DNA of 64,000 nt from Clostridia bacterium (GTDB taxonomy: Bacteria > Bacillota > Clostridia > Christensenellales > CAG-1252). Below the pieces are notes generated by a model. It was not told the DNA's origin, searched no databases, and saw only the letters and a list, made by a program, of their open reading frames with translations. Both the position numbers and the translations under genes were made by a program. Each line of letters opens with the position of its first letter. Positions within the stretch are counted from its first letter, which is position 1. The stretch covers positions 20,421 to 84,420 of the forward strand of contig JAFPXC010000011.1 of NCBI GenBank assembly GCA_017394805.1, given 5' to 3'. Of the stretch, positions 1 to 64,000 are shown piece after piece.

Positions 1-423
1 CAGAGCGGCGAAACTGTTTAGGATATAAAACTCGATCAAATGATAAAATTGTATTTGCTCGAAGTTTCTTTAACAAAGCAACATCAAAACCTATACAAAC
101 CCCAAACCCGTTGTCACCATACATTCTCCACTGTGACAATGAATCCGAAACTTCAGAAAAACAACAAGCATAAGATAGCGTTTGTCCGATAGTAGGATTA
201 GTTAGTTCTTCAAGTCTAATATTTAGTTTTGATATATCCTCTTGGTTCAAACTACAACGCTGCGACAAATAATCTATTACCATCTGCCCATAATATCTCT
301 TTTCACTCCAATCATTTGTTTTATATAGATTAGATAAACGAATATTATGGTTGTTGATAATCGAAACAAAAGCATCCAAACTACAATAGTGGTATATAAT
401 AGACGGAGTTTGATGGCTACTCA
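1..423 (-). CDS. DUF2971-like protein, C-terminus cut by the window edge
   Basis: Not in the ORF track because it runs off the window. Manual translation from the ATG at 423-421 gives MSSHQTPSIIYHYCSLDAFVSIINNHNIRLSNLYKTNDWSE...SLSQWRMYGDNGFGVCIGF and stays open to position 1. The YHYxSLxAF...RxSxxxxxND and WxxYGD segments match my memory of DUF2971. The start abuts the methyltransferase stop at 424. Confidence 0.55.
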
Positions 424-2364
424 TTATAACACTCTCCTGTCGGTGTTGGGGCTGTAGGTCGCAAAGATTTGGTCGAAATTGGCAAGCACATCGTCGTGTC
501 CCATCGAACTGTCGCGGAAGACGGCATAGAGGGGGTGCATATCGGCGATAGCACGCACTACATCATCGGTGATGTTTGGCTCAAAGCAACACACCAAGTC
601 ATTGCCATCTACACAATAATAGGTAAACGTACGAGGTTGTGCATAGCCACCACCAGCATTATAGATTTTGCTATCATACACGGCGCGGTGTTGAATAGTA
701 CACTCCTTGCGCTCAATCTTGGCGGAGAGGGGTTTGCCGAGGGACAACATCACTTGGAACAACAAGTCCTCATCGGTGCGATCTTCCTTAATGTTGCTTT
801 CCAAGGAGTCCAGCAAAGATTGTTGCGTTTCCACAGGTTTATAATATACATCCTTCATATTGCTGCTATCCACACGCAACACACGGAATCCGATGTCAAG
901 ATTGGATGTAGTCAATGGAGAATCATCTACTATACGTTTACCTGCTCTCCGTATCCTTTCTTCACCTACATCACAAATAGTATGATAACCTACCTTATAT
1001 GCCTCACTTGATTCATCAAATTTTTCGGGAAGTTGAACCATAATAAACTTCCTTTTCCCTCCATCTTCTGCATTCAGTTGCATTACGGCGTGAGCAGTTG
1101 TTGCAGAGCCCGAAAAGAAGTCAAGTATTATATCATCCTGTTTGGTTCCTAAGATACAAAGCATTTTAAGTAACTTAACTGGCTTAGGCGTATCAAAAGG
1201 AGGTTGCTCCAACTCTTGAAAAATCCTGATAATGTCTTTTTTTGCCATATCAGTATGACCATAATCTTCAAAAAGTAGCAAACTTGAAGCTCGACGCCCT
1301 GTTACATCTGATAAAAACTGTTTCACTGCAGGGAAGGCATTACCATCTTTTCCAAAATATATCCTGTTTTCAGCAATTAACTGCTTCATTGTATCAGGCG
1401 CATATACCCAGTGTTTCCCTTTGGGAACATTAAAAACTTTACCTGTAATTGGACTTACAACATCATAATAACCATTTTTGCGCTCACCATTACCAACACA
1501 ATCTCCCGGTTTCCAATTACCTCGAGGATCATTGTCGGGATTCTTATATCTTGCGTTCATTTCAGGTGTACGAGGAAGCATTCCCAATGAGAATACATTT
1601 ATATTTTTGCAATAGCAGAGCACAAATTCATAATCGTTAGAGAAAAACCGAGCTTGATTCTTTGGCGAATAAACCTTTTGCCATCCAAGTTGTGAAATGA
1701 AATTAAACTCTCCAAATATTTCATTGCAAATTTTCTTCAAGTTTTCAATCTCATTTTCATCCATAGAGATAAATATTACCCCATCATCCGCTAACAAATC
1801 TTTGGCAATTCTCAAGCGCGGATAAAGCATGTTAAGCCAATCCGTATGAAAGCGACCATTAGACTCGGTGTTTAGTACCAAACGATTGCCCGCTTCATCA
1901 TATTGTCCACTACGCGAAATATATCCTGCCGTATCCTCTGCAAAGTCATCGGCATACACAAAGTCGTTGCCCGTGTTGTAGGGTGGATCGATGTATATCA
2001 TCTTGATTTTGCCGAGATAGGTTTCTTGTAAGAGTTTCAATACCTCAAGGTTGTCGCCTTCGATATAAAGATTCTCGGTAGTGTCAAAGTTGACGCTACG
2101 CTCCCGCACAGGGCGTAGAGTTGCCGTAGTGGGCGTATTGGCAAGTAGGATAGACTTGCGCTTGTCTGGCCAAGTGAATTGATACCGTTCCTCTTTGTCG
2201 TCTATGAGCATATCACTCATTTCTTGGCGAAGAACATCCCAATCCACCGCCAACACGGGCTTGCCATCACGCAATACCTCGGTCACGGCGTTGGGGAACA
2301 AAGCGCGTATCTTGGCGATATTCGCCTGCACATTATCCATCGAAATCATGTCAATTTTATCCAT
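424..2364 (-). CDS. Beta-class N6-adenine/N4-cytosine DNA methyltransferase (Type III Mod-like)
   Basis: 646 aa. Motif IV IYIDPPYNTG (about aa 124-133) precedes motif I DFFSGSATTAHAV (about aa 416-428), which is the beta-class order. ATG at 2364 with AGGAG upstream. Confidence 0.9.
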   Translation of the reverse strand: MDKIDMISMDNVQANIAKIRALFPNAVTEVLRDGKPVLAVDWDVLRQEMSDMLIDDKEERYQFTWPDKRKSILLANTPTTATLRPVRERSVNFDTTENLYIEGDNLEVLKLLQETYLGKIKMIYIDPPYNTGNDFVYADDFAEDTAGYISRSGQYDEAGNRLVLNTESNGRFHTDWLNMLYPRLRIAKDLLADDGVIFISMDENEIENLKKICNEIFGEFNFISQLGWQKVYSPKNQARFFSNDYEFVLCYCKNINVFSLGMLPRTPEMNARYKNPDNDPRGNWKPGDCVGNGERKNGYYDVVSPITGKVFNVPKGKHWVYAPDTMKQLIAENRIYFGKDGNAFPAVKQFLSDVTGRRASSLLLFEDYGHTDMAKKDIIRIFQELEQPPFDTPKPVKLLKMLCILGTKQDDIILDFFSGSATTAHAVMQLNAEDGGKRKFIMVQLPEKFDESSEAYKVGYHTICDVGEERIRRAGKRIVDDSPLTTSNLDIGFRVLRVDSSNMKDVYYKPVETQQSLLDSLESNIKEDRTDEDLLFQVMLSLGKPLSAKIERKECTIQHRAVYDSKIYNAGGGYAQPRTFTYYCVDGNDLVCCFEPNITDDVVRAIADMHPLYAVFRDSSMGHDDVLANFDQIFATYSPNTDRRVL

Positions 2365-2379
2365 AATAATCTCCTATGG

Positions 2380-3021
2380 TTAGTCGCTGGCATCTGCCAA
2401 AGCAACTTGAAGTTCTTTTAGTTTTGCGTTCAGTTCAAAACGCTTCTTAGCTTGTTTTTCTGCGTCAACAAGGGCTTGCATTTTGGCAATCTCCTTGTGT
2501 AAACGCAGTATAGATTCGTACCTATCGACGAAGTCCTTTGTCGGTTCACCCTCACGGGCGGTGATAGGAATCAACTCGTCAATGATAGCGGTATAAATAT
2601 CGTCAATAGACGCCACCCACGACGGGATAAACACCGATGGAGACTCCGTTTGCCATGAGGTACTATAATACTTGCTACATCTCACGCCCTTTTCAGTACG
2701 CTCTTTGTATGCGCCATAGAGCATAGATTGTCCGGCAATTTGCAACACAAAGACGGTATGCAAATTGATGGCTTTGTCCAATGCCGCTATGAAGGTAGCG
2801 GGGATAGTCTTATCGGCGAGGTCGAGAGCAAATACATAGATTTCTTTGACCTCGCCGACTGTGCGGAAGTTGAGCGTAGCAGGCGACAGTACATTGGTGA
2901 GTGTAACCGACAATACTTGCTTGCCATCGGCTCGCACGCTTTTGTCGGCGTCCATCACCTTATACAGTTCGCTTTGCTTGAACCGTCTATTCACTTCGGT
3001 TTTGCTACTAAACCCCAACAT
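2380..3021 (-). CDS. Hypothetical 213-aa protein between the helicase and the methylase (the position typical of DUF4391)
   Basis: Clean ATG ORF, 1 nt after the helicase stop and 15 nt before the MTase start. I can name no catalytic motif. The DUF4391 label comes from remembered gene context, not from a sequence match. Confidence 0.6.
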   Translation of the reverse strand: MLGFSSKTEVNRRFKQSELYKVMDADKSVRADGKQVLSVTLTNVLSPATLNFRTVGEVKEIYVFALDLADKTIPATFIAALDKAINLHTVFVLQIAGQSMLYGAYKERTEKGVRCSKYYSTSWQTESPSVFIPSWVASIDDIYTAIIDELIPITAREGEPTKDFVDRYESILRLHKEIAKMQALVDAEKQAKKRFELNAKLKELQVALADASD

Positions 3022-3022
3022 A

Positions 3023-6000
3023 CTACTTGATCACCACAAACGAAATCAACTCGAAGTCGTCTAATGCAAACATATTTTGCTGGAATAACACCTTGCTGCC
3101 AACCTTGAATAGCGACTGCAAATCGTTTTCCTCTTTCGCCGCAATGATGCTGGCAATGGCACCATCCAACAACTCGTTGTATTTCTCCATTCTTGCACCA
3201 TCTTTTGTCTCCCGATTGAATCGACGACACAAATCTGCAAGAGGCTCTGCATTGCCTTTGCAAGTAGCGCGTAGCACATCCAACACATACTTGACCTCAA
3301 GATGGTTATAAAGTATGGTGCCATCATCACGGATATACACCAGATAGAAGGGATGCAAGCGGTTTAGCTTGTTGATGTTGATACCATCATTGCGGTTGCA
3401 CAACACAAAAATGGTGCCCGGCTCAATGCCTTTGGACTCGTCGGCAGCGACTACTGCGTGTAGCCCTTTGGTGACACCTTTAGGATCACCAACCTCTTTG
3501 TGATATGCCACCAAGTCCATTACAAAGTCATTCAAACCCAAGTCCGTGATAGAGATATTGCCGTCAACGTCCTCGAGGTCTTGCAGGGTACCCTCTTGCA
3601 ACTTCTTAAGCTGCTCTTTGCGGTAATCCATTTCCTCCGCTTCTTCGGATATGATGTTGTCGTCGGCAGTAGCGGTAGCATTGACGATGGTCATACGAGC
3701 CGACACACGCTTGTTGAGGTTGATGTATTCGTCGAGCGTGATGTCCGGCCAGAAGTTGACCAACTGAATGCTCGTATTGACGCTTCCGATACGGTCAATA
3801 CGACCGAAACGTTGCACAATGCGCACGGGGTTCCAATGGATATCGTAGTTGATACAAATATCGCAGTCTTGCAGGTTTTGACCTTCGGAGATACAATCGG
3901 TACCTATGAGCACATCAATCTCATGTTTTTCGTCGGGATAGATGACCGCTTTTTGCTTGGATATTGGCGAGAAAAGCGTCAACAATCTATCCGTGTTTGG
4001 ACTACCGCCTATGTTGGTGCGGTTGTCGCCACCACCCGATACACGCGCCGTATATATGCCATACTTCGACAGCATATACTCGCTGATGTTTTGATAGAGA
4101 TAATCCGCAGTATCGGCGAAGGCAGAGAAAATCAACACTTTACGGTTGCCTTCATTGAACGGATGCGCCATCTTTTCTTCAATGAGTTGCTTCAATTCGC
4201 AGAGTTTATTATCATCTGCGGGCGTAACACGCAACATTTCGTGATATAGACGATATAGTATATCGGCGTCGTTTTGAATCTCACGGCGCCAAGTGGTAAC
4301 GTCAATGTCCGCCAACTTGATCTCGATAGTCTTGCCGGCAGCTATCTTCTCCAAAGAAAAGTCGTTGTCTTCGTCCGGATCAACGATGGCATATTCGGCA
4401 ACCTCTTTCTTGATGGATGCCGTTGTGTCGCCCGCCAAGAACCTATCAATGGTAGCCAACATCTCTTTATTGATGTCAAGCAATTTTTTGAGCGTGATGC
4501 GGAAGGCGTGAACACTGCTCTCCAAACGTTTCAAGAGCCCAATAGTCATCAACTTCTTCAATCCGCTTTCACGGTGCTTTTGACGCGTCAAGCCTTGTCC
4601 AAGAGCGTTGGCGTTGGGATTCTCTTTAGAAAGATCCACCTCGTACAACTCTTCGTACTCGTCTATACGCGAGGGGAACAGCATCGCCAACGGAGCATAA
4701 ACGCTCATGTTCATCTCCAGCAACAAGTCATAGATTTGTTTATAGGAGAGGATGGCTGGGTTATTCGTCAGCTTGGGGTACTTGGAAACGACAGGCAAAC
4801 GTGTGGGGAATTGCCCAATGTCGGCAGTGCTGTAATACTTCTGAATGTGTTTACGGCTACGTGCGATGGTTACGCTATCCAAGATGATTGAGAAGTCGAT
4901 GTCCAACTTATCAATAAGGTCTTTGGCATGGCGTTCCTCGATAGGCAACTTACTCCAAGCATTGAATACCTTTTGCGCTTGCTGGAAAACAACCTGCACG
5001 TCTTTGTCGGTACCAATCGTTTCGCTCATTTCTTCATAGTTGCCGCAGTATGCCAACAACAACTGATTCTTCAAATCGTTGTAACGGTTGTTGACAGGTG
5101 TGGCAGACAGCATCAAAACCTTTGTCTTAACGCCATCTTGCATGATGCGTTTCATCAAAAAGTCATAGCGCGTGTCCCTATCCTTGCGGGAGGCGTTATT
5201 GTTACGGAAATTGTGACTCTCGTCTATCACCACCAAGTCATAGTTGCCCCAGTTCACGGTAGCAAGGTCTATGCCGCCACTCTTGCCCGAAGTGCGTCCC
5301 AAATCAGTGTGGAATAGCACGTCAAAACGAATACGGTCTTTGTAGAAGATATTAACCTTGGTGTTGCCTTGATACTGCGTCCAGTTCTGCTCCAAGCGCT
5401 TAGGACAAAGCACCAAAATAGACTTGTTGCGCAAGGAATAGTATTGCATGACGGCAAGGGCGGTGAAGGTTTTGCCCAAGCCCACGCTGTCGGCAAGAAT
5501 GCAGCCGTTGTATTTCTCTAGCTTGTTGATGATGCCGACGGCACCATCCTTTTGGAAATTGTACAACTTGTTCCAAATAAGACTGTTCTTGAACCCCGTA
5601 GCCTCGTTGGGCATATAGTCGGAGTCGAGATCTTGCAAAAACTCACGGAAGATGTTGTACAGAATGATGTAGTAAATGAACTCCGGCGAGTTTTCTTTGT
5701 AGCAAGATGAAATGTAATCCACGATGGCAGCAGTGATGTCTTCCACATCATCGTCATTTTGCCAAAGTCGATCGAACTCCGTCAAAAAACTACGGCTATA
5801 ACTAGCGTCGTCGGTCTTAATGATTTGTACCAAGTGGCTACCGTTACTCTCATATCCCAACTCGGCGGTAGTAAAGCCTCCAATAGGCGTATATGTGGTG
5901 CTATGCTCGTGGTTGGTGATATTGACGGAGGTCTGCGTATAGCCCTCGCTCTTGATAGACTTGATTTGCACCTTGTTACGGATCCACTCGGCACATTCAC

Positions 6001-6325
6001 GCGCAATGGCTCTCTGCGTCATTTGGTTGCGCAACCGTATCTCGAAGTCCGTGCCACACAAGGAAGATTCGCTGAACTTAGGGATAAAGAATTCACGCTT
6101 TTCTTTTTTGATATTGTCGGTAATATGAGCATCTACGAAGGTCGGCGTAGTAAAAAGGAAACGCAATTCTTCAATGCCTTCCAACTCTTCACGCAAAGCC
6201 GCGTATGCGTATATGGAAAAACACGATGCCGCTATGCGTACCCTGTCTGCTCCCAGCAACTCCTTTTTGAGGTCGTCGCCCAACAATTTGCTCGTATTAT
6301 TGATGATATCAATCATTGCTTTCAT
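3023..6325 (-). CDS. SNF2-family (SF2) helicase-related protein, 1100 aa
   Basis: Motif I LADSVGLGKTFTALAV, motif II DLVVIDESHNFRN, motif III LMLSATPVNN, motifs V-VI LIGTDCISEGQNLQD...HWNPVRIVQRFGRIDRIGS. The N-terminal ~230 aa and C-terminal ~200 aa are unassigned. The start could be ATG 6325 or ATG 6316. Confidence 0.9.
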   Translation of the reverse strand: MKAMIDIINNTSKLLGDDLKKELLGADRVRIAASCFSIYAYAALREELEGIEELRFLFTTPTFVDAHITDNIKKEKREFFIPKFSESSLCGTDFEIRLRNQMTQRAIARECAEWIRNKVQIKSIKSEGYTQTSVNITNHEHSTTYTPIGGFTTAELGYESNGSHLVQIIKTDDASYSRSFLTEFDRLWQNDDDVEDITAAIVDYISSCYKENSPEFIYYIILYNIFREFLQDLDSDYMPNEATGFKNSLIWNKLYNFQKDGAVGIINKLEKYNGCILADSVGLGKTFTALAVMQYYSLRNKSILVLCPKRLEQNWTQYQGNTKVNIFYKDRIRFDVLFHTDLGRTSGKSGGIDLATVNWGNYDLVVIDESHNFRNNNASRKDRDTRYDFLMKRIMQDGVKTKVLMLSATPVNNRYNDLKNQLLLAYCGNYEEMSETIGTDKDVQVVFQQAQKVFNAWSKLPIEERHAKDLIDKLDIDFSIILDSVTIARSRKHIQKYYSTADIGQFPTRLPVVSKYPKLTNNPAILSYKQIYDLLLEMNMSVYAPLAMLFPSRIDEYEELYEVDLSKENPNANALGQGLTRQKHRESGLKKLMTIGLLKRLESSVHAFRITLKKLLDINKEMLATIDRFLAGDTTASIKKEVAEYAIVDPDEDNDFSLEKIAAGKTIEIKLADIDVTTWRREIQNDADILYRLYHEMLRVTPADDNKLCELKQLIEEKMAHPFNEGNRKVLIFSAFADTADYLYQNISEYMLSKYGIYTARVSGGGDNRTNIGGSPNTDRLLTLFSPISKQKAVIYPDEKHEIDVLIGTDCISEGQNLQDCDICINYDIHWNPVRIVQRFGRIDRIGSVNTSIQLVNFWPDITLDEYINLNKRVSARMTIVNATATADDNIISEEAEEMDYRKEQLKKLQEGTLQDLEDVDGNISITDLGLNDFVMDLVAYHKEVGDPKGVTKGLHAVVAADESKGIEPGTIFVLCNRNDGININKLNRLHPFYLVYIRDDGTILYNHLEVKYVLDVLRATCKGNAEPLADLCRRFNRETKDGARMEKYNELLDGAIASIIAAKEENDLQSLFKVGSKVLFQQNMFALDDFELISFVVIK

Positions 6326-6345
6326 CCTCGTGCGTATGTATTACG

Positions 6346-6374
6346 ATTATATCAAAAATCTTTGATATAGTCAA
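6346..6374 (-). promoter_or_regulatory. Sigma-70-type promoter of the helicase operon with an embedded palindrome
   Basis: The minus strand reads TTGACT (6374-6369), a 17-nt spacer, then TATAAT (6351-6346). The spacer and -10 contain ATATCAAA-N4-TTTGATAT (6349-6368), a perfect 8-bp dyad. Confidence 0.6.
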
Positions 6375-6439
6375 GAGCGCTTGGCAAGCATATATATCAC
6401 CATCAATATCAAAATGAGCGTAATCATAATGCTATCCTC

Positions 6440-6766
6440 TCAACATTGCACTGGCGGGAACATCGCAAAACTACGACCATCGGCAACATTCAACAGCGAC
6501 ACCCAACCTACCACGGGAGTTTGCTCACGCGTCTTGCCATTGATCAATATCGCATGGTTTTCTTCCGTGAAGTACACTGACACGTCTTCGAAGCATTGAC
6601 TCATAGCCAAAGCAAAAACTACCTTCATCTCCGTAAAAGGTTTATCGTCATACGGAGCCTCTGCGACTGTCGCGCACTGCAACCCTTTAGAAATCAAACG
6701 AATCTTTGCGGGCATTTTGTCATCGTCATACCATAAAATATCCATAATAACCTCCTCAATCATCAT
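6440..6766 (-). CDS. Hypothetical protein (108 aa)
   Basis: ORF only. It overlaps the upstream membrane ORF by 11 nt. No recognisable motif. Confidence 0.45.
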   Translation of the reverse strand: MMIEEVIMDILWYDDDKMPAKIRLISKGLQCATVAEAPYDDKPFTEMKVVFALAMSQCFEDVSVYFTEENHAILINGKTREQTPVVGWVSLLNVADGRSFAMFPPVQC

Positions 6767-7109
6767 CTATCATGTCCCAAAAGATAATTTCATCCATTGT
6801 AATTCCATCATCCTTTTGGCTTTGGTCATTAACTCTCTTTTTCTCTTCGGTTTTGCTGTTCTGCGAATGTTGAACTGCGAATGAAAGCATCCATATAAAT
6901 GCAAGGCAATGAGGAATGGCAACGAAGAGCACAGTCCAATGCTTTATAAAGAACATCGCGATCAAAGTTCCGAGCCACAAAACGCTACTAAAAAGCGTTA
7001 CAACAATTTCTGCGGGAGATGCTTTTTTCATTTCTTTGTCCTCCTTCACTATCATTTTAGCCAACACTGATAAGGAGGTCAATGTTGAGATGTCCCAAAA
7101 ATCGCCCAC
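6756..7109 (-). CDS. Hypothetical membrane protein (two hydrophobic helices)
   Basis: ORF with the hydrophobic segments IVVTLFSSVLWLGTLIAMFFI and VLFVAIPHCLAFIWMLSFAV. The start is uncertain because there are several in-frame Met codons. Confidence 0.45.
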   Translation of the reverse strand: MGDFWDISTLTSLSVLAKMIVKEDKEMKKASPAEIVVTLFSSVLWLGTLIAMFFIKHWTVLFVAIPHCLAFIWMLSFAVQHSQNSKTEEKKRVNDQSQKDDGITMDEIIFWDMIDDD

Positions 7110-7151
7110 CTTGCAAAGTTTTTCAAATCTTGTCTAACACTGTCTCACAGC

Positions 7152-7219
7152 GTTAGGCGTGCCTTGTCTTTGAAACAAGCACGCGCGCGACGCGCGCGTG
7201 AAGACAAGGCACGCCTAAC
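7152..7219. repeat. Nested perfect hairpin, candidate double-strand origin or recombination site
   Basis: The outer 19-bp stem is GTTAGGCGTGCCTTGTCTT (7152-7170) with AAGACAAGGCACGCCTAAC (7201-7219). The inner 10-bp GC stem is CACGCGCGCG (7180-7189) with CGCGCGCGTG (7191-7200). No T-run follows on either strand. It lies 140 nt from the Rep stop. Confidence 0.7.
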
Positions 7220-7360
7220 AACGAATCAACCAACGCCCAACCGAACCAATTACGCGCTTTCGACTGTCCGATGTGAGCGGCCGCAGGGGGCTCGCTAAAC
7301 CGCTACGCCACACCTGCTTGAACCGTCTCACACATTTCGGGCATTTCCCGAAAGGCGTCG

Positions 7361-8374
7361 TTAGTTGGATTTACGGAGTTGGGCGCGTGTTTCTTCGCTG
7401 TTTACGCCGACGTACACGCCTTCATCCCAACAGTCAAAATCCTCGAATAGTAGCAGTTTCTTGTCTTCCATTCCTGTCCGCATAATCACGTCTTTGTCCT
7501 CGATGTCGCTCATTACATACATGGGGAGTCCGCGACTGTACACAATCTTCTCTCCCGTCTTTTCGATGTACTTCAAGATATAGTCGATGGTTGAGCCCAG
7601 ATACATCGGGCCCTTCGTCGCCAACATATCAAACTCGTTGCGTCCGTACTTTTCATCGAAGAAGGTATTGTGGGTGTATTCCACCATGCGTCCACTCTTT
7701 TTGTTGTACTCCCGCGTGTCTTGTAGCATCCCTACCATTTGTCCTTCGGGCACATTCAATAGACAGTGAAAGTGCAGTCGTTCGGTCTCGCTTCCGCGTT
7801 CCCATACTCCCATATAAGTCCAGCCTCTCGCCGTATGGAAGTTTTGCAGCGTTCTCATAAGCCGCCACTTGAAAGTTACTTCATCCATCTTGGCGCTGTC
7901 GTATGTGAAGGTCGCAAAGTAATTGAAGTTGTTGAGGTGCGCCTTCCTCATAAACCGCTGTCGCTTGGCATTGAGCGCCTTGTTCTTTTCTTCCAACTTC
8001 TCCGACACATACTCCCACATCTTATTGTAGTGGGGAAACAGTTTCTTCATCTCGCTCAATATGTACTTGCGCCGGCGTTTCGGCGTCAAATCAAAACTCT
8101 CTCGATACAGCCTTTCAAACTCGGCTTTCTTCGTCGTATGGCGCTTGGTAGATTGAGATTCCGTAGAGGTTGTGTCCTCCACCGGCGTCTCCGTCTCGCA
8201 AGCATCGGTCGTTTCACTTTCAGCTTGCGTTGGTGCCGCCGTATGGTCGTCAACCTCTACTATCTCTTCTACCTCGGGGCGCCTATGCTTTGCGCTAGGG
8301 TTAGGTTCGTAAGGGATAGCGATATAATGGACGCCATCACAATACACCTTTGCATTGGGATACCATTTGCTCAT
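7361..8374 (-). CDS. Rolling-circle replication initiator (HUH endonuclease, two-tyrosine type)
   Basis: Motif 1 FATFTYD, motif 2 RLHFHCLLNV (HUH), motif 3 DYILKYIEK (YxxxY, as in phiX174-type Reps). I moved the start to ATG 8374, which has GGAGG 6 nt upstream. The 20 upstream codons in the track ORF have no RBS. Confidence 0.8.
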   Translation of the reverse strand: MSKWYPNAKVYCDGVHYIAIPYEPNPSAKHRRPEVEEIVEVDDHTAAPTQAESETTDACETETPVEDTTSTESQSTKRHTTKKAEFERLYRESFDLTPKRRRKYILSEMKKLFPHYNKMWEYVSEKLEEKNKALNAKRQRFMRKAHLNNFNYFATFTYDSAKMDEVTFKWRLMRTLQNFHTARGWTYMGVWERGSETERLHFHCLLNVPEGQMVGMLQDTREYNKKSGRMVEYTHNTFFDEKYGRNEFDMLATKGPMYLGSTIDYILKYIEKTGEKIVYSRGLPMYVMSDIEDKDVIMRTGMEDKKLLLFEDFDCWDEGVYVGVNSEETRAQLRKSN

Positions 8375-8420
8375 GTTCCACCTCCAAGATAGTTTATCCC
8401 GAGCGCGGATAGAGGCAGGG

Positions 8421-10547
8421 CTAGTCCTCGTCACTCGGATCGGAGTAAATGCCCTCTATGAAATAACTGTGTTGCTGATGCAACTCGTCAATGGTTGCCT
8501 TTGTCCCGGCGTATGACGGATAATCGTTCAATCCAACGTTTGTTTTCTTCGCCATTTCTGCAAAGAAGTCTCCAAATGCGTCGGTTGCAAAACGCTCTGC
8601 GTATATCTTTTGGTGCAACAAATAATACTTTTTTCTCTCGGGCTTGGAGTCCATTGTGCCGCGCTCTTTTTCGATGCTCAACGTGCTATACCCAAATCGG
8701 TTTTCTATGCGTTTTTTGTACTTGTACAGCCACGAAACGACGCTCTTCAAGAGGTAGACCAACAACGTGTTGTCGCCTCGTCTAAACCGCATTTTTTCGT
8801 ACAGTCGCCCGAAGCCGTTGTAAGACCAATCGCACAGCATATCTTCTAGCACGAAGAACGGTAGAGCCAACCCATTCGGGGATGTGTCCGTGATAGTGAT
8901 GACGTCGCAGAGGTCGCGTGCGTCGGCGCCCCAAGAGGCTGCGCGTTGCTCGTCGGCAAATACTTTGATGAAGGGGTAATTGTCTACGGTGGCACTATGG
9001 CGGCACATTTTCAACCAAAGGTTGAAGTCGTCGTTTTTCTGATTCGCCTTGTCGTCACCTTTCTTGATTTCTTTGAGTTCCAACATATTTCCGCGCTCCT
9101 TGCCAACTTCGCTGATCACGACGGTGCCAAACTCAAATGAACCAATATTCGGGTTGTCCTCTATCATCTTTTTCCCCAGGCGCAAGGTATCGAAATCGAG
9201 TATGTGAGCATACCGCGATTTGCGTAACCGACGCTTGGGGAAGAAGTTGTTGTACCACAACGGGAAGTTTCCCCCGTCTTGCAAAACAGAGTCCTCTCGT
9301 ATGGCGTAGTTGGATACAAGCAAAGAGGACTGTACCACATAGATGAAATACAGTTGTGCGTAGATCTCCAGCGCGTCGAATAAGGACAGCGTTTTGAGGT
9401 TGTTGTCGTAGCTCATGCCGTATCGCGCCGTGTCGTACCCATACAGTTGCTCAACGTTGTCTTGTCGCCTTCGGTATCGCTGCTCTTTCTTTCGCACCCA
9501 CTCCCTCGCCGTAGCCAAGTTGTAGACTGTATGGTACTCCATACACCGGCGCAACGCCATCTCAAAAGATATCCACGGGAAGAAGGGGAACATCATATCT
9601 ATCGCCACCAACCTTTGGTACGCTTCTTGCCGAAACATAACCGCTTGCGATAACGCCATGTCGGTGATCGCCGTTGTTTTGCGTTTTCCCATACTACCGC
9701 AGGTGAGCGTCACGATAGGCAATTCCTTGATAAAACCGCAATTCTTGGCTTCCATGTGTCGCAAACGTGCATCGGCGATACGCTCTCTCCAACGACAAAA
9801 CACCTTCCAGATATAAGGCAAAAAAAGGTACCATGGGAACCGTAGGAACAGCACTTGCAAGTCCATGATCAATTTGACCGCCTGCATATACAAGCCGCCC
9901 AACTGATACGAGGACGCGAAGTAGAAGTAGTACCCCAAAGCAGATAGCAATATCGCACCGAAGTTGAGGTTGAACGCCCAAATGATGATGTACAAATATA
10001 CCAGATTGGGGTGGTACGTTAGGTACTCTTTGTAGCCGATGGCAAACTGTTTGAACGGCTGATATACCGTGTTAGATAGTTTCTTGAACCGTTTGAGCGG
10101 GCGCGTGTCCTTGTTGTGCTTGGTGTTCGGCTTGCGGTACAGCATTATGATTGCCATTATGACGCCGGCGATAAGCGGGAAGCACATTATCAAGATTTTG
10201 GACGCTCTCTCCATCTTGGAGAGTTCGGCGAGTAGCCAACCCGTTGCATTCGTTTCATCTACCAAAAGCGTGCCGTACTGTTCGGTCTTCGTCTTGAATA
10301 GCGCCCAAGTTTCGGGCCAATTTATTAGCCATTCCATCACTTGGGACTTGTTACCGATGGTGACGTCTAAGTCTATAGGGCGGTGTAGAACGAAATATAG
10401 GTAGTGCTTCAAGCAACTCCAAAAGTCCACGGCAGATTCGGCGAGGCGCAGATAGGATTTGTAATAGACGCTTGCACCCAGCATGATCGCCACAGCAAAG
10501 AAGATAAAGGTTACTGCAATGTTCAATCGTCGCTGTCTTTTATCCAT
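8421..10547 (-). CDS. Membrane-anchored P-loop NTPase (708 aa)
   Basis: The N-terminal ~270 aa have four to five hydrophobic helices. Walker A is CGSMGKRKTT (aa 283-292) and a Walker B-like segment is TVVISEVGKE. I cannot assign a family by eye; Zot/pI-like or FtsK/TcpA-like are both possible. Confidence 0.75.
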   Translation of the reverse strand: MDKRQRRLNIAVTFIFFAVAIMLGASVYYKSYLRLAESAVDFWSCLKHYLYFVLHRPIDLDVTIGNKSQVMEWLINWPETWALFKTKTEQYGTLLVDETNATGWLLAELSKMERASKILIMCFPLIAGVIMAIIMLYRKPNTKHNKDTRPLKRFKKLSNTVYQPFKQFAIGYKEYLTYHPNLVYLYIIIWAFNLNFGAILLSALGYYFYFASSYQLGGLYMQAVKLIMDLQVLFLRFPWYLFLPYIWKVFCRWRERIADARLRHMEAKNCGFIKELPIVTLTCGSMGKRKTTAITDMALSQAVMFRQEAYQRLVAIDMMFPFFPWISFEMALRRCMEYHTVYNLATAREWVRKKEQRYRRRQDNVEQLYGYDTARYGMSYDNNLKTLSLFDALEIYAQLYFIYVVQSSLLVSNYAIREDSVLQDGGNFPLWYNNFFPKRRLRKSRYAHILDFDTLRLGKKMIEDNPNIGSFEFGTVVISEVGKERGNMLELKEIKKGDDKANQKNDDFNLWLKMCRHSATVDNYPFIKVFADEQRAASWGADARDLCDVITITDTSPNGLALPFFVLEDMLCDWSYNGFGRLYEKMRFRRGDNTLLVYLLKSVVSWLYKYKKRIENRFGYSTLSIEKERGTMDSKPERKKYYLLHQKIYAERFATDAFGDFFAEMAKKTNVGLNDYPSYAGTKATIDELHQQHSYFIEGIYSDPSDED

Positions 10548-10689
10548 AATACCCTCCCATAATTGCTCTTGCTATTTCGGTGGTATCGGTAATGGATGCT
10601 GCCTTCTTACCCGTATAAATGAGATAAGAAAGCAGTAGAGCCATTATCAATACGCCCAAAACAGCCAATGCTCGTTTCAGGCTTTTCAT
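10540..10689 (-). CDS. Small membrane protein (49 aa), absent from the ORF track
   Basis: Manual translation: MKSLKRALAVLGVLIMALLLSYLIYTGKKAASITDTTEIARAIMGGYYG. GGAGG lies 7 nt upstream of ATG 10689. Its end overlaps the NTPase ATG, which suggests translational coupling. Confidence 0.5.
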   Translation of the reverse strand: MKSLKRALAVLGVLIMALLLSYLIYTGKKAASITDTTEIARAIMGGYYG

Positions 10690-10700
10690 CGTGCTACCTC

Positions 10701-12392
10701 CTACAAGTCGCTGTCTCCGTCATCGAAGTAGCCCATTGCCGCCCAAGCGTCTGCCTCGGCTTGTTTCCATTCGGGATCGTGATTAAGGGCATATTCCTCG
10801 GCTTTCGTCAAGCGCACCGATTCTCGTTTGCCAGACCAAATGTCATTCTTCAGCTTCTCGACGTTGACACGCTTTGCTTGCCGTTCTATGCGCCGTCGCT
10901 CTCTTGCTTGCTGCCGCTCGATTTTTGCCAAACCTTTCTCGTTTGGACTTTTCGGCTCTCGCTTTTTGCAAGCTTTCACCGCGCCGCCCACAGCCTTGAA
11001 CGGCAAACTAACAAGCCACAAAACGAACTTGGCAATATAGGGTACAGCCGGCCACAGCACTATGAGCAATACCACCAAAAGCAAGATGGCAATGAGTGCC
11101 TTCCACCAACCACTCTCGGTGTTAATCTCGATGTCGAAGGTCGTCTCCGTAACAGGTTTATCCGAGCCCGTCTGCATATTATCGACGACGCCAAGATTGT
11201 ACACCGTACCGTTATGCCTAAACATAAGCCGCAAAATCGTGACGTTGCAAATGTTAGTACGCTCATAACTGACGGTAGTAGAGCCAACCATACTTGCGTT
11301 TTGGTACGGCGTCTCCACGAATTGCAAAACCCATTGTTTATCGGCTATGGCATTACGCCCTTCATCCGTTAGGCGTGTTTCCGTCGATACAGACCAAAAC
11401 CCTGCTTCATAGATGGATGATTGCTCGATGTTTGCCAAGAAGTCCGCCGTTGACGTGATTCGTTTCCACTCATAGTGTTGGCGCCCCGTGAACATACCTT
11501 TGGCATCGAAGGTACCATACTGGTCGTCGGTAAGCGTAACCACCGTAGGTGGTTGAGATTCGGGATCCGTCGGACGATACACGGTAGTGTACCCACCCAA
11601 GATGTAGTCAAAGAACCAATGCTCTTTTTCAAGCGTTACCTTTTGGGTAAAGTACTCAACGTCCGCTTCCAGCAAGTCGTCGATTTCGTGGTCGCAGGAA
11701 AACGCGACAAAGTGACTATCGCAGGCTGTCCCTATCATAAAGAACGGATCGTCTATGTACCGCACGAATCCTACAAACTTTTCGGTGATAAGCACTGTTT
11801 CGATGTCAATACAAGATACCGTATTGACGCCGTTCTCGGTACTAAACCGATACTGTTTGCTCACGCCGAAAGGTACTGCGTTGATTGTGTTGTCGTAGTC
11901 GGCTTGGGTGTCAACCTCCGACATAAACGGTCGCAAGAGTTGAATCACGGCATAGTAGCGCACCGGCTCTTTGGTTATGGTATAATCCTCGACCTTGTAC
12001 TTGTAGAAAACGCTCGAATGATTGATATACGTCAGGCGATAGTCTCTCGGCGCTATATCTTTGTCAATGGTTTCGGACAGCCGAATGTAATTCGCATAAT
12101 ACGTGCGTGCATATCCATAGGGTTGGTAAACATAAACAAACAGTTCGTCGTTTTTGCCTTCCGCTATGGTAATGAGTTGTAGCGAATAATCATTCTCGCG
12201 CTTCTCCCATTGGCTGATATTGAATGAGGCGTCAGTCTTGAGGTCGGTGAGCACATCGCTGTACTTGGTATCGGCTTTTGCCGTTGTGATGGGTACCAGA
12301 GTACCGAATGCTATGGCGCAAATGATAACCAAAACGGCTATAATTGCAACAAGTCGTTGGTACTGATACCCGATTGCAATATACTTTTTCAT
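10701..12392 (-). CDS. Secreted, C-terminally membrane-anchored protein (563 aa)
   Basis: An N-terminal hydrophobic segment is followed by AKA. Two C-terminal hydrophobic helices (WWKALIAILLLVVLLIVLW and IAKFVLWLVSLPF) are followed by a Lys/Arg/Glu-rich tail. AGGAGG RBS. Confidence 0.7.
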   Translation of the reverse strand: MKKYIAIGYQYQRLVAIIAVLVIICAIAFGTLVPITTAKADTKYSDVLTDLKTDASFNISQWEKRENDYSLQLITIAEGKNDELFVYVYQPYGYARTYYANYIRLSETIDKDIAPRDYRLTYINHSSVFYKYKVEDYTITKEPVRYYAVIQLLRPFMSEVDTQADYDNTINAVPFGVSKQYRFSTENGVNTVSCIDIETVLITEKFVGFVRYIDDPFFMIGTACDSHFVAFSCDHEIDDLLEADVEYFTQKVTLEKEHWFFDYILGGYTTVYRPTDPESQPPTVVTLTDDQYGTFDAKGMFTGRQHYEWKRITSTADFLANIEQSSIYEAGFWSVSTETRLTDEGRNAIADKQWVLQFVETPYQNASMVGSTTVSYERTNICNVTILRLMFRHNGTVYNLGVVDNMQTGSDKPVTETTFDIEINTESGWWKALIAILLLVVLLIVLWPAVPYIAKFVLWLVSLPFKAVGGAVKACKKREPKSPNEKGLAKIERQQARERRRIERQAKRVNVEKLKNDIWSGKRESVRLTKAEEYALNHDPEWKQAEADAWAAMGYFDDGDSDL

Positions 12393-12453
12393 AGCATACC
12401 TCCTAAAAGAAATTGGGGGCTACGGTCTCCCATAGCCCCCGTAGTTGGGTTGG

Positions 12454-13035
12454 TTAGAATACTACCGGATCGGGTTCGATGCGGAAGTTACCCCCCACAT
12501 CTATCCCGTGGAACGACACCTTGACTGCCGCCTTGTTGTTGTACGAGTACACCACCATCGTGAAGTAGTCGCGCATCTCTGCAAGGGTATTGACGATCTC
12601 CACGGTAGCGCCCTCATGGTAACGCTGCAAGACATTCAAGACTTGGGCGTTGCCGGCGATTGCGAAAGAATCGTTGCTGTACTGAATATCGAAACAAGAG
12701 GTTAGGTCGTTCAGCTCGCTAAAACGATGCTCTTCACCGTCTACCAAGTAAGTGAAATCATTGTCCTTGATGCACGGCACTACCTTAACGGAGTAACCCG
12801 TCTTCTCTTTGGCTACAGCACCAAAGGTGTATTTCACCTCAAATAGGTACACAGAATCGTCTACGAAGACCATGTCACTTGTGCTTTCAAGGATGTTTTC
12901 ACCCTCGTAGCGCAAATAGAACGTTTGGAAATCACTGGTGAAACCTGAGGTGAAATATGCTACCGCTCCGATACCGCCAACTACCGCTAGAACGAGCACC
13001 ACATAGATGATGACAGTCATAACATTGGTAGTCAT
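12454..13035 (-). CDS. Membrane-anchored hypothetical protein (193 aa)
   Basis: N-terminal helix VMTVIIYVVLVLAVVGGIGAVAYF. ATG 13035 has a GGGGG/GA-rich RBS. Confidence 0.6.
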   Translation of the reverse strand: MTTNVMTVIIYVVLVLAVVGGIGAVAYFTSGFTSDFQTFYLRYEGENILESTSDMVFVDDSVYLFEVKYTFGAVAKEKTGYSVKVVPCIKDNDFTYLVDGEEHRFSELNDLTSCFDIQYSNDSFAIAGNAQVLNVLQRYHEGATVEIVNTLAEMRDYFTMVVYSYNNKAAVKVSFHGIDVGGNFRIEPDPVVF

Positions 13036-13052
13036 ACGACATCACCCCCTTG

Positions 13053-14084
13053 TTAGAAGGTAATCGTGTTGCTACCGCTGATGGCTACGCTGGCGACTTG
13101 CTCTTCCAAGAAGCACTTGAAGGTTGCCGAGAAGTTGTAGTTGGTTTGCTTAACCGTGATGATGACGTAAGGCTTGTTACCATCTGCGTCGGTGTTGACC
13201 GAATAAACCTTGTTCGTCCAAGTAGTCGTTTCACCGAGACCCTCGGGATGCGAAGTATTGGACGATTCAAAATAGCCATAAATAGACTTGTTTACGGTAA
13301 TTTTGAGTGTTGCCCCCGTGGTGGTACAAGAAACCATTTGATTGGCGATAGAACTCAACTCCACAGTGTTGTCGTGGGTACTCCAACCGGCACCACGACC
13401 AGACTTCGTATAATTGCCCAACGTGACAGTGCCGACGCCCGTAACCGTAATGGTGAAGTTGTTGTAGTCACTACCCACATCATTGAAGATATTGGTCATG
13501 TTGATGGGAACGGAATAGGTTTGCCCAACATACAACGAGGGAACGGACATGGAACCCAAATTGTAGGTGGCGGCACCCGACGCACTACCCAAAGTCATAT
13601 CAGAGGGCACACCGTTATAGGTGATGGTAGCAGTGCAGGTCTTGTTGTTTTGACGAGTCGTACAGGTCAAAATAATGTTGCTGCCACGGAACGCCTTAAA
13701 GCACTTCAAAGTACAAGTGGTAGAGCCATCTTGAACGATTTGGATGTAGTCGGATACGTTCTTGGACGACAACGCGGCACCCGAAGCCCAAGCGACAGAC
13801 CAAGTCACATACTTGTCTTGCACGGAATCGGGCGTGATGACTGCGATAACCGATTGCTGGGTATAGCCACTGCCCGAATCGCCACCCGACAAATAGATAG
13901 GTGCGGTCACTTCCAGCGATACGGCTTCCAGCTCGGTGAGTTGCGTGATAGTAAGCATGTCGCCCGGCGCCACGGACTCATTCATTTGCTTGGTGGACTC
14001 ACAGCCCACGAAACACAACGAAACCGAGCAGGCGACAATGACGAGAATCGTCACGATACTGATGATACTGATTGTTCTTTTCAT
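13053..14084 (-). CDS. Predicted lipoprotein, Thr/Ser/Asn-rich beta-type ectodomain (343 aa)
   Basis: Signal peptide plus lipobox-like SLCFVGC. The rest is rich in T, S, N and V with repeated beta-strand-like segments. AGGAGG RBS. Confidence 0.65.
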   Translation of the reverse strand: MKRTISIISIVTILVIVACSVSLCFVGCESTKQMNESVAPGDMLTITQLTELEAVSLEVTAPIYLSGGDSGSGYTQQSVIAVITPDSVQDKYVTWSVAWASGAALSSKNVSDYIQIVQDGSTTCTLKCFKAFRGSNIILTCTTRQNNKTCTATITYNGVPSDMTLGSASGAATYNLGSMSVPSLYVGQTYSVPINMTNIFNDVGSDYNNFTITVTGVGTVTLGNYTKSGRGAGWSTHDNTVELSSIANQMVSCTTTGATLKITVNKSIYGYFESSNTSHPEGLGETTTWTNKVYSVNTDADGNKPYVIITVKQTNYNFSATFKCFLEEQVASVAISGSNTITF

Positions 14085-14101
14085 TATTTACCTCCTTTTT
14101 A

Positions 14102-14986
14102 TTACCATTCGCCGTCTTCCTCGACCATGGACTCACCCGAGCCGGTGGGACCTTCCTCGGTGCCCTCTACGACATACGAGAATTCACAAGTGAACTCGCC
14201 GTAATAGGCAACACCCATATAGTCACCGGGGGTTGATGTATCGACATCAATAGAATCGGGGATAGCGAAGTCATACGAGTCATCCGAGTACACAAGCATA
14301 ATGCTGTTGCTTTCAGGGATGGCTTCGTCGCCCACCTGATAAGTGGGAACGTTTTGTTGATGAATACTGACGATGTACTTCTCTTGCGGTTCGGGCTCAG
14401 GCTCGGGCTCGGGTTGCACTTCGAGTTGCACACCACAAGAGTCGCAGTGGCCGTCGCCATTGACGTCACGGTGCTCAATATGCTTGTGGCAATACTTGCA
14501 ATCGCCGTAGGCGTCTAGGTCATGCCCGTTGAGGCAAGCCGAATTGGTGTTGATGACAAGCATACCGCACTTGCGACATTGGAAGGTGTCAGGATCTACA
14601 TCGTGGTCGGTGTAACCGCATTTGGTACATACGCAACCATCGAATTCGTGCTCGCATTCGGCACGGATTTCGTCAAGTGATTTGCCACAACCTTGACAAA
14701 CGCCGTTGAATCCGTACTTGTGCGTACACTGACCGCAGTCTTGACACATACCGTTCTCGTCAATGTTTGCGTGTTCGCAAGGCGTAGCGTCCTCGGGTTG
14801 CTTGTCTTTCCTGAACGCATCTCCAACTTTGTCCGTCAAGCCTTGCACACTCTCTTTGAGAGAGTTCAGTTGCTGCTTGACACCTTCCTTGTCAAAGTTG
14901 GTGAAGCCGTCCGAGAAGAACCCGATGGCACCCACTATGCCGAATGCGACCATGCAAACGACAATGATAATGACTAAGATTTTCAT
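14102..14986 (-). CDS. Membrane-anchored Cys-rich protein with a PE-repeat linker (294 aa)
   Basis: It has an N-terminal transmembrane helix. At least six CxxC pairs are present: CQDCGQC, CQGCG, CTKCG, CRKCG, CKYCH and CDSCG. A PEPEPEPEP linker follows, then a C-terminal domain. AGGAGG RBS. Confidence 0.65.
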   Translation of the reverse strand: MKILVIIIVVCMVAFGIVGAIGFFSDGFTNFDKEGVKQQLNSLKESVQGLTDKVGDAFRKDKQPEDATPCEHANIDENGMCQDCGQCTHKYGFNGVCQGCGKSLDEIRAECEHEFDGCVCTKCGYTDHDVDPDTFQCRKCGMLVINTNSACLNGHDLDAYGDCKYCHKHIEHRDVNGDGHCDSCGVQLEVQPEPEPEPEPQEKYIVSIHQQNVPTYQVGDEAIPESNSIMLVYSDDSYDFAIPDSIDVDTSTPGDYMGVAYYGEFTCEFSYVVEGTEEGPTGSGESMVEEDGEW

Positions 14987-15049
14987 AGAGCCTCCTTTTG
15001 GGAATCGCAGCCCAGGTTAGTGGGCTGCTTCCCGTTAGATTTTGCGATG

Positions 15050-15403
15050 CTATTTCAACAGCATCTTCAAGAGGTCTTTGTCGCAGTCCTTGTAGGGCTT
15101 GACCTTGACCTCGTACACTTCGCCGTCCTCGTCGATCGTGCGGATGGCGTAGGAGTTACCGGAGATGGTGTTGCCATTCTCACCCTGCACTTCGAAGGGG
15201 GTGATCACCAACTCGGCGCTCTGGGCGTCGCCGAACACGATGTCCAACACTTCGAAAGCCTTTTTGGATTTCTCCTTCGGCGCTAACTGAATCTTGATAT
15301 CGCGGCCGCGCAAGGTGGCACGCACGAAGTATTGGTAGTAGTTGTTTCCTTTGAAGTCGAACATTTCGCGCTCGACGATGTTACTCACACTGTTTTTTGC
15401 CAT
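15050..15403 (-). CDS. Hypothetical 117-aa protein (possible OB-fold or ssDNA-binding role; weak)
   Basis: ORF with an AAGGAGGG RBS. It is soluble, beta-rich and small, and it is the second gene of the module. The functional guess rests on position and size only. Confidence 0.55.
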   Translation of the reverse strand: MAKNSVSNIVEREMFDFKGNNYYQYFVRATLRGRDIKIQLAPKEKSKKAFEVLDIVFGDAQSAELVITPFEVQGENGNTISGNSYAIRTIDEDGEVYEVKVKPYKDCDKDLLKMLLK

Positions 15404-15429
15404 GATTTTTCAACCCTCCTTGATATTGA

Positions 15430-15750
15430 TTATTTGTTGTCGGCATTCTTGCCTTTACCCTTGACGGGTTTGCCGGCGGCTTCGGCAGCTGCGGCTGCTT
15501 TCTCGGCTTGGGCGGCAGCCTCTTGTGCTTCCTGCTCGCGCTTTTGCTTCAGCCATTGGAAAAAGTGGTACATGCCCACGTGATCGTGATTGGCCTCGAG
15601 ATAACCGGCGCGAACGCCTTTTTCGTACTCGGTGAGGTCTTGACCTGCCTTGTCGCCTTCGAGATGCTTGCCTTTCTTCTTCTCGGCGTACATCTGTTCC
15701 CCAGCCTTGTGGGGATTCTTCCAACGGTTCCTGTAATTGTATCTACCCAT
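15430..15750 (-). CDS. Basic, Ala/Lys-tailed 106-aa protein
   Basis: I moved the start to ATG 15750 (MGRYNYRNRW...), which has AAGGAG 8 nt upstream. The track ORF extends 87 codons further across repeat c1 (see findings). Confidence 0.6.
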   Translation of the reverse strand: MGRYNYRNRWKNPHKAGEQMYAEKKKGKHLEGDKAGQDLTEYEKGVRAGYLEANHDHVGMYHFFQWLKQKREQEAQEAAAQAEKAAAAAEAAGKPVKGKGKNADNK

Positions 15751-15929
15751 AGTAGTCTCCTTTGCCCGTAACCAGATAGCACAGTGATTTGAGTTGATGC
15801 CCGTAAGTGCCGTTAGCAAAGCGTGATGGTATGATATTAAGTTGTAGAGTTGTGCCGTCTGAAACTGATACGACGTTCCGTCATGGGCGATTGGGGAGTG
15901 GCCACTCTTACCTTGCAAGCCGCAATCGA

Positions 15930-16080
15930 GAAAGGGGCGTTTCGTCAAGCACATCTTCAGTTTAGACCTTGGAAGTGTAAAAACGCCATAGACTGAATGG
16001 GTGGGAATCATACCCGATTAACACAGTTTTTGAATGGCGAAAAACCAAATTGAACGTAGTGGAATGCACTAGCACTTCAC
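15930..16080 (-). repeat. Repeat copy c1 (the family is c1, c2, c3)
   Basis: It shares an 18-mer TGTAAAAACGCCATAGAC (15976-15993) and a 12-mer AATCATACCCGA (16006-16017) with c2. It shares a 20-mer GCCATAGACTGAATGGGTGG (15985-16004) with the reverse complement of c3. The distal box CACTAGCACTTCA (16067-16079) matches c2 at 18662-18674. Confidence 0.8.
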
Positions 16081-16216
16081 TACACGATTGTCTCAAAACG
16101 AGCCTGAATTGAATGGCGGTTATGCAGCACGAAAACCGCACCGAAAATCCATGATTTTGTATCGAATGAAAGAAAAATCACGATTGAACTAAGGATAAAA
16201 TTAAATCAACTATTTG

Positions 16217-16244
16217 TTGACTTGCACATAAAAAGTGGTATAAT
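16217..16244 (+). promoter_or_regulatory. Consensus extended -10 promoter of the antiporter gene
   Basis: TTGACT (16217-16222), a 16-nt spacer ending in TGg, then TATAAT (16239-16244). Confidence 0.7.
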
Positions 16245-16250
16245 GGTGAT

Positions 16251-16355
16251 AAGGAAATGATGCACTTCCTTCCTCGATAGAGGAGAACCGCCCACTGCGG
16301 GGCTGATGGCGTCTACACGATTGGCGATTGCCAAAAGTGTTGGCGTCGTTTTTTT
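16251..16355 (+). promoter_or_regulatory. 5' leader with alternative pairings and an intrinsic terminator (attenuator or candidate riboswitch)
   Basis: Hairpins AAGGAA/TTCCTT (16251-16271) and CCTC-GATA-GAGG (16272-16283). GCCAA (16330-16334) can pair either with the upstream TTGGC (16321-16325) or with the downstream TTGGC (16340-16344). The downstream pairing extends to about 9 bp and is followed by TTTTTTT (16349-16355). Confidence 0.5.
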
Positions 16356-16368
16356 ATGGAGGTGTGTT

Positions 16369-17568
16369 ATGATGTTGTTATCGTTCGGCTTGATACTATT
16401 GGTCGGGTTTGTCGTGGGGTGGCTGCTCAACAAGATACGTGTACCGGGCTTGGTGGGCATGATCGTGGTCGGACTGGTTTTTGGACCCTATTGCCTCAAT
16501 ATCATTGATTCTTCTATCTTGGATATTTCGTCGGAGTTGCGCCAAATTGCTTTGGTGATTATTCTCACGCGTTCGGGGTTAAATCTCGACCTTAAAAAAT
16601 TGCTGTCCGTAGGCACCCCCGCCTTGCTGATGAGCTTTATTCCCGCCACCTTTGAGATGGTGGGCACCATGCTCGGCGCACACTATTTGCTAAACCTTAC
16701 GTGGGTTGAAAGCCTGTTGCTCGGTGCCGTGTTGGGTGCCGTGTCACCCGCTGTCGTTTCCCCGCGCATGATCAAACTCATTGAGGAAAAACGCGGTGCC
16801 GAGCACGCCGTTCCCTCTATCGTATTGGCGGGGGCATCGGTCGATGACATATATACAATCACGTTGTTTTACGCCTTCCTCGGTATCGTTCAAAACCACA
16901 AAGCCGACGCGTTGTCCATTGCCCTTGTGCCCGTTTCTATCTTACTTGGCATAGCATTGGGTATTGTGGTAGGTGTGTGCCTCTTGTTTCTCTTCCGCAA
17001 AACGCATCTGCCACTCGCCGCCAAAATGCTTATTCTTTTATCCGTTTCCCTATTGATGGTAGGGCTGGAAACCCTAGTCAAACCGTGGATAGATATATCC
17101 TCTCTACTGGGCGTGATGGTAGTGGGTATGATCCTCGCTTTCAAACATAAAGATACGGCGGAGGAGTTATCCAACGGATATAAGTCGCTGTGGACGTTTT
17201 TCGAGGTGTTATTGTTTGTGTTGATGGGTGCAGCCGTGGATTTTCGGCTTATCACATCGGTTGGTTGGCAAGCGGTGGTCGTCTTACTCATTGGTTTGTC
17301 TTTCCGCACCGTCGGCGTAATCGTGTGTATGCTGTTTGCCAAAGCCACTTGGCGAGAGCGTTTTTTTGCCGTATTCGCCTATTTGCCCAAGGCAACAGTG
17401 CAAGCCTCAATAGGGGGTATTGCGCTGTCTCTCGGATTAGACTGTGGCAGTGTGATATTACTTGTCTCGGTATTGGCTATCGTAGTCACGGCACCTATCG
17501 GCGCTTTTTTAATCGACTTCTTTGGAAAGCGGTGGCTTGTGCCTATACAAGAAACACCAGATAAATAA
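16369..17568 (+). CDS. Cation:proton antiporter (Na+/H+ exchanger family)
   Basis: 399 aa, polytopic, with about 11-12 hydrophobic helices. The N-terminus LLVGFVVGWLLNKIRVPGLVGMIVVGLVFGP is typical of CPA-type exchangers. I moved the start to ATG 16369 (GGAGG 6 nt upstream) because the track start at 16306 lies inside the leader terminator. Confidence 0.8.
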   Translation: MMLLSFGLILLVGFVVGWLLNKIRVPGLVGMIVVGLVFGPYCLNIIDSSILDISSELRQIALVIILTRSGLNLDLKKLLSVGTPALLMSFIPATFEMVGTMLGAHYLLNLTWVESLLLGAVLGAVSPAVVSPRMIKLIEEKRGAEHAVPSIVLAGASVDDIYTITLFYAFLGIVQNHKADALSIALVPVSILLGIALGIVVGVCLLFLFRKTHLPLAAKMLILLSVSLLMVGLETLVKPWIDISSLLGVMVVGMILAFKHKDTAEELSNGYKSLWTFFEVLLFVLMGAAVDFRLITSVGWQAVVVLLIGLSFRTVGVIVCMLFAKATWRERFFAVFAYLPKATVQASIGGIALSLGLDCGSVILLVSVLAIVVTAPIGAFLIDFFGKRWLVPIQETPDK

Positions 17569-17631
17569 AAATGGGATAACTAGCGGAATCACTAATTATC
17601 CCATTGGCGGGGACGCATTACCCCGAAGAAT

Positions 17632-17892
17632 TTACGCTACATATTCACGCGTTTGCATTACGGTGTGAACCCGTCGGCCGTCTTTACGTCGGCGATCTGC
17701 AAACATGGAATTGTAGAACTTGTCGCGTTTCGTGGTACGTGCGAAGAACACATCTCGGCTAACCACCATCGGCGTTGTGTCGTCGTCATACATAATCTCA
17801 ATGTACTGACAGACGATAAAATGCTTGGTGCGATATATGTTATTCGGTGCGTCTTTGTCGTAGTCCAACTCGCTCAAATCTACGCTTACCAT
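17632..17892 (-). CDS. Hypothetical protein (86 aa)
   Basis: ORF 12 nt downstream of the regulator-like gene. No motif. Confidence 0.5.
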   Translation of the reverse strand: MVSVDLSELDYDKDAPNNIYRTKHFIVCQYIEIMYDDDTTPMVVSRDVFFARTTKRDKFYNSMFADRRRKDGRRVHTVMQTREYVA

Positions 17893-17904
17893 AGGCTACC
17901 TCCT

Positions 17905-18213
17905 TTATACATTGTTGTCTTCACTGTGATCGGACAAGTATTGGCATAACTGTTGACAAAACTTGGAAATGCAACTTGTCGAAACACAAAACCGGTCAGC
18001 GAGTACCTCTTGGCTCTGGTCGGTCAAATAGTACTCATAGTAGATATGCAACAATCTCAACGGCGCGTTTTTCATCAACGCATCATAATACGCTTTCAAT
18101 AACTTCAATCTCTCACTGCGCACATCATCATTATGCGCATCAAAAACATCTCGATAGGAATGGTAATACTTGATTTCCATCAACTCATCTCTAACTTGCT
18201 TTTTACTCTTCAT
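17905..18213 (-). CDS. Sigma region-4-like / DUF1492-like phage transcriptional regulator (102 aa)
   Basis: The C-terminal segment SQEVLADRFCVSTSCISKFCQQL resembles a sigma-70 region 4.2 helix-turn-helix. The Tyr-rich N-terminal helix region resembles small phage late regulators. This is from memory only. Confidence 0.5.
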   Translation of the reverse strand: MKSKKQVRDELMEIKYYHSYRDVFDAHNDDVRSERLKLLKAYYDALMKNAPLRLLHIYYEYYLTDQSQEVLADRFCVSTSCISKFCQQLCQYLSDHSEDNNV

Positions 18214-18333
18214 TTCCGTGTCCGCCTCCTTATAAAAATCACCGTACCCCCTTTGGTTGTATAATGCAGGATGGTCTACATCGGTGGGGCGAACACCAAC
18301 AACTACGCGGAGTATTTTTCTCGTGTGTATATG

Positions 18334-18361
18334 ATTATACCATATTTACATTGAATGTCAA
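18334..18361 (-). promoter_or_regulatory. Consensus extended -10 promoter for the regulator-like gene
   Basis: The minus strand reads TTGACA (18361-18356), a 16-nt spacer ending in TGg, then TATAAT (18339-18334). Confidence 0.65.
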
Positions 18362-18398
18362 GTATAAATTACAACTTATCGTTGTATTTTTCGTACAC

Positions 18399-18521
18399 TT
18401 ATTGACCTAACAGCCGTTTGATGTACGCCTTGTAACATGCCAGCGCTATAATCATTTTCTCTTGGTCGGACAATTCCTTCCACTCGGGACTATGTAACGA
18501 TATAATAACGAATTCATCCAT
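18399..18521 (-). CDS. Small 40-aa ORF (MDEFVIISLHSPEWKELSDQEKMIIALACYKAYIKRLLGQ)
   Basis: AAAGGAGGTG lies 6 nt upstream of ATG 18521. The track ORF extends 28 codons upstream across repeat c2. Confidence 0.45.
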   Translation of the reverse strand: MDEFVIISLHSPEWKELSDQEKMIIALACYKAYIKRLLGQ

Positions 18522-18675
18522 CGCGTTCACCTCCTTTGCCTTTGATACTTCCATTGTAGAACTTGGGACTGTAAAAACGCCATAGACGGAATGCACGCAA
18601 ATCATACCCGACTGTACTACTTTCGGACGGCACTGTCACTTGACTTGAATTGACTAGTAAACACTAGCACATCAA
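18522..18675 (-). repeat. Repeat copy c2
   Basis: Core at 18563-18611. It is direct with c1 and inverted relative to c3: TTGGGACTGTA at 18563-18573 matches TACAGTCCCAA at 19004-19014, and GCCATAGAC at 18579-18587 matches GTCTATGGC at 18990-18998. Confidence 0.8.
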
Positions 18676-18860
18676 AACACAAGAGAGATTATTCGCCTTG
18701 CGTCTTGGCAGTCTACCACAGTCCGCCCCGCTTCGCAATGGGTGGGTAGATTTTTTCTCTAAAGCGAAATAATCTACTGTTCCCCCTGTATCCTTGCTCG
18801 CGGTTCGGCCGGTGGTGCCTCGCCTGTGCCGCTTGGCAAATTTATATATAAGGAGTCCAA

Positions 18861-19034
18861 ATGATGATTCGAGATAAACCAAATAGAACAGTAAATCGAA
18901 AACAAACAGATACTCAACTGACAGTTCATTCCAATGGATTCATCTTCATTCCAAAACAGGTGCAATCCGATGGGTTTTCCACCCATTCAGTCTATGGCAA
19001 AAGTACAGTCCCAAAGGGTACCATAGAAGTATAA
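18861..19034 (+). CDS. Small 57-aa ORF, possibly SpoVT/AbrB-like, absent from the ORF track
   Basis: Manual translation: MMIRDKPNRTVNRKQTDTQLTVHSNGFIFIPKQVQSDGFSTHSVYGKSTVPKGTIEV. AAGGAG lies 5 nt upstream. The GFIFIPKQV segment resembles the GxxxIPKxx strand of AbrB-type folds (weak). Its 3' end contains repeat c3. Confidence 0.45.
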   Translation: MMIRDKPNRTVNRKQTDTQLTVHSNGFIFIPKQVQSDGFSTHSVYGKSTVPKGTIEV

Positions 19035-19059
19035 ACACAAACCACAAGGAGGTAACAAT
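18968..19059 (+). repeat. Repeat copy c3
   Basis: CCACCCATTCAGTCTATGGC (18979-18998) is the exact reverse complement of c1 at 15985-16004. The similarity to c2 continues downstream (TACCATAGAAGTATAAAC versus TACAATGGAAGTATCAAA). Confidence 0.8.
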
Positions 19060-19464
19060 ATGAAAAAAGCCGTCATTTATGCAAGGTATCGTGGAGATGC
19101 CAGCATACCCGCACAACCGTATATCGAGGAACAAATTGAAAAGTGCATGTGCTATGCGCAAGAACACGATATACAAGTCAAAAGAGTCTATACCGAGATA
19201 GAAGTATGGGGAGTACCCGCACAACCGAGAGTAATCCGCGAACAAATGATATTGGACAGCGCAAGTCACGAATGGGATACCGTACTCGTTACCGATATGG
19301 ACAAGCTCGCAAGAAAACGCACTGACGCTTGGGAGTGCAAACACCGTTTAGAAAAGAACGGAGTCACCATCGAGCCCATCACTCAAAAGAACATTGCCGA
19401 GGAAATCATCATCGAACAAATCTTGATTGGCATGGAAAAGTATGAAGCAAGGAGGAAGAAATAA
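19060..19464 (+). CDS. Resolvase-domain-only serine-recombinase paralog lacking the canonical nucleophile context
   Basis: 134 aa. AVIYARYRGDAS stands where the neighbouring recombinase has AVIYARYSSESQ. DMDKLARK stands where the neighbour has KLDRFSRN. The stop overlaps the next ATG (TAATG). Confidence 0.7.
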   Translation: MKKAVIYARYRGDASIPAQPYIEEQIEKCMCYAQEHDIQVKRVYTEIEVWGVPAQPRVIREQMILDSASHEWDTVLVTDMDKLARKRTDAWECKHRLEKNGVTIEPITQKNIAEEIIIEQILIGMEKYEARRKK

Positions 19465-21011
19465 TGCAAACAGCGGTAATCTATGCTCGCTACAGCAGCG
19501 AATCGCAAAACGAACAGTCCATAGAAGGACAGTTGCGCGTGTGTAACGCGTACGCGGAGGCGCATCATCTATTGGTTCTCAATCAATATATCGACCGCGC
19601 TATGACAGGCAGAAATGACGCCAGACCGGAATTCCAAAAGATGCTCGCGGACAGCAAAGACCACAAATTCGAGGTGGTGCTGGTCTACAAGTTGGATAGG
19701 TTCTCCCGTAACAAATACGAATCGGTCATGCACAAGAAAACGTTGAAAGACAACGGAGTGATCGTCGTATCGGCGACAGAGAACATACCCGACACACCCG
19801 AGGGCGTTATCTTGGAATCGCTTTTGGAAGGCATGAACCAATACTACTCGATGGAGTTGTCCCAAAAAGTACACCGTGGCTTGACCGAGAGTTATCTCAA
19901 AGGCAACTTTACCGGCGGGCGCATTCGCTACGGCTATAGAGTCGAAGGCAAAAAGGTGTACATCGTCGAAGAAGAGGCAGCCATTATCCGTGAGGTGTAT
20001 TTCAAATACGCACAGGGATATACCGTGCCCGACATTCTTCTTTCCCTCAATAATCGCAACCTACGAAACCGAGAGGGCAACTCCTTCCACGTGAAATACC
20101 TATACGATATGCTTCACTATCCCAAATATCGGGGGTTGGTAGAACACGATGGGGTTGTCTACGACAACATATTCCCGCGTATCATAAGCGACGAGATATG
20201 GGAAAAAGTCTCACAACGACACCAAGAAGACGCGTTGGGCGTCGGCGTCAAAACAAGCAGCAACTATCTATTGTCCGGCAAGATGTACTGCGCTCATTGC
20301 TTTCATCCGCTAATCGGCATCTCTGCGCATGGTCGGCACTGCAAATACTACTATTATGCCTGTAATCGGGGCCGTCGCGTACCGAATGACTGCGAAGCGA
20401 GACCGCTCGACAGAGATACGATACACGACATAGTATTCAACACGACCTGCGCTCTCGTTGCCGACAATAATATGATCGCCGAGCTTGCTCATCTCATTAT
20501 GCAAGAGCACAACCGAGCCGTGAAAGACGACTACACGTTGCAATCGCTGGAGAGCAGGTTGCAAACAGTAAAGCGTGCGATGGAGAATTTGTTGCGTGCC
20601 ATTGAGTCGGGCATCATCACCGAGCAAACGAAAGCGCGTATGGAAGAACTGCAAGAACAAGCACAACGCTTGCAGCTGGAAATCAACGTGGAGAAGATAC
20701 GGGTACGCCCCGACCTCGAAACCATTGATGTCGTGGACTTCCTGCGATCGCAATTCTTTGGCGAAACGCAAGACGACGAGATACGAAAAGCGTTGCTGAA
20801 AACTTTTATCTACACGATAATACGCGATGACAACAAGATAACGATAGTGTACAACTTCCGCAATGATTACAACCCGACGAAAATCAAGCGAGAGGAATTG
20901 GAAACGCTACTACATATAGCAGAACAAAAAGGGGTGGTCTTCAAAAAGGCCACCTACTTTTTTACTCCAGACCGCTTCGGAGTACAAATATCCTACAATC
21001 CGTCGGCGTAA
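19464..21011 (+). CDS. Large serine recombinase (515 aa)
   Basis: N-terminal resolvase domain with YARYSSESQ and VYKLDRFSRN. It also has a recombinase domain, a Cys-rich zinc-ribbon region (CAHC...C...C) and a C-terminal coiled coil. Confidence 0.9.
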   Translation: MQTAVIYARYSSESQNEQSIEGQLRVCNAYAEAHHLLVLNQYIDRAMTGRNDARPEFQKMLADSKDHKFEVVLVYKLDRFSRNKYESVMHKKTLKDNGVIVVSATENIPDTPEGVILESLLEGMNQYYSMELSQKVHRGLTESYLKGNFTGGRIRYGYRVEGKKVYIVEEEAAIIREVYFKYAQGYTVPDILLSLNNRNLRNREGNSFHVKYLYDMLHYPKYRGLVEHDGVVYDNIFPRIISDEIWEKVSQRHQEDALGVGVKTSSNYLLSGKMYCAHCFHPLIGISAHGRHCKYYYYACNRGRRVPNDCEARPLDRDTIHDIVFNTTCALVADNNMIAELAHLIMQEHNRAVKDDYTLQSLESRLQTVKRAMENLLRAIESGIITEQTKARMEELQEQAQRLQLEINVEKIRVRPDLETIDVVDFLRSQFFGETQDDEIRKALLKTFIYTIIRDDNKITIVYNFRNDYNPTKIKREELETLLHIAEQKGVVFKKATYFFTPDRFGVQISYNPSA

Positions 21012-21059
21012 GCCGATGCCATAGCTCGTGTCATGTCTGCTTGATGCTATATCCTCCTT

Positions 21060-21085
21060 CCCCCTACGGGGGTTTTCTTTTTTGT
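21060..21085 (+). terminator. Intrinsic terminator after the recombinase genes
   Basis: CCCCC-TAC-GGGGG (21060-21072) followed by TTTTCTTTTTT. Confidence 0.65.
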
Positions 21086-21215
21086 ACAGTCTAGCACATT
21101 GAGCCACCACTGCCAAAGGGCAATTCTTGTCCCCTTGGGAGTTCCCCCTTTGTTGTGGCGTCTCAACGCGCTCGGGGGCGCCTGTACCGAAAACCATTCG
21201 GAAGGAGGATTAGAT

Positions 21216-21539
21216 ATGTATATCAGTTATTCAGCAGACACCTACGACACTTTGAGTTATGGCATCATCTCGTTCCGCCCGTGGGAACGTGAATGCGCGC
21301 TCGCGGTTGCAGAGCAAATCAAAAACGTCTTTTGTCTACCCAACAATATCGACGAAGACGACGGTGAAGTGTATTTCGAGATTGACGATAGGCACCTGTT
21401 TTACGGTGAAATCAAGCCGTATTTCTTCAAAGCCGTGTCGGCGTTCTACGACAGAAAACGCGAAGAAAAACGATTGGCAGAATTGGCAGCCAAAGAGGTA
21501 GCAAAGAACACCAAGCAGGACGAAACGCCCGTGGATTAA
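21216..21539 (+). CDS. Hypothetical protein (107 aa)
   Basis: I moved the start to ATG 21216 (MYISYSADTY...), which has GGAAGGAGG 7 nt upstream. No motif. Confidence 0.5.
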   Translation: MYISYSADTYDTLSYGIISFRPWERECALAVAEQIKNVFCLPNNIDEDDGEVYFEIDDRHLFYGEIKPYFFKAVSAFYDRKREEKRLAELAAKEVAKNTKQDETPVD

Positions 21540-21609
21540 AGTGCTTGCGTTTACTAGCAAATGCTAGCAAATCATAGTACAACCATATCGCTACACGAAC
21601 CGCTTGAAA

Positions 21610-21650
21610 CCCGATGTTGAGGAATTGTCCCCCGGCATCGGGCTTTTTTA
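21610..21650 (+). terminator. Candidate intrinsic terminator
   Basis: The CCCGATG/CATCGGG stem (21610-21616 and 21636-21642) has a large loop and is followed by CTTTTTTAT. Confidence 0.45.
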
Positions 21651-21796
21651 TGGTGCGTGCAACAACCTATGCCTATAGAATAAAGTGATAGTGAAGTGCT
21701 GATAAAGTGCGACCGAAATGCTACAGTTTTCCGATGACGTATTGCCCATTTCAAGTACACTGACAGCGCGTTCCGCCAAAAAGCCTAAAGCATAAT

Positions 21797-22153
21797 CACC
21801 CTTGGGGCACCACCAAGCAACCTTTGCAACCGAAGGTTGCTTTTTTTATGCCCCGCGACGGTCTGCGCTCTGCGCAAGACGGTGCGAGGGCATAAAAAAG
21901 CGAGTGCCTTTAGGCACGGAAGGTTGCTTGGTGGTGACGGAACCCTTGGGGCAAGGCAGGACAGTCTTGAGCGTAGCGAAAGGCTTGTACTGCTATCACG
22001 GTTATCCTTGTACGAATGCAATGAGCGTAAAATACGATGGTGCAGGCCCCCACTGGGGAGGGACAGGACGGTTACGAGCGTAGCGAGGAACTCGCCCTGC
22101 TATCACGGATATCCTTTCGCAAGACGGTGCGAAAGCATAAAAAAAGGACTCGC
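21797..22153. repeat. Degenerate direct repeats and dense dyad symmetry in the non-coding junction
   Basis: Two 53-nt units at 21957-22009 and 22064-22116 are about 75% identical. GCAAGACGGTGCGA(G/A)(G/A)GCATAAAAAA occurs at 21874 and 22119. ACCCTTGGGGCA occurs at 21797 and 21941. A 17-bp inverted repeat joins 21809-21825 and 21920-21936. A terminator-like hairpin at 21816-21841 is followed by a T-run. Confidence 0.7.
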
Positions 22154-22253
22154 GCAAGTTAATCCCCAACTGCATGACCGGTTGGCAACTATTAACGCAA
22201 ATCCCTCTTAACCCAAGTGTAGTCCGCGTTTTGGAAAATGTCAACAAAAAAGT

Positions 22254-22655
22254 TTACGCACGATTGCCAGATAGCGCTTCCACCTCGCGTTGGACGTCTT
22301 CGGGGTTTTTGACGTTGACGAAATAGATATTTTCGCCGCCCTTGCCCGCAAAGGTCAGGGTGCCGAAGCCAAACGCATTCTTCTTGACGAGAATCTTTTC
22401 GACGGTGGCGAGGTCTTTCTCTTTGAACGCGTCTTTGGGCCACAGGCATTTAACGACGAGGCGGCGGTCGGTCACTACGTACTCGGTGGCCGCGAACTGC
22501 TTGGTGTCCCGAATAGCCTTGATGAGCGGAATGAAGAAAAACCAACAAAACAGCACGCCGACCACCCAAGACCAAAACAAGGGCGTTTTGCTTCTTTCGG
22601 GCGTCAATACCACCCGCTCGCCCGCCTGCAACTTCTCGTTTTCGATAATACCCAT
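22254..22655 (-). CDS. Bacterial PH-domain (YdbS/DUF304-like) membrane protein
   Basis: Two hydrophobic helices are followed by EYVVTDRRLVVK...TLTFAGKGGENIYFVNVKNPEDV, which is typical of bPH_2 proteins. I moved the start to ATG 22655 (AAGGAG 5 nt upstream). Confidence 0.65.
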   Translation of the reverse strand: MGIIENEKLQAGERVVLTPERSKTPLFWSWVVGVLFCWFFFIPLIKAIRDTKQFAATEYVVTDRRLVVKCLWPKDAFKEKDLATVEKILVKKNAFGFGTLTFAGKGGENIYFVNVKNPEDVQREVEALSGNRA

Positions 22656-22797
22656 AGTCACTCCTTGTCAAATTCATCCGACGCTCACGCACATCGTTCG
22701 CTCTTCTTAGATTATACAACTATTTTTCGCCGAAATCAACACCGTATGCTTGCGTTTTTTGCGCGTTTCGCCTATAACTGTATCAAAGGAGATAGTT

Positions 22798-23577
22798 ATG
22801 AGATTCTACGTAGTCGCCGACGTACACGGATTTTATACCCCTATGATAGAAGCCCTCGCCCAAGCGGGTTATTTTGACTATGCTGGAGAGAAAAAACTCC
22901 TGATGTTGGGCGACCTATTGGACAGAGGCAAAGAGACGGTAAAAATGCAGGACTTCGTCTACGACCTCCTTATGAAAAACGAAGTCATTTTGGTGCGCGG
23001 CAACCACGAAGACCTTTTGGAGGACTTGGTGGACGATCTCGCCGCCTATGCCGAATTGGGATTGCATTATACCCACCACTATCGCAATCGCACGGTGCAG
23101 ACGGTCGCCGACCTCTGCCGCTGTTCGGTAGGCACTATGATCGAAGAGCCCTATCAAATACGCTCGCGTATGCGTCAAACCCCGTTCATGCGGATCGTGA
23201 TGCCCGAAATGCACGACTACTACGAGACCGAACACTATGTGTTCGTCCACGGTTGGATACCCATGATCGACCTCTCCTCCATAGGACAGCACGGACAATT
23301 CCTCTACGACCCCGCCTGGCGCGACGCCACCCTCGACAGGTGGAACAAGGCGCGTTGGTACAACGGCATTGACGCAGCGCGGGCGGGCATACTCGTACCC
23401 GACAAGACCGTGATATGCGGGCATTGGCATTGCTCGTACGGGCACTTCCTCGACGGCGCGCCCGAAGAGTTCGGAGCGGGAGCGGATTTCTCCCCCTATC
23501 GGGCTGACGGCGTCATCGCCATCGACGCGTGCACGGCACTATCGGGCAAGGTAAACGTGCTGGTCGTGGACGACTGA
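22798..23577 (+). CDS. Metallophosphoesterase (Ser/Thr phosphatase-like)
   Basis: Motifs ADVHG, LGDLLDRG and VRGNHE. ATG 22798 follows AAAGGAG. Confidence 0.85.
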   Translation: MRFYVVADVHGFYTPMIEALAQAGYFDYAGEKKLLMLGDLLDRGKETVKMQDFVYDLLMKNEVILVRGNHEDLLEDLVDDLAAYAELGLHYTHHYRNRTVQTVADLCRCSVGTMIEEPYQIRSRMRQTPFMRIVMPEMHDYYETEHYVFVHGWIPMIDLSSIGQHGQFLYDPAWRDATLDRWNKARWYNGIDAARAGILVPDKTVICGHWHCSYGHFLDGAPEEFGAGADFSPYRADGVIAIDACTALSGKVNVLVVDD

Positions 23578-23738
23578 CAATATTTTCATTTCGCACGCCG
23601 TTTTTTCATTTTTTGGTGAGTAAAACGGCGTTTTATTTCGTTATATAGTCGAATACCCGTCGCCATCTCGACTTGATTTGACGATAAGACTGTGGTACAA
23701 TCTATTCGTAGCCGTACCGTACGGCAAAGGAGATAGAA

Positions 23739-25043
23739 ATGAAACGCTTTTTCCGCATACTCTTGTCCCTCGCGCTCATTGGCAGCCTATTGTGCGCCGC
23801 CGTGGCCTGCACCACGCCCGCAGAGGCCGGCGTCGTGCGGCTGTCCGCGTCCACCACGGCCCTGAACAAAGTCAACTACGCCGCCTCGGGCGACGCGACC
23901 GCTTCGACCGACGAAGCGTTCCGTACTAAACTCTCCGACTTCTCGGCCAAACTCTACGCCTTGTGCGCCGAGGGTGCGGAGGACGACTACGTCTTCTCTC
24001 CCCTCTCGGTCTATATGGCGACGGCCATTCTGTACAATTTGGGCGACGAAGCCATCAAAGCGGATATTCGCGCGCTCTTCGGTATGAGCGATGCGGAGAT
24101 CGCCAAAACGGGCGACCTCTTTATGGGCCTCATCAACGAGCGATACGAGGGCGTAGGCAAGGGCACGTTGGTCACCAAGGTGGACGTCAACAACTCCATT
24201 TGGCTGGACAACGCGCTGACGACCAACCAAACAGCGTTGGATCGCATCGCCGAGGCGCTCTATTGCCGCGCCTACCGCACCCCCTTCGCGGACGACAACA
24301 AGCAGGCCAACAAGGATATCCGCGCCTTCATCAAGCAAATGACGAGGGGGCTTATCGACCAAGACTTCGGCCTCACGGCGGACACCCTGCTCGCCATCGT
24401 CAACACCCTTTATTTCAAAGACCTGTGGAACTTCGACAGCCGCGATTTGGCGACGGAAACGCGCACCTTCCACGCGCCCGCCGAGGACAAAGAAACCGAA
24501 TTCCTCATCGGCAAATATACGAGCGGCACGGTGCAAGAGACGGACTCTGCCACCTATTTCTATACCACCACCGACGCGGGCTACCGCTTCAAATTGATAC
24601 TGCCCAAAGAGGGGCGCACCCTTGCCGAAGCGATGAGCGCGCAGTCGCTCGCCCAAATCAACGCCACCACCGACTACGGCGCCCGCAAAGGCGACGTCAA
24701 CTACGAAACCCGTTGCATCTTCCCCTCTTTCCGCGTGGAGAGCGATACGCCCCTGAAAGATATTTTGGAACACAATCACTATTTGCCCACGGCGTTCAAC
24801 GGCTTTGGCTCCGACCTCACCGACCAACCCCTCGCCGTGTCGGACATCAAGCACAAGGTTGTGCTTAACGTAGACAAAAAAGGCGTGGAAGGCGCGGCCG
24901 TCACCATTATTGCGATGAAGAACGCTTCGGCGGGAATGTTCGATACCGTACGCGCCGACTTCGTGTTGGATCGCCCATTCGGCTTCCTCGTCACCGATCG
25001 TGAGGGCGTGGTACTCTTCTCGGGTCAAATCGTCACCCCATGA
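23739..25043 (+). CDS. Serpin-family protease inhibitor, predicted lipoprotein
   Basis: Signal peptide with the lipobox AAVAC. Serpin-like segments are FSPLSVYMATAILYNLG, the hinge-like KKGVEGAAVT and the C-terminal FVLDRPFGFLV. Confidence 0.8.
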   Translation: MKRFFRILLSLALIGSLLCAAVACTTPAEAGVVRLSASTTALNKVNYAASGDATASTDEAFRTKLSDFSAKLYALCAEGAEDDYVFSPLSVYMATAILYNLGDEAIKADIRALFGMSDAEIAKTGDLFMGLINERYEGVGKGTLVTKVDVNNSIWLDNALTTNQTALDRIAEALYCRAYRTPFADDNKQANKDIRAFIKQMTRGLIDQDFGLTADTLLAIVNTLYFKDLWNFDSRDLATETRTFHAPAEDKETEFLIGKYTSGTVQETDSATYFYTTTDAGYRFKLILPKEGRTLAEAMSAQSLAQINATTDYGARKGDVNYETRCIFPSFRVESDTPLKDILEHNHYLPTAFNGFGSDLTDQPLAVSDIKHKVVLNVDKKGVEGAAVTIIAMKNASAGMFDTVRADFVLDRPFGFLVTDREGVVLFSGQIVTP

Positions 25044-25095
25044 GCCTCACGAACCATGCGCACGTAGTTACGCCGCCACGTTCGACGCCAACGAA

Positions 25096-25135
25096 AAAGG
25101 GTTCTTTCTCTCATAGAAAGAACCCTTTCTATTCT
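25096..25135. terminator. Bidirectional-type terminator hairpin
   Basis: The 14-bp stem AAAGGGTTCTTTCT / AGAAAGAACCCTTT (25096-25128) has an A-run on its 5' side and a T-rich tract on its 3' side. Confidence 0.6.
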
Positions 25136-25334
25136 CACCGCAACGCACGCCGAAGCGTGCAATTCACGATACCCAAAGGGTATCAATTCACGACCGCAGG
25201 CCAATTCACGCCGCAATTAGCGGCAATTCACTCTACCACCGTAACTCGCCATAGGCGCACTTCACTCAAGGCTATGCCTTGAACTTCACCGCGAAGCAAC
25301 TTCGCTTTGCCAAAGGCAAAACTTCACTCGCTCG
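25132..25334 (+). repeat. Mosaic hairpin array A (7-nt spacer alternating with short hairpins)
   Basis: AATTCAC occurs at 25161, 25185, 25203 and 25225. ACTTCAC occurs at 25259, 25283 and 25321. The intervening hairpins are GCACGC-CGAA-GCGTGC, GATACCC-AAA-GGGTATC, GCCGC-AATTA-GCGGC, CGCC-ATA-GGCG, TCAAGGC-TAT-GCCTTGA, GCGAAG-CAA-CTTCGC and TTTGCC-AAA-GGCAAA. Confidence 0.85.
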
Positions 25335-26546
25335 CTACATCGCGCGGATAATTTCGTCGATGCGACGAGCGCACTTGCGGCATTCCTCTTCTTTCCATCC
25401 TTTGGTGGTCATGGCCGCCAAACCCACGCGCACGCCCGACGCCTCGCGGGGCGAACGCTTCTCGTTGGGAATGCAATTCTTGTTGAGGGTGATGCCGTGC
25501 TTGTCCAATTCATCCTGCACCATGCGCCCCGAAATCGAGGGGAACTTCTTGGACAAGTCGATGAGGAACAGGTGATTGTCCGTGCCGCCCGTCACCACGT
25601 CGTAGCCCATCTTGAGAAACTCGTCGCACATGGCCGCCGTGTTTTTGACGACCTGGTGAATGTAGTTGCGATATTCCTCTGTGCACGCTTCGCACGCCGT
25701 CACGGCCTTGGCAGCCACCACGTGTTGCAAACCGCCCCCCTGCATACCGGGGAAGACTGCGGAGTCCACTTTGCGCGCCAATTCGGGACGGCAGAACACC
25801 AAGCCGCCACGCGTGCCGCGCAAGGTCTTGTGAGTAGTCGTGGTCACTATGTCGGCCAAGCCGAAGGGGCTGGGATGGTCGCCCGCGACCACCAAACCCG
25901 CGATATGCGCCATATCCACCATGAAGTAGGCGCCCACCTCTTTGGCCACCTCGGCGAAGCGGGCGAAGTCGATGATGCGGCTGTAAGCCGACGCACCCGC
26001 CAAGATGAGGTTGGGCTTGCACGCCAACGCTTTGGCGCGCATATCCTCGTAGTCGATGACGCCCTCGTCGGTGACGCCGTAGAACACCATCTTGTAGGTC
26101 TTGCCGCTGAAGTTGACCGCGCTGCCGTGCGTGAGGTGACCGCCGTTGTCCAGACTCATAGAGAGAATGGTGTCGCCGGGATTGAGCACGGCCATATACG
26201 CGGCCATATTGGCCTGCGAACCGCTATGCGGTTGCACATTGACGTGATAATCGGTGCGGAACGCCTTTTGGAACATATACCGAGCGTACAACTCGATATA
26301 GTCGATATTTTCACAGCCGCCGTAGTACCTGCCGGTGCTACCCGTATGCACGTAATCGGGAAACTCCTTTTGGAACGCCTCGACGGACGTCCGCTCGGGA
26401 TAGCCCTCCGCGTACTTGTTGGTGAGAACCGAACCCGCCGCCCGCAAGACGTCCTGCGACACGAAGTTCTCGCTTGCGATCAATTCGACGAAGTTCTTTT
26501 GTCTGTTTTCCTCTCTCTCGATGGCTTGAAAAATCTTCTCTTTCAA
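25335..26546 (-). CDS. glyA: Serine hydroxymethyltransferase
   Basis: SHMT-typical segments are ELIASENF, LTNKYAEGYP, GGHLTHG and TTTHKTLRG (PLP lysine). The likely start is TTG 26546, with GGGAGG 6 nt upstream. The track start GTG 26561 abuts that RBS. Confidence 0.93.
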   Translation of the reverse strand: MKEKIFQAIEREENRQKNFVELIASENFVSQDVLRAAGSVLTNKYAEGYPERTSVEAFQKEFPDYVHTGSTGRYYGGCENIDYIELYARYMFQKAFRTDYHVNVQPHSGSQANMAAYMAVLNPGDTILSMSLDNGGHLTHGSAVNFSGKTYKMVFYGVTDEGVIDYEDMRAKALACKPNLILAGASAYSRIIDFARFAEVAKEVGAYFMVDMAHIAGLVVAGDHPSPFGLADIVTTTTHKTLRGTRGGLVFCRPELARKVDSAVFPGMQGGGLQHVVAAKAVTACEACTEEYRNYIHQVVKNTAAMCDEFLKMGYDVVTGGTDNHLFLIDLSKKFPSISGRMVQDELDKHGITLNKNCIPNEKRSPREASGVRVGLAAMTTKGWKEEECRKCARRIDEIIRAM

Positions 26547-26595
26547 AGTATTCCTCCCCACGCGTTGGCGCGCTTGTTTTCCGTAAGTAATTATT

Positions 26596-26625
26596 ATTAT
26601 ACCCGATTGAAAAGGGCCGTGTCAA
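26596..26625 (-). promoter_or_regulatory. Candidate glyA promoter
   Basis: The minus strand reads TTGACA (26625-26620), an 18-nt spacer, then TATAAT (26601-26596). Confidence 0.55.
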
Positions 26626-26661
26626 CACGAATAGCCCCGTATCGCCCTATTTCTCTCGCTT

Positions 26662-27198
26662 TTATCCGCCCAATATGCGCCGATAGCGTTTCTCGAGCAA
26701 AGTCACCTTCCGCACGTACTCCCTCGTCTCGCGGTAGGGAATATCCTCTATGCTTATCCCTTCCGCAAGCCACGCGCGCACCGCGTTTTCGCCCGCGTTG
26801 TAGGCGGCGAATACCCATTCGCCCTCGAACTTGCCGCCGAGATACGCGAGGTATTTGGCGGCGACGGTCAAATTGTACTCCGCATCGTACAGCAGGGCCT
26901 CGTCGTATGCTAACCCCGCCCTTTTCGCCACCCATTCGGCCGTGGCGGGCATCAACTGCGCGATGCCTTTCGCCCCCGCTTTGGATCGGGCCTCGGGATC
27001 GAATCCGCTCTCGGCGTTGGCCACCGCCAACAGCGTAGAGGCGTTCACCCCTTCCGCTTGGGCGACTTCGCGAAAGAGCGGCTCGTATCGCCGAACGCTA
27101 CGCATATACAAAGGCGGCACGCAACAAACACAAACGGCGACCGCCACCGCGCACACCGCCACGCAAGCCACCGCGATCACCCAAAACCGTACTGTCAT
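26662..27198 (-). CDS. Membrane-anchored lytic transglycosylase (SLT domain)
   Basis: An N-terminal transmembrane helix, then AESGFDPEARSKAGAKGIAQLMP and AAYNAG. I took the start at ATG 27198. The upstream 209 codons of the track ORF overlap coaE in another frame and are Arg/Gly-rich high-GC noise. Confidence 0.85.
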   Translation of the reverse strand: MTVRFWVIAVACVAVCAVAVAVCVCCVPPLYMRSVRRYEPLFREVAQAEGVNASTLLAVANAESGFDPEARSKAGAKGIAQLMPATAEWVAKRAGLAYDEALLYDAEYNLTVAAKYLAYLGGKFEGEWVFAAYNAGENAVRAWLAEGISIEDIPYRETREYVRKVTLLEKRYRRILGG

Positions 27199-27287
27199 GC
27201 TAATAGTATGATGGTAGCCGCCCCCAATATTAACGAAAAGCGCCCTCGACCACAGCCGAAGACGCTTATTCTCTCGCTTAACGGGCT

Positions 27288-27860
27288 TTACGCGCCGTAC
27301 TCTCGGCGCAATGCGGCATAACGCTCGTCCACTTGACGCAATAGGTCTGCCGTCGTGCCGTCGTTCGCCACGATCACGGCGTCCGCGGGGGCAAGCCCCC
27401 CTTGGGTTTGCGCCGCCATCATTCGCTTGGCCTCCTCTTCCGTCCAGCCTCCGCGCGCCAAAACGCGCTTCAACTGCTCGTCGGGGGCGCACACTACGTG
27501 CCAACTCTCGTCCATTCGGACGAAATCGGGCACGTACACGGATATTTCGACGAACCATAGACCACTTTCCGCACGCCGTTCTATGATTTGGGCTATCCTC
27601 GGGTGCGCGATGGCGTTCAACGCAAGGCGATTCTCGTCGCTTGCAAGCACCCACCGCCGCAGAGCGGCTTTGTCCAACCGCCCCTCTCGAACGGCCTCGG
27701 GACACACCGCCGCCACCGCCTCGAGATAAGCGGCGTCTTGGGGCAACTGCGCGTTGATCTTGTCCGCGTCCAACACGTTGGCGCCCGCTTCGGCGAGGTG
27801 CCGCAGCACGGTGGACTTGCCGCACCCCATACCGCCGTATATACCCACTCTATATCTCAT
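27288..27860 (-). CDS. coaE: Dephospho-CoA kinase
   Basis: P-loop GIYGGMGCGKST with a DADK motif. ATG 27860 overlaps the polA stop (ATGA). Confidence 0.88.
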   Translation of the reverse strand: MRYRVGIYGGMGCGKSTVLRHLAEAGANVLDADKINAQLPQDAAYLEAVAAVCPEAVREGRLDKAALRRWVLASDENRLALNAIAHPRIAQIIERRAESGLWFVEISVYVPDFVRMDESWHVVCAPDEQLKRVLARGGWTEEEAKRMMAAQTQGGLAPADAVIVANDGTTADLLRQVDERYAALRREYGA

Positions 27861-30382
27861 TTCGCTTCCACCCAATTATCGCCCACGCCGACCGACGCGA
27901 CCAAAGGCACCTTCAAGTCGTACACCGATTCCATCTCCTCTTTGAGAATGGCGCGCACGCGGTCTACCTCGGCCTCGGGCGTATCGATCACCAATTCGTC
28001 GTGCACCTGCAATATCATTTTGGCCCGCAACCCCTCGGCTTGCAACCGACGGAACACCTTGATCATGGCGATCTTGATGACGTCGCTGGCCGTACCCTGC
28101 AAGGGCGTGTTCATGGCCACTCTTTCGCCGAACGCACGCACGTTGTACACGGCGGAAGTCAACTCGGGAATGGAGCGCTTGCGCCCCGATAAGGTGGTGA
28201 CGTACCCCTGTTTTTTGGCCACTTCCACCACGTCGTGCATATATTTGGCCACGCCGGGGTACAACTCGAAATACTTTTCGATAAACTGCTTTGCTTCCTT
28301 GACGGACACGCCGATATTCTCGCTGAGGCCGTAGTCGCTGATGCCGTAGATGATGCCGAAATTGACGGCCTTGCACGAACTGCGCATCTCGGGCGTCACC
28401 TCGTCGATGGGCACGCCGTACACCTTGGCGGCGGTGGCCGCGTGGATATCCTGCCCCTCGCGGTAGGCCTCCAGCATATTGGCGTCCTCGGAGAAGTGCG
28501 CCATCAGGCGCAACTCTATCTGTGAGTAGTCGGCCACGACCAGTCGATTGCCATCCGACGCCACGAACGCCTTGCGGATCTGCTTGCCCTCGGGGGTGCG
28601 CACGGGGATATTCTGCAAATTCGGCTCGGTGGAAGACAGCCTGCCCGTCGCGGTCAACGCCTGCTTGAACACGGTGTGCAAGCGATGGTTGGCGTCCAAA
28701 AGGGGCAGCAGCCCCGACACGTAGGTGGACTGCAATTTGCTTATCTTCCTATATCTTAGGATATAGGGCACGATGGGGTGCAAGAGAGAAAGGTGCTCCA
28801 ACTTGTCCGCGCCCGTCGAACGCTTTTTGTCCGTGGGAAGCCCCAGCTTGTCAAATAGCACCACGGCCAACTGTTTGGGCGAGTTGAGGTTGAACTCCTC
28901 CCCCGCGAATTGGTAGATATCCTTGCTTATCTCGCTGATTTCGGCGCCGAATTTGTCGCCCAACGCCTTCAGTACGTCCACGTCCACCTTGAAGCCCGCG
29001 CACTCCATATCGTACAATATGGGCATCAAAGGCAATTCGATATCCCGATAGACGTGCACCACGGAAGCCTCGGCAAGTTTTTGCATAATGCCGTCGTAGA
29101 CGACGAGCAAAGCCGACGCCGCCCATTCGGCCGTGTATCCGTAGTATTCCAACAAATCCTCGCACTTGCCGAAGGCGCGGTTGGCGTCCAGCACGTACGA
29201 GGCCAGGCTGACGTCCTCGGTGGGGAACGCGCCGCAATACTCGCGGAATTGGTAGTAGGTTGCCTTGCCGTCGAACAGCACTTTGGTCACCTTGTCGTCC
29301 GCAAGGACTTCGGCCAACGTGCGCGCCACGGTTTCGGTATCCAATTCGGCGAACATATCGTCGCCTATTTTCACGACGTACTCTTTGCCGTCGCCCGTGG
29401 CGAAATGCCACGTGCCGTCCACTTGCACCAACGCGAAACGCGCGGCGTTTTTGGCCCGGGCCAACGCCCCTTCTAGGGCCGCTTTGTCCGCTATTTCCAC
29501 TCTGTCGAACGTGACGTCCGCCACGGCGGGCGCACCATCTTCAAAAGTAAATCTATCCGTCAATTTTTTGAATTCCAACGAGCGCATCAAGGTCTGCGCT
29601 TCGGCAGGAAATACGCCGTTCACTTTGCAGTCGGCCACCGTAATCGTCAAAGGTACCTCGCGGCAAATGGTCGCCAAATCGCGCGAGAAATAGGCGTCTT
29701 GCTTCCCTTCCGCCAATTTTTCTTGCAACTTGCCCTTTATTTCGTCGATATGCGCGTACACGCCGTCCAGACTGCCGTACGCTTCGATGAGGGACTTGGC
29801 TGTCTTTTCGCCTACGCCCGCCACGCCCTTGATATTGTCCGAACTGTCGCCCATCAACCCTTTGAGTTCGGGCACCTGCCAAGGCTCCAATCCGTCCTCT
29901 TTGAGCCGCTCGGGCGTGTAGGCGATCACGTCGGTGATGCCCTTCTTGGTGTGCAATACGGTCACTTTGTCGCTCACCAACTGCAAAACGTCCTTGTCGC
30001 CCGACACCACGACGACGGGCATATCGGCCTCTTTGGACAAAGTGCCCAGCACATCGTCCGCTTCGTACCCCGCCAACTCCACGATATGGAGGCGCATCGC
30101 CGTCAACAACTCTTTGAGGAGAGGTATCTGCGCGCGCAATTCGTCGGGCATAGGCCGCCTGCCCGCCTTGTACTCGGCGTACAATTTGTGGCGGAAGGTA
30201 GGAGCGTGCACGTCGAAGGCGCAGGCGATATGCGTGGGCTTCTCCTCGTCCAACAACTTGGCGAGCATAGCCATAAACCCGTACACGCCGCCCGTGGCCA
30301 CGCCGTCCGCCGTCCGCAAAGACGGCATGGCGTAGTACGCCCTATTGACCAAACTATTGCTATCCAACAGTAACAGTTTCAT
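27857..30382 (-). CDS. polA: DNA polymerase I
   Basis: 841 aa. The 5' nuclease N-terminus is LLLDSNSLVNRAYYA. Pol A motifs are DYSQIELR, RSSCKAVNFGIIYG and QVHDELV. Confidence 0.95.
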   Translation of the reverse strand: MKLLLLDSNSLVNRAYYAMPSLRTADGVATGGVYGFMAMLAKLLDEEKPTHIACAFDVHAPTFRHKLYAEYKAGRRPMPDELRAQIPLLKELLTAMRLHIVELAGYEADDVLGTLSKEADMPVVVVSGDKDVLQLVSDKVTVLHTKKGITDVIAYTPERLKEDGLEPWQVPELKGLMGDSSDNIKGVAGVGEKTAKSLIEAYGSLDGVYAHIDEIKGKLQEKLAEGKQDAYFSRDLATICREVPLTITVADCKVNGVFPAEAQTLMRSLEFKKLTDRFTFEDGAPAVADVTFDRVEIADKAALEGALARAKNAARFALVQVDGTWHFATGDGKEYVVKIGDDMFAELDTETVARTLAEVLADDKVTKVLFDGKATYYQFREYCGAFPTEDVSLASYVLDANRAFGKCEDLLEYYGYTAEWAASALLVVYDGIMQKLAEASVVHVYRDIELPLMPILYDMECAGFKVDVDVLKALGDKFGAEISEISKDIYQFAGEEFNLNSPKQLAVVLFDKLGLPTDKKRSTGADKLEHLSLLHPIVPYILRYRKISKLQSTYVSGLLPLLDANHRLHTVFKQALTATGRLSSTEPNLQNIPVRTPEGKQIRKAFVASDGNRLVVADYSQIELRLMAHFSEDANMLEAYREGQDIHAATAAKVYGVPIDEVTPEMRSSCKAVNFGIIYGISDYGLSENIGVSVKEAKQFIEKYFELYPGVAKYMHDVVEVAKKQGYVTTLSGRKRSIPELTSAVYNVRAFGERVAMNTPLQGTASDVIKIAMIKVFRRLQAEGLRAKMILQVHDELVIDTPEAEVDRVRAILKEEMESVYDLKVPLVASVGVGDNWVEAK

Positions 30383-30619
30383 AGTAGACCTCGCATCGTT
30401 TTCCTAATTATACCCTATTTGTTTATAAAATACAAGCCAACCCGCGCAAAGTTGTGGCGTAGGTTGGCTGTTTTCCCACGTTCTTATCGTTCGGTACGAC
30501 CGAAACGAACGTGGCGTGCGCGCAAAAAAATATCGGGATTTATGACGAGTGCATATTCGGTGCGCTTGCGCGCCCACGCACGCCCGAAGGCGATGCCGCC
30601 CGTGGCAAGTGCAAATTGC

Positions 30620-31189
30620 TTATTTCTTCACACGCTCCATATAGGCGCCGTCACGCGTGTCCACGCGAATGTAGTCGCCCTCGTTGACGAACATAGGCAC
30701 CTGGATCTTGTAGCCGGTCTCCAACGTGGCGGGCTTGGTGCCGTTGGTGGCGGTATCGCCGCGCACGGCGGGCTCGCAAACGGTGATTTGCAGCACGACG
30801 AAGGTCTCGGGCTCCACCAAGAACGCTTTGCCTTTGTAGAAAGACACGGTCACGTTGCTTTGGTCGACGATGAAATTCAACGCGTCTTGGCAAATGTCGT
30901 AGTTGAGGGGGATGAGGTCGAAGGTCTCCAGATCCATGAAGTAATAGAACTCCCCGTCGGTGTAGCTGTATTGCATGTCTTTGCGCTCGATAAGCGCGGT
31001 CTCGAATTTATCGGTGGGGTTGAAGGTGCGCTCCAACACGGCGCCGGTCATGACGTTCTTGATCTTGGTACGCACGAACGCCGCGCCCTTGCCGGGTTTG
31101 ACGTGTTGGAAGTCGACGATGGTCATCACGTTGCCGTCCAACTCGAAAGTAACGCCTTTTCTAAAATCACCTGCTAAAATAAATCCCAT
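30620..31189 (-). CDS. efp: Elongation factor P
   Basis: 189 aa, with [19 protein letters not shown] (the conserved loop Lys) and the usual length. GGAGG RBS. Confidence 0.95.
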
Positions 31190-31199
31190 AATATGCCTC

Positions 31200-32249
31200 C
31201 TATAATATTATCAAGTTTTTGTTGCAACGGCTGAGCAACTCGGGACTGTCGCCCATGTACAGCAGATCCTCTATGCGGACGCCGAACTTGCCGTTGATAT
31301 ATACGCCGGGCTCGATGGTGTAGGTCATGCCCTTGGCGATGATATCCTTTGTTTTCGTATTCAGGAAGGGCGTTTCGTGGATGTCGATACCCACGCCGTG
31401 CCCCAAACTATGCGTAAAATATTTGCCCAAGCCGACCGACTCGAGGTAGTCGCGGGCCACTTTGTCCAAGTATTGCGCGCTGACGCCCGCAAATCCCGCC
31501 TCGATGCCCATCTTGTTGGCGGTGAGGACGTGATGGAACACGGTCTTGTATTCCTCGCCGGGGTCGCCCAAACAGAAGTTGCGCGTGATATCAGAGCAAT
31601 AGCCGCCCACCTTGGTACCGAAGTCCAACGTGACCATATCGCCTTTTTGCAAACGGCGATGGCCTGGGTGGCCGTGCGGAAAAGCGGTGTGATCGCCGAA
31701 GACGCATATCGTGTCGAAGGCTATGCCTTCGCCGCCCGCTTTGATATACTCGTATTGCAGTAGGTAGGCCACTTCCAACTCGGTCATACCCTCTTTGACC
31801 TGCCCCAAGAGATTGTCGAATGCGACGTCGTTCGCCTTGGCGGCGCGGCGAATACAATCCATCTCCTTGTCCGTCTTGACCGTGCGGCAAGCGGCCAACG
31901 CCGCCGAACAGTTGACGAACGCGACCGCGGGCAAGCGATCCGCGACGGCTTGGAAGCCGCTCTCCACCAAGTAGTCCATCTCGACGCCCAACTTCTTGAC
32001 GCCGTGCGCCGCTATGTCTGCGGTGATGGTGTCGAAATCGGTGCAACGCACGTCTTTCAAATCGAAGTCAACGGGAATGACCGCTTTGGCCTCGGCGGTG
32101 TAGCGCGCGTCGGTGTAGTAGACGGCGGCGTCCTCGTACATCACCAAGACGCACTCGGGGTTGTTGTACCCCGCGAAGTAGAAGGTGTTGGTCGGCGAAT
32201 TGACGAGTATCGCGTCAACGCCCAAATCGCGTAAAACTTTTCCTAACAT
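31200..32249 (-). CDS. M24-family Xaa-Pro aminopeptidase/dipeptidase
   Basis: Pita-bread fold metal ligands are visible in DFG...[17 protein letters not shown] and IEPG. Confidence 0.88.
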
Positions 32250-32366
32250 AAGCCACCTCTTCGTTGCCGTTTTCCTACATTTCTAAGTATAAATTATAAT
32301 TGAATATTTTGCAAGATTTTTTTCACGTTCTCGCTCGATTTCGGCGATTTTTCTGCCTTTTCCGCG

Positions 32367-33233
32367 CTAATTCGCCCGCGTACCGAGGCATTTGAGGTAG
32401 ATATCCTTCATCAAGCGGGCGTCCGCGCCTTGCGTGCCCGCCGATTCGCTGACGATATACGGCGTCATACCGTACTCCACCATTACCTCGGCCAACGGCT
32501 CGAATTCGGGGCCGTACACGGTATCGGCCATCGTCAGGTGGCACTTCTCCCCTTTGTCGGTGTATTCGATCTTGGAGAAGTGGACGTGCATATTCTTCAC
32601 GCGGTCCCAATCGAGCGCTCGGCCGAACGCGTCCACCACGCGCTTGAAATCGTCCACGGTCTTGAGCGAACCGCCCTCGCGCGCATTGACGTGACCGAAG
32701 TCCACGCAGGGCACGAATATCCGGTCGATGCGGCAAAGGTCTGCCACTTCCTCGACCGAGCCGAGTTGATTTTGCTTGCCCATCGTCTCGGGACAGACCA
32801 AAAAGTCGTCCAATCCGCTCCGGTGCAATATCTCCGCCAATTCGGCCACGTTCTTCTGCATATCGGCCACCGCCTCGGCTCTGTCGCGCTTGAGGGGGGA
32901 GCCGGGGTGAAACACGCAACGCTTTGCCCCCATCAATCGGGCGGCTTCCAACGAGGCCGTCACGTAGCCGAAACTGTTTTCTATTTTCTCCCGCTCGGGG
33001 TTGGCGAAATTGATAAAATACGGCGCGTGCACGCTGATTTCGATATTCTTTTCGGCAAACGCCGCGCCTATGGCGCGGGCGGTATCTTCGCCTATACGCA
33101 CGCCCTTGCCGAAGGAGTACTCGAAGCAATCGAGCCCCAACGCCTCTACGTACTTGGGCATATCCACCGTGCCTTTATATGCGGGGTTTTGTGTAAAATC
33201 TTCGGGTGTACCGCTCGGGCCGAATTTAATCAT
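32367..33233 (-). CDS. TIM-barrel AP endonuclease family 2 (endonuclease IV-like) protein
   Basis: SVHAPYFINFANP and VFHPGS resemble Nfo motifs, but the N-terminus is atypical. Confidence 0.65.
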   Translation of the reverse strand: MIKFGPSGTPEDFTQNPAYKGTVDMPKYVEALGLDCFEYSFGKGVRIGEDTARAIGAAFAEKNIEISVHAPYFINFANPEREKIENSFGYVTASLEAARLMGAKRCVFHPGSPLKRDRAEAVADMQKNVAELAEILHRSGLDDFLVCPETMGKQNQLGSVEEVADLCRIDRIFVPCVDFGHVNAREGGSLKTVDDFKRVVDAFGRALDWDRVKNMHVHFSKIEYTDKGEKCHLTMADTVYGPEFEPLAEVMVEYGMTPYIVSESAGTQGADARLMKDIYLKCLGTRAN

Positions 33234-34134
33234 ATACGCCTCCCATCATTCGTTCCGCCTCTTGGCAATCTTTCTCTATCTGCGCCGCCAATTCTTCCTT
33301 GGTGGCAAACGTCCGTATATCCCTGAGTCTTGCGTGCAATCGCACCTTTATCTCCTGCCCGTACAAGTCCCCTTGATAGTGCAACAGATAGCACTCCACG
33401 TTGACGCTCATATCTCCCAAGGTCGGGTGCGTACCCACATTGCACACGGCGAGATACCATCGGTCGATGACATACACCCCCGCAAGGTACACGCCCATAG
33501 CGGGCGTTTGACAATAGGGGTTCAAAGGGAAGTTGGCCGTGGGAAATCCCAACTTGGCGCCGTCCGCTCTGCCGTGCGTCACCGTGCCGACGAGGGTATA
33601 GGTGCGGCCGAGGTATGCGGAAACTTTTTGCATATCCCCCGCCTCGAGCGCTTTGCGAATGCCGAACGTGCCGATTTTCAGCCCGCCGTGGTCTTTGAGC
33701 AAGGGAAAAGCGCGAAACGCCACGCCGTGCGCGGCGCAATAACTCTGCAACTCCTCGATGCCCGCCACCGCGTTTTTGCCGAAGCGGAAGTCCTCTCCGC
33801 ACACGATGAGCGCGGGATTCGCCCGCATCAGCAAGGCAAAGAAGGCCTTGGGCGACAGCCCGAGATGGGCGCGGTCCGCCCGCATACTCACCACGTATCG
33901 CACGCCGTATTTCTCGGCGTAGTGCATACGGCTTTCCCACGTATAAATGGGCAAAGTTTCCAGCCCCAACGCGCCGTATAAATCCCCTTCGAACGTAAAC
34001 ATGGCAGGCACGTAGCCGCTCGCCGAAACGGCGGACAGCAACATTTGATGCCCCAAGTGGAAGGTATCGAAATAGCCCAAGGCAAGCGCCGTCTTTTTGG
34101 CAATATCCGCGTGTTCGATATCTACAATCTGCAT
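33226..34134 (-). CDS. ribF: Bifunctional riboflavin kinase / FAD synthetase
   Basis: ALGYFDTFHLGHQ in the FMN adenylyltransferase part and GFPTAN...LEVHLL-type segments in the kinase part. It sits after truB, as is usual. Confidence 0.9.
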   Translation of the reverse strand: MQIVDIEHADIAKKTALALGYFDTFHLGHQMLLSAVSASGYVPAMFTFEGDLYGALGLETLPIYTWESRMHYAEKYGVRYVVSMRADRAHLGLSPKAFFALLMRANPALIVCGEDFRFGKNAVAGIEELQSYCAAHGVAFRAFPLLKDHGGLKIGTFGIRKALEAGDMQKVSAYLGRTYTLVGTVTHGRADGAKLGFPTANFPLNPYCQTPAMGVYLAGVYVIDRWYLAVCNVGTHPTLGDMSVNVECYLLHYQGDLYGQEIKVRLHARLRDIRTFATKEELAAQIEKDCQEAERMMGGVYD

Positions 34135-34979
34135 ATTACTTTCAAAACGTCATCTTGGGAGTGCCCGATGGCGTAAGGCACGCCGCCGAGGTCTATCCGC
34201 GCGTATGGCTGGTCGATATGGATGGGGTACGGTACCCCGTTTTCTACGTTTTTGCGATACGTTTCGGGCACGTCGTACACCGCGAGATCACGCGCGAACG
34301 CCGCAAGGGGCACGAACCCGTTGGCCAAATCTTTTTCTACATCCGACAGGGCGACGGCGCCCTCTATCCCGAACTCACCCGAACGGGTGCGCACCAACTT
34401 TTTCATATAGCCTACCGTGCCCATAGCCCTCGCCATATCGCGGCAAATCGAGCGAACGTAGCACCCCGCCGAACAAGTGATATCGAAGGTAAACTCGCTA
34501 GCGTTGTGCGCTACCGGGTCTATCGACCAAACGGTCACTTCGCTTTGGGGTAAGTCCACGTCTACGCCCTGCCGCGCCAAATCGTACGCGCGACGGCCGC
34601 CAACGGACTTTGCGCTGTAGGCGGGCGGCGTTTGGCGTATAACGCCCACCTGTGACCGTGCGGCCGCCAGCACGCGCTCTGCGTCCTCGACGCGTTCGCC
34701 CGTCGCCGTCACGCGCCCCGCTCTATCCAACGTATCGGTCTCCTCGCCCCACACGAACGTGGCGCGGTAGGTCTTGCGCTTGTCGAGCATATAATTGAAC
34801 AATTTGGTGGCATTGCCCACGGCGATGGGCAAAACGCCCTCCGCCACGGGGTCCAACGTGCCCAGATGCCCCACCTTAAAACGCACGCCCGTCTTGGTGC
34901 GCAAAATACCGCGCAACTTGACGACCACGTCCGACGAAGTCATATCAGGGGTTTTGTACACGTTGTAAAATCCGTTCAC
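34122..34979 (-). CDS. truB: tRNA pseudouridine(55) synthase
   Basis: GFYNVYKTPDMTSSDVV and GHLGTLDPVAEGVLPI (catalytic Asp). The likely start is GTG 34979, which follows GGAGGG. The track's TTG 34994 is also possible. Confidence 0.9.
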   Translation of the reverse strand: MNGFYNVYKTPDMTSSDVVVKLRGILRTKTGVRFKVGHLGTLDPVAEGVLPIAVGNATKLFNYMLDKRKTYRATFVWGEETDTLDRAGRVTATGERVEDAERVLAAARSQVGVIRQTPPAYSAKSVGGRRAYDLARQGVDVDLPQSEVTVWSIDPVAHNASEFTFDITCSAGCYVRSICRDMARAMGTVGYMKKLVRTRSGEFGIEGAVALSDVEKDLANGFVPLAAFARDLAVYDVPETYRKNVENGVPYPIHIDQPYARIDLGGVPYAIGHSQDDVLKVICRL

Positions 34980-34990
34980 CGTTCCCTCCG

Positions 34991-35944
34991 TCAATCGGGA
35001 AGTTCTTTGCCGATGGCCTCGAGCAGCATATCAATCACGATGCCCTCGGACCCGCTCAACTGACAGCCCGCCGCACAGAAGTGCCCGCCGCCGCCGAAGG
35101 TATTGCACACGTTAGCGGCAGACACGGGTTTTTTGCTGCGGACGCTTATCTTGTAGCGTTCCTTATCTATCTCCACCATGCTCACGGCCAACACGATTTC
35201 TTCCGCGCGCATTATCTCGACCAACGGCCCCACCAGGTCGGCCGTGGTCACCCCGTATTTCGCCATCAATTCGCGTGTAAACACGATGACGGCCACGCGA
35301 TTGCCGAAGGCATATAATGCCTTTGCGTACGCTTCCGAACGGGCGCGGATAAACTTCAAACTCTGTTTGCGCAACTGCTCGTAGCATATCCGCTCGTTGT
35401 CGATGCCGTAGGCCAGCAACTTGGACGCCACGTAATGCGTGTGTTCGTCCACGGACGAATAGCTGAAGCCGCCGCTATCGGTCACCAACCCCGTATACAG
35501 ACATTCCGCCACCTCTTTATCGATATACGACAGGTAATATTCGGCCAAAAAATCGTACATATTTTCGGTGTTGGCGGCGCGCTCCACCACGTAGTCGACT
35601 TCCGTCATCAAATCGTGATTGAGATGGTGATCGATGCACACCGTATGACGGGCGGCTTTTACCGTGCGGCTCGCCTGCCCCAGCATATTGGGGCTGGCCA
35701 CGTCCACGCAAAAGGCCAAGTCGTACACGCGATCCAAGTCGCCTTTCGCAAAAATGTCAGCGTTGGGCAACGCTGACAAATCTTCGGGCAATGCGTGTTC
35801 GCATACGCTGACCACGTCTTTCCCCACGCGGCGCAACACGGCAACGAGCGCCAACGCGCTCCCGACCGTATCTCCGTCGGGATTGACGTGCGACACAACG
35901 GCCACCGTTTTGGCTTTGTCTACCAATCGTTTAATTCTCTCCAT
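34991..35944 (-). CDS. nrnA: DHH-family phosphoesterase (NrnA-like)
   Basis: SHVNPDGDTVGSALAL, CIDHH and the DHHA1-type GGGH near the C-terminus. Confidence 0.82.
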   Translation of the reverse strand: MERIKRLVDKAKTVAVVSHVNPDGDTVGSALALVAVLRRVGKDVVSVCEHALPEDLSALPNADIFAKGDLDRVYDLAFCVDVASPNMLGQASRTVKAARHTVCIDHHLNHDLMTEVDYVVERAANTENMYDFLAEYYLSYIDKEVAECLYTGLVTDSGGFSYSSVDEHTHYVASKLLAYGIDNERICYEQLRKQSLKFIRARSEAYAKALYAFGNRVAVIVFTRELMAKYGVTTADLVGPLVEIMRAEEIVLAVSMVEIDKERYKISVRSKKPVSAANVCNTFGGGGHFCAAGCQLSGSEGIVIDMLLEAIGKELPD

Positions 35945-36305
35945 CGTCCTCTCCTTCGGTTTTGATGGTCGCCGTGGCCTCGTCGATGATTTTACTCATG
36001 TGTGCGGCGTAGGCGATGGACGTGTCGTGAATAAAGGTCAAGGCGGGCAAGGTGCGGATCTTCACCCTCGTCTTCAACAGTTGACGGATAAAGCCCGCGC
36101 AATGGTTGAGCCCCTCGAAGGTTTCCTCGGCTTTGGCGGGGTCGCCCATATAACTCACGTACACTTTGGCATATTTCAAATCCGCCGTCGTGCGCACTTC
36201 CATCACCGTGAGCAAACTGCCGTCCACACGGGGATCGTTCAATTCGTGCAGCACGATCAGACTGATTTGATGACACAATTCACTATTAACTCTATCTATA
36301 TTCAT
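35931..36305 (-). CDS. rbfA: Ribosome-binding factor A
   Basis: 124 aa, with LNDPRV...VTVMEVRTTADLKYAKVYVS, located directly after infB. Confidence 0.9.
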   Translation of the reverse strand: MNIDRVNSELCHQISLIVLHELNDPRVDGSLLTVMEVRTTADLKYAKVYVSYMGDPAKAEETFEGLNHCAGFIRQLLKTRVKIRTLPALTFIHDTSIAYAAHMSKIIDEATATIKTEGEDDGEN

Positions 36306-36312
36306 ATCCTTG

Positions 36313-38952
36313 TCAATTCTCTATTTGCTCCATCACGTAGCACTCGATCACGTCGCCCACTTTGATATCGTTGTAGCGCTCCAGACCGACGCCGCACTCG
36401 AAGCCCTGCATGACCTCTTTCACGTCGTCTTTCACGCGGCGCAGGCTCTGCAACTTGCCCTCGTAAATGACCACGTTGTCACGCAGCAAGCGCACGCCCG
36501 CGTTGCGCTCTATCTTGCCGTCCGTCACGTAGCAGCCGGCGATGGTGCCCACCGAACTGATGTGGAAAACGTTGCGCACTTCGGCGTGTCCCAAGAGGTT
36601 CTCGCGGAACTTGGGCGCGAGCATACCCTTGAGGGCCATGTTGATATCGTCGATGACGTCGTAGATGATGCGGTAGTTGCGGATCTCGACCTGCTCTCTC
36701 GTCGCCGCCAATTTGGCTTTGGCGTCGGGACGCACGTTGAAGCCTATGATGATGGCCGACGAAGTGGCGGCCAACACGACGTCCGACTCGTTGACGGCAC
36801 CCACGCCCGAGTGAATGATGCTCACCTTCACTTCTTCGTTGGTCAGCTTCTTCAACTCCTGCGACAGTGCTTCCACCGAACCTTGCACGTCGGCTTTGAT
36901 GATGAGGTTGAGTTCCTTCATCTTGCCCTCGGTCATCTCTTTGAAGATATTTTCAAGGTTGTTATTGGTGCGTTTCAAGCGCTCGGCGCGCTCCTTGATC
37001 TTGCGCTCCTCGGCGATGGAACGAGCGAATTTCTCCTCCACCACCACGCATTGATCGCCCGCGTTGGGCACCGAGTCGAAGCCCAGCACGGACACGGGGA
37101 TAGAGGGACCGGCTTGCTTGACGCTGTTGCCCTTGTCGTCGAGCATCATCTTGATCTTGCCGGTCACGGCGCCCGCCACCACGAAGTCGGACACGTGCAG
37201 CGTGCCGTTTTGCACCAGGATAGTGGCCACCGAGCCGATATTCTTGTCGAGACGCGCTTCCAAAATGGTACCCGTGGCGGGCACTTTGGGATTGGCCTTG
37301 AGGTCGTTGATTTCGGCCACGAGAATGATATTCTCCAACAGCGTGTTGACGCCTTCGCCCGTCTTGGCCGACACGGGGATACAAGGCACTTCGCCGCCCC
37401 ACTCTTCGGGCACGAGGTCGTATTTCATCAAGTCGGTCTTGACGCGGTCGACGTTGGCGCCCGGCTTATCGATCTTGTTGATGGCCACGATGATGGGCAC
37501 TTTGGCCGCCTTGGCGTGGTTGATACTCTCCACGGTCTGCGGCATGATGGAGTCGTCGGCCGCCACCACGATGACGGCTATGTCGGTCACCATAGCGCCG
37601 CGGGCACGCATGGTCGTAAAGGCTTCGTGGCCCGGGGTGTCGATGAAGGTGATCTTCTTGCCGTGCAGGCGAATGGTATAGGCGCCGATGTGCTGGGTGA
37701 TACCGCCCGCTTCGCCCGACGCCACGTTGGCTTGACGAATGTAGTCCAACAGGCTGGTTTTACCGTGGTCGACGTGACCCATAATGGTCACGACGGGCGC
37801 GCGGGTCACGAGTTGCGACTCGTCCGCCACCTGCGTTTGCTCGATATAGGCGTTGAGTTTGTCCTCCAAGGTCTCTTCCAATTTGAGTTCCAAGGTCACG
37901 CCGAAGTCGATGGCCAACAGTTCCGCTTGCTCGAAGTCGATGCTGTCGTTGATGGTCTTGAATTCGCCGAGCATCAACAGTTTCTTGACGATCTCGCTGG
38001 CGGGGCGACCGATCTTCTCGGCCAACGTCTTGATGGGCACGGGGTCCACCGACACCACGGCGTACTCGATCTTGGTCGTTTCGCGCGTTTCCACCGTCTT
38101 GTTGGTGCGCTTTTTGAAACGTCTTTGCAGTTCGGCCTCGGACACCTCTTCCACGCCCTCTCTGCGGGCTTTGCGGCGCTTGTCTTCGCCCTCTCTGTCC
38201 TGCATATTGTTGTTTTTGCGTTGGTTTTGCTGCCCGCGCGCTCTGGGATTGTTGCTCTGCGGGGGCACGTACGTCGTACCCGCGGCCGGTTGCGGTCTAT
38301 CCGATCTGCCGCTCTGCTGTGCGCCTTGTCCGCTCTTTTGCAGCGGTTTCTTTTGCGTCGTGGGCGGCACGAATTTGCGCGGCTCCACCACGTTTTGCGC
38401 ACGGTAACTGCTCAGCCTCTCCTTTTCCAACTGCTCTTTGGTCTTGATGGTCGAGTTGGCGGGGATGAAGATGGTCTGCTCGGGCGGTTGCGCCTCCGCT
38501 TTCTTTTCTTCCTTGGCCTTTTGGGGCTTGACTTCCTCCGCCGCTTCCTCGGGGATAACGGGGGCTTCCTCTGCCGTTTCCGTCTCTTTCGCGGATTCCT
38601 CGGCGACGGCGGGCACGACTTCCTCTGCCTTCTCCTCGGCGGCCTTTTCCTTTTCGGCTTCTTCGGTCGCGGCTTTCTCGGCCTCTTCTTCGGCCTTCCT
38701 CGCCGCTTCGGCTTCGGCTTGCTCACGCTCCAATTCCCGCGCAAGTTCTTCCTGCTTGCGCAATATCTCGGCCGCGTCGGCCAAACGCTTTTCGATAATA
38801 CTCTCTTTCTTGGCGCGTATTTGTTGGAGCAAAGCGTCGGCCGCCTTTTTGGCGTCCTTTACCTGCGCCAAGAGCCCTTTGAAACTCTTGTCGTCCAATT
38901 CAAACAATGCCGTCAAATTCTTTGTAAAATCGTTTTGGTTTTGGTTACTCAT
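36313..38952 (-). CDS. infB: Translation initiation factor IF-2
   Basis: 879 aa. The G domain has VVTIMGHVDHGKTSLLD, DTPGHEAF and NKIDK. The N-terminus is Glu/Ala/Lys-rich. Confidence 0.97.
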   Translation of the reverse strand: MSNQNQNDFTKNLTALFELDDKSFKGLLAQVKDAKKAADALLQQIRAKKESIIEKRLADAAEILRKQEELARELEREQAEAEAARKAEEEAEKAATEEAEKEKAAEEKAEEVVPAVAEESAKETETAEEAPVIPEEAAEEVKPQKAKEEKKAEAQPPEQTIFIPANSTIKTKEQLEKERLSSYRAQNVVEPRKFVPPTTQKKPLQKSGQGAQQSGRSDRPQPAAGTTYVPPQSNNPRARGQQNQRKNNNMQDREGEDKRRKARREGVEEVSEAELQRRFKKRTNKTVETRETTKIEYAVVSVDPVPIKTLAEKIGRPASEIVKKLLMLGEFKTINDSIDFEQAELLAIDFGVTLELKLEETLEDKLNAYIEQTQVADESQLVTRAPVVTIMGHVDHGKTSLLDYIRQANVASGEAGGITQHIGAYTIRLHGKKITFIDTPGHEAFTTMRARGAMVTDIAVIVVAADDSIMPQTVESINHAKAAKVPIIVAINKIDKPGANVDRVKTDLMKYDLVPEEWGGEVPCIPVSAKTGEGVNTLLENIILVAEINDLKANPKVPATGTILEARLDKNIGSVATILVQNGTLHVSDFVVAGAVTGKIKMMLDDKGNSVKQAGPSIPVSVLGFDSVPNAGDQCVVVEEKFARSIAEERKIKERAERLKRTNNNLENIFKEMTEGKMKELNLIIKADVQGSVEALSQELKKLTNEEVKVSIIHSGVGAVNESDVVLAATSSAIIIGFNVRPDAKAKLAATREQVEIRNYRIIYDVIDDINMALKGMLAPKFRENLLGHAEVRNVFHISSVGTIAGCYVTDGKIERNAGVRLLRDNVVIYEGKLQSLRRVKDDVKEVMQGFECGVGLERYNDIKVGDVIECYVMEQIEN

Positions 38953-38956
38953 TCGG

Positions 38957-39265
38957 TTACTCTCTCCTCATACGGGCTAATTCTTCGTGTGCGGCGCGCG
39001 CCAGGGACGCGTCCGTCAATCCGATACATTTGCAACCCACGCGATGCACGCAGGCCTGCATGATTTCCTCGTCACACCAATCGAGCGGGATTTTGCGCTC
39101 GGCGCAAAAGGCTTCCAGTTCGTTTTTGGCGGTGCGGTTGATATTATCTTGCGCCATCACCGCAAGGACGCGTTTGCTCGATACGACGTTGTCGTATCCG
39201 TAGACGATTTTGCGGGCTTTGATGCTGAAGCCTATGTATGCCGTCAATTTAGAACTTGCTTGCAT
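38957..39265 (-). CDS. L7Ae-family RNA-binding protein (YlxQ-like)
   Basis: 102 aa, between ylxR and infB as in Bacillota operons. Confidence 0.75.
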   Translation of the reverse strand: MQASSKLTAYIGFSIKARKIVYGYDNVVSSKRVLAVMAQDNINRTAKNELEAFCAERKIPLDWCDEEIMQACVHRVGCKCIGLTDASLARAAHEELARMRRE

Positions 39266-39497
39266 ATTGCAAAACCTCTCGATACACTTCCTCGGAGCAA
39301 GCGCACTTGAACGCGCGGTTGACGAAGCGGGTTTTCACCCCCTTTCGTATACACTCGGGAGATTTGCAGATATAGCATCCTCTCCCCTGCGCTCTGCCGC
39401 TCTCGTCCACTTTTATCTCGCCCTCGGGTGTACGCACGATGCGCAGTAGGTCTCCCCGCTCCCGCATCGTCTTACACACGTGGCACATTCTTTCCAT
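39249..39497 (-). CDS. ylxR: YlxR/DUF448 RNA-binding protein
   Basis: RMCHVCKTMRERGDLLRIV...GRGCYIC matches the remembered DUF448 pattern. It lies after nusA. Confidence 0.85.
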   Translation of the reverse strand: MERMCHVCKTMRERGDLLRIVRTPEGEIKVDESGRAQGRGCYICKSPECIRKGVKTRFVNRAFKCACSEEVYREVLQYASKF

Positions 39498-39498
39498 A

Positions 39499-40557
39499 CT
39501 ACTCCTCGAAGATGCCGCCCATCGAGCTATAGGGCTTGATGTCGATCTTCCAATCGGTCAGCTTGGCGGCCAATCTCGCGTTCTGTCCCTCGCGGCCGAT
39601 GGCCAAACTCAGCATATCCTCGTTGACGTACACCGACGCCGAATAGGCCTCGCTGTTGACCTGCACGAAGGCGGCTTTGGCGGGGCTGATGGCCGCCGCG
39701 ATGAACTCCAAGGGATTGCTGCTCCAAGGAATGACGTCGATACGCTCGCCGTTGAGTTCCTTGACGATGGCGCCGATACGCGTGCCTTTGGGACCGATGC
39801 AAGCGCCCACGGCGTCCACGTCGGGATCCTCCGAATACACGGCGATCTTGCAACGATTGCCCGCCTCGCGCACGACCTTCTTGATCTGCACGACGCCCGC
39901 CTTGATCTCGGGCACTTCGGTCTCGAACATACGGCGCACGAAACCGGGGGAGGAACGGGACACCAACACCTGCGTGCCGTAGCTGTTGACCTTGAGGCGC
40001 TTGACGTACACCTTGATGACGTCGCCCACCACGTACTTCTCGCCCGCCAGCTGATCCTGCTGACCCATGATGCCTTCCATTTGGGTGGACATAATCTCGA
40101 CATACACGGTATTGCCTTCCACGCGTCTGACGATGGCGGCCAATATCTCGCCCTCTTTGTCGTTCATCTCTTCCAAAATCTGCTCTTTCTTGGCGTCGGT
40201 CAGGCGTTGCACGACCACTTGCTTGGCCGTTTGCGCGGCGATACGCGTAAACATCTTGGGGCTGATCTCGGCCGAGAGAATCTCGCCGACCTTGGCGGTC
40301 TTTTTCACTTTCTTGGCGTCTTCGAGGCTGATCTCCTTGTCGGGATCGACCACTTCGTCCACGATGGTCTGATAGACGAACACCTGGATCTTGAACTTGT
40401 CGGGCGACAGCTTGATCATGACGGGGCGATTGTCGCCCGTCTCTTTCTTATAAGCCGAACTGATACCCGCTTCCAAGGAAGAAATGAATACGTCCTTACT
40501 GATGTGCATCTCGCGTTCCAACTCGTCGAGAGCCTGGAAAAATTCTTTGTTTACCAT
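39499..40557 (-). CDS. nusA: Transcription termination/antitermination factor NusA
   Basis: 352 aa, with S1 and KH domains and GACIGPKGTRI in the KH GXXG region. Confidence 0.95.
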   Translation of the reverse strand: MVNKEFFQALDELEREMHISKDVFISSLEAGISSAYKKETGDNRPVMIKLSPDKFKIQVFVYQTIVDEVVDPDKEISLEDAKKVKKTAKVGEILSAEISPKMFTRIAAQTAKQVVVQRLTDAKKEQILEEMNDKEGEILAAIVRRVEGNTVYVEIMSTQMEGIMGQQDQLAGEKYVVGDVIKVYVKRLKVNSYGTQVLVSRSSPGFVRRMFETEVPEIKAGVVQIKKVVREAGNRCKIAVYSEDPDVDAVGACIGPKGTRIGAIVKELNGERIDVIPWSSNPLEFIAAAISPAKAAFVQVNSEAYSASVYVNEDMLSLAIGREGQNARLAAKLTDWKIDIKPYSSMGGIFEE

Positions 40558-40565
40558 ACGTCCTC

Positions 40566-41027
40566 CTAAAATACGATCACGGGCTTGATGACCGCGACGT
40601 CCTTTTTGTTGATTTTTATCTCTTTACCTTTGACGGTAATCGTAACGGTATCGTCGTCCCAGGCAGTCAGGATACCCACTATCTTCTTGCTGCCGTTTTG
40701 GGGCGCGTACAATCCAACCTCGACCTCGGTGCCCTGCTTCTTGCGGAAGTCGCGCTCGGTCTTGACGGGCCTGTCCAGCCCCGGCGAGGACACGTTGAGG
40801 TGATAGGCTTGCCCCTTGGTGGGGTCCGCCTCGTCCAATATGGGATCCACGGCGCGGCTCACTTTCTCGCAGTCGTCCAGCCCAACGCCCCCCTCTTTGT
40901 CGCAGTCGATGAACAAAGTCAAGGTCATGTTGCCGTACGATTTTTGATAGGTCACCTCGATAAGTTCGTAGCCCAAATCGGCCACGGTGCCTTCGAGCAA
41001 TGCGAACACGTCGTCTTTAACAGCCAT
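40566..41027 (-). CDS. rimP: Ribosome maturation factor RimP
   Basis: 153 aa, first gene of the nusA operon, with LNVSSPGLDRPL-type SSPGLDRPV. Confidence 0.9.
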   Translation of the reverse strand: MAVKDDVFALLEGTVADLGYELIEVTYQKSYGNMTLTLFIDCDKEGGVGLDDCEKVSRAVDPILDEADPTKGQAYHLNVSSPGLDRPVKTERDFRKKQGTEVEVGLYAPQNGSKKIVGILTAWDDDTVTITVKGKEIKINKKDVAVIKPVIVF

Positions 41028-41194
41028 AGTCCCTCCTTAAAATAAAGAGTGAGCCGAGGCCCACTCTCCCAAAAGTATTGGAATAGTACACACATAATAT
41101 AATATATATCCAACGAAAAATCAACTCTTTTACACCACTTTTTCGCCGAAAATCACGATTATTTGCCGAAAAATCTATGATTTTCAAAAAAAAG

Positions 41195-41223
41195 TTGCAT
41201 TCGGGCGGCAAAATGTGTATACT
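41195..41223 (+). promoter_or_regulatory. Promoter of the SRP RNA gene
   Basis: TTGCAT (41195-41200), a 17-nt spacer, then TATACT (41218-41223). Confidence 0.6.
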
Positions 41224-41228
41224 ATATA

Positions 41229-41500
41229 TGCTGCGCTATGTGGGGAGCTAGCGGTGCCCTGTAACTTGCAATCCGCTACAGCAAGACAGAACGCTTATCG
41301 AGGCATTTAGTATGGGAGGCTGACTTCGGCAAGGAGTGTTGATACTTGGGTCTTGTGCAACGACGCACTGCGAACCATGTCAGGGCTTGACGGCAGCAGC
41401 ATTAAACAGACCGTGTTGTGTGCCACGAGGTAGCTCAAGAGGAGCCACCTACCGCGGGATCGCTCCGGTGCTACTTGTCGGAATAAGTGCGCAGTATTCA
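41229..41500 (+). ncRNA. ffs: Signal recognition particle RNA, long (Alu-domain-containing) form
   Basis: The Alu-domain string GCGGTGCCCTGTAACTTGCAATCCGC matches the remembered Bacillus scRNA. The S-domain segments GTCAGGGC..GGCAGCAGC and GTGTGCCACGAGGTAGCT align with E. coli 4.5S GUCAGGUCCGGAAGGAAGCAGC and GUGUGCCGGGAUGUAGCU. The 5' CTGCGC (41231-41236) pairs with the 3' GCGCAG (41489-41494). The ends are approximate. Confidence 0.8.
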
Positions 41501-41508
41501 GCAAATAA

Positions 41509-41542
41509 CGGGTTGACCGATGGTCAACCCGCTTTTCGTTTT
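41509..41542 (+). terminator. Intrinsic terminator after the SRP RNA
   Basis: CGGGTTGACC-GAT-GGTCAACCCG followed by CTTTTCGTTTT. Confidence 0.75.
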
Positions 41543-41658
41543 GTAGGCAATATATCATTGCGCTTGCGCCCACGTCCCGACGAACGTCACATTTTGCCCG
41601 CTCGCGGTAAACGCGGATTTTTCCCGCACTTATGGTGCGGATTTCGCCGTATTTCGCG

Positions 41659-42483
41659 TTACTTCAGCGCGATATACACCGCCGGCACTACGCCCACGTA
41701 GTCGTCCGTGGTCATAATGCCCTCGACGTAACCGTCCTCGTCCACGTAGTTGGCGTAATAGTAGGTAAAGTCGCGCTTCTTGTCGTAGAAGGGAGAGCGT
41801 AGCCACCAGCCGCCCACGTCGTAGTGGTATTCGCCGCCCAAGTCGGACATCCGCAACCCCATCGCCAAGGCGTAATCGGTGGGCGCTTTCAATCTCGCCG
41901 AGTCGCCCTTCTTCTCCTCTTGCGAGAAGCCGTAGAGGGGGTTGGTCACGTCCTGCACGCTCAAAAGAAACACCTTGTCCTTGGTGTTGCGGCAGGCGCA
42001 GCGATTGACCATCATACCCGTAGAGGCGGCGCCGTTCGCCACCTTGACCTTTTGCACCATGGCCTGCTCTTCCTCGTCGAACGCCGCCGCGTAAAACACG
42101 TCGTACAGCCATTTGCGCACGGCGCTCCGCTTGTAGTTGTTGTGTTTGGGATTTTTCGGCTCCCATCCCTCGTAGCAATGCGCGGCGAGAATGCGCTCGC
42201 TCACGAGGAGCAACGCGCCCTTTTCCTCGCGCAGTACGCGCCACTTGATGGGCTCCACCTTGAAATAGTAGGTGCTCCCCGACGTCAGCGCCGCCCCCGT
42301 CGAAAACACGTATTCGTGCTCGAAGGGCTTGGCCGATTTTATTTCGGCGTAGTAGGCGCCGTCAGAGCCCAAGATATACCCTCTCGCGTCCTTTTGGTCG
42401 GTCAGTTGCACGTCCTCCCGCTTGACCGTCTGCGGGAACGCACCGAAGTAGACGTAACCGTCTTCTCTCTTTATCTTATCCAT
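41659..42483 (-). CDS. Hypothetical protein (DUF6273-like)
   Basis: 274 aa. The YFGAFPQ...EPIKWRVL...WWLRSP pattern matches my memory of DUF6273 proteins from Bacillota. Confidence 0.55.
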   Translation of the reverse strand: MDKIKREDGYVYFGAFPQTVKREDVQLTDQKDARGYILGSDGAYYAEIKSAKPFEHEYVFSTGAALTSGSTYYFKVEPIKWRVLREEKGALLLVSERILAAHCYEGWEPKNPKHNNYKRSAVRKWLYDVFYAAAFDEEEQAMVQKVKVANGAASTGMMVNRCACRNTKDKVFLLSVQDVTNPLYGFSQEEKKGDSARLKAPTDYALAMGLRMSDLGGEYHYDVGGWWLRSPFYDKKRDFTYYYANYVDEDGYVEGIMTTDDYVGVVPAVYIALK

Positions 42484-42496
42484 ATACGATATCCTC

Positions 42497-42796
42497 TTAT
42501 TCGTCGTCCGTCACCTTGGACAATGCCGCCAACGCGGCCCTCAACTCGGCGACCGCTTCTTCCAGCTCGCCGATACGGCGGTTGAGGTGCTTGACGGCTC
42601 TATGCCAATCGTCGCGCTCCTCCATCTCGCCCACTTGTATCTCCTCGTCTTTCTCGTTGCGCACCTCTTCGAGCACTTCCGCCGAGGCGAAGTCCGCGCC
42701 GACCACCGCGCCGCCCAATACGATTTCTTCCTCGTCGTTATCGGCGGGCGTAGGTGCCAATTCTTCTACGTTCATATCGTTCCAATCGTCTTTCAT
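42497..42796 (-). CDS. Acidic hypothetical protein (99 aa), predicted leaderless mRNA
   Basis: I took the start at ATG 42796 (MKDDWNDMNVEEL...), which lies 7 nt after the -10 of a TTGAAA-17-TGgTATAAT promoter. No RBS is present. Confidence 0.5.
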   Translation of the reverse strand: MKDDWNDMNVEELAPTPADNDEEEIVLGGAVVGADFASAEVLEEVRNEKDEEIQVGEMEERDDWHRAVKHLNRRIGELEEAVAELRAALAALSKVTDDE

Positions 42797-43082
42797 ATCG
42801 TTTATTATACCATAAAGCCGCTTTACTTTCAATAGTTTTTGCTCTATTCCCCAAATCCTACGCAAAACCCTCGCCTTCCGCTATCCCGCCCACAATTAAT
42901 ACGGCGCATTGCATAGCAATATCTCGCGTTCGTAGCAGTCGAATATGGTTTCTCGCGCTTTGCGCGTCCGCAACGCAACGACCGTCTCAATTCACGCACG
43001 CATAGCGTGCGATTCGCTCTATCCGTCGCCGAGCGATACACGTTGGCGAATATCTCGCGCATTCGCGCTCATATAGATAGGT

Positions 43083-43943
43083 ATGGAAAAAGACTATACC
43101 ACCTACGCCGATTTCAAGGCGGGACTTGCCGAGCAACGTTCCGCCGAACACGTCGTCGAAGATATGCGTTCGCGCCCCGAATCCCCCAAGAAAGAATCAC
43201 GAACGCCCGCCGCGCGCCCCCAACGCAAACCCCATCGCCGCCGCGGTGCCTTGCGCAGCGCCGTATTCCTCGTGCTGGTGATTGTACTGCTCTTTTCGCT
43301 CGCCTTGCTTTGTGCGGATTTTCTCCTGCCCACGGGCGTCACGGGGTACGTCACCGAGACCTTTGCCCCCGCGCCCGCCGCCGTATACGCCGTATCGGCG
43401 GGTGCTTTCGACGCCCTTGGCGAAGCGCGCGCTTTGTCCGACAACGTGCGCCGAAAAGGCGGCGCGGGCTTCATCGCCTACGACGGACGATACCACGTAC
43501 TCTTGTCCGCCTACCACGACCGCGACCAAGCGCAAGCGGTCGCCGACAAACACGGCTATACGGTCTACCCCATTCTCACCGAGGGAATGTCGACCGCCGA
43601 CTTCCCCCTCGCCTACCGCGCCAAGGTCAAGCCCCTCGTCGGCTATCACGTAGACCTCTACCGCACGCTCTATGACCTCTCGGACGGCCTCGCCCAAAAG
43701 GGCACCACCGTAGCCTACTGCCGCGAACGCGTCCGCGCCGCGCTAACGGCCCTGCAAGAGAAAGCCGAGCCTTTCCTCTCGTCTGCCGAAAAGGCCACGG
43801 ACGCCGCCACCTTGAATTACCGTTCGGGCGTTTTGGCCGCCCAAGCCGCGCTGAACAATCTCATCGACCAATCGACCGACGCGGATTTCCTCACTGACCT
43901 CAGATGGACGTATATCATGGTCTTGCGCATCAACCGCATATAA
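43083..43943 (+). CDS. Membrane-anchored SPOR-domain protein
   Basis: A basic N-terminus and one transmembrane helix, followed by YAVSAGAFDALGEARALSDNVRRKGGAGFIAYDGRYHVLLSAYHDRDQAQAVA, which follows the SPOR fold pattern. Confidence 0.65.
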   Translation: MEKDYTTYADFKAGLAEQRSAEHVVEDMRSRPESPKKESRTPAARPQRKPHRRRGALRSAVFLVLVIVLLFSLALLCADFLLPTGVTGYVTETFAPAPAAVYAVSAGAFDALGEARALSDNVRRKGGAGFIAYDGRYHVLLSAYHDRDQAQAVADKHGYTVYPILTEGMSTADFPLAYRAKVKPLVGYHVDLYRTLYDLSDGLAQKGTTVAYCRERVRAALTALQEKAEPFLSSAEKATDAATLNYRSGVLAAQAALNNLIDQSTDADFLTDLRWTYIMVLRINRI

Positions 43944-44001
43944 ATCGTAAAAAAAGCCGTATTCAAATGAATACGGCCAATTTCGTTTCGCTCTCGCTCG
44001 G

Positions 44002-44700
44002 TTATTCCGCCTTGTAGATAATGCGGTGGCAACTCGGGCAGAGCACGTAGCCCTGCGTTTCGATTTTCTCGCGGGTGGTGCCGTCCAAATCCATAAAGCA
44101 ACCGCCGCAGTTGCTGCCGTTCAAGGTGACCATCGGGTGCTTGACCTTCCGCTTGCGCAGGTCTTGGTAGACGGCCAAACCTTCGCCTATGCCCTCGCCC
44201 GCCTTCGCGAGGCGCGTCTTGATATCGTTGATACGAGGGGCGTACTCCTTCTTGGCGTTGTTGTAGGCGTCCAACACGGCTTTGGTGCGCACGGTGGCGT
44301 CCGAAGCGTCCGTCGAAGCCTTGGCGGCCTGCTTGCGAATGTCGGCGACGGTCTTGCTGAGCGCGGCGATATCCGTGCCGAGCGAAGACAGGTTGGACAA
44401 CAGTTTCTCCACGTTCTTGCTATAGAAATCGGCCTCGTTCTCGTCCTCGATTTCGCCCGCCGTGGTCTGGTACTCTTTGAGTTGCGCCAAGCACTCTTGA
44501 TAGCGCTCGTTCATGGCGTTGATTTGCTTGATGATATCCTCGGCGTCCGCATTCAACTTGACGATGAGTTCCTGCGCGTCCGTATAGCGCTTCTTCTGCG
44601 CGTTATACTCTTTTACGGCGGGTTCCTCGTTGAAAGCCGCGTACAACTTGGTCATTTCTCCGTCGATTTTGGCGTACTCCAATAATCCTTTGATATCCAT
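44002..44700 (-). CDS. COG1579-type coiled-coil protein with a C-terminal zinc ribbon
   Basis: CGGCFMDL...CPSCHRII at the C-terminus, downstream of nif3 as in many bacteria. I took the start at ATG 44700 (GAAGGAG upstream). Confidence 0.78.
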   Translation of the reverse strand: MDIKGLLEYAKIDGEMTKLYAAFNEEPAVKEYNAQKKRYTDAQELIVKLNADAEDIIKQINAMNERYQECLAQLKEYQTTAGEIEDENEADFYSKNVEKLLSNLSSLGTDIAALSKTVADIRKQAAKASTDASDATVRTKAVLDAYNNAKKEYAPRINDIKTRLAKAGEGIGEGLAVYQDLRKRKVKHPMVTLNGSNCGGCFMDLDGTTREKIETQGYVLCPSCHRIIYKAE

Positions 44701-44710
44701 ATATACTCCT

Positions 44711-45466
44711 TCACCCGATGACACACGGGTTCTTTTGGCAAGAGGCGTAGGCATTGACGCCCGCCTTTTGCAAGATTTCGATAATAATTGTAACAAATAT
44801 TTGCTCGCTCGTAAAGTGTCCGAAGCAAATTAAGTGTCCGTTATTTTGTTCCGCGTACCTCAACTGATGGTGTTTGCACTCCCCCGTCAGGTACACGAGC
44901 CCGCGCTGTACGCACGAAGCGACGGTCTCGTCGCTTGCACCCGCACCCGTGCACAACGCGCCCTCGGTGGTGAGGTCGTCGCGCCCTACGGCGTAGGCGG
45001 TAACGTCGTCTAAGCGCTCGCGCACGAGCGACCGCAAGGCCGACAAGCGGATGGGCGGCATACGGAAAGTCACCGCGTATTCGTCCTCGTCCAGCCGTCC
45101 CGTCACCTCGCCGCCCAACGATTGGACGAGGCGTTCGCTATTGCCGCCCGCGCACTTGTCCACGTTGGTATGCGCGGCAATATAGTTGAGGTCGTCGCGG
45201 ATAAGAGAGGCAATCAATCTGCCCGTGTAATCCGACTGCACTACCGCCGCCAAAGGCGACCATATCGCGGGGTGATGGGTGACGATGAGGTTGGCCCCCA
45301 ACGCCTTGCACTCGGCAATGACCGCGGGCGTAAGATCCACCGCGACCACCACGCCCGTCACCGGAGCGTCGAAGTCGCCCGCCTGCAACCCGCTGTGGTC
45401 GAAGTCGGCTTGGCTGTCAAACGGCGCGAATGCGTCTATTAGGTCGTATACGTCTTTTACTGTCAT
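44711..45466 (-). CDS. Nif3-like dinuclear metal-centre protein
   Basis: VTHHP, AAHTN and the conserved position after trmK (the yqfO position). Confidence 0.82.
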   Translation of the reverse strand: MTVKDVYDLIDAFAPFDSQADFDHSGLQAGDFDAPVTGVVVAVDLTPAVIAECKALGANLIVTHHPAIWSPLAAVVQSDYTGRLIASLIRDDLNYIAAHTNVDKCAGGNSERLVQSLGGEVTGRLDEDEYAVTFRMPPIRLSALRSLVRERLDDVTAYAVGRDDLTTEGALCTGAGASDETVASCVQRGLVYLTGECKHHQLRYAEQNNGHLICFGHFTSEQIFVTIIIEILQKAGVNAYASCQKNPCVIG

Positions 45467-46137
45467 ATCCTATTCAAATACTCTATTTCGGCGGCCACTC
45501 TTTCGTCGCGGTTGCCCGCTCGGACGATGCGCGTCAACTTGTCCGATCGCTCGGCTTTGTAGGCCGCGTATTCGGGATTATCCGCGTTTTGCGCACCTAC
45601 GTACCAATTCTCCCATGGGGACAGCGCGTCTATCTCGGTCTGCCAATCCGCACCGACGGGACGCGCCGCCGCGCCCTCCGCCGCCAACGCACGATACCAA
45701 TGCCCTTCGTCCAATAGGACGAAATCCGCCTTGACCGTATAGCCCGCAAGGGACAAATAGCGCGTCACGGCGTCCGTGTTTTTGTGCGGCACCAGCACCA
45801 ATCGCGGGGGCGCGAAGGGGGCCGTCGCCAGAATGCGGGCGATTTCCATACCGCCCATACCCGCTATGACCGCCGTTTCGACTTCGTCCGTACCAAGGGG
45901 TTTCAGTCCGTCGCCCACGCGCGTTTGGAGCGGCAAATCGTATTCGGCCGCCAATCGCTCGGCCTTGGCCAACGAGGGCGCCGATATATCCACTCCCACG
46001 GCCTTGTCCGCCGCGCCCGTAGCAAGGCAATACACGCACAACTTGCCGTGGTCGCAGCCGATATCGGCCAAAGCCTCGGTATGCCCCACGAGGGTCACCG
46101 CCGCTTGCAGTCGTTTGGACAGTTTGGGCGGTTTCAT
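45463..46137 (-). CDS. trmK: tRNA (adenine22-N1)-methyltransferase
   Basis: LADIGCDHGKL and IAGMGG motifs, and the sigA-trmK-nif3 synteny. The ATG overlaps the sigA stop. Confidence 0.82.
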   Translation of the reverse strand: MKPPKLSKRLQAAVTLVGHTEALADIGCDHGKLCVYCLATGAADKAVGVDISAPSLAKAERLAAEYDLPLQTRVGDGLKPLGTDEVETAVIAGMGGMEIARILATAPFAPPRLVLVPHKNTDAVTRYLSLAGYTVKADFVLLDEGHWYRALAAEGAAARPVGADWQTEIDALSPWENWYVGAQNADNPEYAAYKAERSDKLTRIVRAGNRDERVAAEIEYLNRI

Positions 46138-47207
46138 CAATTACCCAAAAAACCTTTGAGTTTGTCTTTGCGTTTGGGGTGGCGCAATTTGCGCAAAGCC
46201 TTCGCCTCTATCTGACGGATACGCTCACGCGTCACGCCGAACTCCTGCCCCACCTCTTCCAAGGTGCGCGCGCGGTTGTCGTCCAAGCCGTAGCGCATAC
46301 GGATCACTTTCTCCTCGCGCGGCGTCAGGGTGGACAACACGGCCATCAACTGCTCTTTGATCATGGATTGCTCGGCGTGCTCGGAAGGTTGCGAGGCCGA
46401 AGTGTCCTCGATGAAGTCGCCCAAGTGGCTGTCCTCTTCCTCGCCGATAGGCGTCTCGAGGGACACGGGATCCTGCGCGGTGCGCTGTATCTCGATGATC
46501 TTCTCGGGCGTGGTGCCCATCTCGGCGGCGATCTCCTCGGGCGTGGGATCTCTGCCCAACTGTTGCGTGAGGTAGCGCGACACGCGGGCGGTCTTGTTGA
46601 TGGTTTCCACCATATGTACGGGCAGGCGAATGGTACGCGCTTGGTCGGCCAAGGCGCGCGTGATGGCCTGCTTGATCCACCAGGTCGCGTAGGTGGAGAA
46701 CTTGAAGCCCTTGGTGTAGTCGAACTTATCCACGGCCTTCATCAAACCCAGGTTACCCTCTTGAATGAGGTCGAGGAAAGCCATACCTCTGCCCACGTAC
46801 TTCTTGGCGATGGACACCACCAACCGTAGGTTGGCCTCGGACAAGCGGCGCTTGGCGTCCTCGTCCCCCTCGCTCATAGCCTTGGCGAGGGCACGCTCTT
46901 CTTCCTGCGTCAGCAAGGCGTAACTGCCGATATCCCTTAGGTACAGTTTCACGGCGTCGTCGATATTGACGTCGGTCACCAGCCGTTCGATATTCTCGGG
47001 CTTGTCCGCTTCTTCTTCGGGTTGATTGCTCACCTTGATCTTTTTCTCTTCCAACGCGTTGAACACGTATTCGGCGTCCTCAGAGGTATATTCGATTTTG
47101 GCCATCTTCGCCAAAATGTCCTCTTCGGTCACGAAACCTTTGGTTTCGGCCACTTGCGCCAATCGTTCCACTACCGCGTCTAAGAGTTCTTTCTTTTCTT
47201 GTTCCAT
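46137..47207 (-). CDS. sigA: Primary RNA polymerase sigma factor
   Basis: Region 2 is [37 protein letters not shown]-type and region 4.2 is [20 protein letters not shown]. It lies after dnaG. Confidence 0.95.
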
Positions 47208-47221
47208 AGATTTCCTCCGCT

Positions 47222-49000
47222 CTATCGCTTGGATAGATTATTTATCTGTTTTTGCACAGCGTTGATTTGCTGTAACAATTCCTTTCGCTCGTCTTCATCT
47301 TCTGCGGCGCCGTACGCGGCCAAAAGGTCTTTCTTTTGCACGTCGTAGTACTCGCGCATCACGCGCCGTTTGCTGTCCGCAAAGGCCTTAGGCAATTCGT
47401 CGTCGGGCGGCATAGCCATGGTCAACACGGCGTTGCACTCCTCTTCGTCCACCCCGATTTGGTAGATATTGCTGGGCATGATGGGCGCTTTGTTCACCAT
47501 GCAGTCCAACACGTACTCCGCGATGGCTTTGTGCGCCGCCGCTTCGTAATAGGCGGGCGCCACCCACTCTTCCGTATAGTCGGGACGAAGGAGCATCAGC
47601 AACAGCAAAAAGCGACAAGCTTTATAATATCCCGCTTTTTCGGGGGATAATTCCACCTTTTTGTCTTTTTTCGTCGGCGTTTCGACCGTTGGCTTGGGCT
47701 TGGCGGTCGAGGTGACCGACTTCTTCAAAGCGTCCTTCGACACCGCGGTCTTCTCGCTTATCAAATCGAGATAAGCGTCCTGCTCCACCGCGTCGAGGTC
47801 GGAAATGATGCGCAGACACTCTTTGGCGTACGCGCCCCTGCCATCCGCCGAGGTCAGGTCGAACCGAAGCCCCGCGCGGGCGATTTTGTGCTCGTACAAG
47901 GGCAAGGCCTCGTCCAGACACTTTTGGTAGGCGGCCTTGCCGCGTTGGCGTATGAGTTCGTCGGGGTCCAACCCGTCGGGCAGATTGACCACCCGCACTT
48001 CGAGCCCCGCGCGTTTCAAAATGTCAAGACCGCGCATGGTATTGTTTTGCCCCGCCGCGTCGCCGTCGTAGGAGATATACACCTTGCCGACCATGCGGCG
48101 CATCAAGTTGGCTTGCTGTTCGGTAAGCGCCGTCCCCATGGAGGCCACGGCGTTCTCGAAGCCCGCCTCGACCAACGCGATGACGTCCATGTACCCCTCT
48201 ACGATGATGAGGCTGTCCACCGCCTTTTTGAGACGGAGTTTCTTGACGAAATTGAGCCCGTACAAAGTACTGCCCTTGTGGAAGAGCACGGTCTCCTGTG
48301 AGTTTTTGTATTTGGCGACGCCCTCTTTCTTCTCCAACACGCGCCCGCCAAAGGCGATGACTCTGCCTTGCGCGTCGAAAATGGGCACGATGATGCGGTT
48401 GGCCAAAAAGTCGTAATGGTCGCCCCGCTCCATATTGGTGCCGATGAGCGAACACTCGCTCATCTCCTTGAGGGTATAGTCGGCGGCACGCAACTCGTTG
48501 ATGAGGGCTTGTCCGCCCACCGAATAGCCGATGCCGAACTTGCGCAAGGTCTCGGGGCGCAACCCTCTCGACTGCATATATTCCTGCGCTTTGGGGTTTT
48601 TGGTGAAATTGTTGTAGTAATGCCGTGCGGCCAAACGCATCATCTCGTAGAGCCGTTCGTTCTTCTCGGCCTTTTCTCGGTCGAACTTGGTCTCGGGCAC
48701 TTTCATTCCCACCGAAGCGGCCAGGGCTTTGACGGCGTCGATATAACTCAAATCGTCCGTCTTCATCACCCAACTGATGACGTCGCCCCCCTCGTGACAG
48801 CCGAAGCAATAGAAAAAGCCGCGCGCTTCGTCCACGCAAAAAGAAGGCGTCACTTCGTGATGAAAGGGACAGCAGGCCCACCATTTATTGCCTTTTCTCG
48901 TCAGGGCTACGGAAGAAGAAATCAAGTTGACTATATTGACCTTGAACTTTAATTCTTCCAAAAACGCGGGCGTCAAACCCGACTCGCCGTCGTATGCCAT
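47222..49000 (-). CDS. dnaG: DNA primase
   Basis: Zinc finger [11 protein letters not shown]...CFGC, and TOPRIM segments IVEGYMDV and YDGDAAG. Confidence 0.95.
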
Positions 49001-49192
49001 TCGGTACCTCTATTTTTTGATACTACGCTATTAATAGTCCGTTTTTCTCAAAAATACTCTTTTACACCAAATTCTTAACGAAATCTTAATAATAATACGC
49101 GTATTACGGGTATCCTGCCGCATTCTGCGCCCGCTTTCGGCGGAATCCGCGCCGAAGTACATAATCCGCCCGATTCCGCGCATACCAACGGT

Positions 49193-50086
49193 ATGCTTAT
49201 CGTTTTCGTGCGTTCCATCATCATCTATATCTTGCTTTTGATTATCATGCGCCTGATGGGCAAGCGGCAACTCAGCGAATTGCAGCCTTTCGAGTTCGCC
49301 ATCACCCTCATCATCGCCGAATTGGCGTGCATTCCCATGGCCGAGGTGCAGATTCCCTTGGTGTACGGCGTCATACCCATCTTCACCTTGTTCGTCGTCC
49401 ACCTTATCATCACCAAGATCGGCAGTAAAAACCTGAAGTTCAACAAGTTTATGAACGGCAAACCCATCGTCATTATGACGCCCAAAGGTATCGATATGCG
49501 CCTTCTCAAAGAGTTGGATATGAACGTGACCGACCTACTGCACGCATTGCGGGCGGCGGGTTACTTCTTCCCCAGCCAAGTGGCCTACGCCATACTCGAA
49601 ACGGACGGCAAATTGAGCGTCTTACCCAAAGGGTACGCCTCCCCCTTGACGGCGCAGACGGCCGGGATAGCGTGCGAAGAGGTGGCGATGGCGTACCCCG
49701 TGATATGCGAGGGGGTATTGCAACAGAGTTATATGCAGTTGGCCGAGGTCACCGAGGGGCAAATCGACGCCTTACTCGCCCAAAACGACCTCAAAACCGA
49801 GGACGTGATGCTCCTATCGGTGACGGGCGGCGAAGAAGCTTTCCTGCAACCCAAGCAAGGGGACGTCATCATCACCCGAATGCCCGAAAAGACGGACGAA
49901 ACGGACGGCAAGGACACGGCGGAAGAAAACGATGGCGAGGCGGACAAAACCGACGGCACAACGGGCGAAAACCATGGCGAGATGGGAAATAGCCGACGCA
50001 CCTGCGCGGCGCAAACGCGCTCGGACGACGCGCCCGCACCCGAGCCAAAGGATAGAAAGAAAAACAAACGGGGGTGCGACCGATGA
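49193..50086 (+). CDS. DUF421 (YetF-like) membrane protein with an acidic/basic tail
   Basis: SIIIYILLLIIMRLMGKRQLSELQPFEF matches the remembered DUF421 N-terminus. A DUF4363-like gene is adjacent, a common pairing in Clostridia. Confidence 0.7.
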   Translation: MLIVFVRSIIIYILLLIIMRLMGKRQLSELQPFEFAITLIIAELACIPMAEVQIPLVYGVIPIFTLFVVHLIITKIGSKNLKFNKFMNGKPIVIMTPKGIDMRLLKELDMNVTDLLHALRAAGYFFPSQVAYAILETDGKLSVLPKGYASPLTAQTAGIACEEVAMAYPVICEGVLQQSYMQLAEVTEGQIDALLAQNDLKTEDVMLLSVTGGEEAFLQPKQGDVIITRMPEKTDETDGKDTAEENDGEADKTDGTTGENHGEMGNSRRTCAAQTRSDDAPAPEPKDRKKNKRGCDR

Positions 50087-50463
50087 AGCGCACCGTATTC
50101 GCCGTCGTTATCATCGTCGTCATGCTGTCGGCGGGCGTGGCCGAGCAAATCTATCTGCACCGCCTGTTCGCCGACCTACACGACCAAGCCGAAGAAATAT
50201 CCCTGTTGGTCGCCGCGGACGACCTGCCCCAAGCCCTCGAGCGGACGGCAGAATTGCAGAATTGGTGGGAGTGCCGCAAGCATTTCCTCGAGGCGGTGGT
50301 ATCGCACAACGAGACTAAAGAGGTCACCCTGCGCATCGCCGAACTGCGCGGCTATATCGCCATAGACGACCGCAAGAGCGCCTACGCCACCGTGGCCATT
50401 CTAATCGAAACGTCCACCAATCTCCCCCACCTATTGGGTTTCTCGTGGGACACGATCTGTTAG
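50074..50463 (+). CDS. DUF4363-like small membrane-anchored protein
   Basis: 129 aa with an N-terminal transmembrane helix. It overlaps the DUF421 gene by 13 nt. The name comes from context memory. Confidence 0.6.
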   Translation: MRPMKRTVFAVVIIVVMLSAGVAEQIYLHRLFADLHDQAEEISLLVAADDLPQALERTAELQNWWECRKHFLEAVVSHNETKEVTLRIAELRGYIAIDDRKSAYATVAILIETSTNLPHLLGFSWDTIC

Positions 50464-50531
50464 CGTTTCCGCCCGAACCCTATCGCTCCTTGCACGAAAA
50501 AGGGCTGTCGAGAAGCAATCCCGACAGCCCT

Positions 50532-50655
50532 CTATTCTGCCTCGTTCGCTACGCGCCCGAGGCAACGTAGCCGCGATTCACTTTATAGCGGCACACCGCA
50601 TTCGCCGTAGGCGAAAACCGCGTAGCCTACGCCCGCACTTCGTGCCGACGCGTCG
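50532..50655 (+). repeat. Mosaic hairpin array D
   Basis: It follows the terminator hairpin at 50501-50531. It contains TGCCTCG...CGAGGCA (50538-50564), GATTCAC (50575), TTCGCC-GTA-GGCGAA (50601-50615), GCGTA-GCC-TACGC (50620-50632), GCAC-TTC-GTGC (50635-50645) and CGACGCGTCG (50646-50655). Confidence 0.7.
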
Positions 50656-52473
50656 TTATATCGAAAACTCGACCACGGCTTCGGCGGCCGTCTCCCGCGC
50701 CAATCGCAGGCCCTCCAAGCACGCCGACTGCGACTCGTACATCACGCTCGAGAACACGCGGCCGCCTTGGACGCGCACGGTGTAGAAATACTCGTCGTCC
50801 ACGGTGTTGACCACGGCCTCGCCCGTTTGAATGGTGGTGCGGAACACGCCCGCCGACTTGAACGCCGCGTCCTTACTGCTGCAGCCCTCGCCTACCGCCA
50901 ACAACTTGCCGTTGGGCGCGTAGTACATAAAGTGCCAAATGTTGCCCTCCGACTCGATGACGAACTTGCCCGTCTCGGACGCGTAGGGACGATCCGCGCT
51001 GGCCACGCGCTCCTTTTTGGCGCCGGCCATCTTCTCGAAATCTTCCTCGGTCAAGTTGCCCACTTGGTCCTTCTTTATGGGCGTCACGTCAAGGGCGGGA
51101 CGCAGTCTGATCTCGGCCTCTTTGGCCTCCAACGCCGCCGCGGTATCCACCACTTGCACGTAGCGGGGATTGAGTTTGATGAGTTTGATGATTTGCAAGG
51201 CGCGGTCGCTGCGATATTCCAACCCGCTCTGATAATTCACGGGCGCATAGCCGGCTTTCTTGCGCATTTCGCCCGCCGCCGCCACGTGCATGATGAGGCG
51301 CAAGGTACGCCTGAGGGACAGGTCGGACTTCACGCGCATCAGCATAGGCGTAGACGCGTACTTGCGCACGTTGCTCACGTCGCGGAAGCGCAATTTGCCG
51401 TACACGTCGGCGTAGGCCTTGGGGTCCAACGCCAAGAACACGCACAATGTTTTGCCCGCCACGCCCATACGCGCGAAAGTGCGCCGACCTTGCATATAGG
51501 TCTCGCCGCTCCAACTCTCGTTGCAACGCGTCTTTTCGTAACTCAACAACTCGTTCTTGATGATGGAATAGTATTTCTTGTTCTCCGCCGAGCCTTGAAT
51601 GAGTTTGCTGCGGAAACTGCGCCTGTATTTGGAGCCGACGATAGCACCCGCCACCACGGCCGCGCCGTCGGTAGCCTCCGCGTCGTACTCCTCGTCGTCG
51701 ATATCCAATTCGGCGAGAATGTTGACTTCTTCCTCGTCCTCTGGCTCGTCGGGTTCCTCCTCCCATTCGTCGAAGTCGCCGCCGAAATCGAAGTCGCCGT
51801 AGTCCTTATTTTGATCCGTCATGCTCGACAGCAGGCTCTCCTCTTTGTCCGCTTCCTCGGCGGTATCCACGGCGGCCAACGCGATCTCGTCCTCTTCCTC
51901 GGTGGTATCGGGGGTAGACTCCGCCACGGCGGGCGCTTCCTCGGCCTGCCGCACGGGCGGAATGAGATCGGGCACGTCTTCCTCGTCCTCGGTATATGCG
52001 ATGGGCTCCTCGTCTTTCTTCACGAGGGGTTCTTCCTCGACCGCTTCCTCGGGGACGGCCTCATCCTCGTACTCGATGGTGGCCACGGGGGCGTCGGTCT
52101 CTACGACGTCCGCTTCTTCCTCCGCCGCGATTTGCTCGCTTTCGGGTTCGGCCGCTTCTTCGACGGGTTCGGCCGCTTCGCCAACGGGTTCGGGTTGCGC
52201 CGTCTCCTCTTCCTCGACCAAGTCGAGCGTATCCTCTTCTTGGGGCGAGGCTTCTTCTTGGGGTTTCACGCCCTCTTTTTCCATCTCGGCCAAGACCATT
52301 TGCTCAAACTCCGAGGGCTTATCGTCCCCCTTCTTTTTGGCTTTCGATACCAACGCGAACACCACGCTGCCGATGATGGCCGCACCCACCAAAACCGCGC
52401 CGAGCACCAAAATGGCGACGGGGATGGGCAACCCACCGATATTTACCGTTGTCGCAGACAATATACTTTTCAA
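50656..52473 (-). CDS. Membrane-anchored protein with an acidic low-complexity region and two C-terminal YegP/DUF1508-like repeats
   Basis: TTG start at 52473 with GGAGGA 7 nt upstream. It has an N-terminal transmembrane helix and about 250 aa rich in Glu, Asp, Ala and Pro. The C-terminal segments KFVIESEGNIWHFMYYAPNGKLLAVGEGCSSKDAAFKSAG and YFYTVRVQGGRVFSSVMYESQSACLEGL resemble DUF1508 repeats. Confidence 0.65.
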   Translation of the reverse strand: MKSILSATTVNIGGLPIPVAILVLGAVLVGAAIIGSVVFALVSKAKKKGDDKPSEFEQMVLAEMEKEGVKPQEEASPQEEDTLDLVEEEETAQPEPVGEAAEPVEEAAEPESEQIAAEEEADVVETDAPVATIEYEDEAVPEEAVEEEPLVKKDEEPIAYTEDEEDVPDLIPPVRQAEEAPAVAESTPDTTEEEDEIALAAVDTAEEADKEESLLSSMTDQNKDYGDFDFGGDFDEWEEEPDEPEDEEEVNILAELDIDDEEYDAEATDGAAVVAGAIVGSKYRRSFRSKLIQGSAENKKYYSIIKNELLSYEKTRCNESWSGETYMQGRRTFARMGVAGKTLCVFLALDPKAYADVYGKLRFRDVSNVRKYASTPMLMRVKSDLSLRRTLRLIMHVAAAGEMRKKAGYAPVNYQSGLEYRSDRALQIIKLIKLNPRYVQVVDTAAALEAKEAEIRLRPALDVTPIKKDQVGNLTEEDFEKMAGAKKERVASADRPYASETGKFVIESEGNIWHFMYYAPNGKLLAVGEGCSSKDAAFKSAGVFRTTIQTGEAVVNTVDDEYFYTVRVQGGRVFSSVMYESQSACLEGLRLARETAAEAVVEFSI

Positions 52474-52661
52474 AGTCGTATCCTCCGAACGTTAATTATA
52501 CTTATACTTATATCATACTATCACAAAATGAATGATTATGCAATACCTTTTTGGAAAATACACCCCGTACTTTGCCCAAAAACGGACGAAATTCGTTCAA
52601 AACGTCGGGAATCTATCCAAAAACACTTAACAAACGCCCCGTTTCTTGGTATAATTCGACC

Positions 52662-53633
52662 ATGGAAACCATCGTAGGAGACAAGCGATATCTTGCGGAA
52701 GCGGCACGGCTCATTCGGGAGGGCGAGTTGGTCGCCTTTCCCACCGAAACGGTTTACGGCCTCGGCGCGGACGCCTTCAATCAACGGGCGGTCGAGCGCA
52801 TTTTCGTATGCAAAGGCAGACCGCAGGACAATCCCCTCATCGTGCACCTATCCGATTTCGCAGCGCTCCCCTCGGTCGTCAAAACCGTGCCCCCGTTGGC
52901 ACGCGTTCTCTACGACCGATTTTGTCCGGGGCCTTTGACGATGATCATGCCCAAGGGCGACGCCTTACCCTCGGTCGTCACGGCGGGGCTCGGCACCGTG
53001 GGCATACGCTTTCCGTCGCACCCCATCGCGCGCGAACTCATCGCCTTGTCGCGCCCCATCGCCGCCCCGTCGGCCAACGTCAGCAAGCACGTCAGTCCCA
53101 CTACGGCCATGCACGTCTACGACGATTTGGCGGGCAAGATACCCCTCATTCTGGACGGCGGCACCTGCGCGGTGGGCATAGAGAGCACAATCGTAGACCT
53201 AACCCAAGAGGTTCCCACCATTCTCAGACCGGGCGCGGTCACCAAAGAAATGCTCGCCGAGGTCACCTTGGTCGCCACCCATTCGGGCGAAGTCAAAGTG
53301 GCGCTTGCGCCGGGTATGAAGTATATGCACTACTCTCCCCGCTGCGACTGCACCATGTGCGCTCCGTCCGCCATCGCCGAGGTCTATCGCGACGCGCTCC
53401 AAAAGGGCGTCCGCGCCGTCGTGCTGGCACAGCAAAGCACCCTCGACAACCTACCTTTTCCCGTGCAATCCCGCTCTTTGGGCGACAGTCCCACGATGAT
53501 CATGCACGAGTTGTACGCCGCTTTGCGCGAGGCCGAAACGCAATATCAACTGATTATTCTCGAGCAATTCGAGGAGACGGGCGTGCTCTACTCGGTGATG
53601 AATCGCGCCAAAAAATCCGTCAACGTCCGCTGA
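52662..53633 (+). CDS. tsaC: L-threonylcarbamoyladenylate synthase (Sua5/YwlC long form)
   Basis: LVAFPTETVYGLGADA, KGRPQDNPLIVH and SANVS. The 323-aa length implies a C-terminal Sua5 domain. ATG 52662 lies 6 nt after a -10 element, so the mRNA is predicted to be leaderless. Confidence 0.9.
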   Translation: METIVGDKRYLAEAARLIREGELVAFPTETVYGLGADAFNQRAVERIFVCKGRPQDNPLIVHLSDFAALPSVVKTVPPLARVLYDRFCPGPLTMIMPKGDALPSVVTAGLGTVGIRFPSHPIARELIALSRPIAAPSANVSKHVSPTTAMHVYDDLAGKIPLILDGGTCAVGIESTIVDLTQEVPTILRPGAVTKEMLAEVTLVATHSGEVKVALAPGMKYMHYSPRCDCTMCAPSAIAEVYRDALQKGVRAVVLAQQSTLDNLPFPVQSRSLGDSPTMIMHELYAALREAETQYQLIILEQFEETGVLYSVMNRAKKSVNVR

Positions 53634-53674
53634 CTTCTTTCTGTCCGCAACGCATAATCCGTTATTGTTCCATC

Positions 53675-54030
53675 GTCCGCAGGCGGACATCACGCGAAGC
53701 GTGTATATCGTCACAGCCATAGGCTGTGCATATTTTTTATTCGGCGGTGCGAAAAAAAAGCCTCGGCGCCATAGGCACCGAAACTCCCCTTATCAGCACT
53801 TCCCTTGCGGGGAAGATTTTTCAAATACTTTACACGCCGCAAGGCGTACCTCGCATCGGCTTTGCCGACACATCGCCTTTGTCCTCGGCAACTATTTCGC
53901 ATTCGCCGCAGGCGAACCACATCCCGACGAATGCCGGATTTCTCCTGCTCGCGGTTCGAGCAGATTTTCCCCATTCGTCAGAATGGATTTCTCCCAAGGC
54001 GATGCCTTGGATTTCACTTACGCCAAGGCG
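53675..54030 (+). repeat. Mosaic hairpin array C
   Basis: At least 12 short hairpins are present. Examples are GTCCG-CAGG-CGGAC (53675-53688), CACGC-GAA-GCGTG (53691-53703), CACAGCC-ATA-GGCTGTG (53712-53728), ACGCC-GCAA-GGCGT (53834-53847) and TTCGCC-GCA-GGCGAA (53902-53916). The last four units are ATTTCTC (53938), ATTTTCC (53964), ATTTCTC (53987) and ATTTCAC (54011). Each is followed by a hairpin, including CCAAGGC-GAT-GCCTTGG. Confidence 0.8.
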
Positions 54031-54034
54031 CGCC

Positions 54035-54922
54035 CTACGCGACTTCCAACCCCAACGCTTTACGCAATTTGCCGCGAATTTCGACCAAAATGGCGGATAC
54101 GCGTTGACGGCTGACGCCCACTTGATAGGCGATCTCGGTGATGGTCATGCGGTCGGCGTCGCCCAAACCGACGTAATGCTCGAGAATGTAGCGTTCGCGG
54201 TCGGACAACAGGTCGCTCTCGATGGCCTCGTAGATGAGGCGCAGGGTCTCTTCGTCCGCGACGATATCCTCGGGATTGGCGTCTTCGTCGGACACCGAGT
54301 CGCCGAAGGTCTCCCCGTCAGGCTCTTCGGCGTTGACGGGCTTGTCCAAAGACGCGGACACGTTGCCGAGCGCCAAGAGGTTGCGCACCTTGTCTTGCGC
54401 TTTTTCCTTTTTGTAGGGGGGCATAGAGGGGTAGTCGCGCTTGCTGAACTTTTGATAGAAGCGTTTGGTCGTTTCCTCGAGCGCTTCCCACTCGCTCATG
54501 CCGTCGGCGATCAACGAACGATAGGCCAAACGAACGAAGGTGGATTGACGACGCACGTTGATTTTGACGGCCATACCGTCCTTCATACCGTCCAATTTTT
54601 TGGTCAGGTGGCGCAGAACGATGACGCGCGCATAGGTGCGGAAAGAAGCGTGACTGAGATTGTCCACGTCGTACTTCTCCAAGATTTTGGTCAAGTAGAA
54701 GGCACCCTCCTGCACCAAGTCCAAGATCATGGGACACAGGCCGAACACCGAACGCACCGTGGACGCCAACCAACACAGTTGTGCGGACAAGAATGCGTCG
54801 CGAGCCGCCATGTCGCCGCTTCGTTTGTATTCGCGAAGCAACGCGTTCTGTTCTTCCGCCGACCGCATATAGCGGTAGCAAGATTTGTAATAACTCTTAT
54901 AGTCATCCCAATCGTTTTTCAT
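54035..54922 (-). CDS. Sigma-70-family RNA polymerase sigma factor (295 aa)
   Basis: Region 2-like DLVQEGAFYL...FRTYARVIVLRHL and region 4.2 ITEIAYQVGVSRQRVSAILVEIRGKL. Confidence 0.82.
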   Translation of the reverse strand: MKNDWDDYKSYYKSCYRYMRSAEEQNALLREYKRSGDMAARDAFLSAQLCWLASTVRSVFGLCPMILDLVQEGAFYLTKILEKYDVDNLSHASFRTYARVIVLRHLTKKLDGMKDGMAVKINVRRQSTFVRLAYRSLIADGMSEWEALEETTKRFYQKFSKRDYPSMPPYKKEKAQDKVRNLLALGNVSASLDKPVNAEEPDGETFGDSVSDEDANPEDIVADEETLRLIYEAIESDLLSDRERYILEHYVGLGDADRMTITEIAYQVGVSRQRVSAILVEIRGKLRKALGLEVA

Positions 54923-55244
54923 AGCATAGTTCCCCTTTATCTGATTTTTTAATTATAAACGATTATAAACGAGTGATTAATCTGCCTATAATCCCCCTTA
55001 TACATATAATAAGATAAATCCGCACCGTTGTCAAGAACTTTTTAGTTAAAAAGCAAATTTTTCTGCAATCCTGCGCAATTATTGTTGTTTTTACCATTCA
55101 AAATGTAAACACACAACAGCCGATTTGTCAACGGTGCGTACTTGATAGAGTGCCGAAGAAGGAATCGACGAGACGCCCCCTTTCGTCCCGCCTACAAAAA
55201 TGCCCTCGCCTGCGGGGGCGAGGGCAATCGAATTTTCGATTGGC

Positions 55245-56129
55245 CTATCCCCTGCCGAGCATATACGCCCGCACTTTTTCGAGGGCGTTATTCAAGATGG
55301 TATTGACGCGCTGTCTGGACACGCCCAGCACCTCGCCGATCTCCACCGCGCTCAATTTGGTATTGCCGAACAAGCCGTGGTAGCGAATCAGCGCAAAGCG
55401 CATCCTCTCGGGCAAAGCGTACACCGCTTCGCGCAGCAAATCCATCGTCTCCTGCTCGACGGCTTCCTGCTCGGGCCCGGGGCGCGTATCCGACACCTGG
55501 TCCATCAAGGTAAAGTCGTCCTCGCCGTCGCCCAAGGGCGCGTCCAACGAAAGGTCGCTTCTCGATAGCGACAGCAAGCCGACCACGCAGTCCATGGCCG
55601 CGGCTTTGGACGTCTCGTCCAACCTGTCGTAGTCCGCCTCGCGCTCCTCGCGCACGAAATACTTGGTCGTCTCCTCGAGGGCCTGCCGATGGCTCATACC
55701 GTCCGCCTCGCACGCGCACATCATCTTGTTGAGCCGCCGACTGACTTTCAGCGAGTTGGGCGCCACTCTCAGGCTGTGCACGTACCCCATGCGGTTGGTG
55801 TCCGCCTGTTTGAGGATATACGGCTCGGCATACGAGCGGAATTTGGCTTTGGCGGGATCGTAGGTCTCCACCAAAGACAACAGCTGCATATTGGCGTCCT
55901 GGATCAATTCCATCAAATAGCCACTGCTACGGTAATGATTGAAAAGGGTTTGCGCCACCCACAAAAGTTGCGCCTCGATAAACGCGTCGCGCGCGTCCAT
56001 ATCGCCCTCTTCGCGGTATGCGAAGAGAAGCGTCATCTGCTCCTCGTGCGAGCGACGGTACTGCGCGCACTTTTGCGTATAGGCATTGTAATCGGTGTAT
56101 CCTTCGAACATAACTTTCTCCTTTTGCAT
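55245..56129 (-). CDS. Sigma-70-family RNA polymerase sigma factor (294 aa), paralog of the 54035-54922 gene
   Basis: ELIQDANMQL...FRSYAEPYILKQ and region 4.2 AVEIGEVLGVSRQRVNTILNNALEKV. It shares the N-terminal pattern Y..C..YRRS.EEQ..LL..Y...GDM.ARDAF..AQL.W with its neighbour. Confidence 0.82.
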   Translation of the reverse strand: MQKEKVMFEGYTDYNAYTQKCAQYRRSHEEQMTLLFAYREEGDMDARDAFIEAQLLWVAQTLFNHYRSSGYLMELIQDANMQLLSLVETYDPAKAKFRSYAEPYILKQADTNRMGYVHSLRVAPNSLKVSRRLNKMMCACEADGMSHRQALEETTKYFVREEREADYDRLDETSKAAAMDCVVGLLSLSRSDLSLDAPLGDGEDDFTLMDQVSDTRPGPEQEAVEQETMDLLREAVYALPERMRFALIRYHGLFGNTKLSAVEIGEVLGVSRQRVNTILNNALEKVRAYMLGRG

Positions 56130-56539
56130 CTTAGCACGGCGCGTCCTTTTTTGTCAACGGTTGCTTTGCCGAAACAAAAAGAAGCCCATCCCAATGGTTG
56201 AACCGTGAATTGTCGTTGCGTGCTGCCCGAAAGAACGGGCAATATGTGTGGATCTCCTATGTCCGAGCTAACTTGCCGTCCCCCATACCATACCTAAAAC
56301 AAGACAACAAAGAAGCGTCGTGAACTTTTACCGCCGCGCCCCGAGACGTCAAGCGCCCTTGGAATACGACACGTCGCGCGGTCGATTATGACGTGCTCTA
56401 TTATCTTATACCACTTTTTGCGAAAAAGCAATAGGGAATTAAAAAATTTTTTATCTTTTTTTCGACTTTTTTCGCCCGCACGAAAAACGGCTCTTTCTTT
56501 TGCCGAAAGAGCCGTCTATCTCTATTGGACCGCGAGAGA

Positions 56540-58219
56540 TTACAGCACCTCGAACGCCACCGCCTCGTAGGGCTTCAGCACGCAGTCTTCCAATTTGATA
56601 TCGTCCTTGTAGTTGTGGAACAGCACCTTGGTCTCTTTGCCCCGCAATTCTTGGGGCACCTTGAACTTGGCCGCTTTGTCCGTGTAGCTGGCCACCACCA
56701 CGTACTTCTTGCCGTCGTAGGCGCGCTCGTAGCACCACACGTTCTTATCCTTGGGCAAGTAGCACTTGTAGTCGCCCTCGCGAATGACCTCGTTGCCCTT
56801 GCGGAAGTTGTTGATGGCTTGGTAGAAATACCATATACTGTCCTTATCCGCCAAGGCCTCTTCCACGTTGATCTCGGTATAGTTGGGGTTGACCATCTGC
56901 CAAGGCGTGCCCGTGGTGAAGCCCGCGTTGGCCTCGGCCGACCATTGCATGGGCGCACGCGCGTGATCGCGCGCTTTCTTGTTCATCGCCCAACGCACGA
57001 TGGGTTTGAGGGGCGGAAATTTCTTGGCGATATCGTAGATTTGAATGCTCACCACGTCGCGGTAGTCCTCGGGCTTCAAGTCCGCGTAGTTGGTCATACC
57101 GATCTCCTGCCCTTGGTAGATATAGGGCGTGCCGCGCATAAAGTTCATGCTGATGGCCAGCATCTTGGCGACCTCTTTGCGATACTCCAACTTGCCGTAT
57201 CGCGGCAGCGAACGCGAATAGTCGTGATTTTCGATATACAGCGAGTTCCAGCAGGTCTTGGGCAACCCTTGCCACGACGAGAATATCTCCTTCCACTTGA
57301 CGAGGTTGAACTTTTTGGGCACCGTAGTCAGGAAACTGTCCACCTGCGTCTGGTGCTCGAAGGTGAACACGCAGTCCAACTCTTCCTTGCTCTCGTCCAC
57401 CGCGTCGAAGGCGTTGTCCACCGTGATACCCTGCGCCTCGCCCACGATCATCGTGTCGTAGCGGGACCAAGCGCGTTGATTGAGCTCGTGGATATAGCGG
57501 TGATAGTTGGGGCCGATGACGAAATACTCGTCGCCGCACACGGCGGGATTCCACTTGCCGTTGGGGAAGCGGGGATCCTTGCTGATATAGGTGATGACGT
57601 CACAGCGGAAGCCGTCCACGCCCTTCTCGAACCAATAGTTGCATATATCCGCGACCTCTTGGCGCACCTTGGGGTTGTCCCAATTCAGGTCGGGTTGCTT
57701 CTTGTGGAAGAGGTGCAAATAGAATTCGCCCGTCTTCTCGTCGTACTCCCACGCAGAGCCGGTGAAGCGCGAAGTCCAGTTGTTGGGGGGCTTTTTGCCG
57801 TCCTTGCCGCGCCCTTTCTTCCATATATAATAGTCGCGATAGGGATTGTCCTTGCTGCTGCGGCTCTCCTTGAACCAGGGATGCTCGTCGCTCGTATGAT
57901 TGACCACGAGGTCCATCACCAGACGAATGCCCCTTTGGTGCATACCCTCTATCATCTCCTCCCAGTCGGCCAGAGTGCCGAATTCGTCCATAATGTCGCG
58001 ATAGTTGGAAATGTCGTACCCGTTGTCGGCGTTGGGGGACTTGTAGCAGGGGGACAGCCACACGGCCGTCACGCCCAAGTCCTTGAGGTAGTCCAGCTTG
58101 GAGATAATGCCGCGGATATCGCCCACGCCGTCCCCGTTGCTGTCGCAAAAACTACGCGGATAGATCTGATACATCACCGCGTCTTTGTACCAACGTGTTT
58201 TGGGAGAATTGTTTGCCAT
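56540..58219 (-). CDS. GH13 alpha-glucosidase / oligo-1,6-glucosidase
   Basis: WYKDAVMYQIYPRSF, GDGVGDIRGI, DLVVNHTS, GFRCDV, VGEA and ENHD are the GH13 conserved regions I-IV. Confidence 0.92.
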   Translation of the reverse strand: MANNSPKTRWYKDAVMYQIYPRSFCDSNGDGVGDIRGIISKLDYLKDLGVTAVWLSPCYKSPNADNGYDISNYRDIMDEFGTLADWEEMIEGMHQRGIRLVMDLVVNHTSDEHPWFKESRSSKDNPYRDYYIWKKGRGKDGKKPPNNWTSRFTGSAWEYDEKTGEFYLHLFHKKQPDLNWDNPKVRQEVADICNYWFEKGVDGFRCDVITYISKDPRFPNGKWNPAVCGDEYFVIGPNYHRYIHELNQRAWSRYDTMIVGEAQGITVDNAFDAVDESKEELDCVFTFEHQTQVDSFLTTVPKKFNLVKWKEIFSSWQGLPKTCWNSLYIENHDYSRSLPRYGKLEYRKEVAKMLAISMNFMRGTPYIYQGQEIGMTNYADLKPEDYRDVVSIQIYDIAKKFPPLKPIVRWAMNKKARDHARAPMQWSAEANAGFTTGTPWQMVNPNYTEINVEEALADKDSIWYFYQAINNFRKGNEVIREGDYKCYLPKDKNVWCYERAYDGKKYVVVASYTDKAAKFKVPQELRGKETKVLFHNYKDDIKLEDCVLKPYEAVAFEVL

Positions 58220-58402
58220 ATTACCCTCCTTAGTAAGCGTATATACTTAATTTTATACTAACGCGCGCCCATTTGCAATACCCTTACGGATTTTTCTTTT
58301 TGGAAAATGCAAGAAAAAAGCGCCGCCGCACGGCGCGCCTTTCGGCTATACGACTTTTCTCCGTCCGTCGTTCACACGGACGAAACCTTGCGATGCCGCT
58401 TC

Positions 58403-58822
58403 TCAAAAGGTTATGCGGTTGATGCCCAAAGCGACGTCGCGCTTTCTGTCGACCGCGCCCTCGACGACCTCGACGAATATCTCGGCGGTCAGGCTGACCG
58501 TCCCCTCGAATAGGTGACCGCCCACCACCATACCGCTCGCGCCCGTCGCCGTGATATGCAGATGCAGGTAGGGCTTGCCGTCCTTTTGGGTGAGATTGCC
58601 TACGAGGGCGTTGATCTCGTGATTACCCCTGTAGCGGTAGCGGTCGTAATCGCCCGCCGTGAGGTCAAAGACGCCCACCTCGAAGTCGTCCGTCGCGCCG
58701 ATACCCGACACCGCGGCCAACGCCACGTTCTCCTCTTCGGCCAACGCCAGCAAACTCTCCGCTATTTTGTCACCCTTATCCAACCGAACGACGATTTCCT
58801 TCCCATATCGCTTATACTCCAT
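58403..58822 (-). CDS. PPC-domain (DUF296) protein
   Basis: 139 aa. The ...GIGATDDFEVGVFD...HLHITA...GGHL pattern matches the remembered DUF296. Confidence 0.7.
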   Translation of the reverse strand: MEYKRYGKEIVVRLDKGDKIAESLLALAEEENVALAAVSGIGATDDFEVGVFDLTAGDYDRYRYRGNHEINALVGNLTQKDGKPYLHLHITATGASGMVVGGHLFEGTVSLTAEIFVEVVEGAVDRKRDVALGINRITF

Positions 58823-58860
58823 ACTCCTCTCCTTGTTTTTATAGGTTTCACATCTATAAA

Positions 58861-58963
58861 TTCCACAACTCGCCGTAGGCGAACTTCACTCAAGGCCTTG
58901 CCTTGAACTTCACTGCGAATGCTACTTCACTTTCGCATAGCGAAAACTTCACCGCACTTGTGC
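58861..58963 (+). repeat. Mosaic hairpin array B
   Basis: ACTTCAC occurs at 58883, 58907, 58924 and 58946. The hairpins are TCGCC-GTA-GGCGA (58870-58882), TCAAGGC-CTT-GCCTTGA (58890-58906, the same stem as array A at 25266-25282) and TTTCGC-ATA-GCGAAA (58931-58945). Confidence 0.85.
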
Positions 58964-59673
58964 TATTTCCCGAACGCCAGCAAAAACGCCACCGCCTTGA
59001 CGACGCGTGCCTCGGGCTCGTGGAAATGATTGCCCTCGTTCCGCTCGAACGCCACCCGTTGCCCCCGCGTGGAAAGGCGCACGTATATGCGCCCCGTGTA
59101 CGGCTCGACGGTGTTCAGCACGTCGTCCTTAACTTGCCCTTCCTTGTCGCCCAAGGACATATAGATACATTGCGGCCTATTGACGGCGGTATGCTCGGAC
59201 ACGTAGTCCACGAAGCCCCAATACCACAGCGAGCCGGACACGGACGCGATGCGGTCGAAGACGTCGGTGCGATAGAGGGTATACAGCGCGAATAACCCCG
59301 CCATGGAGTAGCCGACCAACCCCCGCCACAGGGGCTTGAAATCGAGCATTCTCTCGACTTTGGCCATAATGCGCTCCAATACGGGCAAATACGCGTCCGC
59401 ACCGCCCGCAAAAGGCTCTCCGCGTTTGGTCAACGACGGCCCCGCCCACGGCGACATATCCCCGTGCCAATCGGGCACGGCTATCTCCGCCAGCACGAAA
59501 GGCGGCAGTCCTTTCTCGCGGCAGGATTCCCATATCGCGCGCCCCTCGTCGGCGATGGTGTGCATATACACCACGGGCAAGGGAGTTTTGGCGTTGAGGT
59601 TGCCGTACACCCGTACCTCGTGCCCCTCGAGGGCGAAATTGATGCACCATTTGTTCGCGAAATAGTCTTCCAT
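58963..59673 (-). CDS. Alpha/beta hydrolase (putative esterase family)
   Basis: 236 aa with GYSMAGLFAL (GxSxG nucleophile elbow). Confidence 0.72.
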   Translation of the reverse strand: MEDYFANKWCINFALEGHEVRVYGNLNAKTPLPVVYMHTIADEGRAIWESCREKGLPPFVLAEIAVPDWHGDMSPWAGPSLTKRGEPFAGGADAYLPVLERIMAKVERMLDFKPLWRGLVGYSMAGLFALYTLYRTDVFDRIASVSGSLWYWGFVDYVSEHTAVNRPQCIYMSLGDKEGQVKDDVLNTVEPYTGRIYVRLSTRGQRVAFERNEGNHFHEPEARVVKAVAFLLAFGK

Positions 59674-59677
59674 AGCG

Positions 59678-61657
59678 CTATTCCAGATAGAACGTGCATG
59701 TCGCCACCTTCTTGCGCGTGAGCCGCAGGCGCTTGCCCCCGTCCATCACGTAGACGTACCCTTCGGCGTATCGACAATGTGCGCAGTCGCCGCCTACGAG
59801 GCATTTCATCGGACAATGGCGCAAGGTCATATAGGGCATTTCGCCCGCCGCAAGAGGCAACCCCAAGGCGTTGGCCGCGTGCGCGTTGTACGCGTTGAGC
59901 CCCGCGCCGACCAACATATCCCGCCCCGCGCCCAAGGTGAGGGCGTAGTAGTTATTCGCCAAAACGCCCACGCCACCGGCCGCGATCATCTCTTTCAAGA
60001 GGTCGACGTCCTCTTTGGTGGCGAAGTTGGGCAACGCCAGATAGGGCACTGCCCCTTTCTCGCGGCACGCTTGAGCGAAAGCCTTCACATCCTCTTTGCG
60101 GTAGTCGGCCGGATCGTAGACCACCCTATCCCCTTCGGGGATATACTCGGGGCTTGCGGTCACCGCATACGGCGCGTACGACGGGAACGCCATGGGCTCG
60201 ACCGTCCAATGCGCCAAGCGGCGCTTGTAGGGTGCTAATCGTATCGCTTTTATCTCGGCGAACACCCCACGGCGAAACTCGTTAAGTTGCTTCTTGGGCA
60301 AAAACACGGCTTCCAAGGCGTCGAACGACACCTTCGCCTCGAACAAATCGCTCTTTGCGAAATTGTCCGCGAAGTCGCGCTCCGCGAGGGGTTGATTTAC
60401 AGCCGCTTGCGCCACGGGCCCCTCGAACGCGTAGTCTTTGCCGTCCACCGCGAATTTGGCATGGAGCGGCTCCCCAGCACGCACGCACAAGGCGATATCC
60501 ACCACGTCGCGCCGCCTGCCGTTCAGCACGGCTTTTTCGGCTTCCGCGTCCGTAATGAGGCGCACCGTCGCGCCCACGGACACCTTGGCGGTGGTAGTCA
60601 GGCGATAGACGCCCCCCTCTTGTTTGAGGTCGAAGGCGGACACCGTGCATTCCTCTTGCCCGTCCACGAAAAACTTGAGAGCCGAGCGCGGCGTGATGGG
60701 CCTGTCCGCGCGGAAATACACCTCGTCGAACCGCTTGCCGTGGTTGACCTCGACGACCTCGCCCACCGCTACGCCGATATGGCTCTGATAGGGCGAAATA
60801 ATCTCCCCGTTGCCATCGAAATAGCCCGCCGTATACAGGCGATTGAAGGCCAAGGCCAGCCGTTCGCGGTCGGGCGTTTGCCCGTCCAACGCCTTGCGGT
60901 ATTCGGCCGTGGTCATACCCACGTAGGACGGCCGCCTGGCGCGCCCCTCTATTTTGAGTACGTCCACGCCGGCCGCCGCGAGGTCCAACAGGCGATCTAT
61001 CATACAAAAATCCTTGGCGGACAACAGATACCCACGTTTCAGCACCTTGCCGTCCTTTTCCAAAGCGTAGGGCAAGCGGCACAACTGCTTGCACCGTCCG
61101 CGGTTGCCCGAAGCGTCGCATACGCGCTCGGAGAGGTAGCAGTTGCCCGAGAAACACACGCACAACGCGCCCTGCGCGAAATATTCTATTTCGACCGAGG
61201 CGTTGTCCTTGATACGGCGTATCTCGGATAGGGGTGTTTCGCGCGCCAGCACCACCCGACGGAAGCCGAAGGGCAACACCGCCTCCACTCCCTCGAGATT
61301 GTGAATGCCCATCTGCGTGGAAGCGTGCAACACCACTTCGGGCGCGCGCTTATGCACCTCGGCCGCCAAGCCGAGATCCTGCACGATAAAGGCGTCCACG
61401 CCCATATCGTAGGCGTCCACCAACAGGTCGACCGCCTCTTGCAACTCCTCGTCACGCAGCAAAATATTGAGGGTCAGGCACACCTTTACCCCGAACGTGT
61501 GGGCGTAATCGACGGCCTCCTCCAAGGTCTCCAACGTAAAGCCCTCTATATTGTTGCGCGCGTTGAAGCCGCCCACGCCGAGATACACCTCGTCCGCGCC
61601 GAAGGCGACCGCCGCGTACAAACTATCCATATTTCCCACGGGTGACAACAGTTTCAT
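59678..61657 (-). CDS. U32-family peptidase
   Basis: The N-terminus MKLLSPVGNMDSLYAAVAFGADEVYLG and the ExxR...C-rich core are typical of U32. I moved the start to ATG 61657. The 45 upstream codons of the track ORF have no support. Confidence 0.85.
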   Translation of the reverse strand: MKLLSPVGNMDSLYAAVAFGADEVYLGVGGFNARNNIEGFTLETLEEAVDYAHTFGVKVCLTLNILLRDEELQEAVDLLVDAYDMGVDAFIVQDLGLAAEVHKRAPEVVLHASTQMGIHNLEGVEAVLPFGFRRVVLARETPLSEIRRIKDNASVEIEYFAQGALCVCFSGNCYLSERVCDASGNRGRCKQLCRLPYALEKDGKVLKRGYLLSAKDFCMIDRLLDLAAAGVDVLKIEGRARRPSYVGMTTAEYRKALDGQTPDRERLALAFNRLYTAGYFDGNGEIISPYQSHIGVAVGEVVEVNHGKRFDEVYFRADRPITPRSALKFFVDGQEECTVSAFDLKQEGGVYRLTTTAKVSVGATVRLITDAEAEKAVLNGRRRDVVDIALCVRAGEPLHAKFAVDGKDYAFEGPVAQAAVNQPLAERDFADNFAKSDLFEAKVSFDALEAVFLPKKQLNEFRRGVFAEIKAIRLAPYKRRLAHWTVEPMAFPSYAPYAVTASPEYIPEGDRVVYDPADYRKEDVKAFAQACREKGAVPYLALPNFATKEDVDLLKEMIAAGGVGVLANNYYALTLGAGRDMLVGAGLNAYNAHAANALGLPLAAGEMPYMTLRHCPMKCLVGGDCAHCRYAEGYVYVMDGGKRLRLTRKKVATCTFYLE

Positions 61658-61839
61658 ACCCCGATTATACCACGTTCCGCCCGATAATTCAATGCGCAAA
61701 GTAGTATTTGATAGAGAGATATATCGTAAAAAACTATATTGAAATATAATCGGCCTTTCGCCAAGATGCCACGACATGGTTTTATCAAACATTGTACCGT
61801 TCTATTGCAAAAAACGCGCCCATGTGGTATACTGTGAAT

Positions 61840-62214
61840 ATGGCAAACGCAAAGCAAAAGAAAAACGCGCATATATGCGCTCAATGCGGGCGCAAAGTCA
61901 CGGGCAACACCGACGTGTGTCCGTGGTGTCACGCACCCATGCCCGACGCGGACAAAGCCCGCTGGACGGACGACAGCCCTTACGGCGTTTTGGCGCTCGT
62001 CTTCTCGGTGGTGCCCATCGTGGGCTACATCTTCGGCGCTTTGGCGCTCTCGCGCAACGCGGGACGACAGCGCACCATGGGCAAGATAGGGCTTACCATC
62101 ACCTCTATCGTGCATTTCGGTTTGATTCTATTCGGCGTTTTGGCGCTCAATCTCTATATCGAGGCCGTCAAGACCGCCAAACTATCCGGCCTCATCGCCC
62201 AACTGATCACATAA
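61840..62214 (+). CDS. Zinc-ribbon plus DUF4190-like membrane protein, predicted leaderless mRNA
   Basis: CAQCG...CPWCH is followed by two hydrophobic helices. ATG 61840 lies 6 nt after the -10 of a TTGCAA-17-TGgTATACT promoter. No RBS is present. Confidence 0.6.
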   Translation: MANAKQKKNAHICAQCGRKVTGNTDVCPWCHAPMPDADKARWTDDSPYGVLALVFSVVPIVGYIFGALALSRNAGRQRTMGKIGLTITSIVHFGLILFGVLALNLYIEAVKTAKLSGLIAQLIT

Positions 62215-62259
62215 AAAGTGTCGGCAAATCCCGCCGCTTTTATTTTTCTATCGCAAAGC

Positions 62260-62697
62260 CTAATATTGTATCACTTCGCCATCGGCCAAGTGCAACCGAA
62301 ACGCCGCCGAATAGGGTTGAAATTCCGCGTCAAACGCTTTGTCCCATTGCTCCTTCGTCCCCGCAAAATAAACGTCCTCGAGATTATAGCAGTGGTCCAC
62401 TATCTCGGGCATCAAGGTGACCAAGGGGTTGTCTATCCTGAGCACCTTCAATTCGGAGCAATCGAAGGCACGGCTCCCCACCCAAAAGACATTGCGGGGC
62501 AACGTGATCTCCTCCAACGCACTGCAATAGAAGGCCTTGTCTTCTATCTTCTTGACGCTAAGGGGCAAGCGCACCTTCCTTACCGCGCTGTTGGCGAAGG
62601 CATACGCGCCGATGACCGTCACGCCCTCGGGCACCACGACCTCCTCTTCACAGCACTCCACGACCAACAACACACCATTCTCTATCTTACACCTCAT
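62260..62697 (-). CDS. BspA-type leucine-rich-repeat protein (small)
   Basis: IGAYAFANSAVRKVRLPLSVKKIEDKAFYCSALEEITLPRNVFWVGSRAFDCSELK is the LRR_5-type repeat. The likely start is ATG 62697. The track's TTG 62748 is unsupported. Confidence 0.68.
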   Translation of the reverse strand: MRCKIENGVLLVVECCEEEVVVPEGVTVIGAYAFANSAVRKVRLPLSVKKIEDKAFYCSALEEITLPRNVFWVGSRAFDCSELKVLRIDNPLVTLMPEIVDHCYNLEDVYFAGTKEQWDKAFDAEFQPYSAAFRLHLADGEVIQY

Positions 62698-62748
62698 ACG
62701 CACCTCACTCCCTATGATACTCCACTTTCGCTCCTCGGTCAAGGGCAA

Positions 62749-62860
62749 AGTTCACCTAAGGTAAACGAGATACTCGCTACGCAATGAATTGATTGCTCCG
62801 CAATCATGAATTGGCTACCGCCATGATTTCTTGCCTCCGCTCCATGAATTGGCTCCGCCA
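62749..62860 (-). repeat. Mosaic array E (degenerate, opposite orientation)
   Basis: AGTTCAC occurs at 62749. ATGAATTG (the reverse complement of CAATTCAT) then occurs at 62784, 62806 and 62844, with the variant ATGATTTC at 62823. These are separated by ATTGC-TCC-GCAAT and weak GGC..GCC dyads. Confidence 0.55.
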
Positions 62861-63006
62861 TTGTGTATATTCCCAAACAAAAAGCCAAAGCATTTACCGC
62901 CTCGGCTTAATAATAACGTCACATCATTGCCCGCAAACCATTTATATCGTTTGTAAGTATAAATAGGCGCAGCAATGCATCCTCGGATATCGCACAATAC
63001 GTTCCA

Positions 63007-63627
63007 TTAAATTGCCAATCTGTCGAACAGTTCTCCAACGCGCGGCGACACGGCGCGATAGGCTTTCTGCTCGTCCCCCCGCCCGACAAGATAGTACATG
63101 CTGTTATCCTCTTGTTCGATATACAAATATAGTGTGACGCCGCCCTCGATATACCCCAACGTATGCTCACGCAAAAACCGTTGCGTTTCGTCATCTTCTT
63201 CGGCGGTCACGTTCACGCCCTCACCCTTTTCCGCATAAATGCCGATCATTCCGTGCGTTGTATCGGATACCGAGTTATAATCGACCGTGAACTCGCTCTC
63301 ATAAAAATCGAACGTCTCGTCGCCCTTGAAAAGTTTGTCTATATATCCCATGGCCGCGTCGTGCGTCGCATATTCGTGCCTGGTATTGGACGACAACGCA
63401 TGATACAAGCCCATATGGTGCGCTTCGATAGAAGCGACGTCATCCAAATTGATGCGTATTGCCACTTGTCCGTACCCATTTTCCAACAAGATGGCGTCCT
63501 CCGTCAAGGATAGACGATAATCGAAGTCATGCACTTTCTCAAGTGCCTGAGGTCGCTCTGTACAACCGAGCGAACAACACGTCGCCGTACACACAACGAT
63601 AAAAAGTAAAACAATAATTCTTTTCAT
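63007..63627 (-). CDS. Predicted lipoprotein, hypothetical
   Basis: Signal peptide with the lipobox-like CCSLGC. I took the start at ATG 63627 (AGGAG 6 nt upstream). Confidence 0.55.
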   Translation of the reverse strand: MKRIIVLLFIVVCTATCCSLGCTERPQALEKVHDFDYRLSLTEDAILLENGYGQVAIRINLDDVASIEAHHMGLYHALSSNTRHEYATHDAAMGYIDKLFKGDETFDFYESEFTVDYNSVSDTTHGMIGIYAEKGEGVNVTAEEDDETQRFLREHTLGYIEGGVTLYLYIEQEDNSMYYLVGRGDEQKAYRAVSPRVGELFDRLAI

Positions 63628-63640
63628 AATCATCTCCTAT

Positions 63641-63997
63641 TTAATTCTCTTGCGGATCTATTCCATAGGGTTGCGGAATATTCCCATTGATTTTATACCT
63701 TCCGCCGCATTCTTGACATACGCGCCAGCCACCTACCGTGCGAAAATCGTGCGCTGCATGTTTCACATAACCACATTCGGAACAAGTTATTATATGATAA
63801 TACTGATTGAAATCTACGGGCGCGGAAAAAGAATGATTGTTAGCCCCAATATAATCCCCGCATACACAAACATATGCGTGTTGCGTTCCGCTAATCACAG
63901 CCAGTTCACTATAATCATGGTTTTGAAGAATATAATCTCCACACTCGCAAATAACCATATGTTGGGTATTGTTATATGGTTCATAGTCCGTGTACAT
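63641..63997 (-). CDS. Cys/His-rich repeat protein (the N-terminus may lie beyond the window)
   Basis: Three copies of H-x(2,3)-(I/V)-C-x-C-G-(D)-Y-(I/V) are present: HMVICECGDYI, HAYVCVCGDYI and HIITCSECGYV. A C-terminal CQECG follows. The ATG at 63997 is 3 nt from the window end. Confidence 0.45.
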   Translation of the reverse strand: MYTDYEPYNNTQHMVICECGDYILQNHDYSELAVISGTQHAYVCVCGDYIGANNHSFSAPVDFNQYYHIITCSECGYVKHAAHDFRTVGGWRVCQECGGRYKINGNIPQPYGIDPQEN

Positions 63998-64000
63998 ATG

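Follow-up and report, generated by a model that had tools for sequence, protein, structure and literature searches.

A probable six-gene Type III restriction–modification operon with an Snf2-family ATPase and a DUF4391 protein in a Clostridia bacterium

Introduction

Classical Type III restriction–modification (R–M) enzymes such as EcoP1I and EcoP15I (4ZCF) combine a beta-class methyltransferase, Mod, with Res, in which an SF2 motor is joined to a PD-(D/E)xK nuclease, and mod lies upstream of res. Further described systems contain a phospholipase D (PLD) fold. In DISARM class 1 (DrmD, DrmMI, DrmA, DrmB, DrmC), an Snf2 helicase, a PLD-fold element and an adenine methyltransferase are found in one locus. 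SauUSI (7CLG) is built from a PLD domain, an SF2 motor and a C-terminal domain, and in this enzyme as well as in the R.NgoAVII/CglI family the PLD domain is active and serves as the nuclease. Type-2 BREX-related (BR) systems consist of a DUF499 ATPase, an N6-methyltransferase, an HKD-Swi2/Snf2 helicase and a standalone DUF3780 protein (Rakesh & Krishnan 2026, PMC12839542).

Here, we describe an operon located at the beginning of a 64,000-nt stretch of DNA from a Clostridia bacterium (GCA_017394805.1 JAFPXC010000011.1:20421-84420; referred to as the window, positions counted from its first nucleotide). It shares Mod, Res and the order of their genes with the classical Type III systems, but genes for an Snf2-family ATPase with a putatively inactive PLD domain and for a DUF4391 protein precede mod, and a cargo gene encoding a DUF2971 protein splits mod from res.

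Results

The four genes in the window are all located on the minus strand and encode, in the direction of transcription, the 1100-aa Snf2-family ATPase (3023..6325), the 213-aa DUF4391 protein (2380..3021), the 646-aa Mod (424..2364) and the first 141 codons of a 312-aa DUF2971 protein (1..424, ATG at 424). The junctions measure 1 nt, 15 nt and −1 nt; at the last of these, the DUF2971 start codon overlaps the Mod stop codon (TAATG). Just upstream of the helicase ATG, consensus matching predicts a sigma-70-like promoter (6346..6374, minus strand) in which TTGACT and TATAAT are spaced by 17 nt and a TG extends the −10 element. With a score of 11/12, it is the best sigma-70-like site in 1..7400. 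Overall, 18 promoter-like sites were counted in the region, no excess over the shuffle expectation (14.3 ± 4.4). The tight, co-directional packing behind a near-consensus promoter described in the initial annotation is thus confirmed. The mobile-element setting noticed there was also recovered: a Rep_ORF2/G2P-like gene (7361..8434) and a gene for a large serine recombinase (19464..21011) lie in the window, and PcfJ/PcfK genes were found beyond res.

The operon runs on past window position 1. A metagenome scaffold (L002), which is 100% identical to window positions 1..12364, carries the helicase, DUF4391, Mod and DUF2971 genes, followed by a gene with ResIII and RE_endonuc domains and a zinc-ribbon gene. 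The DUF2971 gene (PF11185, 6.6e-07 for the fragment) ends at scaffold position 12879. The next gene (12883-15966) starts 519 nt past window position 1 and encodes a Type III Res of 1027 aa, in which an SF2 ATPase (ResIII 1.3e-15) is joined to a nuclease at the C-terminus (RE_endonuc 3.6e-30). The last gene of the operon encodes a small Zn_ribbon_Top1 protein (15972-16424). The Mod–DUF2971–Res junctions measure −1 and 3 nt, and mod and res are co-oriented with mod first. Since res is located outside the window, its presence in the source genome rests on the 100%-identical 12.4-kb overlap with this scaffold. The PADLOC model REase_III matched Res at 6e-281 over residues 1-1025, and EcoP15I Res was its sole sequence match in the PDB (4.5e-68). 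The motifs GTGKT (residue 113), DEPQ (242) and PDW..ETK (959) are present in Res and in 30/30 relatives.

The initial annotation had found no recognisable nuclease in the cluster, considered it to match no known architecture, Type III R–M included, and placed the effector in the 213-aa protein, the DUF2971-like protein or a helicase domain. The missing nuclease is an artefact of the window edge, as a canonical Res is encoded directly downstream. Because Mod and Res are both present, the distinction from Type III R–M does not hold, and the general reading of the cluster as an R–M-type defence operon does. With an intact canonical Res in the continued operon, Res is therefore the nuclease, rather than the 213-aa protein, the DUF2971 protein or the helicase. 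A nuclease-less system with one of these three as effector is accordingly very improbable. It would fit the window, in which no nuclease domain is detectable, the conserved but unassigned 240 C-terminal amino acids of the helicase, and a weak match of the DUF2971 protein to PADLOC PDC-S31, a single-gene candidate. The intact PD..ETK nuclease just past the edge contradicts it, as do the rarity of DUF2971 in related loci, the DUF4391 model, which matches no nuclease-like fold, and the helicase C-terminus, in which no conserved PD-(D/E)xK or acidic-x-Lys motif was found (residues 860-1100).

Mod is a beta-class DNA methyltransferase of the N6-adenine type (N6_N4_Mtase PF01555, 1.1e-35). The PADLOC model MTase_III (PDLC03634) covered it at full length (7.7e-224), and it is homologous to Type III Mods of solved structure (6k0w, 3.4e-81; EcoP15I Mod 4zcf_A, 1e-66). 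DPPY at residue 126 precedes DFFSGSA at residue 418, i.e., motif IV stands before motif I. The order reported initially is therefore correct, but the second motif is not FxGxG but strictly FxGxA, which is the norm of this Mod family (23/31 relatives). Simple-sequence repeats in 1..7400 were limited to two short arrays near 7131-7198, so there is no sign of phase variation.

In the Snf2-family ATPase, the Pfam families SNF2-rel_dom, ResIII and Helicase_C were detected. The motor covers approximately aa 250-860 (nt 3746-5578, minus strand) and contains GLGKT (residue 282), DESH (368), SATP (407) and QRFGRIDRIG (838), in agreement with the SNF2/SF2 motifs seen earlier; the 33 relatives have all kept motifs I, II, III and VI intact. 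This protein is not itself a Type III Res. PADLOC PDLC01075 ('C3a139 HKD+Snf2') matched residues 4-1099 over positions 1-947 of the 948-position profile (2.7e-114). The name C3a139 goes back to Shah et al. 2018 (PMC6546367), who listed this helicase family among the neighbours found near type III CRISPR-cas cassettes.

The closest structures to an AlphaFold2 (AF2) model of aa 1-245 are the PLD domains of SauUSI (E 1.5e-06) and R.NgoAVII (1.6e-05), and the overall layout of the protein is that of SauUSI. The modelled N-domain (approximately aa 1-210, nt 5696-6325, minus strand) appears to be a PLD fold without a catalytic active site, unlike HKD nucleases. HxK(x)4D is absent from the helicase N-terminus and occurs at no conserved position in the 33 relatives, no histidine is invariant in aa 1-250 among 32 distinct family members, and the Pfam PLDc models gave no match to the helicase at E ≤ 10. 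In contrast to SauUSI and the R.NgoAVII/CglI family, the protein thus combines a degenerate PLD domain without a conserved histidine with an Snf2-type motor, and it is encoded in a Type III operon. The C-terminal region (aa 861-1100, nt 3026-3745, minus strand) is conserved and has no assigned fold; a Pfam scan of the N- and C-terminal regions found nothing. The earlier statement that the 1100-aa protein contains neither an HKD nor a PD-(D/E)xK site holds for the protein and its relatives.

The least probable of the readings considered is a DISARM-like or BREX-related system (Hma/BR, MANTIS), in which the Snf2 helicase would be the primary effector and Mod a self-marker. The helicase C-lobe does match DrmD, HmaA, BrxHII and PLD_Helicase models (1e-24 to 1e-33), DrmD being the best NCBIfam match of the helicase and HmaA a partial one (5.7e-26), and the NCBIfam model phospholipD_antiphage matched at 6.8e-38. 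Type-2 BR systems furthermore pair an HKD-Snf2 helicase with the small DUF3780 protein, which is sometimes fused to ASCH, as is DUF4391 (PMC12839542); the PLD-Snf2 fusion, the small alpha+beta partner and the linked adenine methyltransferase are thus common to both. However, the matches remain far under the family cut-offs (149 vs 610 and 131 vs 1100 bits). DrmD (NF038317) accounts for the former and is restricted to the C-lobe, and no homologues of DrmA or DrmB (DUF1998) were found in scaffold L002 or the window flank, which bears out the earlier exclusion of DISARM; in DISARM class 1 the PLD element is the separate DrmC, whereas here it is fused and apparently inactive and a Type III Res is present. 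A DUF499/BrxC-like AAA+ ATPase was found neither among the called genes of L002 nor, by the four-gene tally, in 41 related loci, and PglZ is absent from the locus. The methyltransferase belongs to the Type III Mods and not to the PglX/BrxX or DUF1156 type, the PLD domain is devoid of the catalytic histidine, and a separate Res nuclease is present.

The 213-aa protein belongs to DUF4391 (PF14335, 8.7e-27; 95 bits vs a gathering cut-off of 29.9). In its AF2 model (pLDDT 90.4, pTM 0.82), an alpha/beta domain leads into two long helices at the C-terminus; no structural match to the model was obtained in the PDB or BFVD (best E 0.024 and 0.066, TM <0.3). PADLOC and NCBIfam contain no model for it, and a Pfam scan at E ≤ 10 listed no other family, DUF3780 included. 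The family comprises 1248 clusters at 50% identity among 1.84 billion proteins. In the literature searched, no account was found of what the helicase/DUF4391 pair does.

For comparison, 41 DUF4391 loci from Bacillota, Bacteroidota, Pseudomonadota, Spirochaetota and one archaeon were used. As DUF4391 served as bait, the counts say that DUF4391 implies Type III R–M and not which share of Type III systems carries the pair. In the assessable loci, the helicase gene was located upstream of DUF4391 in 33/34 cases, mod downstream in 30/30 and res downstream in 23/23; further divergent loci kept the same core order. One locus (L023) consists of DUF4391, Mod and Res without a detectable helicase. Co-occurrence of the four genes in the window holds for the helicase, DUF4391 and Mod but not for the variable DUF2971, and DUF4391 is the constant partner of the helicase. 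Start and stop codons of the core genes often overlap, with compact junctions of −4, −1 and +16 nt (L029, L038, L044 and others). Pairwise identities co-vary between helicase and DUF4391 (Spearman rho 0.89), helicase and Res (0.82) and DUF4391 and Res (0.82). Judged from these sequence comparisons, Snf2 helicase, DUF4391, Mod and Res form a widespread, conserved and co-inherited Type III subtype that is functionally undescribed.

Additional genes are inserted between the core genes, encoding DUF2971 (three cases), RhuM, Fic, Abi_C, KilA-N, OLD, HicB and others. DUF2971 accounts for 3/32 insertions, is missing from most relatives and is one of many interchangeable, non-core cargo genes. Type I R–M operons also take up insertions, e.g., prrC or rloC between the hsd genes; the variable defence- or toxin-type cargo is similar, and the host operon here is of Type III. 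Cargo between DUF4391 and Mod reaches 4.4 kb in L033, and in the E. coli H6 locus, which keeps the four-gene core, this position is taken up by an OLD-like and a DUF2130 gene. Tight translational coupling of the operon halves is therefore not universal.

Discussion

The window very probably contains the first four genes, the last of them cut, of a six-gene Type III R–M operon, as judged from gene content and homology. The system is thus of a known type, here in a variant with uncharacterised accessory genes. By analogy to EcoP1I and EcoP15I, Mod2 would recognise a short asymmetric site and methylate one strand, Mod2Res would use ATP on unmethylated sites to begin sliding along the DNA, and the DNA would be cut once two enzymes that started at sites in inverse orientation encounter each other.

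The role of the helicase and DUF4391 can be viewed in two ways. They might work independently of Mod–Res, as a two-gene module for defence or maintenance that merely accompanies it as a defence-island neighbour. The cargo tolerated between DUF4391 and Mod, exemplified by E. coli H6, would be in line with this, as would the listing of the helicase family near type III CRISPR-cas cassettes and a locus (L046) whose DUF4391-ASCH fusion has a weak TIR-like gene downstream, with no mod before the contig end. We consider such a module improbable, though, given the invariable presence of Mod and Res downstream wherever this could be assessed, in several phyla and in an archaeon, the start/stop overlap at the DUF4391/Mod junction in compact forms and the co-divergence of helicase and DUF4391 with Res. 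That the PLD catalytic residues have been lost throughout the family is likewise most readily explained if cutting is left to a different nuclease, namely Res.

Alternatively, and tentatively, the Snf2 (dead-PLD) ATPase and DUF4391 may be indispensable to a separate two-motor class of Type III enzymes, as subunits or as regulators. The helicase may have its origin among the HKD-Snf2 effector helicases known from Type-2 BREX-related systems and from the 'phospholipase-D anti-phage' family, and coupling to Res may have made its own nuclease redundant. The helicase and DUF4391 could jointly provide a second dsDNA motor and adaptor, aiding or licensing the restriction or modification carried out by Mod–Res; candidate roles are the clearing of roadblocks, reading of the modification state and delivery of Res. 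To our knowledge, a second-motor role has no precedent in classical Type III enzymes. If the proposal of a two-motor class is true, the translocating Snf2 motor, with DUF4391 serving as adaptor or as a reader of modification, would alter the way in which Mod–Res locates, licenses or cleaves foreign DNA; for instance, the two-inverted-site rule might be relaxed or methylation gated, comparable to the ATPases of MANTIS and BREX. The four-gene unit would then represent a mechanistically new R–M subclass and not a Type III system with passengers.

Operon organization and identification of the Res subunit

The operon at the start of the window is encoded on the minus strand. It begins with the gene of a helicase of 1100 aa (3023..6325, minus strand; Pfam SNF2-rel_dom, ResIII, and Helicase_C), followed by genes for a DUF4391 protein of 213 aa (2380..3021, minus strand; Pfam DUF4391, 8.7e-27) and the methyltransferase Mod of 646 aa (424..2364, minus strand; Pfam N6_N4_Mtase, 1.1e-35). 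The fourth ORF (minus strand; Pfam DUF2971) starts with an ATG at 424 and runs past the window edge, so that 141 codons are visible. The four ORFs are co-directional; the first three are separated by 1 nt and 15 nt, and the last two overlap by 1 nt (TAATG). Among the sigma-70-like sites of 1..7400, the strongest, TTGACT-17-TGnTATAAT at 6374..6346(−), is located directly 5′ of the helicase ATG. Motif inspection revealed that helicase motifs I, II, III, and VI are all intact and that DPPY at residue 126 of Mod precedes DFFSGSA at 418. The description of this four-gene region in the initial annotation was accurate. A search for phase-variation repeats in mod yielded none. DNA similarity to window positions 1–6400 was limited to a 300-bp match (75%) in two E. 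coli genomes, and a comparison of the same region with plasmids gave no match.

A lookup of the exact Mod protein in public assemblies retrieved an ENA metagenome scaffold (L002), which aligns with window 1..12364 gap-free at 100% identity (12,364 bases) and extends the operon past window position 1. On this scaffold, the full DUF2971 gene encodes 312 aa and is followed after 3 nt by a gene for a 1027-aa protein, which starts 519 nt past window position 1. The protein contains ResIII and RE_endonuc domains (PF19778, 3.6e-30) and matches the PADLOC family REase_III PDLC03647 over its full length (6e-281). It carries the motifs GTGKT and DEPQ as well as a C-terminal PDW..(x18)..ETK, and among PDB sequences it matches EcoP15I Res alone (4zcf_C, 4.5e-68). 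Judged by these sequence features, it is a canonical Type III Res. Mod matches PADLOC MTase_III (7.7e-224) and, among solved structures, the Type III Mods 6k0w and EcoP15I Mod. The sequences show that one operon encodes both Mod and Res of a Type III system, each complete and with its catalytic motifs intact. Since a Res with a PD-(D/E)xK nuclease lies beyond the edge, the system is a predicted Type III restriction–modification (R-M) system with a conventional effector. The lack of a recognizable nuclease, which had been the headline of the initial annotation, was an edge effect. The nuclease-less defence operon dissolves, which calls for caution when operons are read at window edges.

Two further ORFs follow on L002. 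A 150-aa Zn_ribbon_Top1 protein is encoded at 15972–16424, 5 nt after Res, and may be the product of a sixth operon gene. The subsequent ORF (16573–17079, 168 aa) shows a weak YpsA/SLOG match (1.4e-04).

Conservation of the four-gene core

The DUF4391 alignment was scanned against one genome per GTDB species, which resulted in 42 loci from Clostridia, Bacilli, Syntrophomonadaceae, Prevotella, Parasutterella, Corallococcus-labelled MAGs, Treponema, Sphaerochaetaceae, and a Methanomethylovorans MAG. Six-frame ORFs of these loci were compared by phmmer with the proteins of the window and L002 and with their counterparts in E. coli H6. Among the 41 loci with a DUF4391 match, the helicase was encoded upstream of DUF4391 in 33 of 34 assessable cases, and a Type III Mod (30/30 assessable) and a Type III Res (23/23 assessable) were encoded downstream. 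The genes found were all on a single strand, in the order helicase, DUF4391, Mod, Res, which was repeated in more divergent DUF4391 representatives sampled later (L047, L048, and L050). In the compact loci L029, L037, L038, L042, and L044, the junctions measure about −4, −1, and +12 to +16 nt. A chromosomal island of E. coli H6 is annotated in RefSeq with a helicase-related protein, DUF4391, an OLD-like nuclease, DUF2130, a methyltransferase, and a Type III endonuclease.

Pairwise identities co-vary among the 24 complete loci, with Spearman rho values of 0.89 for helicase–DUF4391 and 0.82 for both helicase–Res and DUF4391–Res. Pairs with Mod reached about 0.7 in these loci, a lower value as expected if target-recognition domains are exchanged. 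Constant order and co-variation are the signature of a co-inherited unit rather than of chance neighbours; on this comparative evidence, the helicase and DUF4391 belong to a Type III subtype in which both are conserved and inherited along with Mod and Res. The main rival explanation is that the pair forms a separate module merely travelling with Type III systems. The tolerance of inserts at the DUF4391/Mod junction allows such a reading, but the invariable association of the pair with Mod–Res and the co-divergence argue against it.

Many loci contain inserts of this kind, in the form of additional co-directional genes that lie between DUF4391 and Mod or separate Mod from Res. The 32 inserted ORFs scanned include DUF2971 (3), nucleoside deoxyribosyltransferase-like proteins (2), RhuM, an OLD-family ATPase-TOPRIM, Abi_C, KilA-N, Fic, and a HicB-like antitoxin. 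Hence, by locus comparison, DUF2971, formerly regarded as a candidate effector, is one of many interchangeable passengers and a non-core component of the Type III system, in which Res supplies the nuclease. The match of DUF2971 to PDC-S31, a single-gene candidate in PADLOC, is weak; the protein may act in defence independently.

A Prevotella locus (L023, 9159–10645) encodes DUF4391–Mod–Res without a detectable Snf2 helicase, the place of which is taken by an ORF of 281 aa that overlaps the start of DUF4391. In the metagenome contig L047 (6979–10923), DUF4391–Mod–Res is followed co-directionally by genes for a 359-aa protein, an 801-aa HSP70+TPR protein, and a UvrD-like helicase; the gene upstream of DUF4391 is cut by the contig end and carries no family assignment. 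This run of genes may represent a larger defence superoperon.

The Snf2 helicase contains a predicted degenerate PLD domain

The best profile match of the helicase is PADLOC PDLC01075 (“C3a139, HKD+Snf2”; 2.7e-114, full length), the name of which originates from a list of genes adjoining type III CRISPR-cas cassettes (PMC6546367). Matches to DrmD, HmaA, BrxHII, PLD_Helicase, and the NCBIfam model phospholipD_antiphage cover mainly the Snf2 motor, and their scores are far below the family cut-offs. In the PDB, only Snf2-family remodellers and RapA were matched by sequence. A Pfam search at E<=10 with the N-terminal 245 aa and the C-terminal 236 aa gave nothing usable.

The AlphaFold2 model of residues 1–245 has a mean pLDDT of 72.5; its core strands and helices reach 80–93, and an insert at 64–96 is disordered. 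The best Foldseek matches of this model are PLD nuclease domains, those of SauUSI (E 1.5e-06) and R.NgoAVII (1.6e-05), and phosphatidylserine synthase, Zucchini, PLD3, and TDP1 rank next. Neither an invariant histidine nor a conserved HxK..D was present in residues 1–250 among 32 distinct family members, which bears out the earlier statement that the helicase N-terminus lacks an HKD motif. Where the motif is expected, this helicase has TQTSVNI, close relatives have TQSMIN, and distant relatives have MGGFLN. From these comparisons, we infer that the N-domain is a catalytically dead PLD fold, which may serve dimerization or DNA contact. The segment 860–1100 is conserved, with 40% of its positions at 90% or more, and no conserved acidic-x-Lys motif was found in this part; for helicases of BREX-related systems, an inactive REase fold has been reported. 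Its intact motifs and the N-domain model mark the helicase as an ATPase-competent member of the Snf2 family whose PLD domain is degenerate.

The DUF4391 protein

In the confident structural model of the DUF4391 protein (pLDDT 90.4, pTM 0.82), two long helices follow an alpha/beta domain that contains a multi-stranded sheet. Foldseek searches of the model against PDB and BFVD returned nothing better than E 0.02 and TM 0.25, and the sequence search against the PDB gave coiled-coil noise only. The 213-aa protein had also been considered as effector; its model has no significant structural neighbour in PDB or BFVD, and the nuclease is Res. The DUF4391 profile retrieved 1248 clusters at 50% identity (E <= 0.001) from 1.84 billion cluster representatives. 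DUF4391 is absent from the PADLOC models, which cover the helicase solely as a CRISPR-neighbour family and score Mod and Res as Type III. In the paper library searched, DUF4391 is mentioned by only two papers, neither of which deals with its function, and one mention is apparently a typo for DUF7941.

An ASCH-fused DUF4391 variant (P0271; L046, 3868–5010) is encoded directly 3′ of an Snf2 helicase of 1082 aa; next come an ORF with weak similarity to TIR and the end of the contig. ASCH is a PUA-like domain. It has been described as a binder of modified bases (PMC12839542). Two other fusions were rejected as informative links. P0361 looks like a helicase deletion derivative joined to DUF4391 rather than a Rosetta-stone fusion. 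P0327 (L045, 1940–4327, 795 aa) combines a truncated PglZ domain with DUF4391 directly 5′ of a Type III Mod–Res without a helicase; it probably arose when a deletion fused a nearby BREX locus with the Type III system, and it is probably no evidence of a BREX link.

Mobile-element setting

The Type III operon sits within a mobile element, in keeping with the initial annotation. A Rep_ORF2/G2P-like gene (7361..8434, minus strand) lies upstream alongside genes without family assignment and small ORFs (6440–7109, minus strand), and PcfJ- and PcfK-like genes are located past Res on L002. A large serine recombinase (19464..21011, plus strand) with Resolvase, Recombinase, and Zn_ribbon_recom domains is probably the integrase marking one end of the R-M-carrying element; the housekeeping genes for SHMT, PolA, IF-2, and DnaG start around 25 kb. 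The closest relatives of the Type III system are found in Clostridia MAGs.

Several additional features were observed in the window. Between the small ORFs (6440–7109(−)) and the Rep_ORF2/G2P-like gene (7361–8434(−)), a perfect 19-nt inverted repeat (7152–7170/7201–7219) within 7131–7219 encloses a G+C-rich hairpin, CACGCGCGCGTCGCGCGCGTG, which could be a terminator or the replication or transfer origin of the mobile element. A 60-nt direct repeat (15958–16017/18552–18611, 82% identical) on either side of a Na+/H+ exchanger gene (16306–17568, +) may be an insertion remnant or an attachment-site-like repeat. A bacterial serpin gene (23739–25043 (+); PF00079, 2.4e-41) follows shortly after the recombinase. 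Four minus-strand gene starts in the element share a 23-nt motif over the ribosome-binding site and ATG (coding strand AGGAGATTATTATGGATAAAA), with copies at 2355–2377, 6736–6758, 10538–10560, and 15741–15763 (74–100% identical).

Proposed mechanism and significance

Type III enzymes are a textbook case of ATP-triggered one-dimensional diffusion. By analogy with established Type III enzymology, Mod2 would hemimethylate an asymmetric site, ATP would trigger sliding of Mod2Res, and cleavage would occur when enzymes from inversely oriented unmethylated sites collide. The helicase would, tentatively, derive from effector helicases of the HKD-Snf2 kind, for which Type-2 BREX-related systems provide examples, and might have lost its nuclease after coupling to Res. 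Possibly, helicase and DUF4391 would act as a second motor and an adaptor that assists, licenses, or regulates Mod–Res. In Type-2 BREX-related systems, DUF3780 is a small standalone partner that is at times fused to ASCH (PMC12839542), and DUF4391 resembles it in both respects. An assignment to MANTIS/Gao_RL, Hma, BREX-related systems, or DISARM was rejected, as their defining parts are absent.

Type III R-M itself is known, and the locus belongs to a variant with four genes. Database annotation of this variant is piecemeal, with separate entries for a “helicase-related protein,” a “DUF4391 domain-containing protein,” a methyltransferase, and a Type III endonuclease. In a literature search, no functional description of the helicase/DUF4391 pair or of the four-gene variant was found. 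This architecture spans bacterial phyla and an archaeon. The residual interest lies in the unexplained yet clearly selected Snf2/DUF4391 pair: a conserved second motor of the Snf2 type, its nuclease domain decayed, points to an unstudied layer of control or mechanism in Type III R-M and would tie these systems evolutionarily to the HKD-Snf2 effectors of BREX-related systems.

Follow-up and report, generated by a model that had tools for sequence, protein, structure and literature searches.

What kind of mobile element is specified by a run of nine genes in which a membrane-fused NTPase and a rolling-circle initiator follow a series of membrane-anchored and small soluble proteins? The genes lie in a 64,000-nucleotide stretch of a contig from a Clostridia bacterium (JAFPXC010000011.1), hereafter the window. 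A sequence-only reading had interpreted them as an integrated element forming inovirus-like or pleolipovirus/plasmavirus-like particles, with an AICE-like conjugative element as the main alternative. All nine ORFs were confirmed in place on the minus strand, in the transcription order from p106 to Rep, and they are indeed co-directional and tightly spaced, with gaps of 65 nt or less where the genes do not overlap. Strong ribosome-binding sites of the GGAG/GGAGG type precede eight of the nine starts, and the NTPase gene, whose start overlaps p49, has GGGAGGG. This arrangement is not due to chance, because seven of the genes accompany the NTPase, in conserved order, in 56–88 of 90 related loci (the exceptions are p294 and, owing to BLAST sensitivity, p49). 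Rep provided the sole curated-family match in Pfam, NCBIfam and PHROGs (PF23343), the other eight proteins matching nothing. As already noticed from the sequence, nothing resembles a major capsid, portal, terminase or tail protein, and no capsid, portal, terminase or tail family was found in the module or within ±10 kb of the 90 related loci.

The last gene of the run, encoding Rep, extends on the minus strand over 7361–8374 (ATG start, 337 aa) or 7361–8434 (GTG start, 357 aa); the ATG at 8374 is favoured because the ribosome-binding site belongs to it. All three HUH motifs are found in the product (FATFTY, HFHCLL and the YxxxY motif YILKYIEK), PF23343 (REP_ORF2-G2P) is matched with 32.5 bits against a gathering cut-off of 27.8, and tblastn gave a weak match to the VP4/Rep of Microviridae. 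The earlier assignment to a phiX174-type YxxxY Rep is therefore upheld and, as far as its sequence tells, Rep is a real HUH/YxxxY initiator with the defining features of HUH superfamily-I rolling-circle initiators (phiX174 gpA / G2P-ORF2 type). On the same strand, at 7152–7219, an origin-like cruciform, whose perfect outer stem of 19 bp surrounds an inner GC hairpin plus the unpaired loop GCTTGTTTCA, is a candidate for the Rep nick site (dso). Perfect stems of 12 bp or more were found in 54 of 72 distinct loci, almost always with the same structure and 100–150 nt past the Rep stop codon, and compensatory changes have occurred at 17 of 24 base pairs of the structure. The loop motif CTTG-T.T is invariant across loci (here CTTG-TAT) and resembles the phiX174 origin AACTTG^ATATTAAT. 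With phiX174 gpA and the Microviridae VP4 initiators, Rep thus shares the HUH and YxxxY motifs, a weak sequence similarity and a resemblance in the origin loop; in the present element, however, the origin is a conserved cruciform outside the rep gene, and no microvirus capsid genes are present.

The adjoining gene (8421–10547, minus strand) encodes a 708-aa membrane-fused P-loop NTPase, in which an N-terminal polytopic helical membrane domain of about 255 aa is followed by an ATPase domain of about 450 aa carrying a large insertion. The P-loop reads GSMGKRKTT (family consensus GxMGxGKTT). The sequence had no match in Pfam, NCBIfam, PHROG or PDB, and PF05707 (Zot) gave no match, down to the permissive threshold of E ≤ 10, to the NTPase of the window or to the 66 family members screened. 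An AF2 model of the C-terminal domain reached a pLDDT of 95.5; Foldseek returned only weak ASCE, packaging-ATPase and Zot matches (best PDB fold matches at E > 0.1), and a fold search of BFVD placed a Zot protein among the top matches. In profile comparisons by hhalign, the full domain aligned with a profile of PF05707-annotated, Bajarodino-like Zot proteins at a probability of 58–68%, which became 96.3% (E 1.9e-9) for the domain without its insertion, a signal carried by about 45 aligned columns plus Walker A. The reversed control gave 0.2%, 20 column shuffles gave at most 0.9%, and two accepted Zot subfamilies compared with each other reached only 8%. Walker A and the signature M.RH...D.QR(P)....R(D/E)LC align colinearly, and a Walker B correspondence (VVISEV versus IFLSEV) can be recognized by eye; with B5-type Zot, Walker A alone aligns. 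The NTPase appears, then, to be a divergent pI/Zot-type morphogenesis ATPase. Among the families that the sequence-only reading had proposed for comparison, kinship with Zot emerged by profile comparison, but not with the curated Zot HMM, and none was found with FtsK/TcpA/TraB or VP8.

Predictions for this ATPase and for the membrane proteins encoded upstream, all on the minus strand, agree with the features first described. The 563-aa product p563 (10701–12392) is a predicted type I membrane protein, in which a signal peptide precedes a large ectodomain and this in turn a C-terminal transmembrane segment with a charged tail; p193 (12454–13035) would be a 193-aa extracytoplasmic protein with an N-terminal anchor; and p343 (13053–14084) a 343-aa lipoprotein or N-anchored protein with an FVGC lipobox-like signal and a Big_2-like Ig motif, present in one to three copies in relatives. 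The Cys-rich p294 (14102–14986), an N-anchored acidic protein of 294 aa with 19 Cys, is present as listed but occurs in only 2 of the 90 loci; it is a lineage-specific insert outside the conserved core.

Relatives of three of these proteins were found in small Zot-encoding genomes from gut samples (9.8–13.5 kb), namely Bajarodino virus 12 (PQ006185.1), a circular genome of 9,828 bp filed under Inoviridae; L108 (IMGVR_UViG_3300045988_183308), an IMG/VR contig of 13.5 kb bearing a terminal repeat of 55 bp; and the 9.8-kb contig L111. By tblastn, residues 2–473 of p563 were 31% identical (E 1e-54) to a Bajarodino virus 12 protein of 541 aa, and the p563 family HMM matched the same virus at E 9e-92 and a 453-aa protein of L108 at E 7e-129. 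The p343 family HMM matched L111 (E 6.6e-63) and a 344-aa protein of Bajarodino virus 12 (E 1e-30), and that of p193 matched a 191-aa protein of L111 (E 1e-24); the C-terminal end of p193, ...RIEPDPVVF, corresponds to the family C-terminal strand ...LDKxxIxF. The gene order of Bajarodino virus 12 (p343-like, p563-like, small ORF, ATPase) is that of the window, the homologues in L108 and L111 are likewise located upstream of a Zot-type ATPase, and the ATPases share Walker A and the signature described above. Sequence comparison thus shows that p563, p343, p193 and the ATPase have homologues in small circular Zot-encoding genomes. These genomes, which are temperate and encode an integrase and a repressor, nevertheless differ from our element in several respects. 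Their ATPase is a soluble Zot protein of 266–315 aa recognized by PF05707, whereas that of the window is far larger, membrane-fused and undetected by the Zot HMM; they lack the PF23343 Rep and the p106, p117, p49, p102 and p86 families; they reach at most a third of the size of the element and are observed as circles; and they use tyrosine integrases instead of serine recombinases. It should be noted that they have been classified from sequence only, and that no virion data were found for them.

The same surface proteins might suggest a pleomorphic membrane-vesicle virus similar to pleolipoviruses or to plasmavirus L2, in which a lipid vesicle would carry p563 spikes together with p343 and p193, and the NTPase would be a VP8-like virion or assembly ATPase. 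The candidate structural proteins are all large and membrane-anchored, with no small helical coat protein among them; the topology of p563 (signal peptide, C-terminal anchor) is as spike-like as that of HRPV-1 VP4, and the order spike, small ORF, ..., NTPase resembles that of HRPV-1. However, hhalign aligned the NTPase with HRPV-1 VP8 at Walker A only (probability 0.4%), its negligible match to L2 ORF1 (0.06%) fell elsewhere in the protein, the BFVD matches included no named pleolipovirus or plasmavirus protein, and the identifiable relatives are the Zot-encoding genomes. Furthermore, we know of no precedent for budding through a clostridial cell wall. Such a virus is therefore quite improbable, and of the two kinds of particle originally envisaged only the inovirus-like one is supported by homology, through the surface proteins and the ATPase.

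The 49-aa single-pass membrane protein p49 (10540–10689, minus strand) belongs to a family of 43–50 aa conserved at this position in relatives (28 loci by clustering), and translational coupling with the NTPase is suggested because the two genes overlap. Among short (30–90 aa) single-transmembrane proteins of the module, p49 alone qualifies on size and transmembrane domain, but its basic N-terminus and neutral C-terminus are the opposite of a coat-like layout. A classical major coat protein (acidic N-terminus, transmembrane segment, basic C-terminus) was not found in the module, which has no room for hidden small ORFs because the intergenic gaps are too small. At the other end of the run, p117 (15050–15403, minus strand) is a soluble beta-rich protein of 117 aa, conserved in 60 loci with a median identity of 47% and with no PDB or Pfam match; by its size and position, it is a candidate ssDNA-binding protein (gpV-like). 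The 106-aa p106 (15430–15750, minus strand), a basic soluble protein with 21 K+R and a conserved GYLxxxxDHxG core, is kept in 60 loci.

Judged from its genes, the module shares with Ff-type phages (M13/fd) and with Gram-positive inoviruses (Propionibacterium phage B5, Enterocloster inoviruses) an HUH Rep and its origin hairpin, small DNA-binding and membrane-inserted structural proteins and, in succession, a pIII-like protein (signal peptide, C-terminal anchor), a small membrane protein and a pI-type ATPase; the order of Orf6, Orf7 and Orf8 in phage B5 is analogous. Because p563 is pIII-like in position and topology, it may be an adsorption or terminal protein. On the other hand, Rep comes last and not first and the membrane domain of the ATPase is N-terminal and not C-terminal (the sequence-only reading had already set gene order and NTPase topology apart from those of Ff phages), no small helical major coat protein is recognizable, and the elements measure 17 to > 31 kb against 5–9 kb. 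Gut Clostridia are known to host secreted inoviruses causing a chronic, non-lytic infection (PMC10061712). The sole universal inovirus marker is pI (Roux et al., 2019; PMC6813254), and by the features that this study uses, the ATPase of the element is not detectable with curated Zot models but is remotely homologous to a bona fide Zot subfamily, and its other genes are either orphans or, for p563, p343 and p193, have homologues in Inoviridae-filed or Zot-encoding genomes, whereas its size exceeds 31 kb where a small genome (about 5–20 kb) also occurring as a circular episome would be expected.

The sequence-only reading had placed the integrated element at 7140–16017. The nine genes are only its core, since the element is > 31 kb long. 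Upstream of p106, a Na+/H+ exchanger gene (16306–17568, plus strand; PF00999, E 7e-45), present in just one related locus, is inserted cargo unique to this element, and beyond it lie the genes of two small proteins at the head of the operon, p86 and p102 (17632–18213, minus strand), conserved in 46 and 37 loci, respectively. These are probable regulators: p102 has a weak NCBIfam match and weak similarity to sigma-70 region 4/YlxM-type HTH proteins, and in relatives both are accompanied by sigma70_r4, HTH_11 and LexA-like S24 genes. Further on, two plus-strand genes (19060–21011) encode two serine recombinases, a resolvase-domain protein of 134 aa and a large one of 515 aa, with Resolvase, Recombinase and Zn_ribbon_recom domains between them. 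By their domains they would constitute the integration module, located near the right end of the low-GC island, where the GC content steps from about 48% to about 57% near position 23000. A large serine recombinase lies about 10 kb upstream in 17–18 related loci; overall, relatives carry serine recombinases, tyrosine integrases or no recombinase. A Mob_Pre gene was seen in one related lineage only, beside a TnpX-like recombinase. Integration by a serine recombinase had been anticipated, but this route is not foreign to inoviruses, for which it has already been recorded (Roux et al., 2019; PMC6813254). Past Rep and the origin, the minus strand carries cargo (424–7109) comprising two small ORFs, one of them for a membrane protein, a SNF2 helicase, DUF4391 and an N6/N4 methylase; beyond the window the cargo runs on with DUF2971 and ResIII-RE_endonuc, so that the element carries restriction-modification genes, and then with an antisense PcfJ/PcfK operon. 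The smallest conserved block in the lineage measures 17.1 kb.

A survey of related genomes located the module at 358 or more sites in species-representative genomes, on no fewer than 421 contigs from metagenomes and in 862 protein clusters (50% identity), the hosts being almost all gut Clostridia (Christensenellales and relatives). The element therefore belongs to a very common lineage of gut Clostridia that is unrecognized by curated protein libraries and almost never listed in virus catalogues: module genes occur on only four contigs of IMG/VR and in one GenBank 'phage' record, which includes host housekeeping genes. No terminal repeats were present on about 170 NTPase-carrying contigs, and neither a free circular form nor any sign of virions was found; true B5-type pI homologues, by contrast, are mostly on 5–8 kb contigs. 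The almost constant integration, the lack of circular contigs and the clear decay of some copies (L106 is without NTPase and Rep) could indicate a defective or domesticated remnant that has lost DNA export and is kept for some function of the host or the element, for example exclusion, remodelling of the surface or maintaining the island in the manner of a plasmid. Nevertheless, the core genes are all intact and preceded by strong ribosome-binding sites, conservation is high in the ATPase (median identity 52%) as against the fast-diverging surface proteins (30–35%), the origin hairpin shows compensatory changes, several copies can be present in one genome, the same protein can recur unchanged on as many as 44 contigs, and one 17-kb block was found in three different genomic contexts at 93–95% identity. 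These observations point to recent mobility under purifying selection, and a remnant is quite improbable.

If the element moves, it might do so by contact-dependent transfer, as an ICE- or AICE-like element with novel machinery. Rep would then be a relaxase acting at the hairpin as oriT, the NTPase would pump the Rep-bound strand through its own channel, p563, p343 and p193 would be mating adhesins or channel parts, and the PcfJ/PcfK/ArdA operon would be a leading region, the whole being derived from a filamentous phage but no longer a phage. Like AICEs (pSAM2 type) and ICEs/IMEs with Rep-like relaxases (Tn916, ICEBs1), the elements are integrated, large and rich in cargo, and in all lineages examined the NTPase gene lies immediately 5' of the Rep gene with tight spacing (adjoining it in 88 of 90 loci). 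The coupling-protein/relaxase gene pairs of Tn916 and ICEBs1 are similarly arranged. SOS-type control is suggested by relatives with LexA-like genes plus UmuC/YolD cassettes. In addition, PcfJ (31 loci), PcfK-MutS_I (26) and ArdA (8) lie 3' of the origin on the opposite strand, facing it, and the Rep-sense strand would therefore be the template of these establishment genes, the same arrangement as in plasmid leading regions (PMC11541004). However, anti-restriction genes would be equally useful to an ssDNA phage, and the expected partners are missing: no FtsK/SpoIIIE (TraB/TcpA/ConQ), VirD4, VirB4, VirB6/VirB8 or cell-wall hydrolase family and no Rep_trans relaxase was found in the module or its flanks, the FtsK/SpoIIIE, VirD4 and VirB4 Pfam families are equally absent from the 66 NTPase family members and from recurrent neighbours, and the 45 most recurrent neighbour clusters include no dedicated relaxase or mating-channel genes. 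Foldseek detected no translocase-like fold in the NTPase, none of 72,556 plasmids carries the module, and the only identifiable relatives of the three surface proteins and the ATPase belong to small Zot-encoding circular genomes. The AICE-like alternative therefore loses ground, and we regard conjugative transfer as unlikely. Tailed-phage families were likewise missing from the module and its recurrent neighbours.

The explanation that we consider rather probable is that a temperate, inovirus-like element without a tail, belonging to the Zot/pI lineage, was integrated by a serine recombinase and has grown by cargo to > 31 kb, with the nine genes as its core for replication and morphogenesis. 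Against it stand the lack of a free form, the near absence from virus collections, the narrow ATPase link, the lack of a classical coat and a large size combined with ArdA/PcfJ/PcfK genes typical of conjugative elements. In the cycle that we propose for this inovirus-like element, the regulatory head (p102/p86 here; a LexA-like S24 repressor, HTH_11 and a sigma-like protein in relatives) would turn on the long operon and the recombinase would cut out a circle. Rep would nick the hairpin loop just 3' of its own gene, probably at or near CTTG^T, generating single strands by rolling circle. These may be coated by p117 and p106, as their size and position suggest, and threaded across the membrane by the membrane-embedded Zot-type ATPase with its translationally coupled p49. 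During export, the anchored p343, p193 and p563 would be collected, the last as the pIII-like protein, and a particle would be formed. In the recipient, the antisense PcfJ/PcfK operon past the cargo (in relatives also ArdA) would help the incoming DNA to establish itself.

A broader proposal is offered only tentatively, and we hold it to be doubtful. The elements may constitute a large branch of filamentous-phage-like agents in gut Clostridia that had so far escaped cataloguing, combining an inovirus-derived export machine, with a 700-aa ATPase that has its own membrane channel and large Ig-domain membrane proteins replacing the small helical coat, with an antisense 'leading region' in the style of conjugative plasmids, whose anti-restriction and establishment genes would have the outgoing Rep-sense strand as template. 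If this is true, DNA of 17 to > 31 kb, including defence systems, could move as ssDNA, and the lineage might link ssDNA phages with conjugative transfer as an intermediate in evolution.

The module spans positions 7361-15750 of the window, where nine co-directional ORFs on the minus strand are separated by gaps of no more than 65 nt or by short overlaps. Eight starts are preceded by a ribosome-binding site of the GGAG/GGAGG type, and that of the NTPase, which overlaps p49, by GGGAGGG. The tight spacing and strong ribosome-binding sites described in the sequence-only reading are thus borne out, and the predicted topologies agree with those it had assigned. In order of transcription (p-names give the protein length in aa), the products begin with two soluble proteins, p106, which is basic, and p117. 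Next come the N-anchored p294, which contains 19 Cys residues, p343 with a lipobox-like FVGC motif, and p193, again N-anchored. p563 combines a signal peptide with a C-terminal transmembrane segment and a charged tail, and p49 spans the membrane once. They are followed by the NTPase (708 aa), in which a helical membrane domain (residues ~1-255) precedes the P-loop domain, and by Rep, for which the ATG at 8374 is the preferable start, giving a protein of 337 aa.

Rep was the sole protein of the nine to match a curated family (PF23343, REP_ORF2-G2P; score 32.5 bits, cut-off 27.8). It contains the motifs FATFTY, HFHCLL and YILKYIEK and shows weak similarity to microvirus initiators, so that its earlier designation as a phiX174-type HUH Rep stands. 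For the other eight proteins, Pfam, PHROGs and NCBIfam yielded no significant match, searches of the PDB with profiles of p117, p563 and p343 returned nothing useful, and megablast found no match between the module and phages.

The module is very common. Clustering at 90% identity leaves more than 2,900 relatives of the NTPase, none of them with a Pfam domain; among 50%-identity representatives there are 862, of which 487 match at E <= 1e-30 and are nearly all 700-750 aa long. At least 358 hits were obtained among the GTDB species representatives (185,579 genomes), almost all in gut Clostridia (Christensenellales, Oscillospirales and some Lachnospirales) and in some genomes in two or three copies; at least 421 metagenome contigs also carry the gene. 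In the lineage of contig L095, which is widespread, an identical NTPase occurs on 44 contigs. Comparison of 90 loci showed that the companions of the NTPase keep a fixed order on the same strand: Rep in 88, p117, p106 and p193 in 60 each, p563 in 57 and p343, often duplicated, in 56. Two small genes upstream of the module, p86 and p102, are conserved in 46 and 37 loci, respectively, while p294, found in 2 of the 90, is specific to the element in the window. Median identity is highest for the ATPase (52%) and lowest for the exposed proteins (30-35%). No earlier description of this element was found in the literature.

The identity of the NTPase was not apparent from direct searches: sequence and profile comparisons with PDB, Pfam, NCBIfam and PHROGs returned nothing, or generic AAA matches only. 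A first AlphaFold2 model (full length, 36 close homologues) had a poor ATPase domain (pLDDT 57.6), and the fold search from it was uninformative. An alignment of 134 diverse homologues then yielded a model of the C-terminal 454 residues at pLDDT 95.5. For this second model, no PDB neighbour scored below E 0.1 in Foldseek, where the best local matches were to the STIV2 B204 packaging NTPase, Vps4 and HerA; BFVD returned as its top hits unnamed proteins (best A0A894JLK1), an Inoviridae Zot (probability 0.66) and A32-type packaging ATPases. A particle of the pleolipovirus or plasmavirus type, one of the options originally considered, finds no support from homology. In hhalign comparisons, HRPV-1 VP8 and B5 Orf8 aligned with the NTPase only at Walker A, and L2 ORF1 and B5 Orf9 gave negligible matches elsewhere in the protein; the B5-like Zot profile likewise aligned at Walker A alone.

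Scanning IMG/VR with the p563 profile retrieved a 13.5-kb contig (L108, IMGVR_UViG_3300045988_183308), circular as judged from its 55-bp terminal repeat, which encodes a p563 homologue and a 315-aa NTPase; the latter matches the annotated Zot, the morphogenesis ATPase of filamentous phages, of Bajarodino virus 12 (PQ006185.1) with E 9e-10. A comparison profile was built from 47 Bajarodino-like Zot proteins, nearly all of them already annotated as PF05707. Against it, the NTPase family gave an hhalign probability of 58-68% when unmodified, and of 96.3% (E 1.9e-9) once the large insertion that separates helix α1 from the Walker B strand had been removed. As controls, the reversed profile gave 0.2%, 20 column-shuffled profiles at most 0.9%, and two accepted Zot subfamilies compared with each other 8%. 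Walker A and an M.RH...D.QR(P)....R(D/E)LC signature are colinear in the two families, and by eye the Walker B strands correspond (VVISEV in the NTPase, IFLSEV in Bajarodino-like Zot). From these profile alignments, we conclude that the NTPase is a strongly derived ATPase of the pI/Zot type that contains a large insertion and bears a polytopic membrane domain at its N-terminus. Of the families against which it had been proposed to check the protein, Zot is therefore remotely related, and no FtsK/SpoIIIE family or fold was recognized.

The relationship extends to the membrane proteins. By tblastn, p563 matches Bajarodino virus 12 with 31% identity over aa 2-473 (E 1e-54), and its family HMM does so at 9e-92 (7e-129 in L108). 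The HMM of the p681 variant family gives 2.4e-4 in Bajarodino virus 12 and 9e-20 in L111, a 9.8-kb contig encoding Zot; that of p343 gives 1e-30 (with a 344-aa protein) and 6.6e-63, respectively, and that of p193 gives 1e-24 in L111. Bajarodino virus 12 has a 9,828-bp circular genome and is placed in the Inoviridae in GenBank, a classification made from sequence alone. Its gene order (p343-like, p563-like, small ORF, ATPase) matches that of the window, and in L108 and L111 the homologues likewise lie upstream of a Zot-type ATPase. The p343 and p193 families have a Big_2-like motif in common and an identical C-terminal strand, ...LDKxxIxF. In contrast, the HMMs for Rep, p106, p117, p49, p102 and p86 matched nothing in Bajarodino virus 12, L108 or L111. 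This pattern indicates that a structural and assembly block is shared with the Bajarodino-type genomes, while the genes for replication and regulation form a different module. No HUH Rep was recognizable across the Bajarodino virus 12 genome, in which about 1.5 kb (1980-3531) lacks an annotated gene or convincing ORF.

A cruciform lies 100-150 nt past the Rep stop. In the window (7152-7219), a perfect outer stem of 19 bp surrounds an inner GC hairpin and unpaired GCTTGTTTCA. A perfect stem of at least 12 bp follows Rep in 54 of 72 distinct loci, almost always with the same structure, and in an alignment of 35 sequences 17 of the 24 predicted pairs stay paired despite changes on both sides, with an invariant loop motif CTTG-T.T. 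The motif resembles the phiX174 origin, AACTTG^ATATTAAT (the annotated position of which was checked), in keeping with Rep's own weak similarity to the initiators of microviruses. The cruciform is taken to be the candidate origin for Rep, and we infer the exact nick position and strand.

Up to about position 23000, the window has a GC content of 47-50%; past that point it is 56-60%. Two serine recombinase genes (19060-21011, plus strand) lie upstream of the module, beyond p86/p102. Just past them, near the GC shift, a 17-nt perfect inverted repeat with a 95-nt spacer (21808-21936) encloses a second hairpin (21842-21899) and could be an att region or a terminator. Among relatives, the integrase end carries a serine recombinase in 17-18 loci and a tyrosine integrase in 8, one of which adjoins tRNA-Arg. 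Serine recombinases had been thought an unusual route for inoviruses; they are, however, already on record in the group (PMC6813254). The relatives' regulators are a LexA-like S24 or cI-like repressor, sometimes with UmuC/YolD, then HTH_11, a Zn-ribbon protein and sigma70_r4. L095 (620-2827, 19215-21918) has a LexA-like repressor, then UmuC (IMS) and YolD; its downstream Mob_Pre relaxase and TnpX-like serine recombinase (DUF4368) could be a nested Tn4451-like mobilizable unit. A Na+/H+ exchanger gene (PF00999, 16306-17568, plus strand) separates the regulatory genes of the window from p106; it recurs in a single related locus and could represent a moron or cargo.

Downstream of Rep, where the conserved module of the relatives ends and a cargo hotspot begins, two small ORFs are followed by a defence cassette on the minus strand (424-6325, continuing outside the window at 11941-15966 of contig L198) composed of an SNF2-family helicase (1100 aa), DUF4391, an N6/N4 methylase, DUF2971 and ResIII-RE_endonuc. 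On a contig from another sample, DUF2971 and ResIII-RE_endonuc, which lie past the window, are joined by a Zn-ribbon protein and then by an antisense operon of PcfJ and PcfK; the element must therefore exceed 31 kb. The cassette sits in the hotspot, which has the Rep origin on one side and the antisense PcfJ operon on the other. Other large cargo there comprises eight large ORFs in L091 (MT835493.1) and, in the P0399 lineage, a radical-SAM gene or a 2178-aa protein.

A 17.1-kb version with 93-95% identity is common to three genomes, with different flanks in each (L015 463-17854, L025 2053-19487, L027 2129-19212). This block contains no recombinase gene, and its breakpoints are clean but lack repeats that would define att sites; a suspected tRNA-like 3' fragment was not confirmed by ARAGORN. 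A conserved sequence of ~75 bp at the right end of the block recurs in other lineages (L001, L003, L022 and L035). In IMG/VR contig L106 (IMGVR_UViG_3300045988_156661, 9675-13744), an antisense ArdA gene comes within about 2 kb after p106, p117 and a lipoprotein homologue, with neither NTPase nor Rep, apparently a decayed or recombined copy.

The antisense operon of the relatives (PcfJ in 31 loci, PcfK-MutS_I in 26, ArdA in 8, plus DUF7659 and DUF6809) bears on the proposal of an AICE or conjugative element, since ArdA, PcfJ and PcfK are accessory genes of the kind usual in conjugative leading regions. Oriented towards the origin, they would have the Rep-sense strand as their template; in addition, the NTPase and Rep genes are adjacent, as are those of a coupling protein and a relaxase. 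These features leave this proposal some weight. It is nevertheless weakened, because no FtsK/SpoIIIE, VirD4 or VirB4 family or fold was found in the module, the neighbours in the 90 loci or the NTPase family, channel and hydrolase genes are absent, and no plasmid copy was found among 72,556 plasmids. The possibility that the module belongs to a tailed prophage was rejected: MT835493.1 has no tailed-phage genes near the module, and its flank carries host NrdD and thioredoxin reductase. This record ('UNVERIFIED: Bacteriophage sp.'), the only GenBank 'phage' entry, is a chromosomal fragment and not a virion genome, in which these host genes and tRNA-Arg flank the tyrosine integrase and the element.

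The interpretation originally favoured, a non-tailed integrated element resembling filamentous phages, is supported and made more specific by the homology to Zot-encoding genomes. The inovirus-like reading now rests on homology besides resemblance, and on this comparative evidence we regard it as somewhat better than even. pI is the sole universal marker of inoviruses (PMC6813254), and pI-positive prophages in gut Enterocloster provide an experimental precedent, being secreted as filaments (PMC10061712). Against a virion, only four IMG/VR contigs carry genes of the module, and the module has no classical coat protein; a circular form, sought in ~170 NTPase-carrying contigs, was not found, and the Bajarodino-type genomes as a group owe their own classification to sequence. 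That particles form, which strand is exported and what p106, p117 and p49 do are likewise matters of inference. Read in this way, the element represents a large, very common and new kind of Zot-lineage (inovirus-like) prophage in gut Clostridia. Its hallmarks are an ATPase rebuilt with a fused membrane domain, membrane proteins with Ig domains, a Rep of the phiX type whose origin cruciform is conserved, and establishment genes in the style of conjugative elements.

If this is true, a mobile element that ranks among the commoner ones in gut Clostridia escapes current virus and ICE detectors, and the known range of inovirus-like agents widens in genome size, pI architecture and coat composition; the 700-aa ATPase would serve as a marker, and the origin hairpin as a cis element, for finding such agents. 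These elements carry restriction-modification and other defence systems as well as transporters, and relatives also have resistance genes; how they spread is therefore relevant to gene flow in the gut. Finally, the mix of phage-type export and conjugation-type establishment genes bears on the kinship between ssDNA phages and conjugative systems.

Follow-up and report, generated by a model that had tools for sequence, protein, structure and literature searches.

Three copies of a short repeat (c1, c2, and c3) lie in the window, the whole 64,000-nt stretch of DNA analyzed here, and belong to an integrated mobile element of the rolling-circle-Rep/serine-recombinase type in a gut Clostridia genome. 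On balance we favor the view, based on sequence comparison, that they are paralogous copies of a single module for transcription initiation, made up of a promoter and its attached operator, and that each heads one outward-directed unit. An earlier note on this DNA had proposed either shared operator/promoter/leader modules or recombination sites. The first proposal is supported by comparison with related elements: the copies recur in the same places and orientations with fixed spacing, invariant hexamer bases, start-codon distances that fit a short leader, position-specific hexamers, and lineage-specific flanks. The repeats are an ordinary kind of feature and provide a useful regulatory map of the element.

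Three Copies of One Motif in the Window

String matching over the 64-kb window recovered, at the expected positions, every exact string that had been claimed as common to the copies. TGTAAAAACGCCATAGAC is found at 15976-15993 and 18570-18587 with no further match in the window at up to 3 mismatches (0.05 expected), and AATCATACCCGA is exact at 16006-16017 and 18600-18611. c1 and c2 are direct repeats, as had been described (60 nt, 15958-16017 vs 18552-18611, 82% identical, 2594 nt apart), and the distal box CACTAGCAC is exact at equal offset in both (16067-16075 in c1, 18662-18670 in c2). c3 is indeed inverted; it shares with c1 the 20-mer GCCATAGACTGAATGGGTGG (15985-16004 on the plus strand, 18979-18998 on the minus strand, 0 expected) and with c2 the reported 11-mer TACAGTCCCAA. 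GCCATAGAC occurs four times in the window (0.34 expected), three of them within c1-c3. In a three-way alignment the c2/c3 similarity runs on, as claimed, and reaches the ribosome-binding site.

The 34-nt composite pattern TCTATGGYN5TNCAN11TANNNT has exactly three matches in the 64 kb (0.02 expected), at 15959-15992 (-), 18553-18586 (-), and 18991-19024 (+). The three copies have the same orientation relative to the following gene, in agreement with the earlier note, and each points at that gene. One motif thus stands at a fixed place before several units and is absent elsewhere, both in the window and in the complete relatives. Only 31 nt separate c2 from its start codon, and 35 nt separate c3 from its own. 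c1 does head the structural operon to which it had been assigned, but the first gene of that operon starts at 15750, leaving a 208-nt leader in between. The units and the region between c2 and c3 are as follows.

15751-15958, minus strand: ultra-conserved, non-coding leader (208 nt) that separates c1 from the first structural gene
15430-15750, minus strand: first structural gene (106 aa), opening a long operon that ends with Rep
7361-8434, minus strand: Rep (PF23343), last gene of the structural operon
18399-18552, minus strand: 31-nt leader with AAGGAGG and the 40-aa gene (18399-18521)
17632-18361, minus strand: 102-aa helix-turn-helix (HTH) protein (17905-18213) and 86-aa protein (17632-17892) with their own promoter
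18694-18852, plus strand: GC-rich, conserved long-hairpin region between the divergent c2 and c3
19060-19464, plus strand: 134-aa resolvase-domain protein with Arg at the nucleophile position
19464-21011, plus strand: 515-aa large serine recombinase, second gene of the c3-headed unit (19060-21011)

Anatomy of the Putative Promoter Module

Every module has the same order: an 8-bp box TCTATGG(C/T), a spacer of exactly 20 nt carrying T-N-CA, a -10-like TAnnnT hexamer, and a leader. The leader is 31 nt (c2) or 35 nt (c3) long and ends in AAGGAGG, or is the ultra-conserved 208 nt of c1.

15959-15992, minus strand: c1 core, box TCTATGGC (15992-15985), 20-nt spacer, and TAAACT (15964-15959); pattern match with orthologues in L028, L036, L047, and all close relatives
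15993-16075, minus strand: upstream part of c1, with flank CCCACCCATTCAG, TCGGGTATGATT, and TTCAAAAAC common to c2/c3, and the distal box CACTAGCAC (16067-16075)
18553-18586, minus strand: c2 core, box TCTATGGC (18586-18579), 20-nt spacer, and TACAAT (18558-18553); pattern match with orthologues in L028, L032, L034, L036, and L039
18587-18670, minus strand: upstream part of c2, with distal boxes ACTAGTAA / CACTAGCAC at 18652-18670
18946-18990, plus strand: upstream flank of c3, TTCCAAAAC ... CCACCCATTCAG, common to c1 (three-way alignment, shared 20-mer)
18991-19027, plus strand: c3 core, box TCTATGGC (18991-18998), 20-nt spacer, and TACCAT (19019-19024); pattern match

c3 has a second, inverted box, CCATAGA (19021-19027), which together with the first forms a 37-bp dyad TCTATGG-N23-CCATAGA. 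The dyad is also present in L028 and L032, and L036 and L040 match it at 5-6 of 7 positions. c1 and c2 carry no second box arm and dyad symmetry is limited to c3.

We compared about 25 contigs, which represent seven lineages of related elements with recombinases 57-100% identical. The 20-nt spacing between box and hexamer and the hexamer bases T1, A2, and T6 are invariant (17/17 modules). The hexamer matches TATAAT at 4-6 of 6 positions, as a sigma-70-type -10 element would, and is TATAAT itself in c2 of L039. Its variant depends on position (TAAACT in c1, TACAAT-like in c2, TACCAT-like in c3), with an identity of 0.89 within a position class vs 0.67 between classes, which none of 5000 permutations reached. 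In modules with a short leader the hexamer lies 31-37 nt from the ATG, with a Shine-Dalgarno sequence. Where TTGACA would be expected, 16-18 nt upstream of the -10, the modules have GGCGTT, GGCAAA, or GGCTTT, and no candidate promoter with at least 9/12 consensus matches occurs at a common relative position across them. Canonical promoters do exist nearby (18361-18334 and 16217-16244), yet no consistent sigma-70-type promoter overlaps the modules.

RNA polymerase would start about 7 nt past the hexamer, which would place the box at about -40 to -33, in the position of a -35 hexamer. Since no canonical -35 stands at a fixed position, initiation would depend on, or be gated by, a protein that binds DNA by recognizing the box together with the lineage-specific upstream flank. 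With the same site on all three units, the recombinase, the 40-aa/regulator/Rep unit, and the structural operon would be switched together. The hexamers, each specific to its position, suggest a gradation of strength (c2 nearest to consensus, c3 weakest), and the second, inverted box overlapping the c3 hexamer suggests tighter control of the recombinase.

A different layout, which we regard as unlikely but worth weighing, places a weak promoter of sigma-A type before the box, at a distance of about 45 to 15 nt, the box-hexamer segment being a downstream repressor operator or roadblock that is bound by a dimer at the c3 dyad. A weak -35-like (A/T)TG(A/C)CA is found about 45 nt upstream of the box in 7/11 modules, at a fixed position 17 nt from a T-ending hexamer that is itself 15 nt before the box, and just upstream of c1 the promoter scan picked out TTCAAA-16-TATGAT; given the -35-like sequence, transcripts could start upstream and the box could serve as a downstream operator. 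The c3 dyad TCTATGG-N-CCATAGA is operator-like, and an HTH protein that its promoter would express constitutively fits a maintenance repressor; the element would then be kept silent while integrated. However, the upstream hexamer is poorly conserved (A2 in only 4/11 modules, TATGAT changed to TGTGAT in c2 of close relatives), no such promoter reaches 9/12 consensus at an equal relative position in all modules, and it is the downstream TAnnnT that is invariant in 17/17.

Conservation across Related Elements

The module stands before the same genes in L028/L032 (recombinase 80% identical), L036 (65%), L034 (65%), L039 (60%), and L040/41 (57%), and is absent from elements with recombinases at 48-49% identity (L042, L044). 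Every complete relative has exactly three copies of the composite pattern, and copy order and orientation are identical in all of the roughly 25 contigs and seven lineages. The 12-nt flank upstream of the box is more similar within an element (identity 0.60) than between lineages (0.41; 0/5000 permutations), and box variants co-occur within an element, L034 having two TCTCTGG boxes and L039 two boxes that begin with A. The copies within an element thus vary together in a lineage-specific manner, as seen in the flank identities and both TCTCTGG copies of L034. Co-evolution with one trans-factor would produce such sharing of flank and box, as would gene conversion between copies.

When c1 is compared between lineages, the part before the box shows no relationship, the spacer has about 70% identity, and past the hexamer the identity rises to 96-99%. 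The c1 leader keeps this 96-99% identity in comparisons where the gene next to it is at 74-83%; L028 has a 1-nt indel, which speaks against coding, and the leader motif CTACAACTTAATAT is retained even in the distant relative L001. Such strong conservation could reflect a DNA function, e.g., a replication origin, instead of an RNA beginning at c1.

That the copies have no function and are remnants of either segmental duplications or a MITE-like insertion is scarcely credible. The 82% identity of c1 and c2 over 60 nt would suit a duplication, and the inverted c2/c3 pair around a structured 0.4-kb segment superficially resembles terminal inverted repeats. But the arrangement is kept where neighboring genes are only 60-80% identical, invariant positions stand amid otherwise randomized flanks, the similarity extends outward into ribosome-binding sites with no terminal boundary, and the c2-c3 intervening region is present in every lineage, mini-elements included.

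Recombination-Site and RNA-Level Readings

The second role proposed in the earlier note was that of recombination sites, i.e., res-, hix-, or att-like sites of the adjacent serine recombinases, c2/c3 inverting 0.4 kb and c1/c2 deleting 2.6 kb of cargo. We consider this improbable. It draws on the two recombinase-family genes that the repeats adjoin, on the inverted c2/c3 and direct c1/c2 arrangement, on the 37-bp c3 dyad, whose size is typical of serine-recombinase sites, and on the restriction of the module to one recombinase subclade, which it accompanies into the otherwise unrelated element L040. Yet no deletion or inversion at the copies was found among about 25 colinear contigs of seven lineages, the assemblies giving the majority arrangement only, and a single orientation was seen in 9 distinct close relatives and 6 further lineages, which is not the behavior of an invertible switch. 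The 1.45-kb cargo shows a presence/absence polymorphism whose breakpoints are at 16178 and 17630, away from c1/c2. Dyad symmetry is lacking in c1/c2. Conservation is confined to one side of the box, the one facing the gene. The 134-aa protein has no nucleophile serine, and its gene is missing from L014, L015, L028, and L036, which keep all three copies. The recombinase terminal arm TGGTGCCCCAAGGGTGATTATGC (21812-21790) is unlike the box and does not contain it; in the window, L028, and L036 alike, the box is missing from the right-end arm. A 10-nt resemblance in the window, CCCAAGGGT, is not reproduced in L036.

Even less probable is an RNA-level 5'-leader motif (an RNA-binding-protein site, or a hairpin UCUAUGG...CCAUAGA in c3) in longer transcripts starting upstream. 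The c3 box and its inverted copy could pair, and in 5/7 lineages a ribosome-binding site and start codon follow the structured region upstream of c3, so that the recombinase may have a long leader running through c3. However, no compensatory change is seen, the box being altered in L034 and L039 with no matching change in the right arm; c1 and c2 have no pairing partner; and the upstream ORF carries a frameshift in L014/L015, is missing from L028, and uses another frame in L034. The 57-aa protein that had been put forward for EMSA is probably not encoded by a gene, its ORF not being conserved. Rfam 15 searched over 15700-19100 with E up to 5 gave a fluoride riboswitch alone and no family for the hairpin region or the modules.

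Candidate Factors

If c1-c3 are promoter/operator modules, the candidate factors would be, in order of preference, the 102-aa HTH protein with its constitutive promoter, then the large serine recombinase, and then a host factor. The 102-aa and 86-aa genes have a TTGACA-16-TATAAT promoter at 18361-18334 (12/12 consensus, promoter scan). The 102-aa protein consists entirely of helices, with the HTH at its C terminus, which makes it a plausible candidate on sequence grounds. Its family profile matches SigF region 4 (E = 0.013) and 5/59 family members match Pfam Sigma70_r4; in a fold search the resemblance to sigma region 4 does not reach significance (best E = 0.6), the protein of the window itself has no Pfam match, and its HTH is also weakly YlxM-like. 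The pairing of region 2 and region 4 that marks the sigma-70 family was not found: the protein is too short for region 2 and only a weak region-4-like HTH was detected. The gene is absent from L034 and L040, both of which bear modules, so the protein cannot be a universal cis-encoded factor. The large serine recombinase is the only element-encoded protein present in every module-bearing lineage sampled; binding to the box is unsupported because its terminal arm carries none. The 40-aa protein encoded behind c2 is conserved in six lineages, with P-W, EQK, and C-Y motifs.

Comparison with Known Systems

Multi-promoter operator regulons include the omega heptads at the copS, delta, and omega promoters of pSM19035, the IncP KorA/KorB operators, and the repeated CI operators of temperate phages. 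As in these systems, one short motif stands before several mobile-element units with all copies equally oriented to the promoter, flank specificity differs by lineage as phage immunity types do, and the site of the most sensitive gene (here c3) is duplicated or symmetric. Unlike the heptad arrays, each module has a single core box, and the box motif is new; no Omega, KorA/B, or CI homologue was found.

Promoters with a good -10 and no -35 that depend on an activator are known from class II activation and from phage middle/late promoters, e.g., those with the T4 MotA-box. The modules resemble them in the conserved -10-like hexamer, in a box centered near -36 that would replace the -35, and as mobile-element promoters that would switch on together. 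They differ in that activation is only predicted here and that the candidate 102-aa factor is weakly region-4-like, has no region 2, and is absent in some module-bearing relatives.

In Tn3 and gamma-delta, the res sites to which resolvase binds lie between the divergent tnpA and tnpR and also serve to repress both promoters. Here too, repeated sites lie between divergent genes beside a serine-recombinase gene, and the module is tied to one recombinase subclade. In contrast to res, the enzyme is a large serine recombinase whose own terminal arm carries no box, dyad symmetry is confined to c3 among the three copies, one copy stands 3 kb off before another operon, and no recombination products are seen among related contigs.

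Invertible promoter switches include Hin/hix, fimS, and the RecV-type switches of Clostridioides difficile. The inverted repeats around a few-hundred-bp segment beside a recombinase gene are shared with these, whereas here a single orientation is found in every assembly and lineage, the repeats reach into the ribosome-binding sites of the flanking genes, and the enclosed segment is a conserved structured region and not a promoter cassette.

Cargo Cassette and Distal Boxes

16178-17630, plus strand: cargo cassette between the 86-aa gene and c1, with no c copies at its ends
16244-16322, plus strand: fluoride riboswitch in the cargo (Rfam)
16369-17568, plus strand: Na+/H+-exchanger-family gene, followed by a terminator, in the cargo
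21552-21570, plus strand: two CTAGCA distal-type boxes, with another at 21089-21097; conserved in L028 and L032

The cargo has a canonical promoter at 16217-16244 (promoter scan), and the whole cassette is absent in L020. The "fourth copy" suspected at 21556-21585 has no core; what lies there is a further pair of boxes of the distal type, CTAG[C/T]A. The window contains 18 CTAG tetramers where about 246 would be expected, a depletion of about 14-fold, yet six CTAG[C/T]A boxes occur in this region; the distal-box motif is real and separate from the core.

Anatomy of the Triplicated Module

The interval is part of an integrated element in a Clostridia-type genome, and the three repeats c1, c2 and c3, which head the structural/Rep operon, the 40-aa-gene unit and the recombinase unit, respectively, are a real, conserved, triplicated cis-regulatory module.

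Features of the element and of the window
15750 down to the Rep gene, minus strand: long operon, intermediate genes without family match
7361-8434, minus strand: Rep gene (PF23343, Replication-associated protein ORF2/G2P)
16178-17630, plus strand: cargo cassette upstream of the structural operon (promoter, fluoride riboswitch, Na+/H+-exchanger-family gene, terminator)
16217-16244, plus strand: the cassette's own consensus promoter
16244-16322, plus strand: fluoride riboswitch (RF01734)
16369-17568, plus strand: Na+/H+-exchanger-family gene
Minus strand, further upstream than the cassette, with the 102-aa and 40-aa genes: 86-aa gene
Minus strand: 102-aa gene, promoter at 18361-18334 (12/12 consensus match); one source ascribes the protein to a Clostridia MAG
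18399-18521, minus strand: 40-aa gene
19060-19464, divergent from the 40-aa-gene side: 134-aa resolvase-domain gene
19464-21011, divergent from the 40-aa-gene side: 515-aa large serine recombinase
41231-41494: large bacterial SRP RNA

The exact strings that an earlier note had reported as shared among the copies are all present at their positions, with a chance expectation of none. The formal alignment it called for, made three-way and oriented to the downstream genes, yielded a common block, and the likeness of c2 to c3 reaches the ribosome-binding site. The pattern TCTATGGY-N5-T-N-CA-N11-TANNNT matches only at 15959-15992 (minus), 18553-18586 (minus) and 18991-19024 (plus), where 0.02 matches are expected.

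The anatomy was derived from 17 modules of the window and related contigs. The box is TCTATGG in most of them, TCTCTGG in both copies of the L034 contig, and ACTATGG and ACAATGG in L039. A TAnnnT hexamer lies exactly 20 nt after the box with T1, A2 and T6 invariant, and T-N-CA inside the spacer is nearly constant. The hexamer variant follows position, not lineage: c1 has TAAACT in 3/3 cases, c2 has TACAAT, TAAAAT or TATAAT, and c3 has TACCAT, TAGCAT or TACGAT. Hexamer identity is 0.89 inside a position class vs 0.67 across classes, and 0 of 5000 permutations were as high. The 12 nt upstream of the box display the opposite pattern, with an identity of 0.60 among copies of one element vs 0.41 across lineages (0/5000 permutations). 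In the window, L028 and L032 the c3 hexamer also belongs to a second, inverted box (TCTATGG...CCATAGA), of which L036 and L040 keep 5-6 of 7 positions. From hexamer end to ATG there are 31 nt in c2 and 35 nt in c3, with AAGGAGG between; the c1 hexamer is followed by a 208-nt leader.

Distribution Among Relatives

Exact look-ups of the 102-aa and 134-aa proteins returned contigs L014-L027, 94-100% identical to the window. Further lineages came from a recombinase homologue search followed by contig look-ups.

Further lineages, with recombinase identity to the window
L028 / L032, 80%: L028 full element; L032 only c2, c3 and the recombinase side
L036, 65%: full element
L034, 65%: mini-element with 42-aa gene, Rep and recombinase
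L039, 60%: 40-aa gene, 101-aa gene, Rep and recombinase
L040 / L041, 57%: cargo otherwise unrelated, including restriction-modification genes
L042, L044, 48-49%: without module

The module precedes the recombinase in every lineage down to 57% identity, and no module was found in the two lineages at 48-49%. A copy stands in front of the 40-aa gene in every lineage possessing that gene, and ahead of the leader of the structural operon in every lineage with the operon. The search for more copies in relatives, also proposed in the earlier note, showed that each complete relative has exactly three modules. The distant relative L001 (MT835493) shares the gene order, yet has no c-type box and no triplication. 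No near DNA match turned up among phage records, and in IMG/VR no relatives of Rep or of the 708-aa protein, a membrane protein of the minus-strand operon with a Walker-A-like GSMGKRKT motif (by eye, A2 consensus). A search of IMG/VR with the 16-mer core gave 9 matches, all by chance and with no flank similarity; a genome scan gave only ~53%-identical relatives without the module; and a metagenome scan with a 25-mer of the c1 leader brought up one L036-like contig but no further lineage. The mini-elements of L034 (6290-9551) and L039 (2253-5790) consist only of recombinase, structured region, modules, 40-aa gene and Rep, to which L039 adds the 101-aa gene; they may be satellites dependent on a full element.

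Probable Promoter With Attached Operator

Judged from sequence, the likeliest identity of the module is a promoter to which an operator for one shared factor is attached. Across lineages c1 has no conservation upstream of the box, ~70% identity in the spacer and 96-99% identity after the hexamer. This one-sided conservation, together with a T-A-N3-T that never varies and keeps a constant spacing from the box, and with the short distance to the ribosome-binding sites, points to a transcription start region. If the hexamer is placed at -12 to -7, the box falls at -40 to -33 and the -35 position holds a GGCGTT-like sequence. No sigma-70-type match was found at a common position in the modules, despite perfect consensus promoters nearby which indicate that the host uses the canonical promoter type; we infer that a box-reading protein would gate initiation at the modules. 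The spacings of the sigma-54, sporulation and ECF sigma consensus sequences, compared by eye, do not fit the modules. The lineage-specific flank shared by the copies and the co-varying box variants would fit one gating factor, and gene conversion among the copies would produce the same pattern. A less likely alternative keeps the same biology with another geometry, in which transcription would start upstream and the box would be a downstream operator: ~45 nt before the box there is a weak -35-like TGACA, the partner hexamer of which is poorly conserved.

A promoter-operator module of this kind is a new instance of a design well known in mobile elements, and it opens no new class of mechanism. 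It maps, in concrete and testable terms, the regulation of an uncharacterised integrative-element family of gut Clostridia. Members of this family combine a rolling-circle Rep with a large serine recombinase and bear cargo, in this case a transporter under the control of a fluoride riboswitch. The module points to the expected starts of the three main transcripts, singles out 8 bp and one hexamer as mutation targets, and predicts a single trans-factor, the identification of which would explain silence or induction of the element.

Unsupported Reading of the Copies as Recombination Sites

The earlier note had alternatively proposed the copies as recombination sites, in which case junctions of a c2/c3 inversion and a c1/c2 deletion would fall inside GCCATAGA. 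This reading is unsupported, since the copies keep the same order and orientation in all close relatives and all lineages, in assemblies that represent the majority arrangement only and would leave rare events invisible. The terminal arms of the recombinase lack the box. A resemblance of the c3 centre to the element terminal arm (CCCAAGGGT in the window) was not reproduced in L036 and is taken as chance. The close relative L020 lacks exactly 16178-17630, with only a short terminator there, a presence/absence polymorphism. Since c1 is retained in L020 without the cassette, the cassette was inserted later, at breakpoints that have nothing to do with the repeats, and c1 as a by-product of cargo insertion was rejected. 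Also rejected were c2 and c3 as a MITE or terminal inverted repeats: their likeness extends outward into the ribosome-binding sites, and every lineage has the inner segment as a native part.

L014 and L015, which are 95%-identical relatives, lack 19083-19446 (the 134-aa gene), and c3 is directly ahead of the large recombinase. The gene is also absent from all other lineages. Its product has Arg at the nucleophile position (YARYR vs YARYS) and shares only 32% identity with the N-terminus of the recombinase next to it.

Candidate Box-Reading Proteins

A bolder reading, in our estimate rather improbable, gives the box the role of the -35 element, to be read not by sigma region 4 but by a protein that the element itself encodes. 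The 102-aa region-4-like mini-protein could be such a surrogate -35 reader, or the large serine recombinase could serve as a transcription factor. If so, a single protein would tie expression of the structural genes to replication and to excision or integration, the flanks specific to each lineage would amount to "immunity types," and a resident full element would drive, in trans, the mini-elements that lack the factor (L034, L040). Among the candidates for the shared factor, the 102-aa protein is predicted to be helical with a C-terminal HTH (model, pLDDT 77) and has ~60 remote relatives of around 100 aa, the profile of which weakly matches SigF region 4 (E = 0.013); a few family members match Sigma70_r4 or HTH_3, a YlxM-like match in NCBIfam is sub-threshold, and a fold search gave nothing significant. 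Its gene is absent from L034 and L040, both still module-bearing. Its recognition helix and the box are both conserved, which makes a co-variation comparison uninformative. The recombinase, another candidate, is unique among the proteins of the element in occurring in all module-bearing lineages sampled, but its terminal arms do not contain the box.

The 40-aa protein, although very small, is conserved in six lineages (I-I-I-V-G-x-P-x-W ... EQK ... C-Y); its gene is always the first after c2 and divergent from the recombinase gene, and it could be a directionality factor or small regulator. The 57-aa ORF (18861-19034, overlapping c3), the product of which the earlier note had proposed for EMSA, is frameshifted in L014/L015 and absent in L028; it is probably not a gene and was rejected as a regulator.

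Leader, Structured Region, and Distal Boxes

The 208-nt non-coding leader of the structural operon (15751-15958, minus) is 96-99% identical across lineages in which the adjacent gene is 74-83% identical. It contains CTACAACTTAATAT, retained even in the distant L001, which may resemble phiX174-type Rep nick sites. The leader could thus serve Rep as a nick site or origin, or alternatively act as a structured RNA. A repeated leader, CTG(T/C)GCTATC..GG(T/C)TAC(A)CGGG(C/T)AAAGGAG, occurs ahead of the structural operon at 15752-15790, and in L001 the same CTG(T/C)GCTATC-type leader precedes the 90-aa gene and the operon (10028-10063 and 10625-10666).

The stretch from c2 to c3 includes a GC-rich region (18694-18852, ~160 nt) that hardly varies among close relatives, can be aligned over six lineages, and occurs even in the mini-elements of Rep, recombinase and 40-aa gene only. 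In these six lineages it is predicted to fold into a long nested hairpin of 38 pairs, most invariant and 3 with compensatory changes, the G-U pairs favouring the plus strand; there was no match in Rfam. The region may function as an origin or, alternatively, as a leader RNA for the recombinase unit. A ribosome-binding site and ATG follow the structured region in 5/7 lineages, though the 57-aa ORF is not conserved.

CTAG is ~14-fold depleted in the window (18 found vs ~246 expected). CTAG[C/T]A boxes (ACTAGCAC-like) nevertheless precede the c1 and c2 boxes by ~75 nt, and others follow the recombinase gene or lie at 21552-21570, all of them on the plus strand:
16067-16075, plus strand
18652-18670, plus strand
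21089-21097, plus strand
21552-21570, plus strand
What the earlier note had listed as a possible partial fourth copy belongs to this second motif. Such boxes are also found in L028, L032, L034 and L036, sometimes in tandem at a 10-11 nt period.

Element Ends and Surroundings

The right end of the element is at 21812, where homology to relatives inserted elsewhere ends; its sequence is ...CCCTTGGGGCACCA (21790-21812). No left end could be located in the window. In the window, L014 and L015 the element is inserted at three different places, each directly after a host terminator hairpin, which suggests loose target choice of this serine recombinase. Left of Rep, 424-6325 encodes an N6/N4 methylase, a DUF4391 protein and an SNF2-type helicase, followed in identical contigs by a DUF2971 protein and a ResIII/endonuclease; these genes resemble a cluster for restriction or defence and may lie inside or outside the element. 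The GCCCCAAGGGT of the element end occurs a second time at 21942-21952. Just beyond the element, 21947-22116 is a repeat of 107-nt period with 63-nt units 75% identical, and L016, otherwise 99.8% identical, has one unit fewer than the window.
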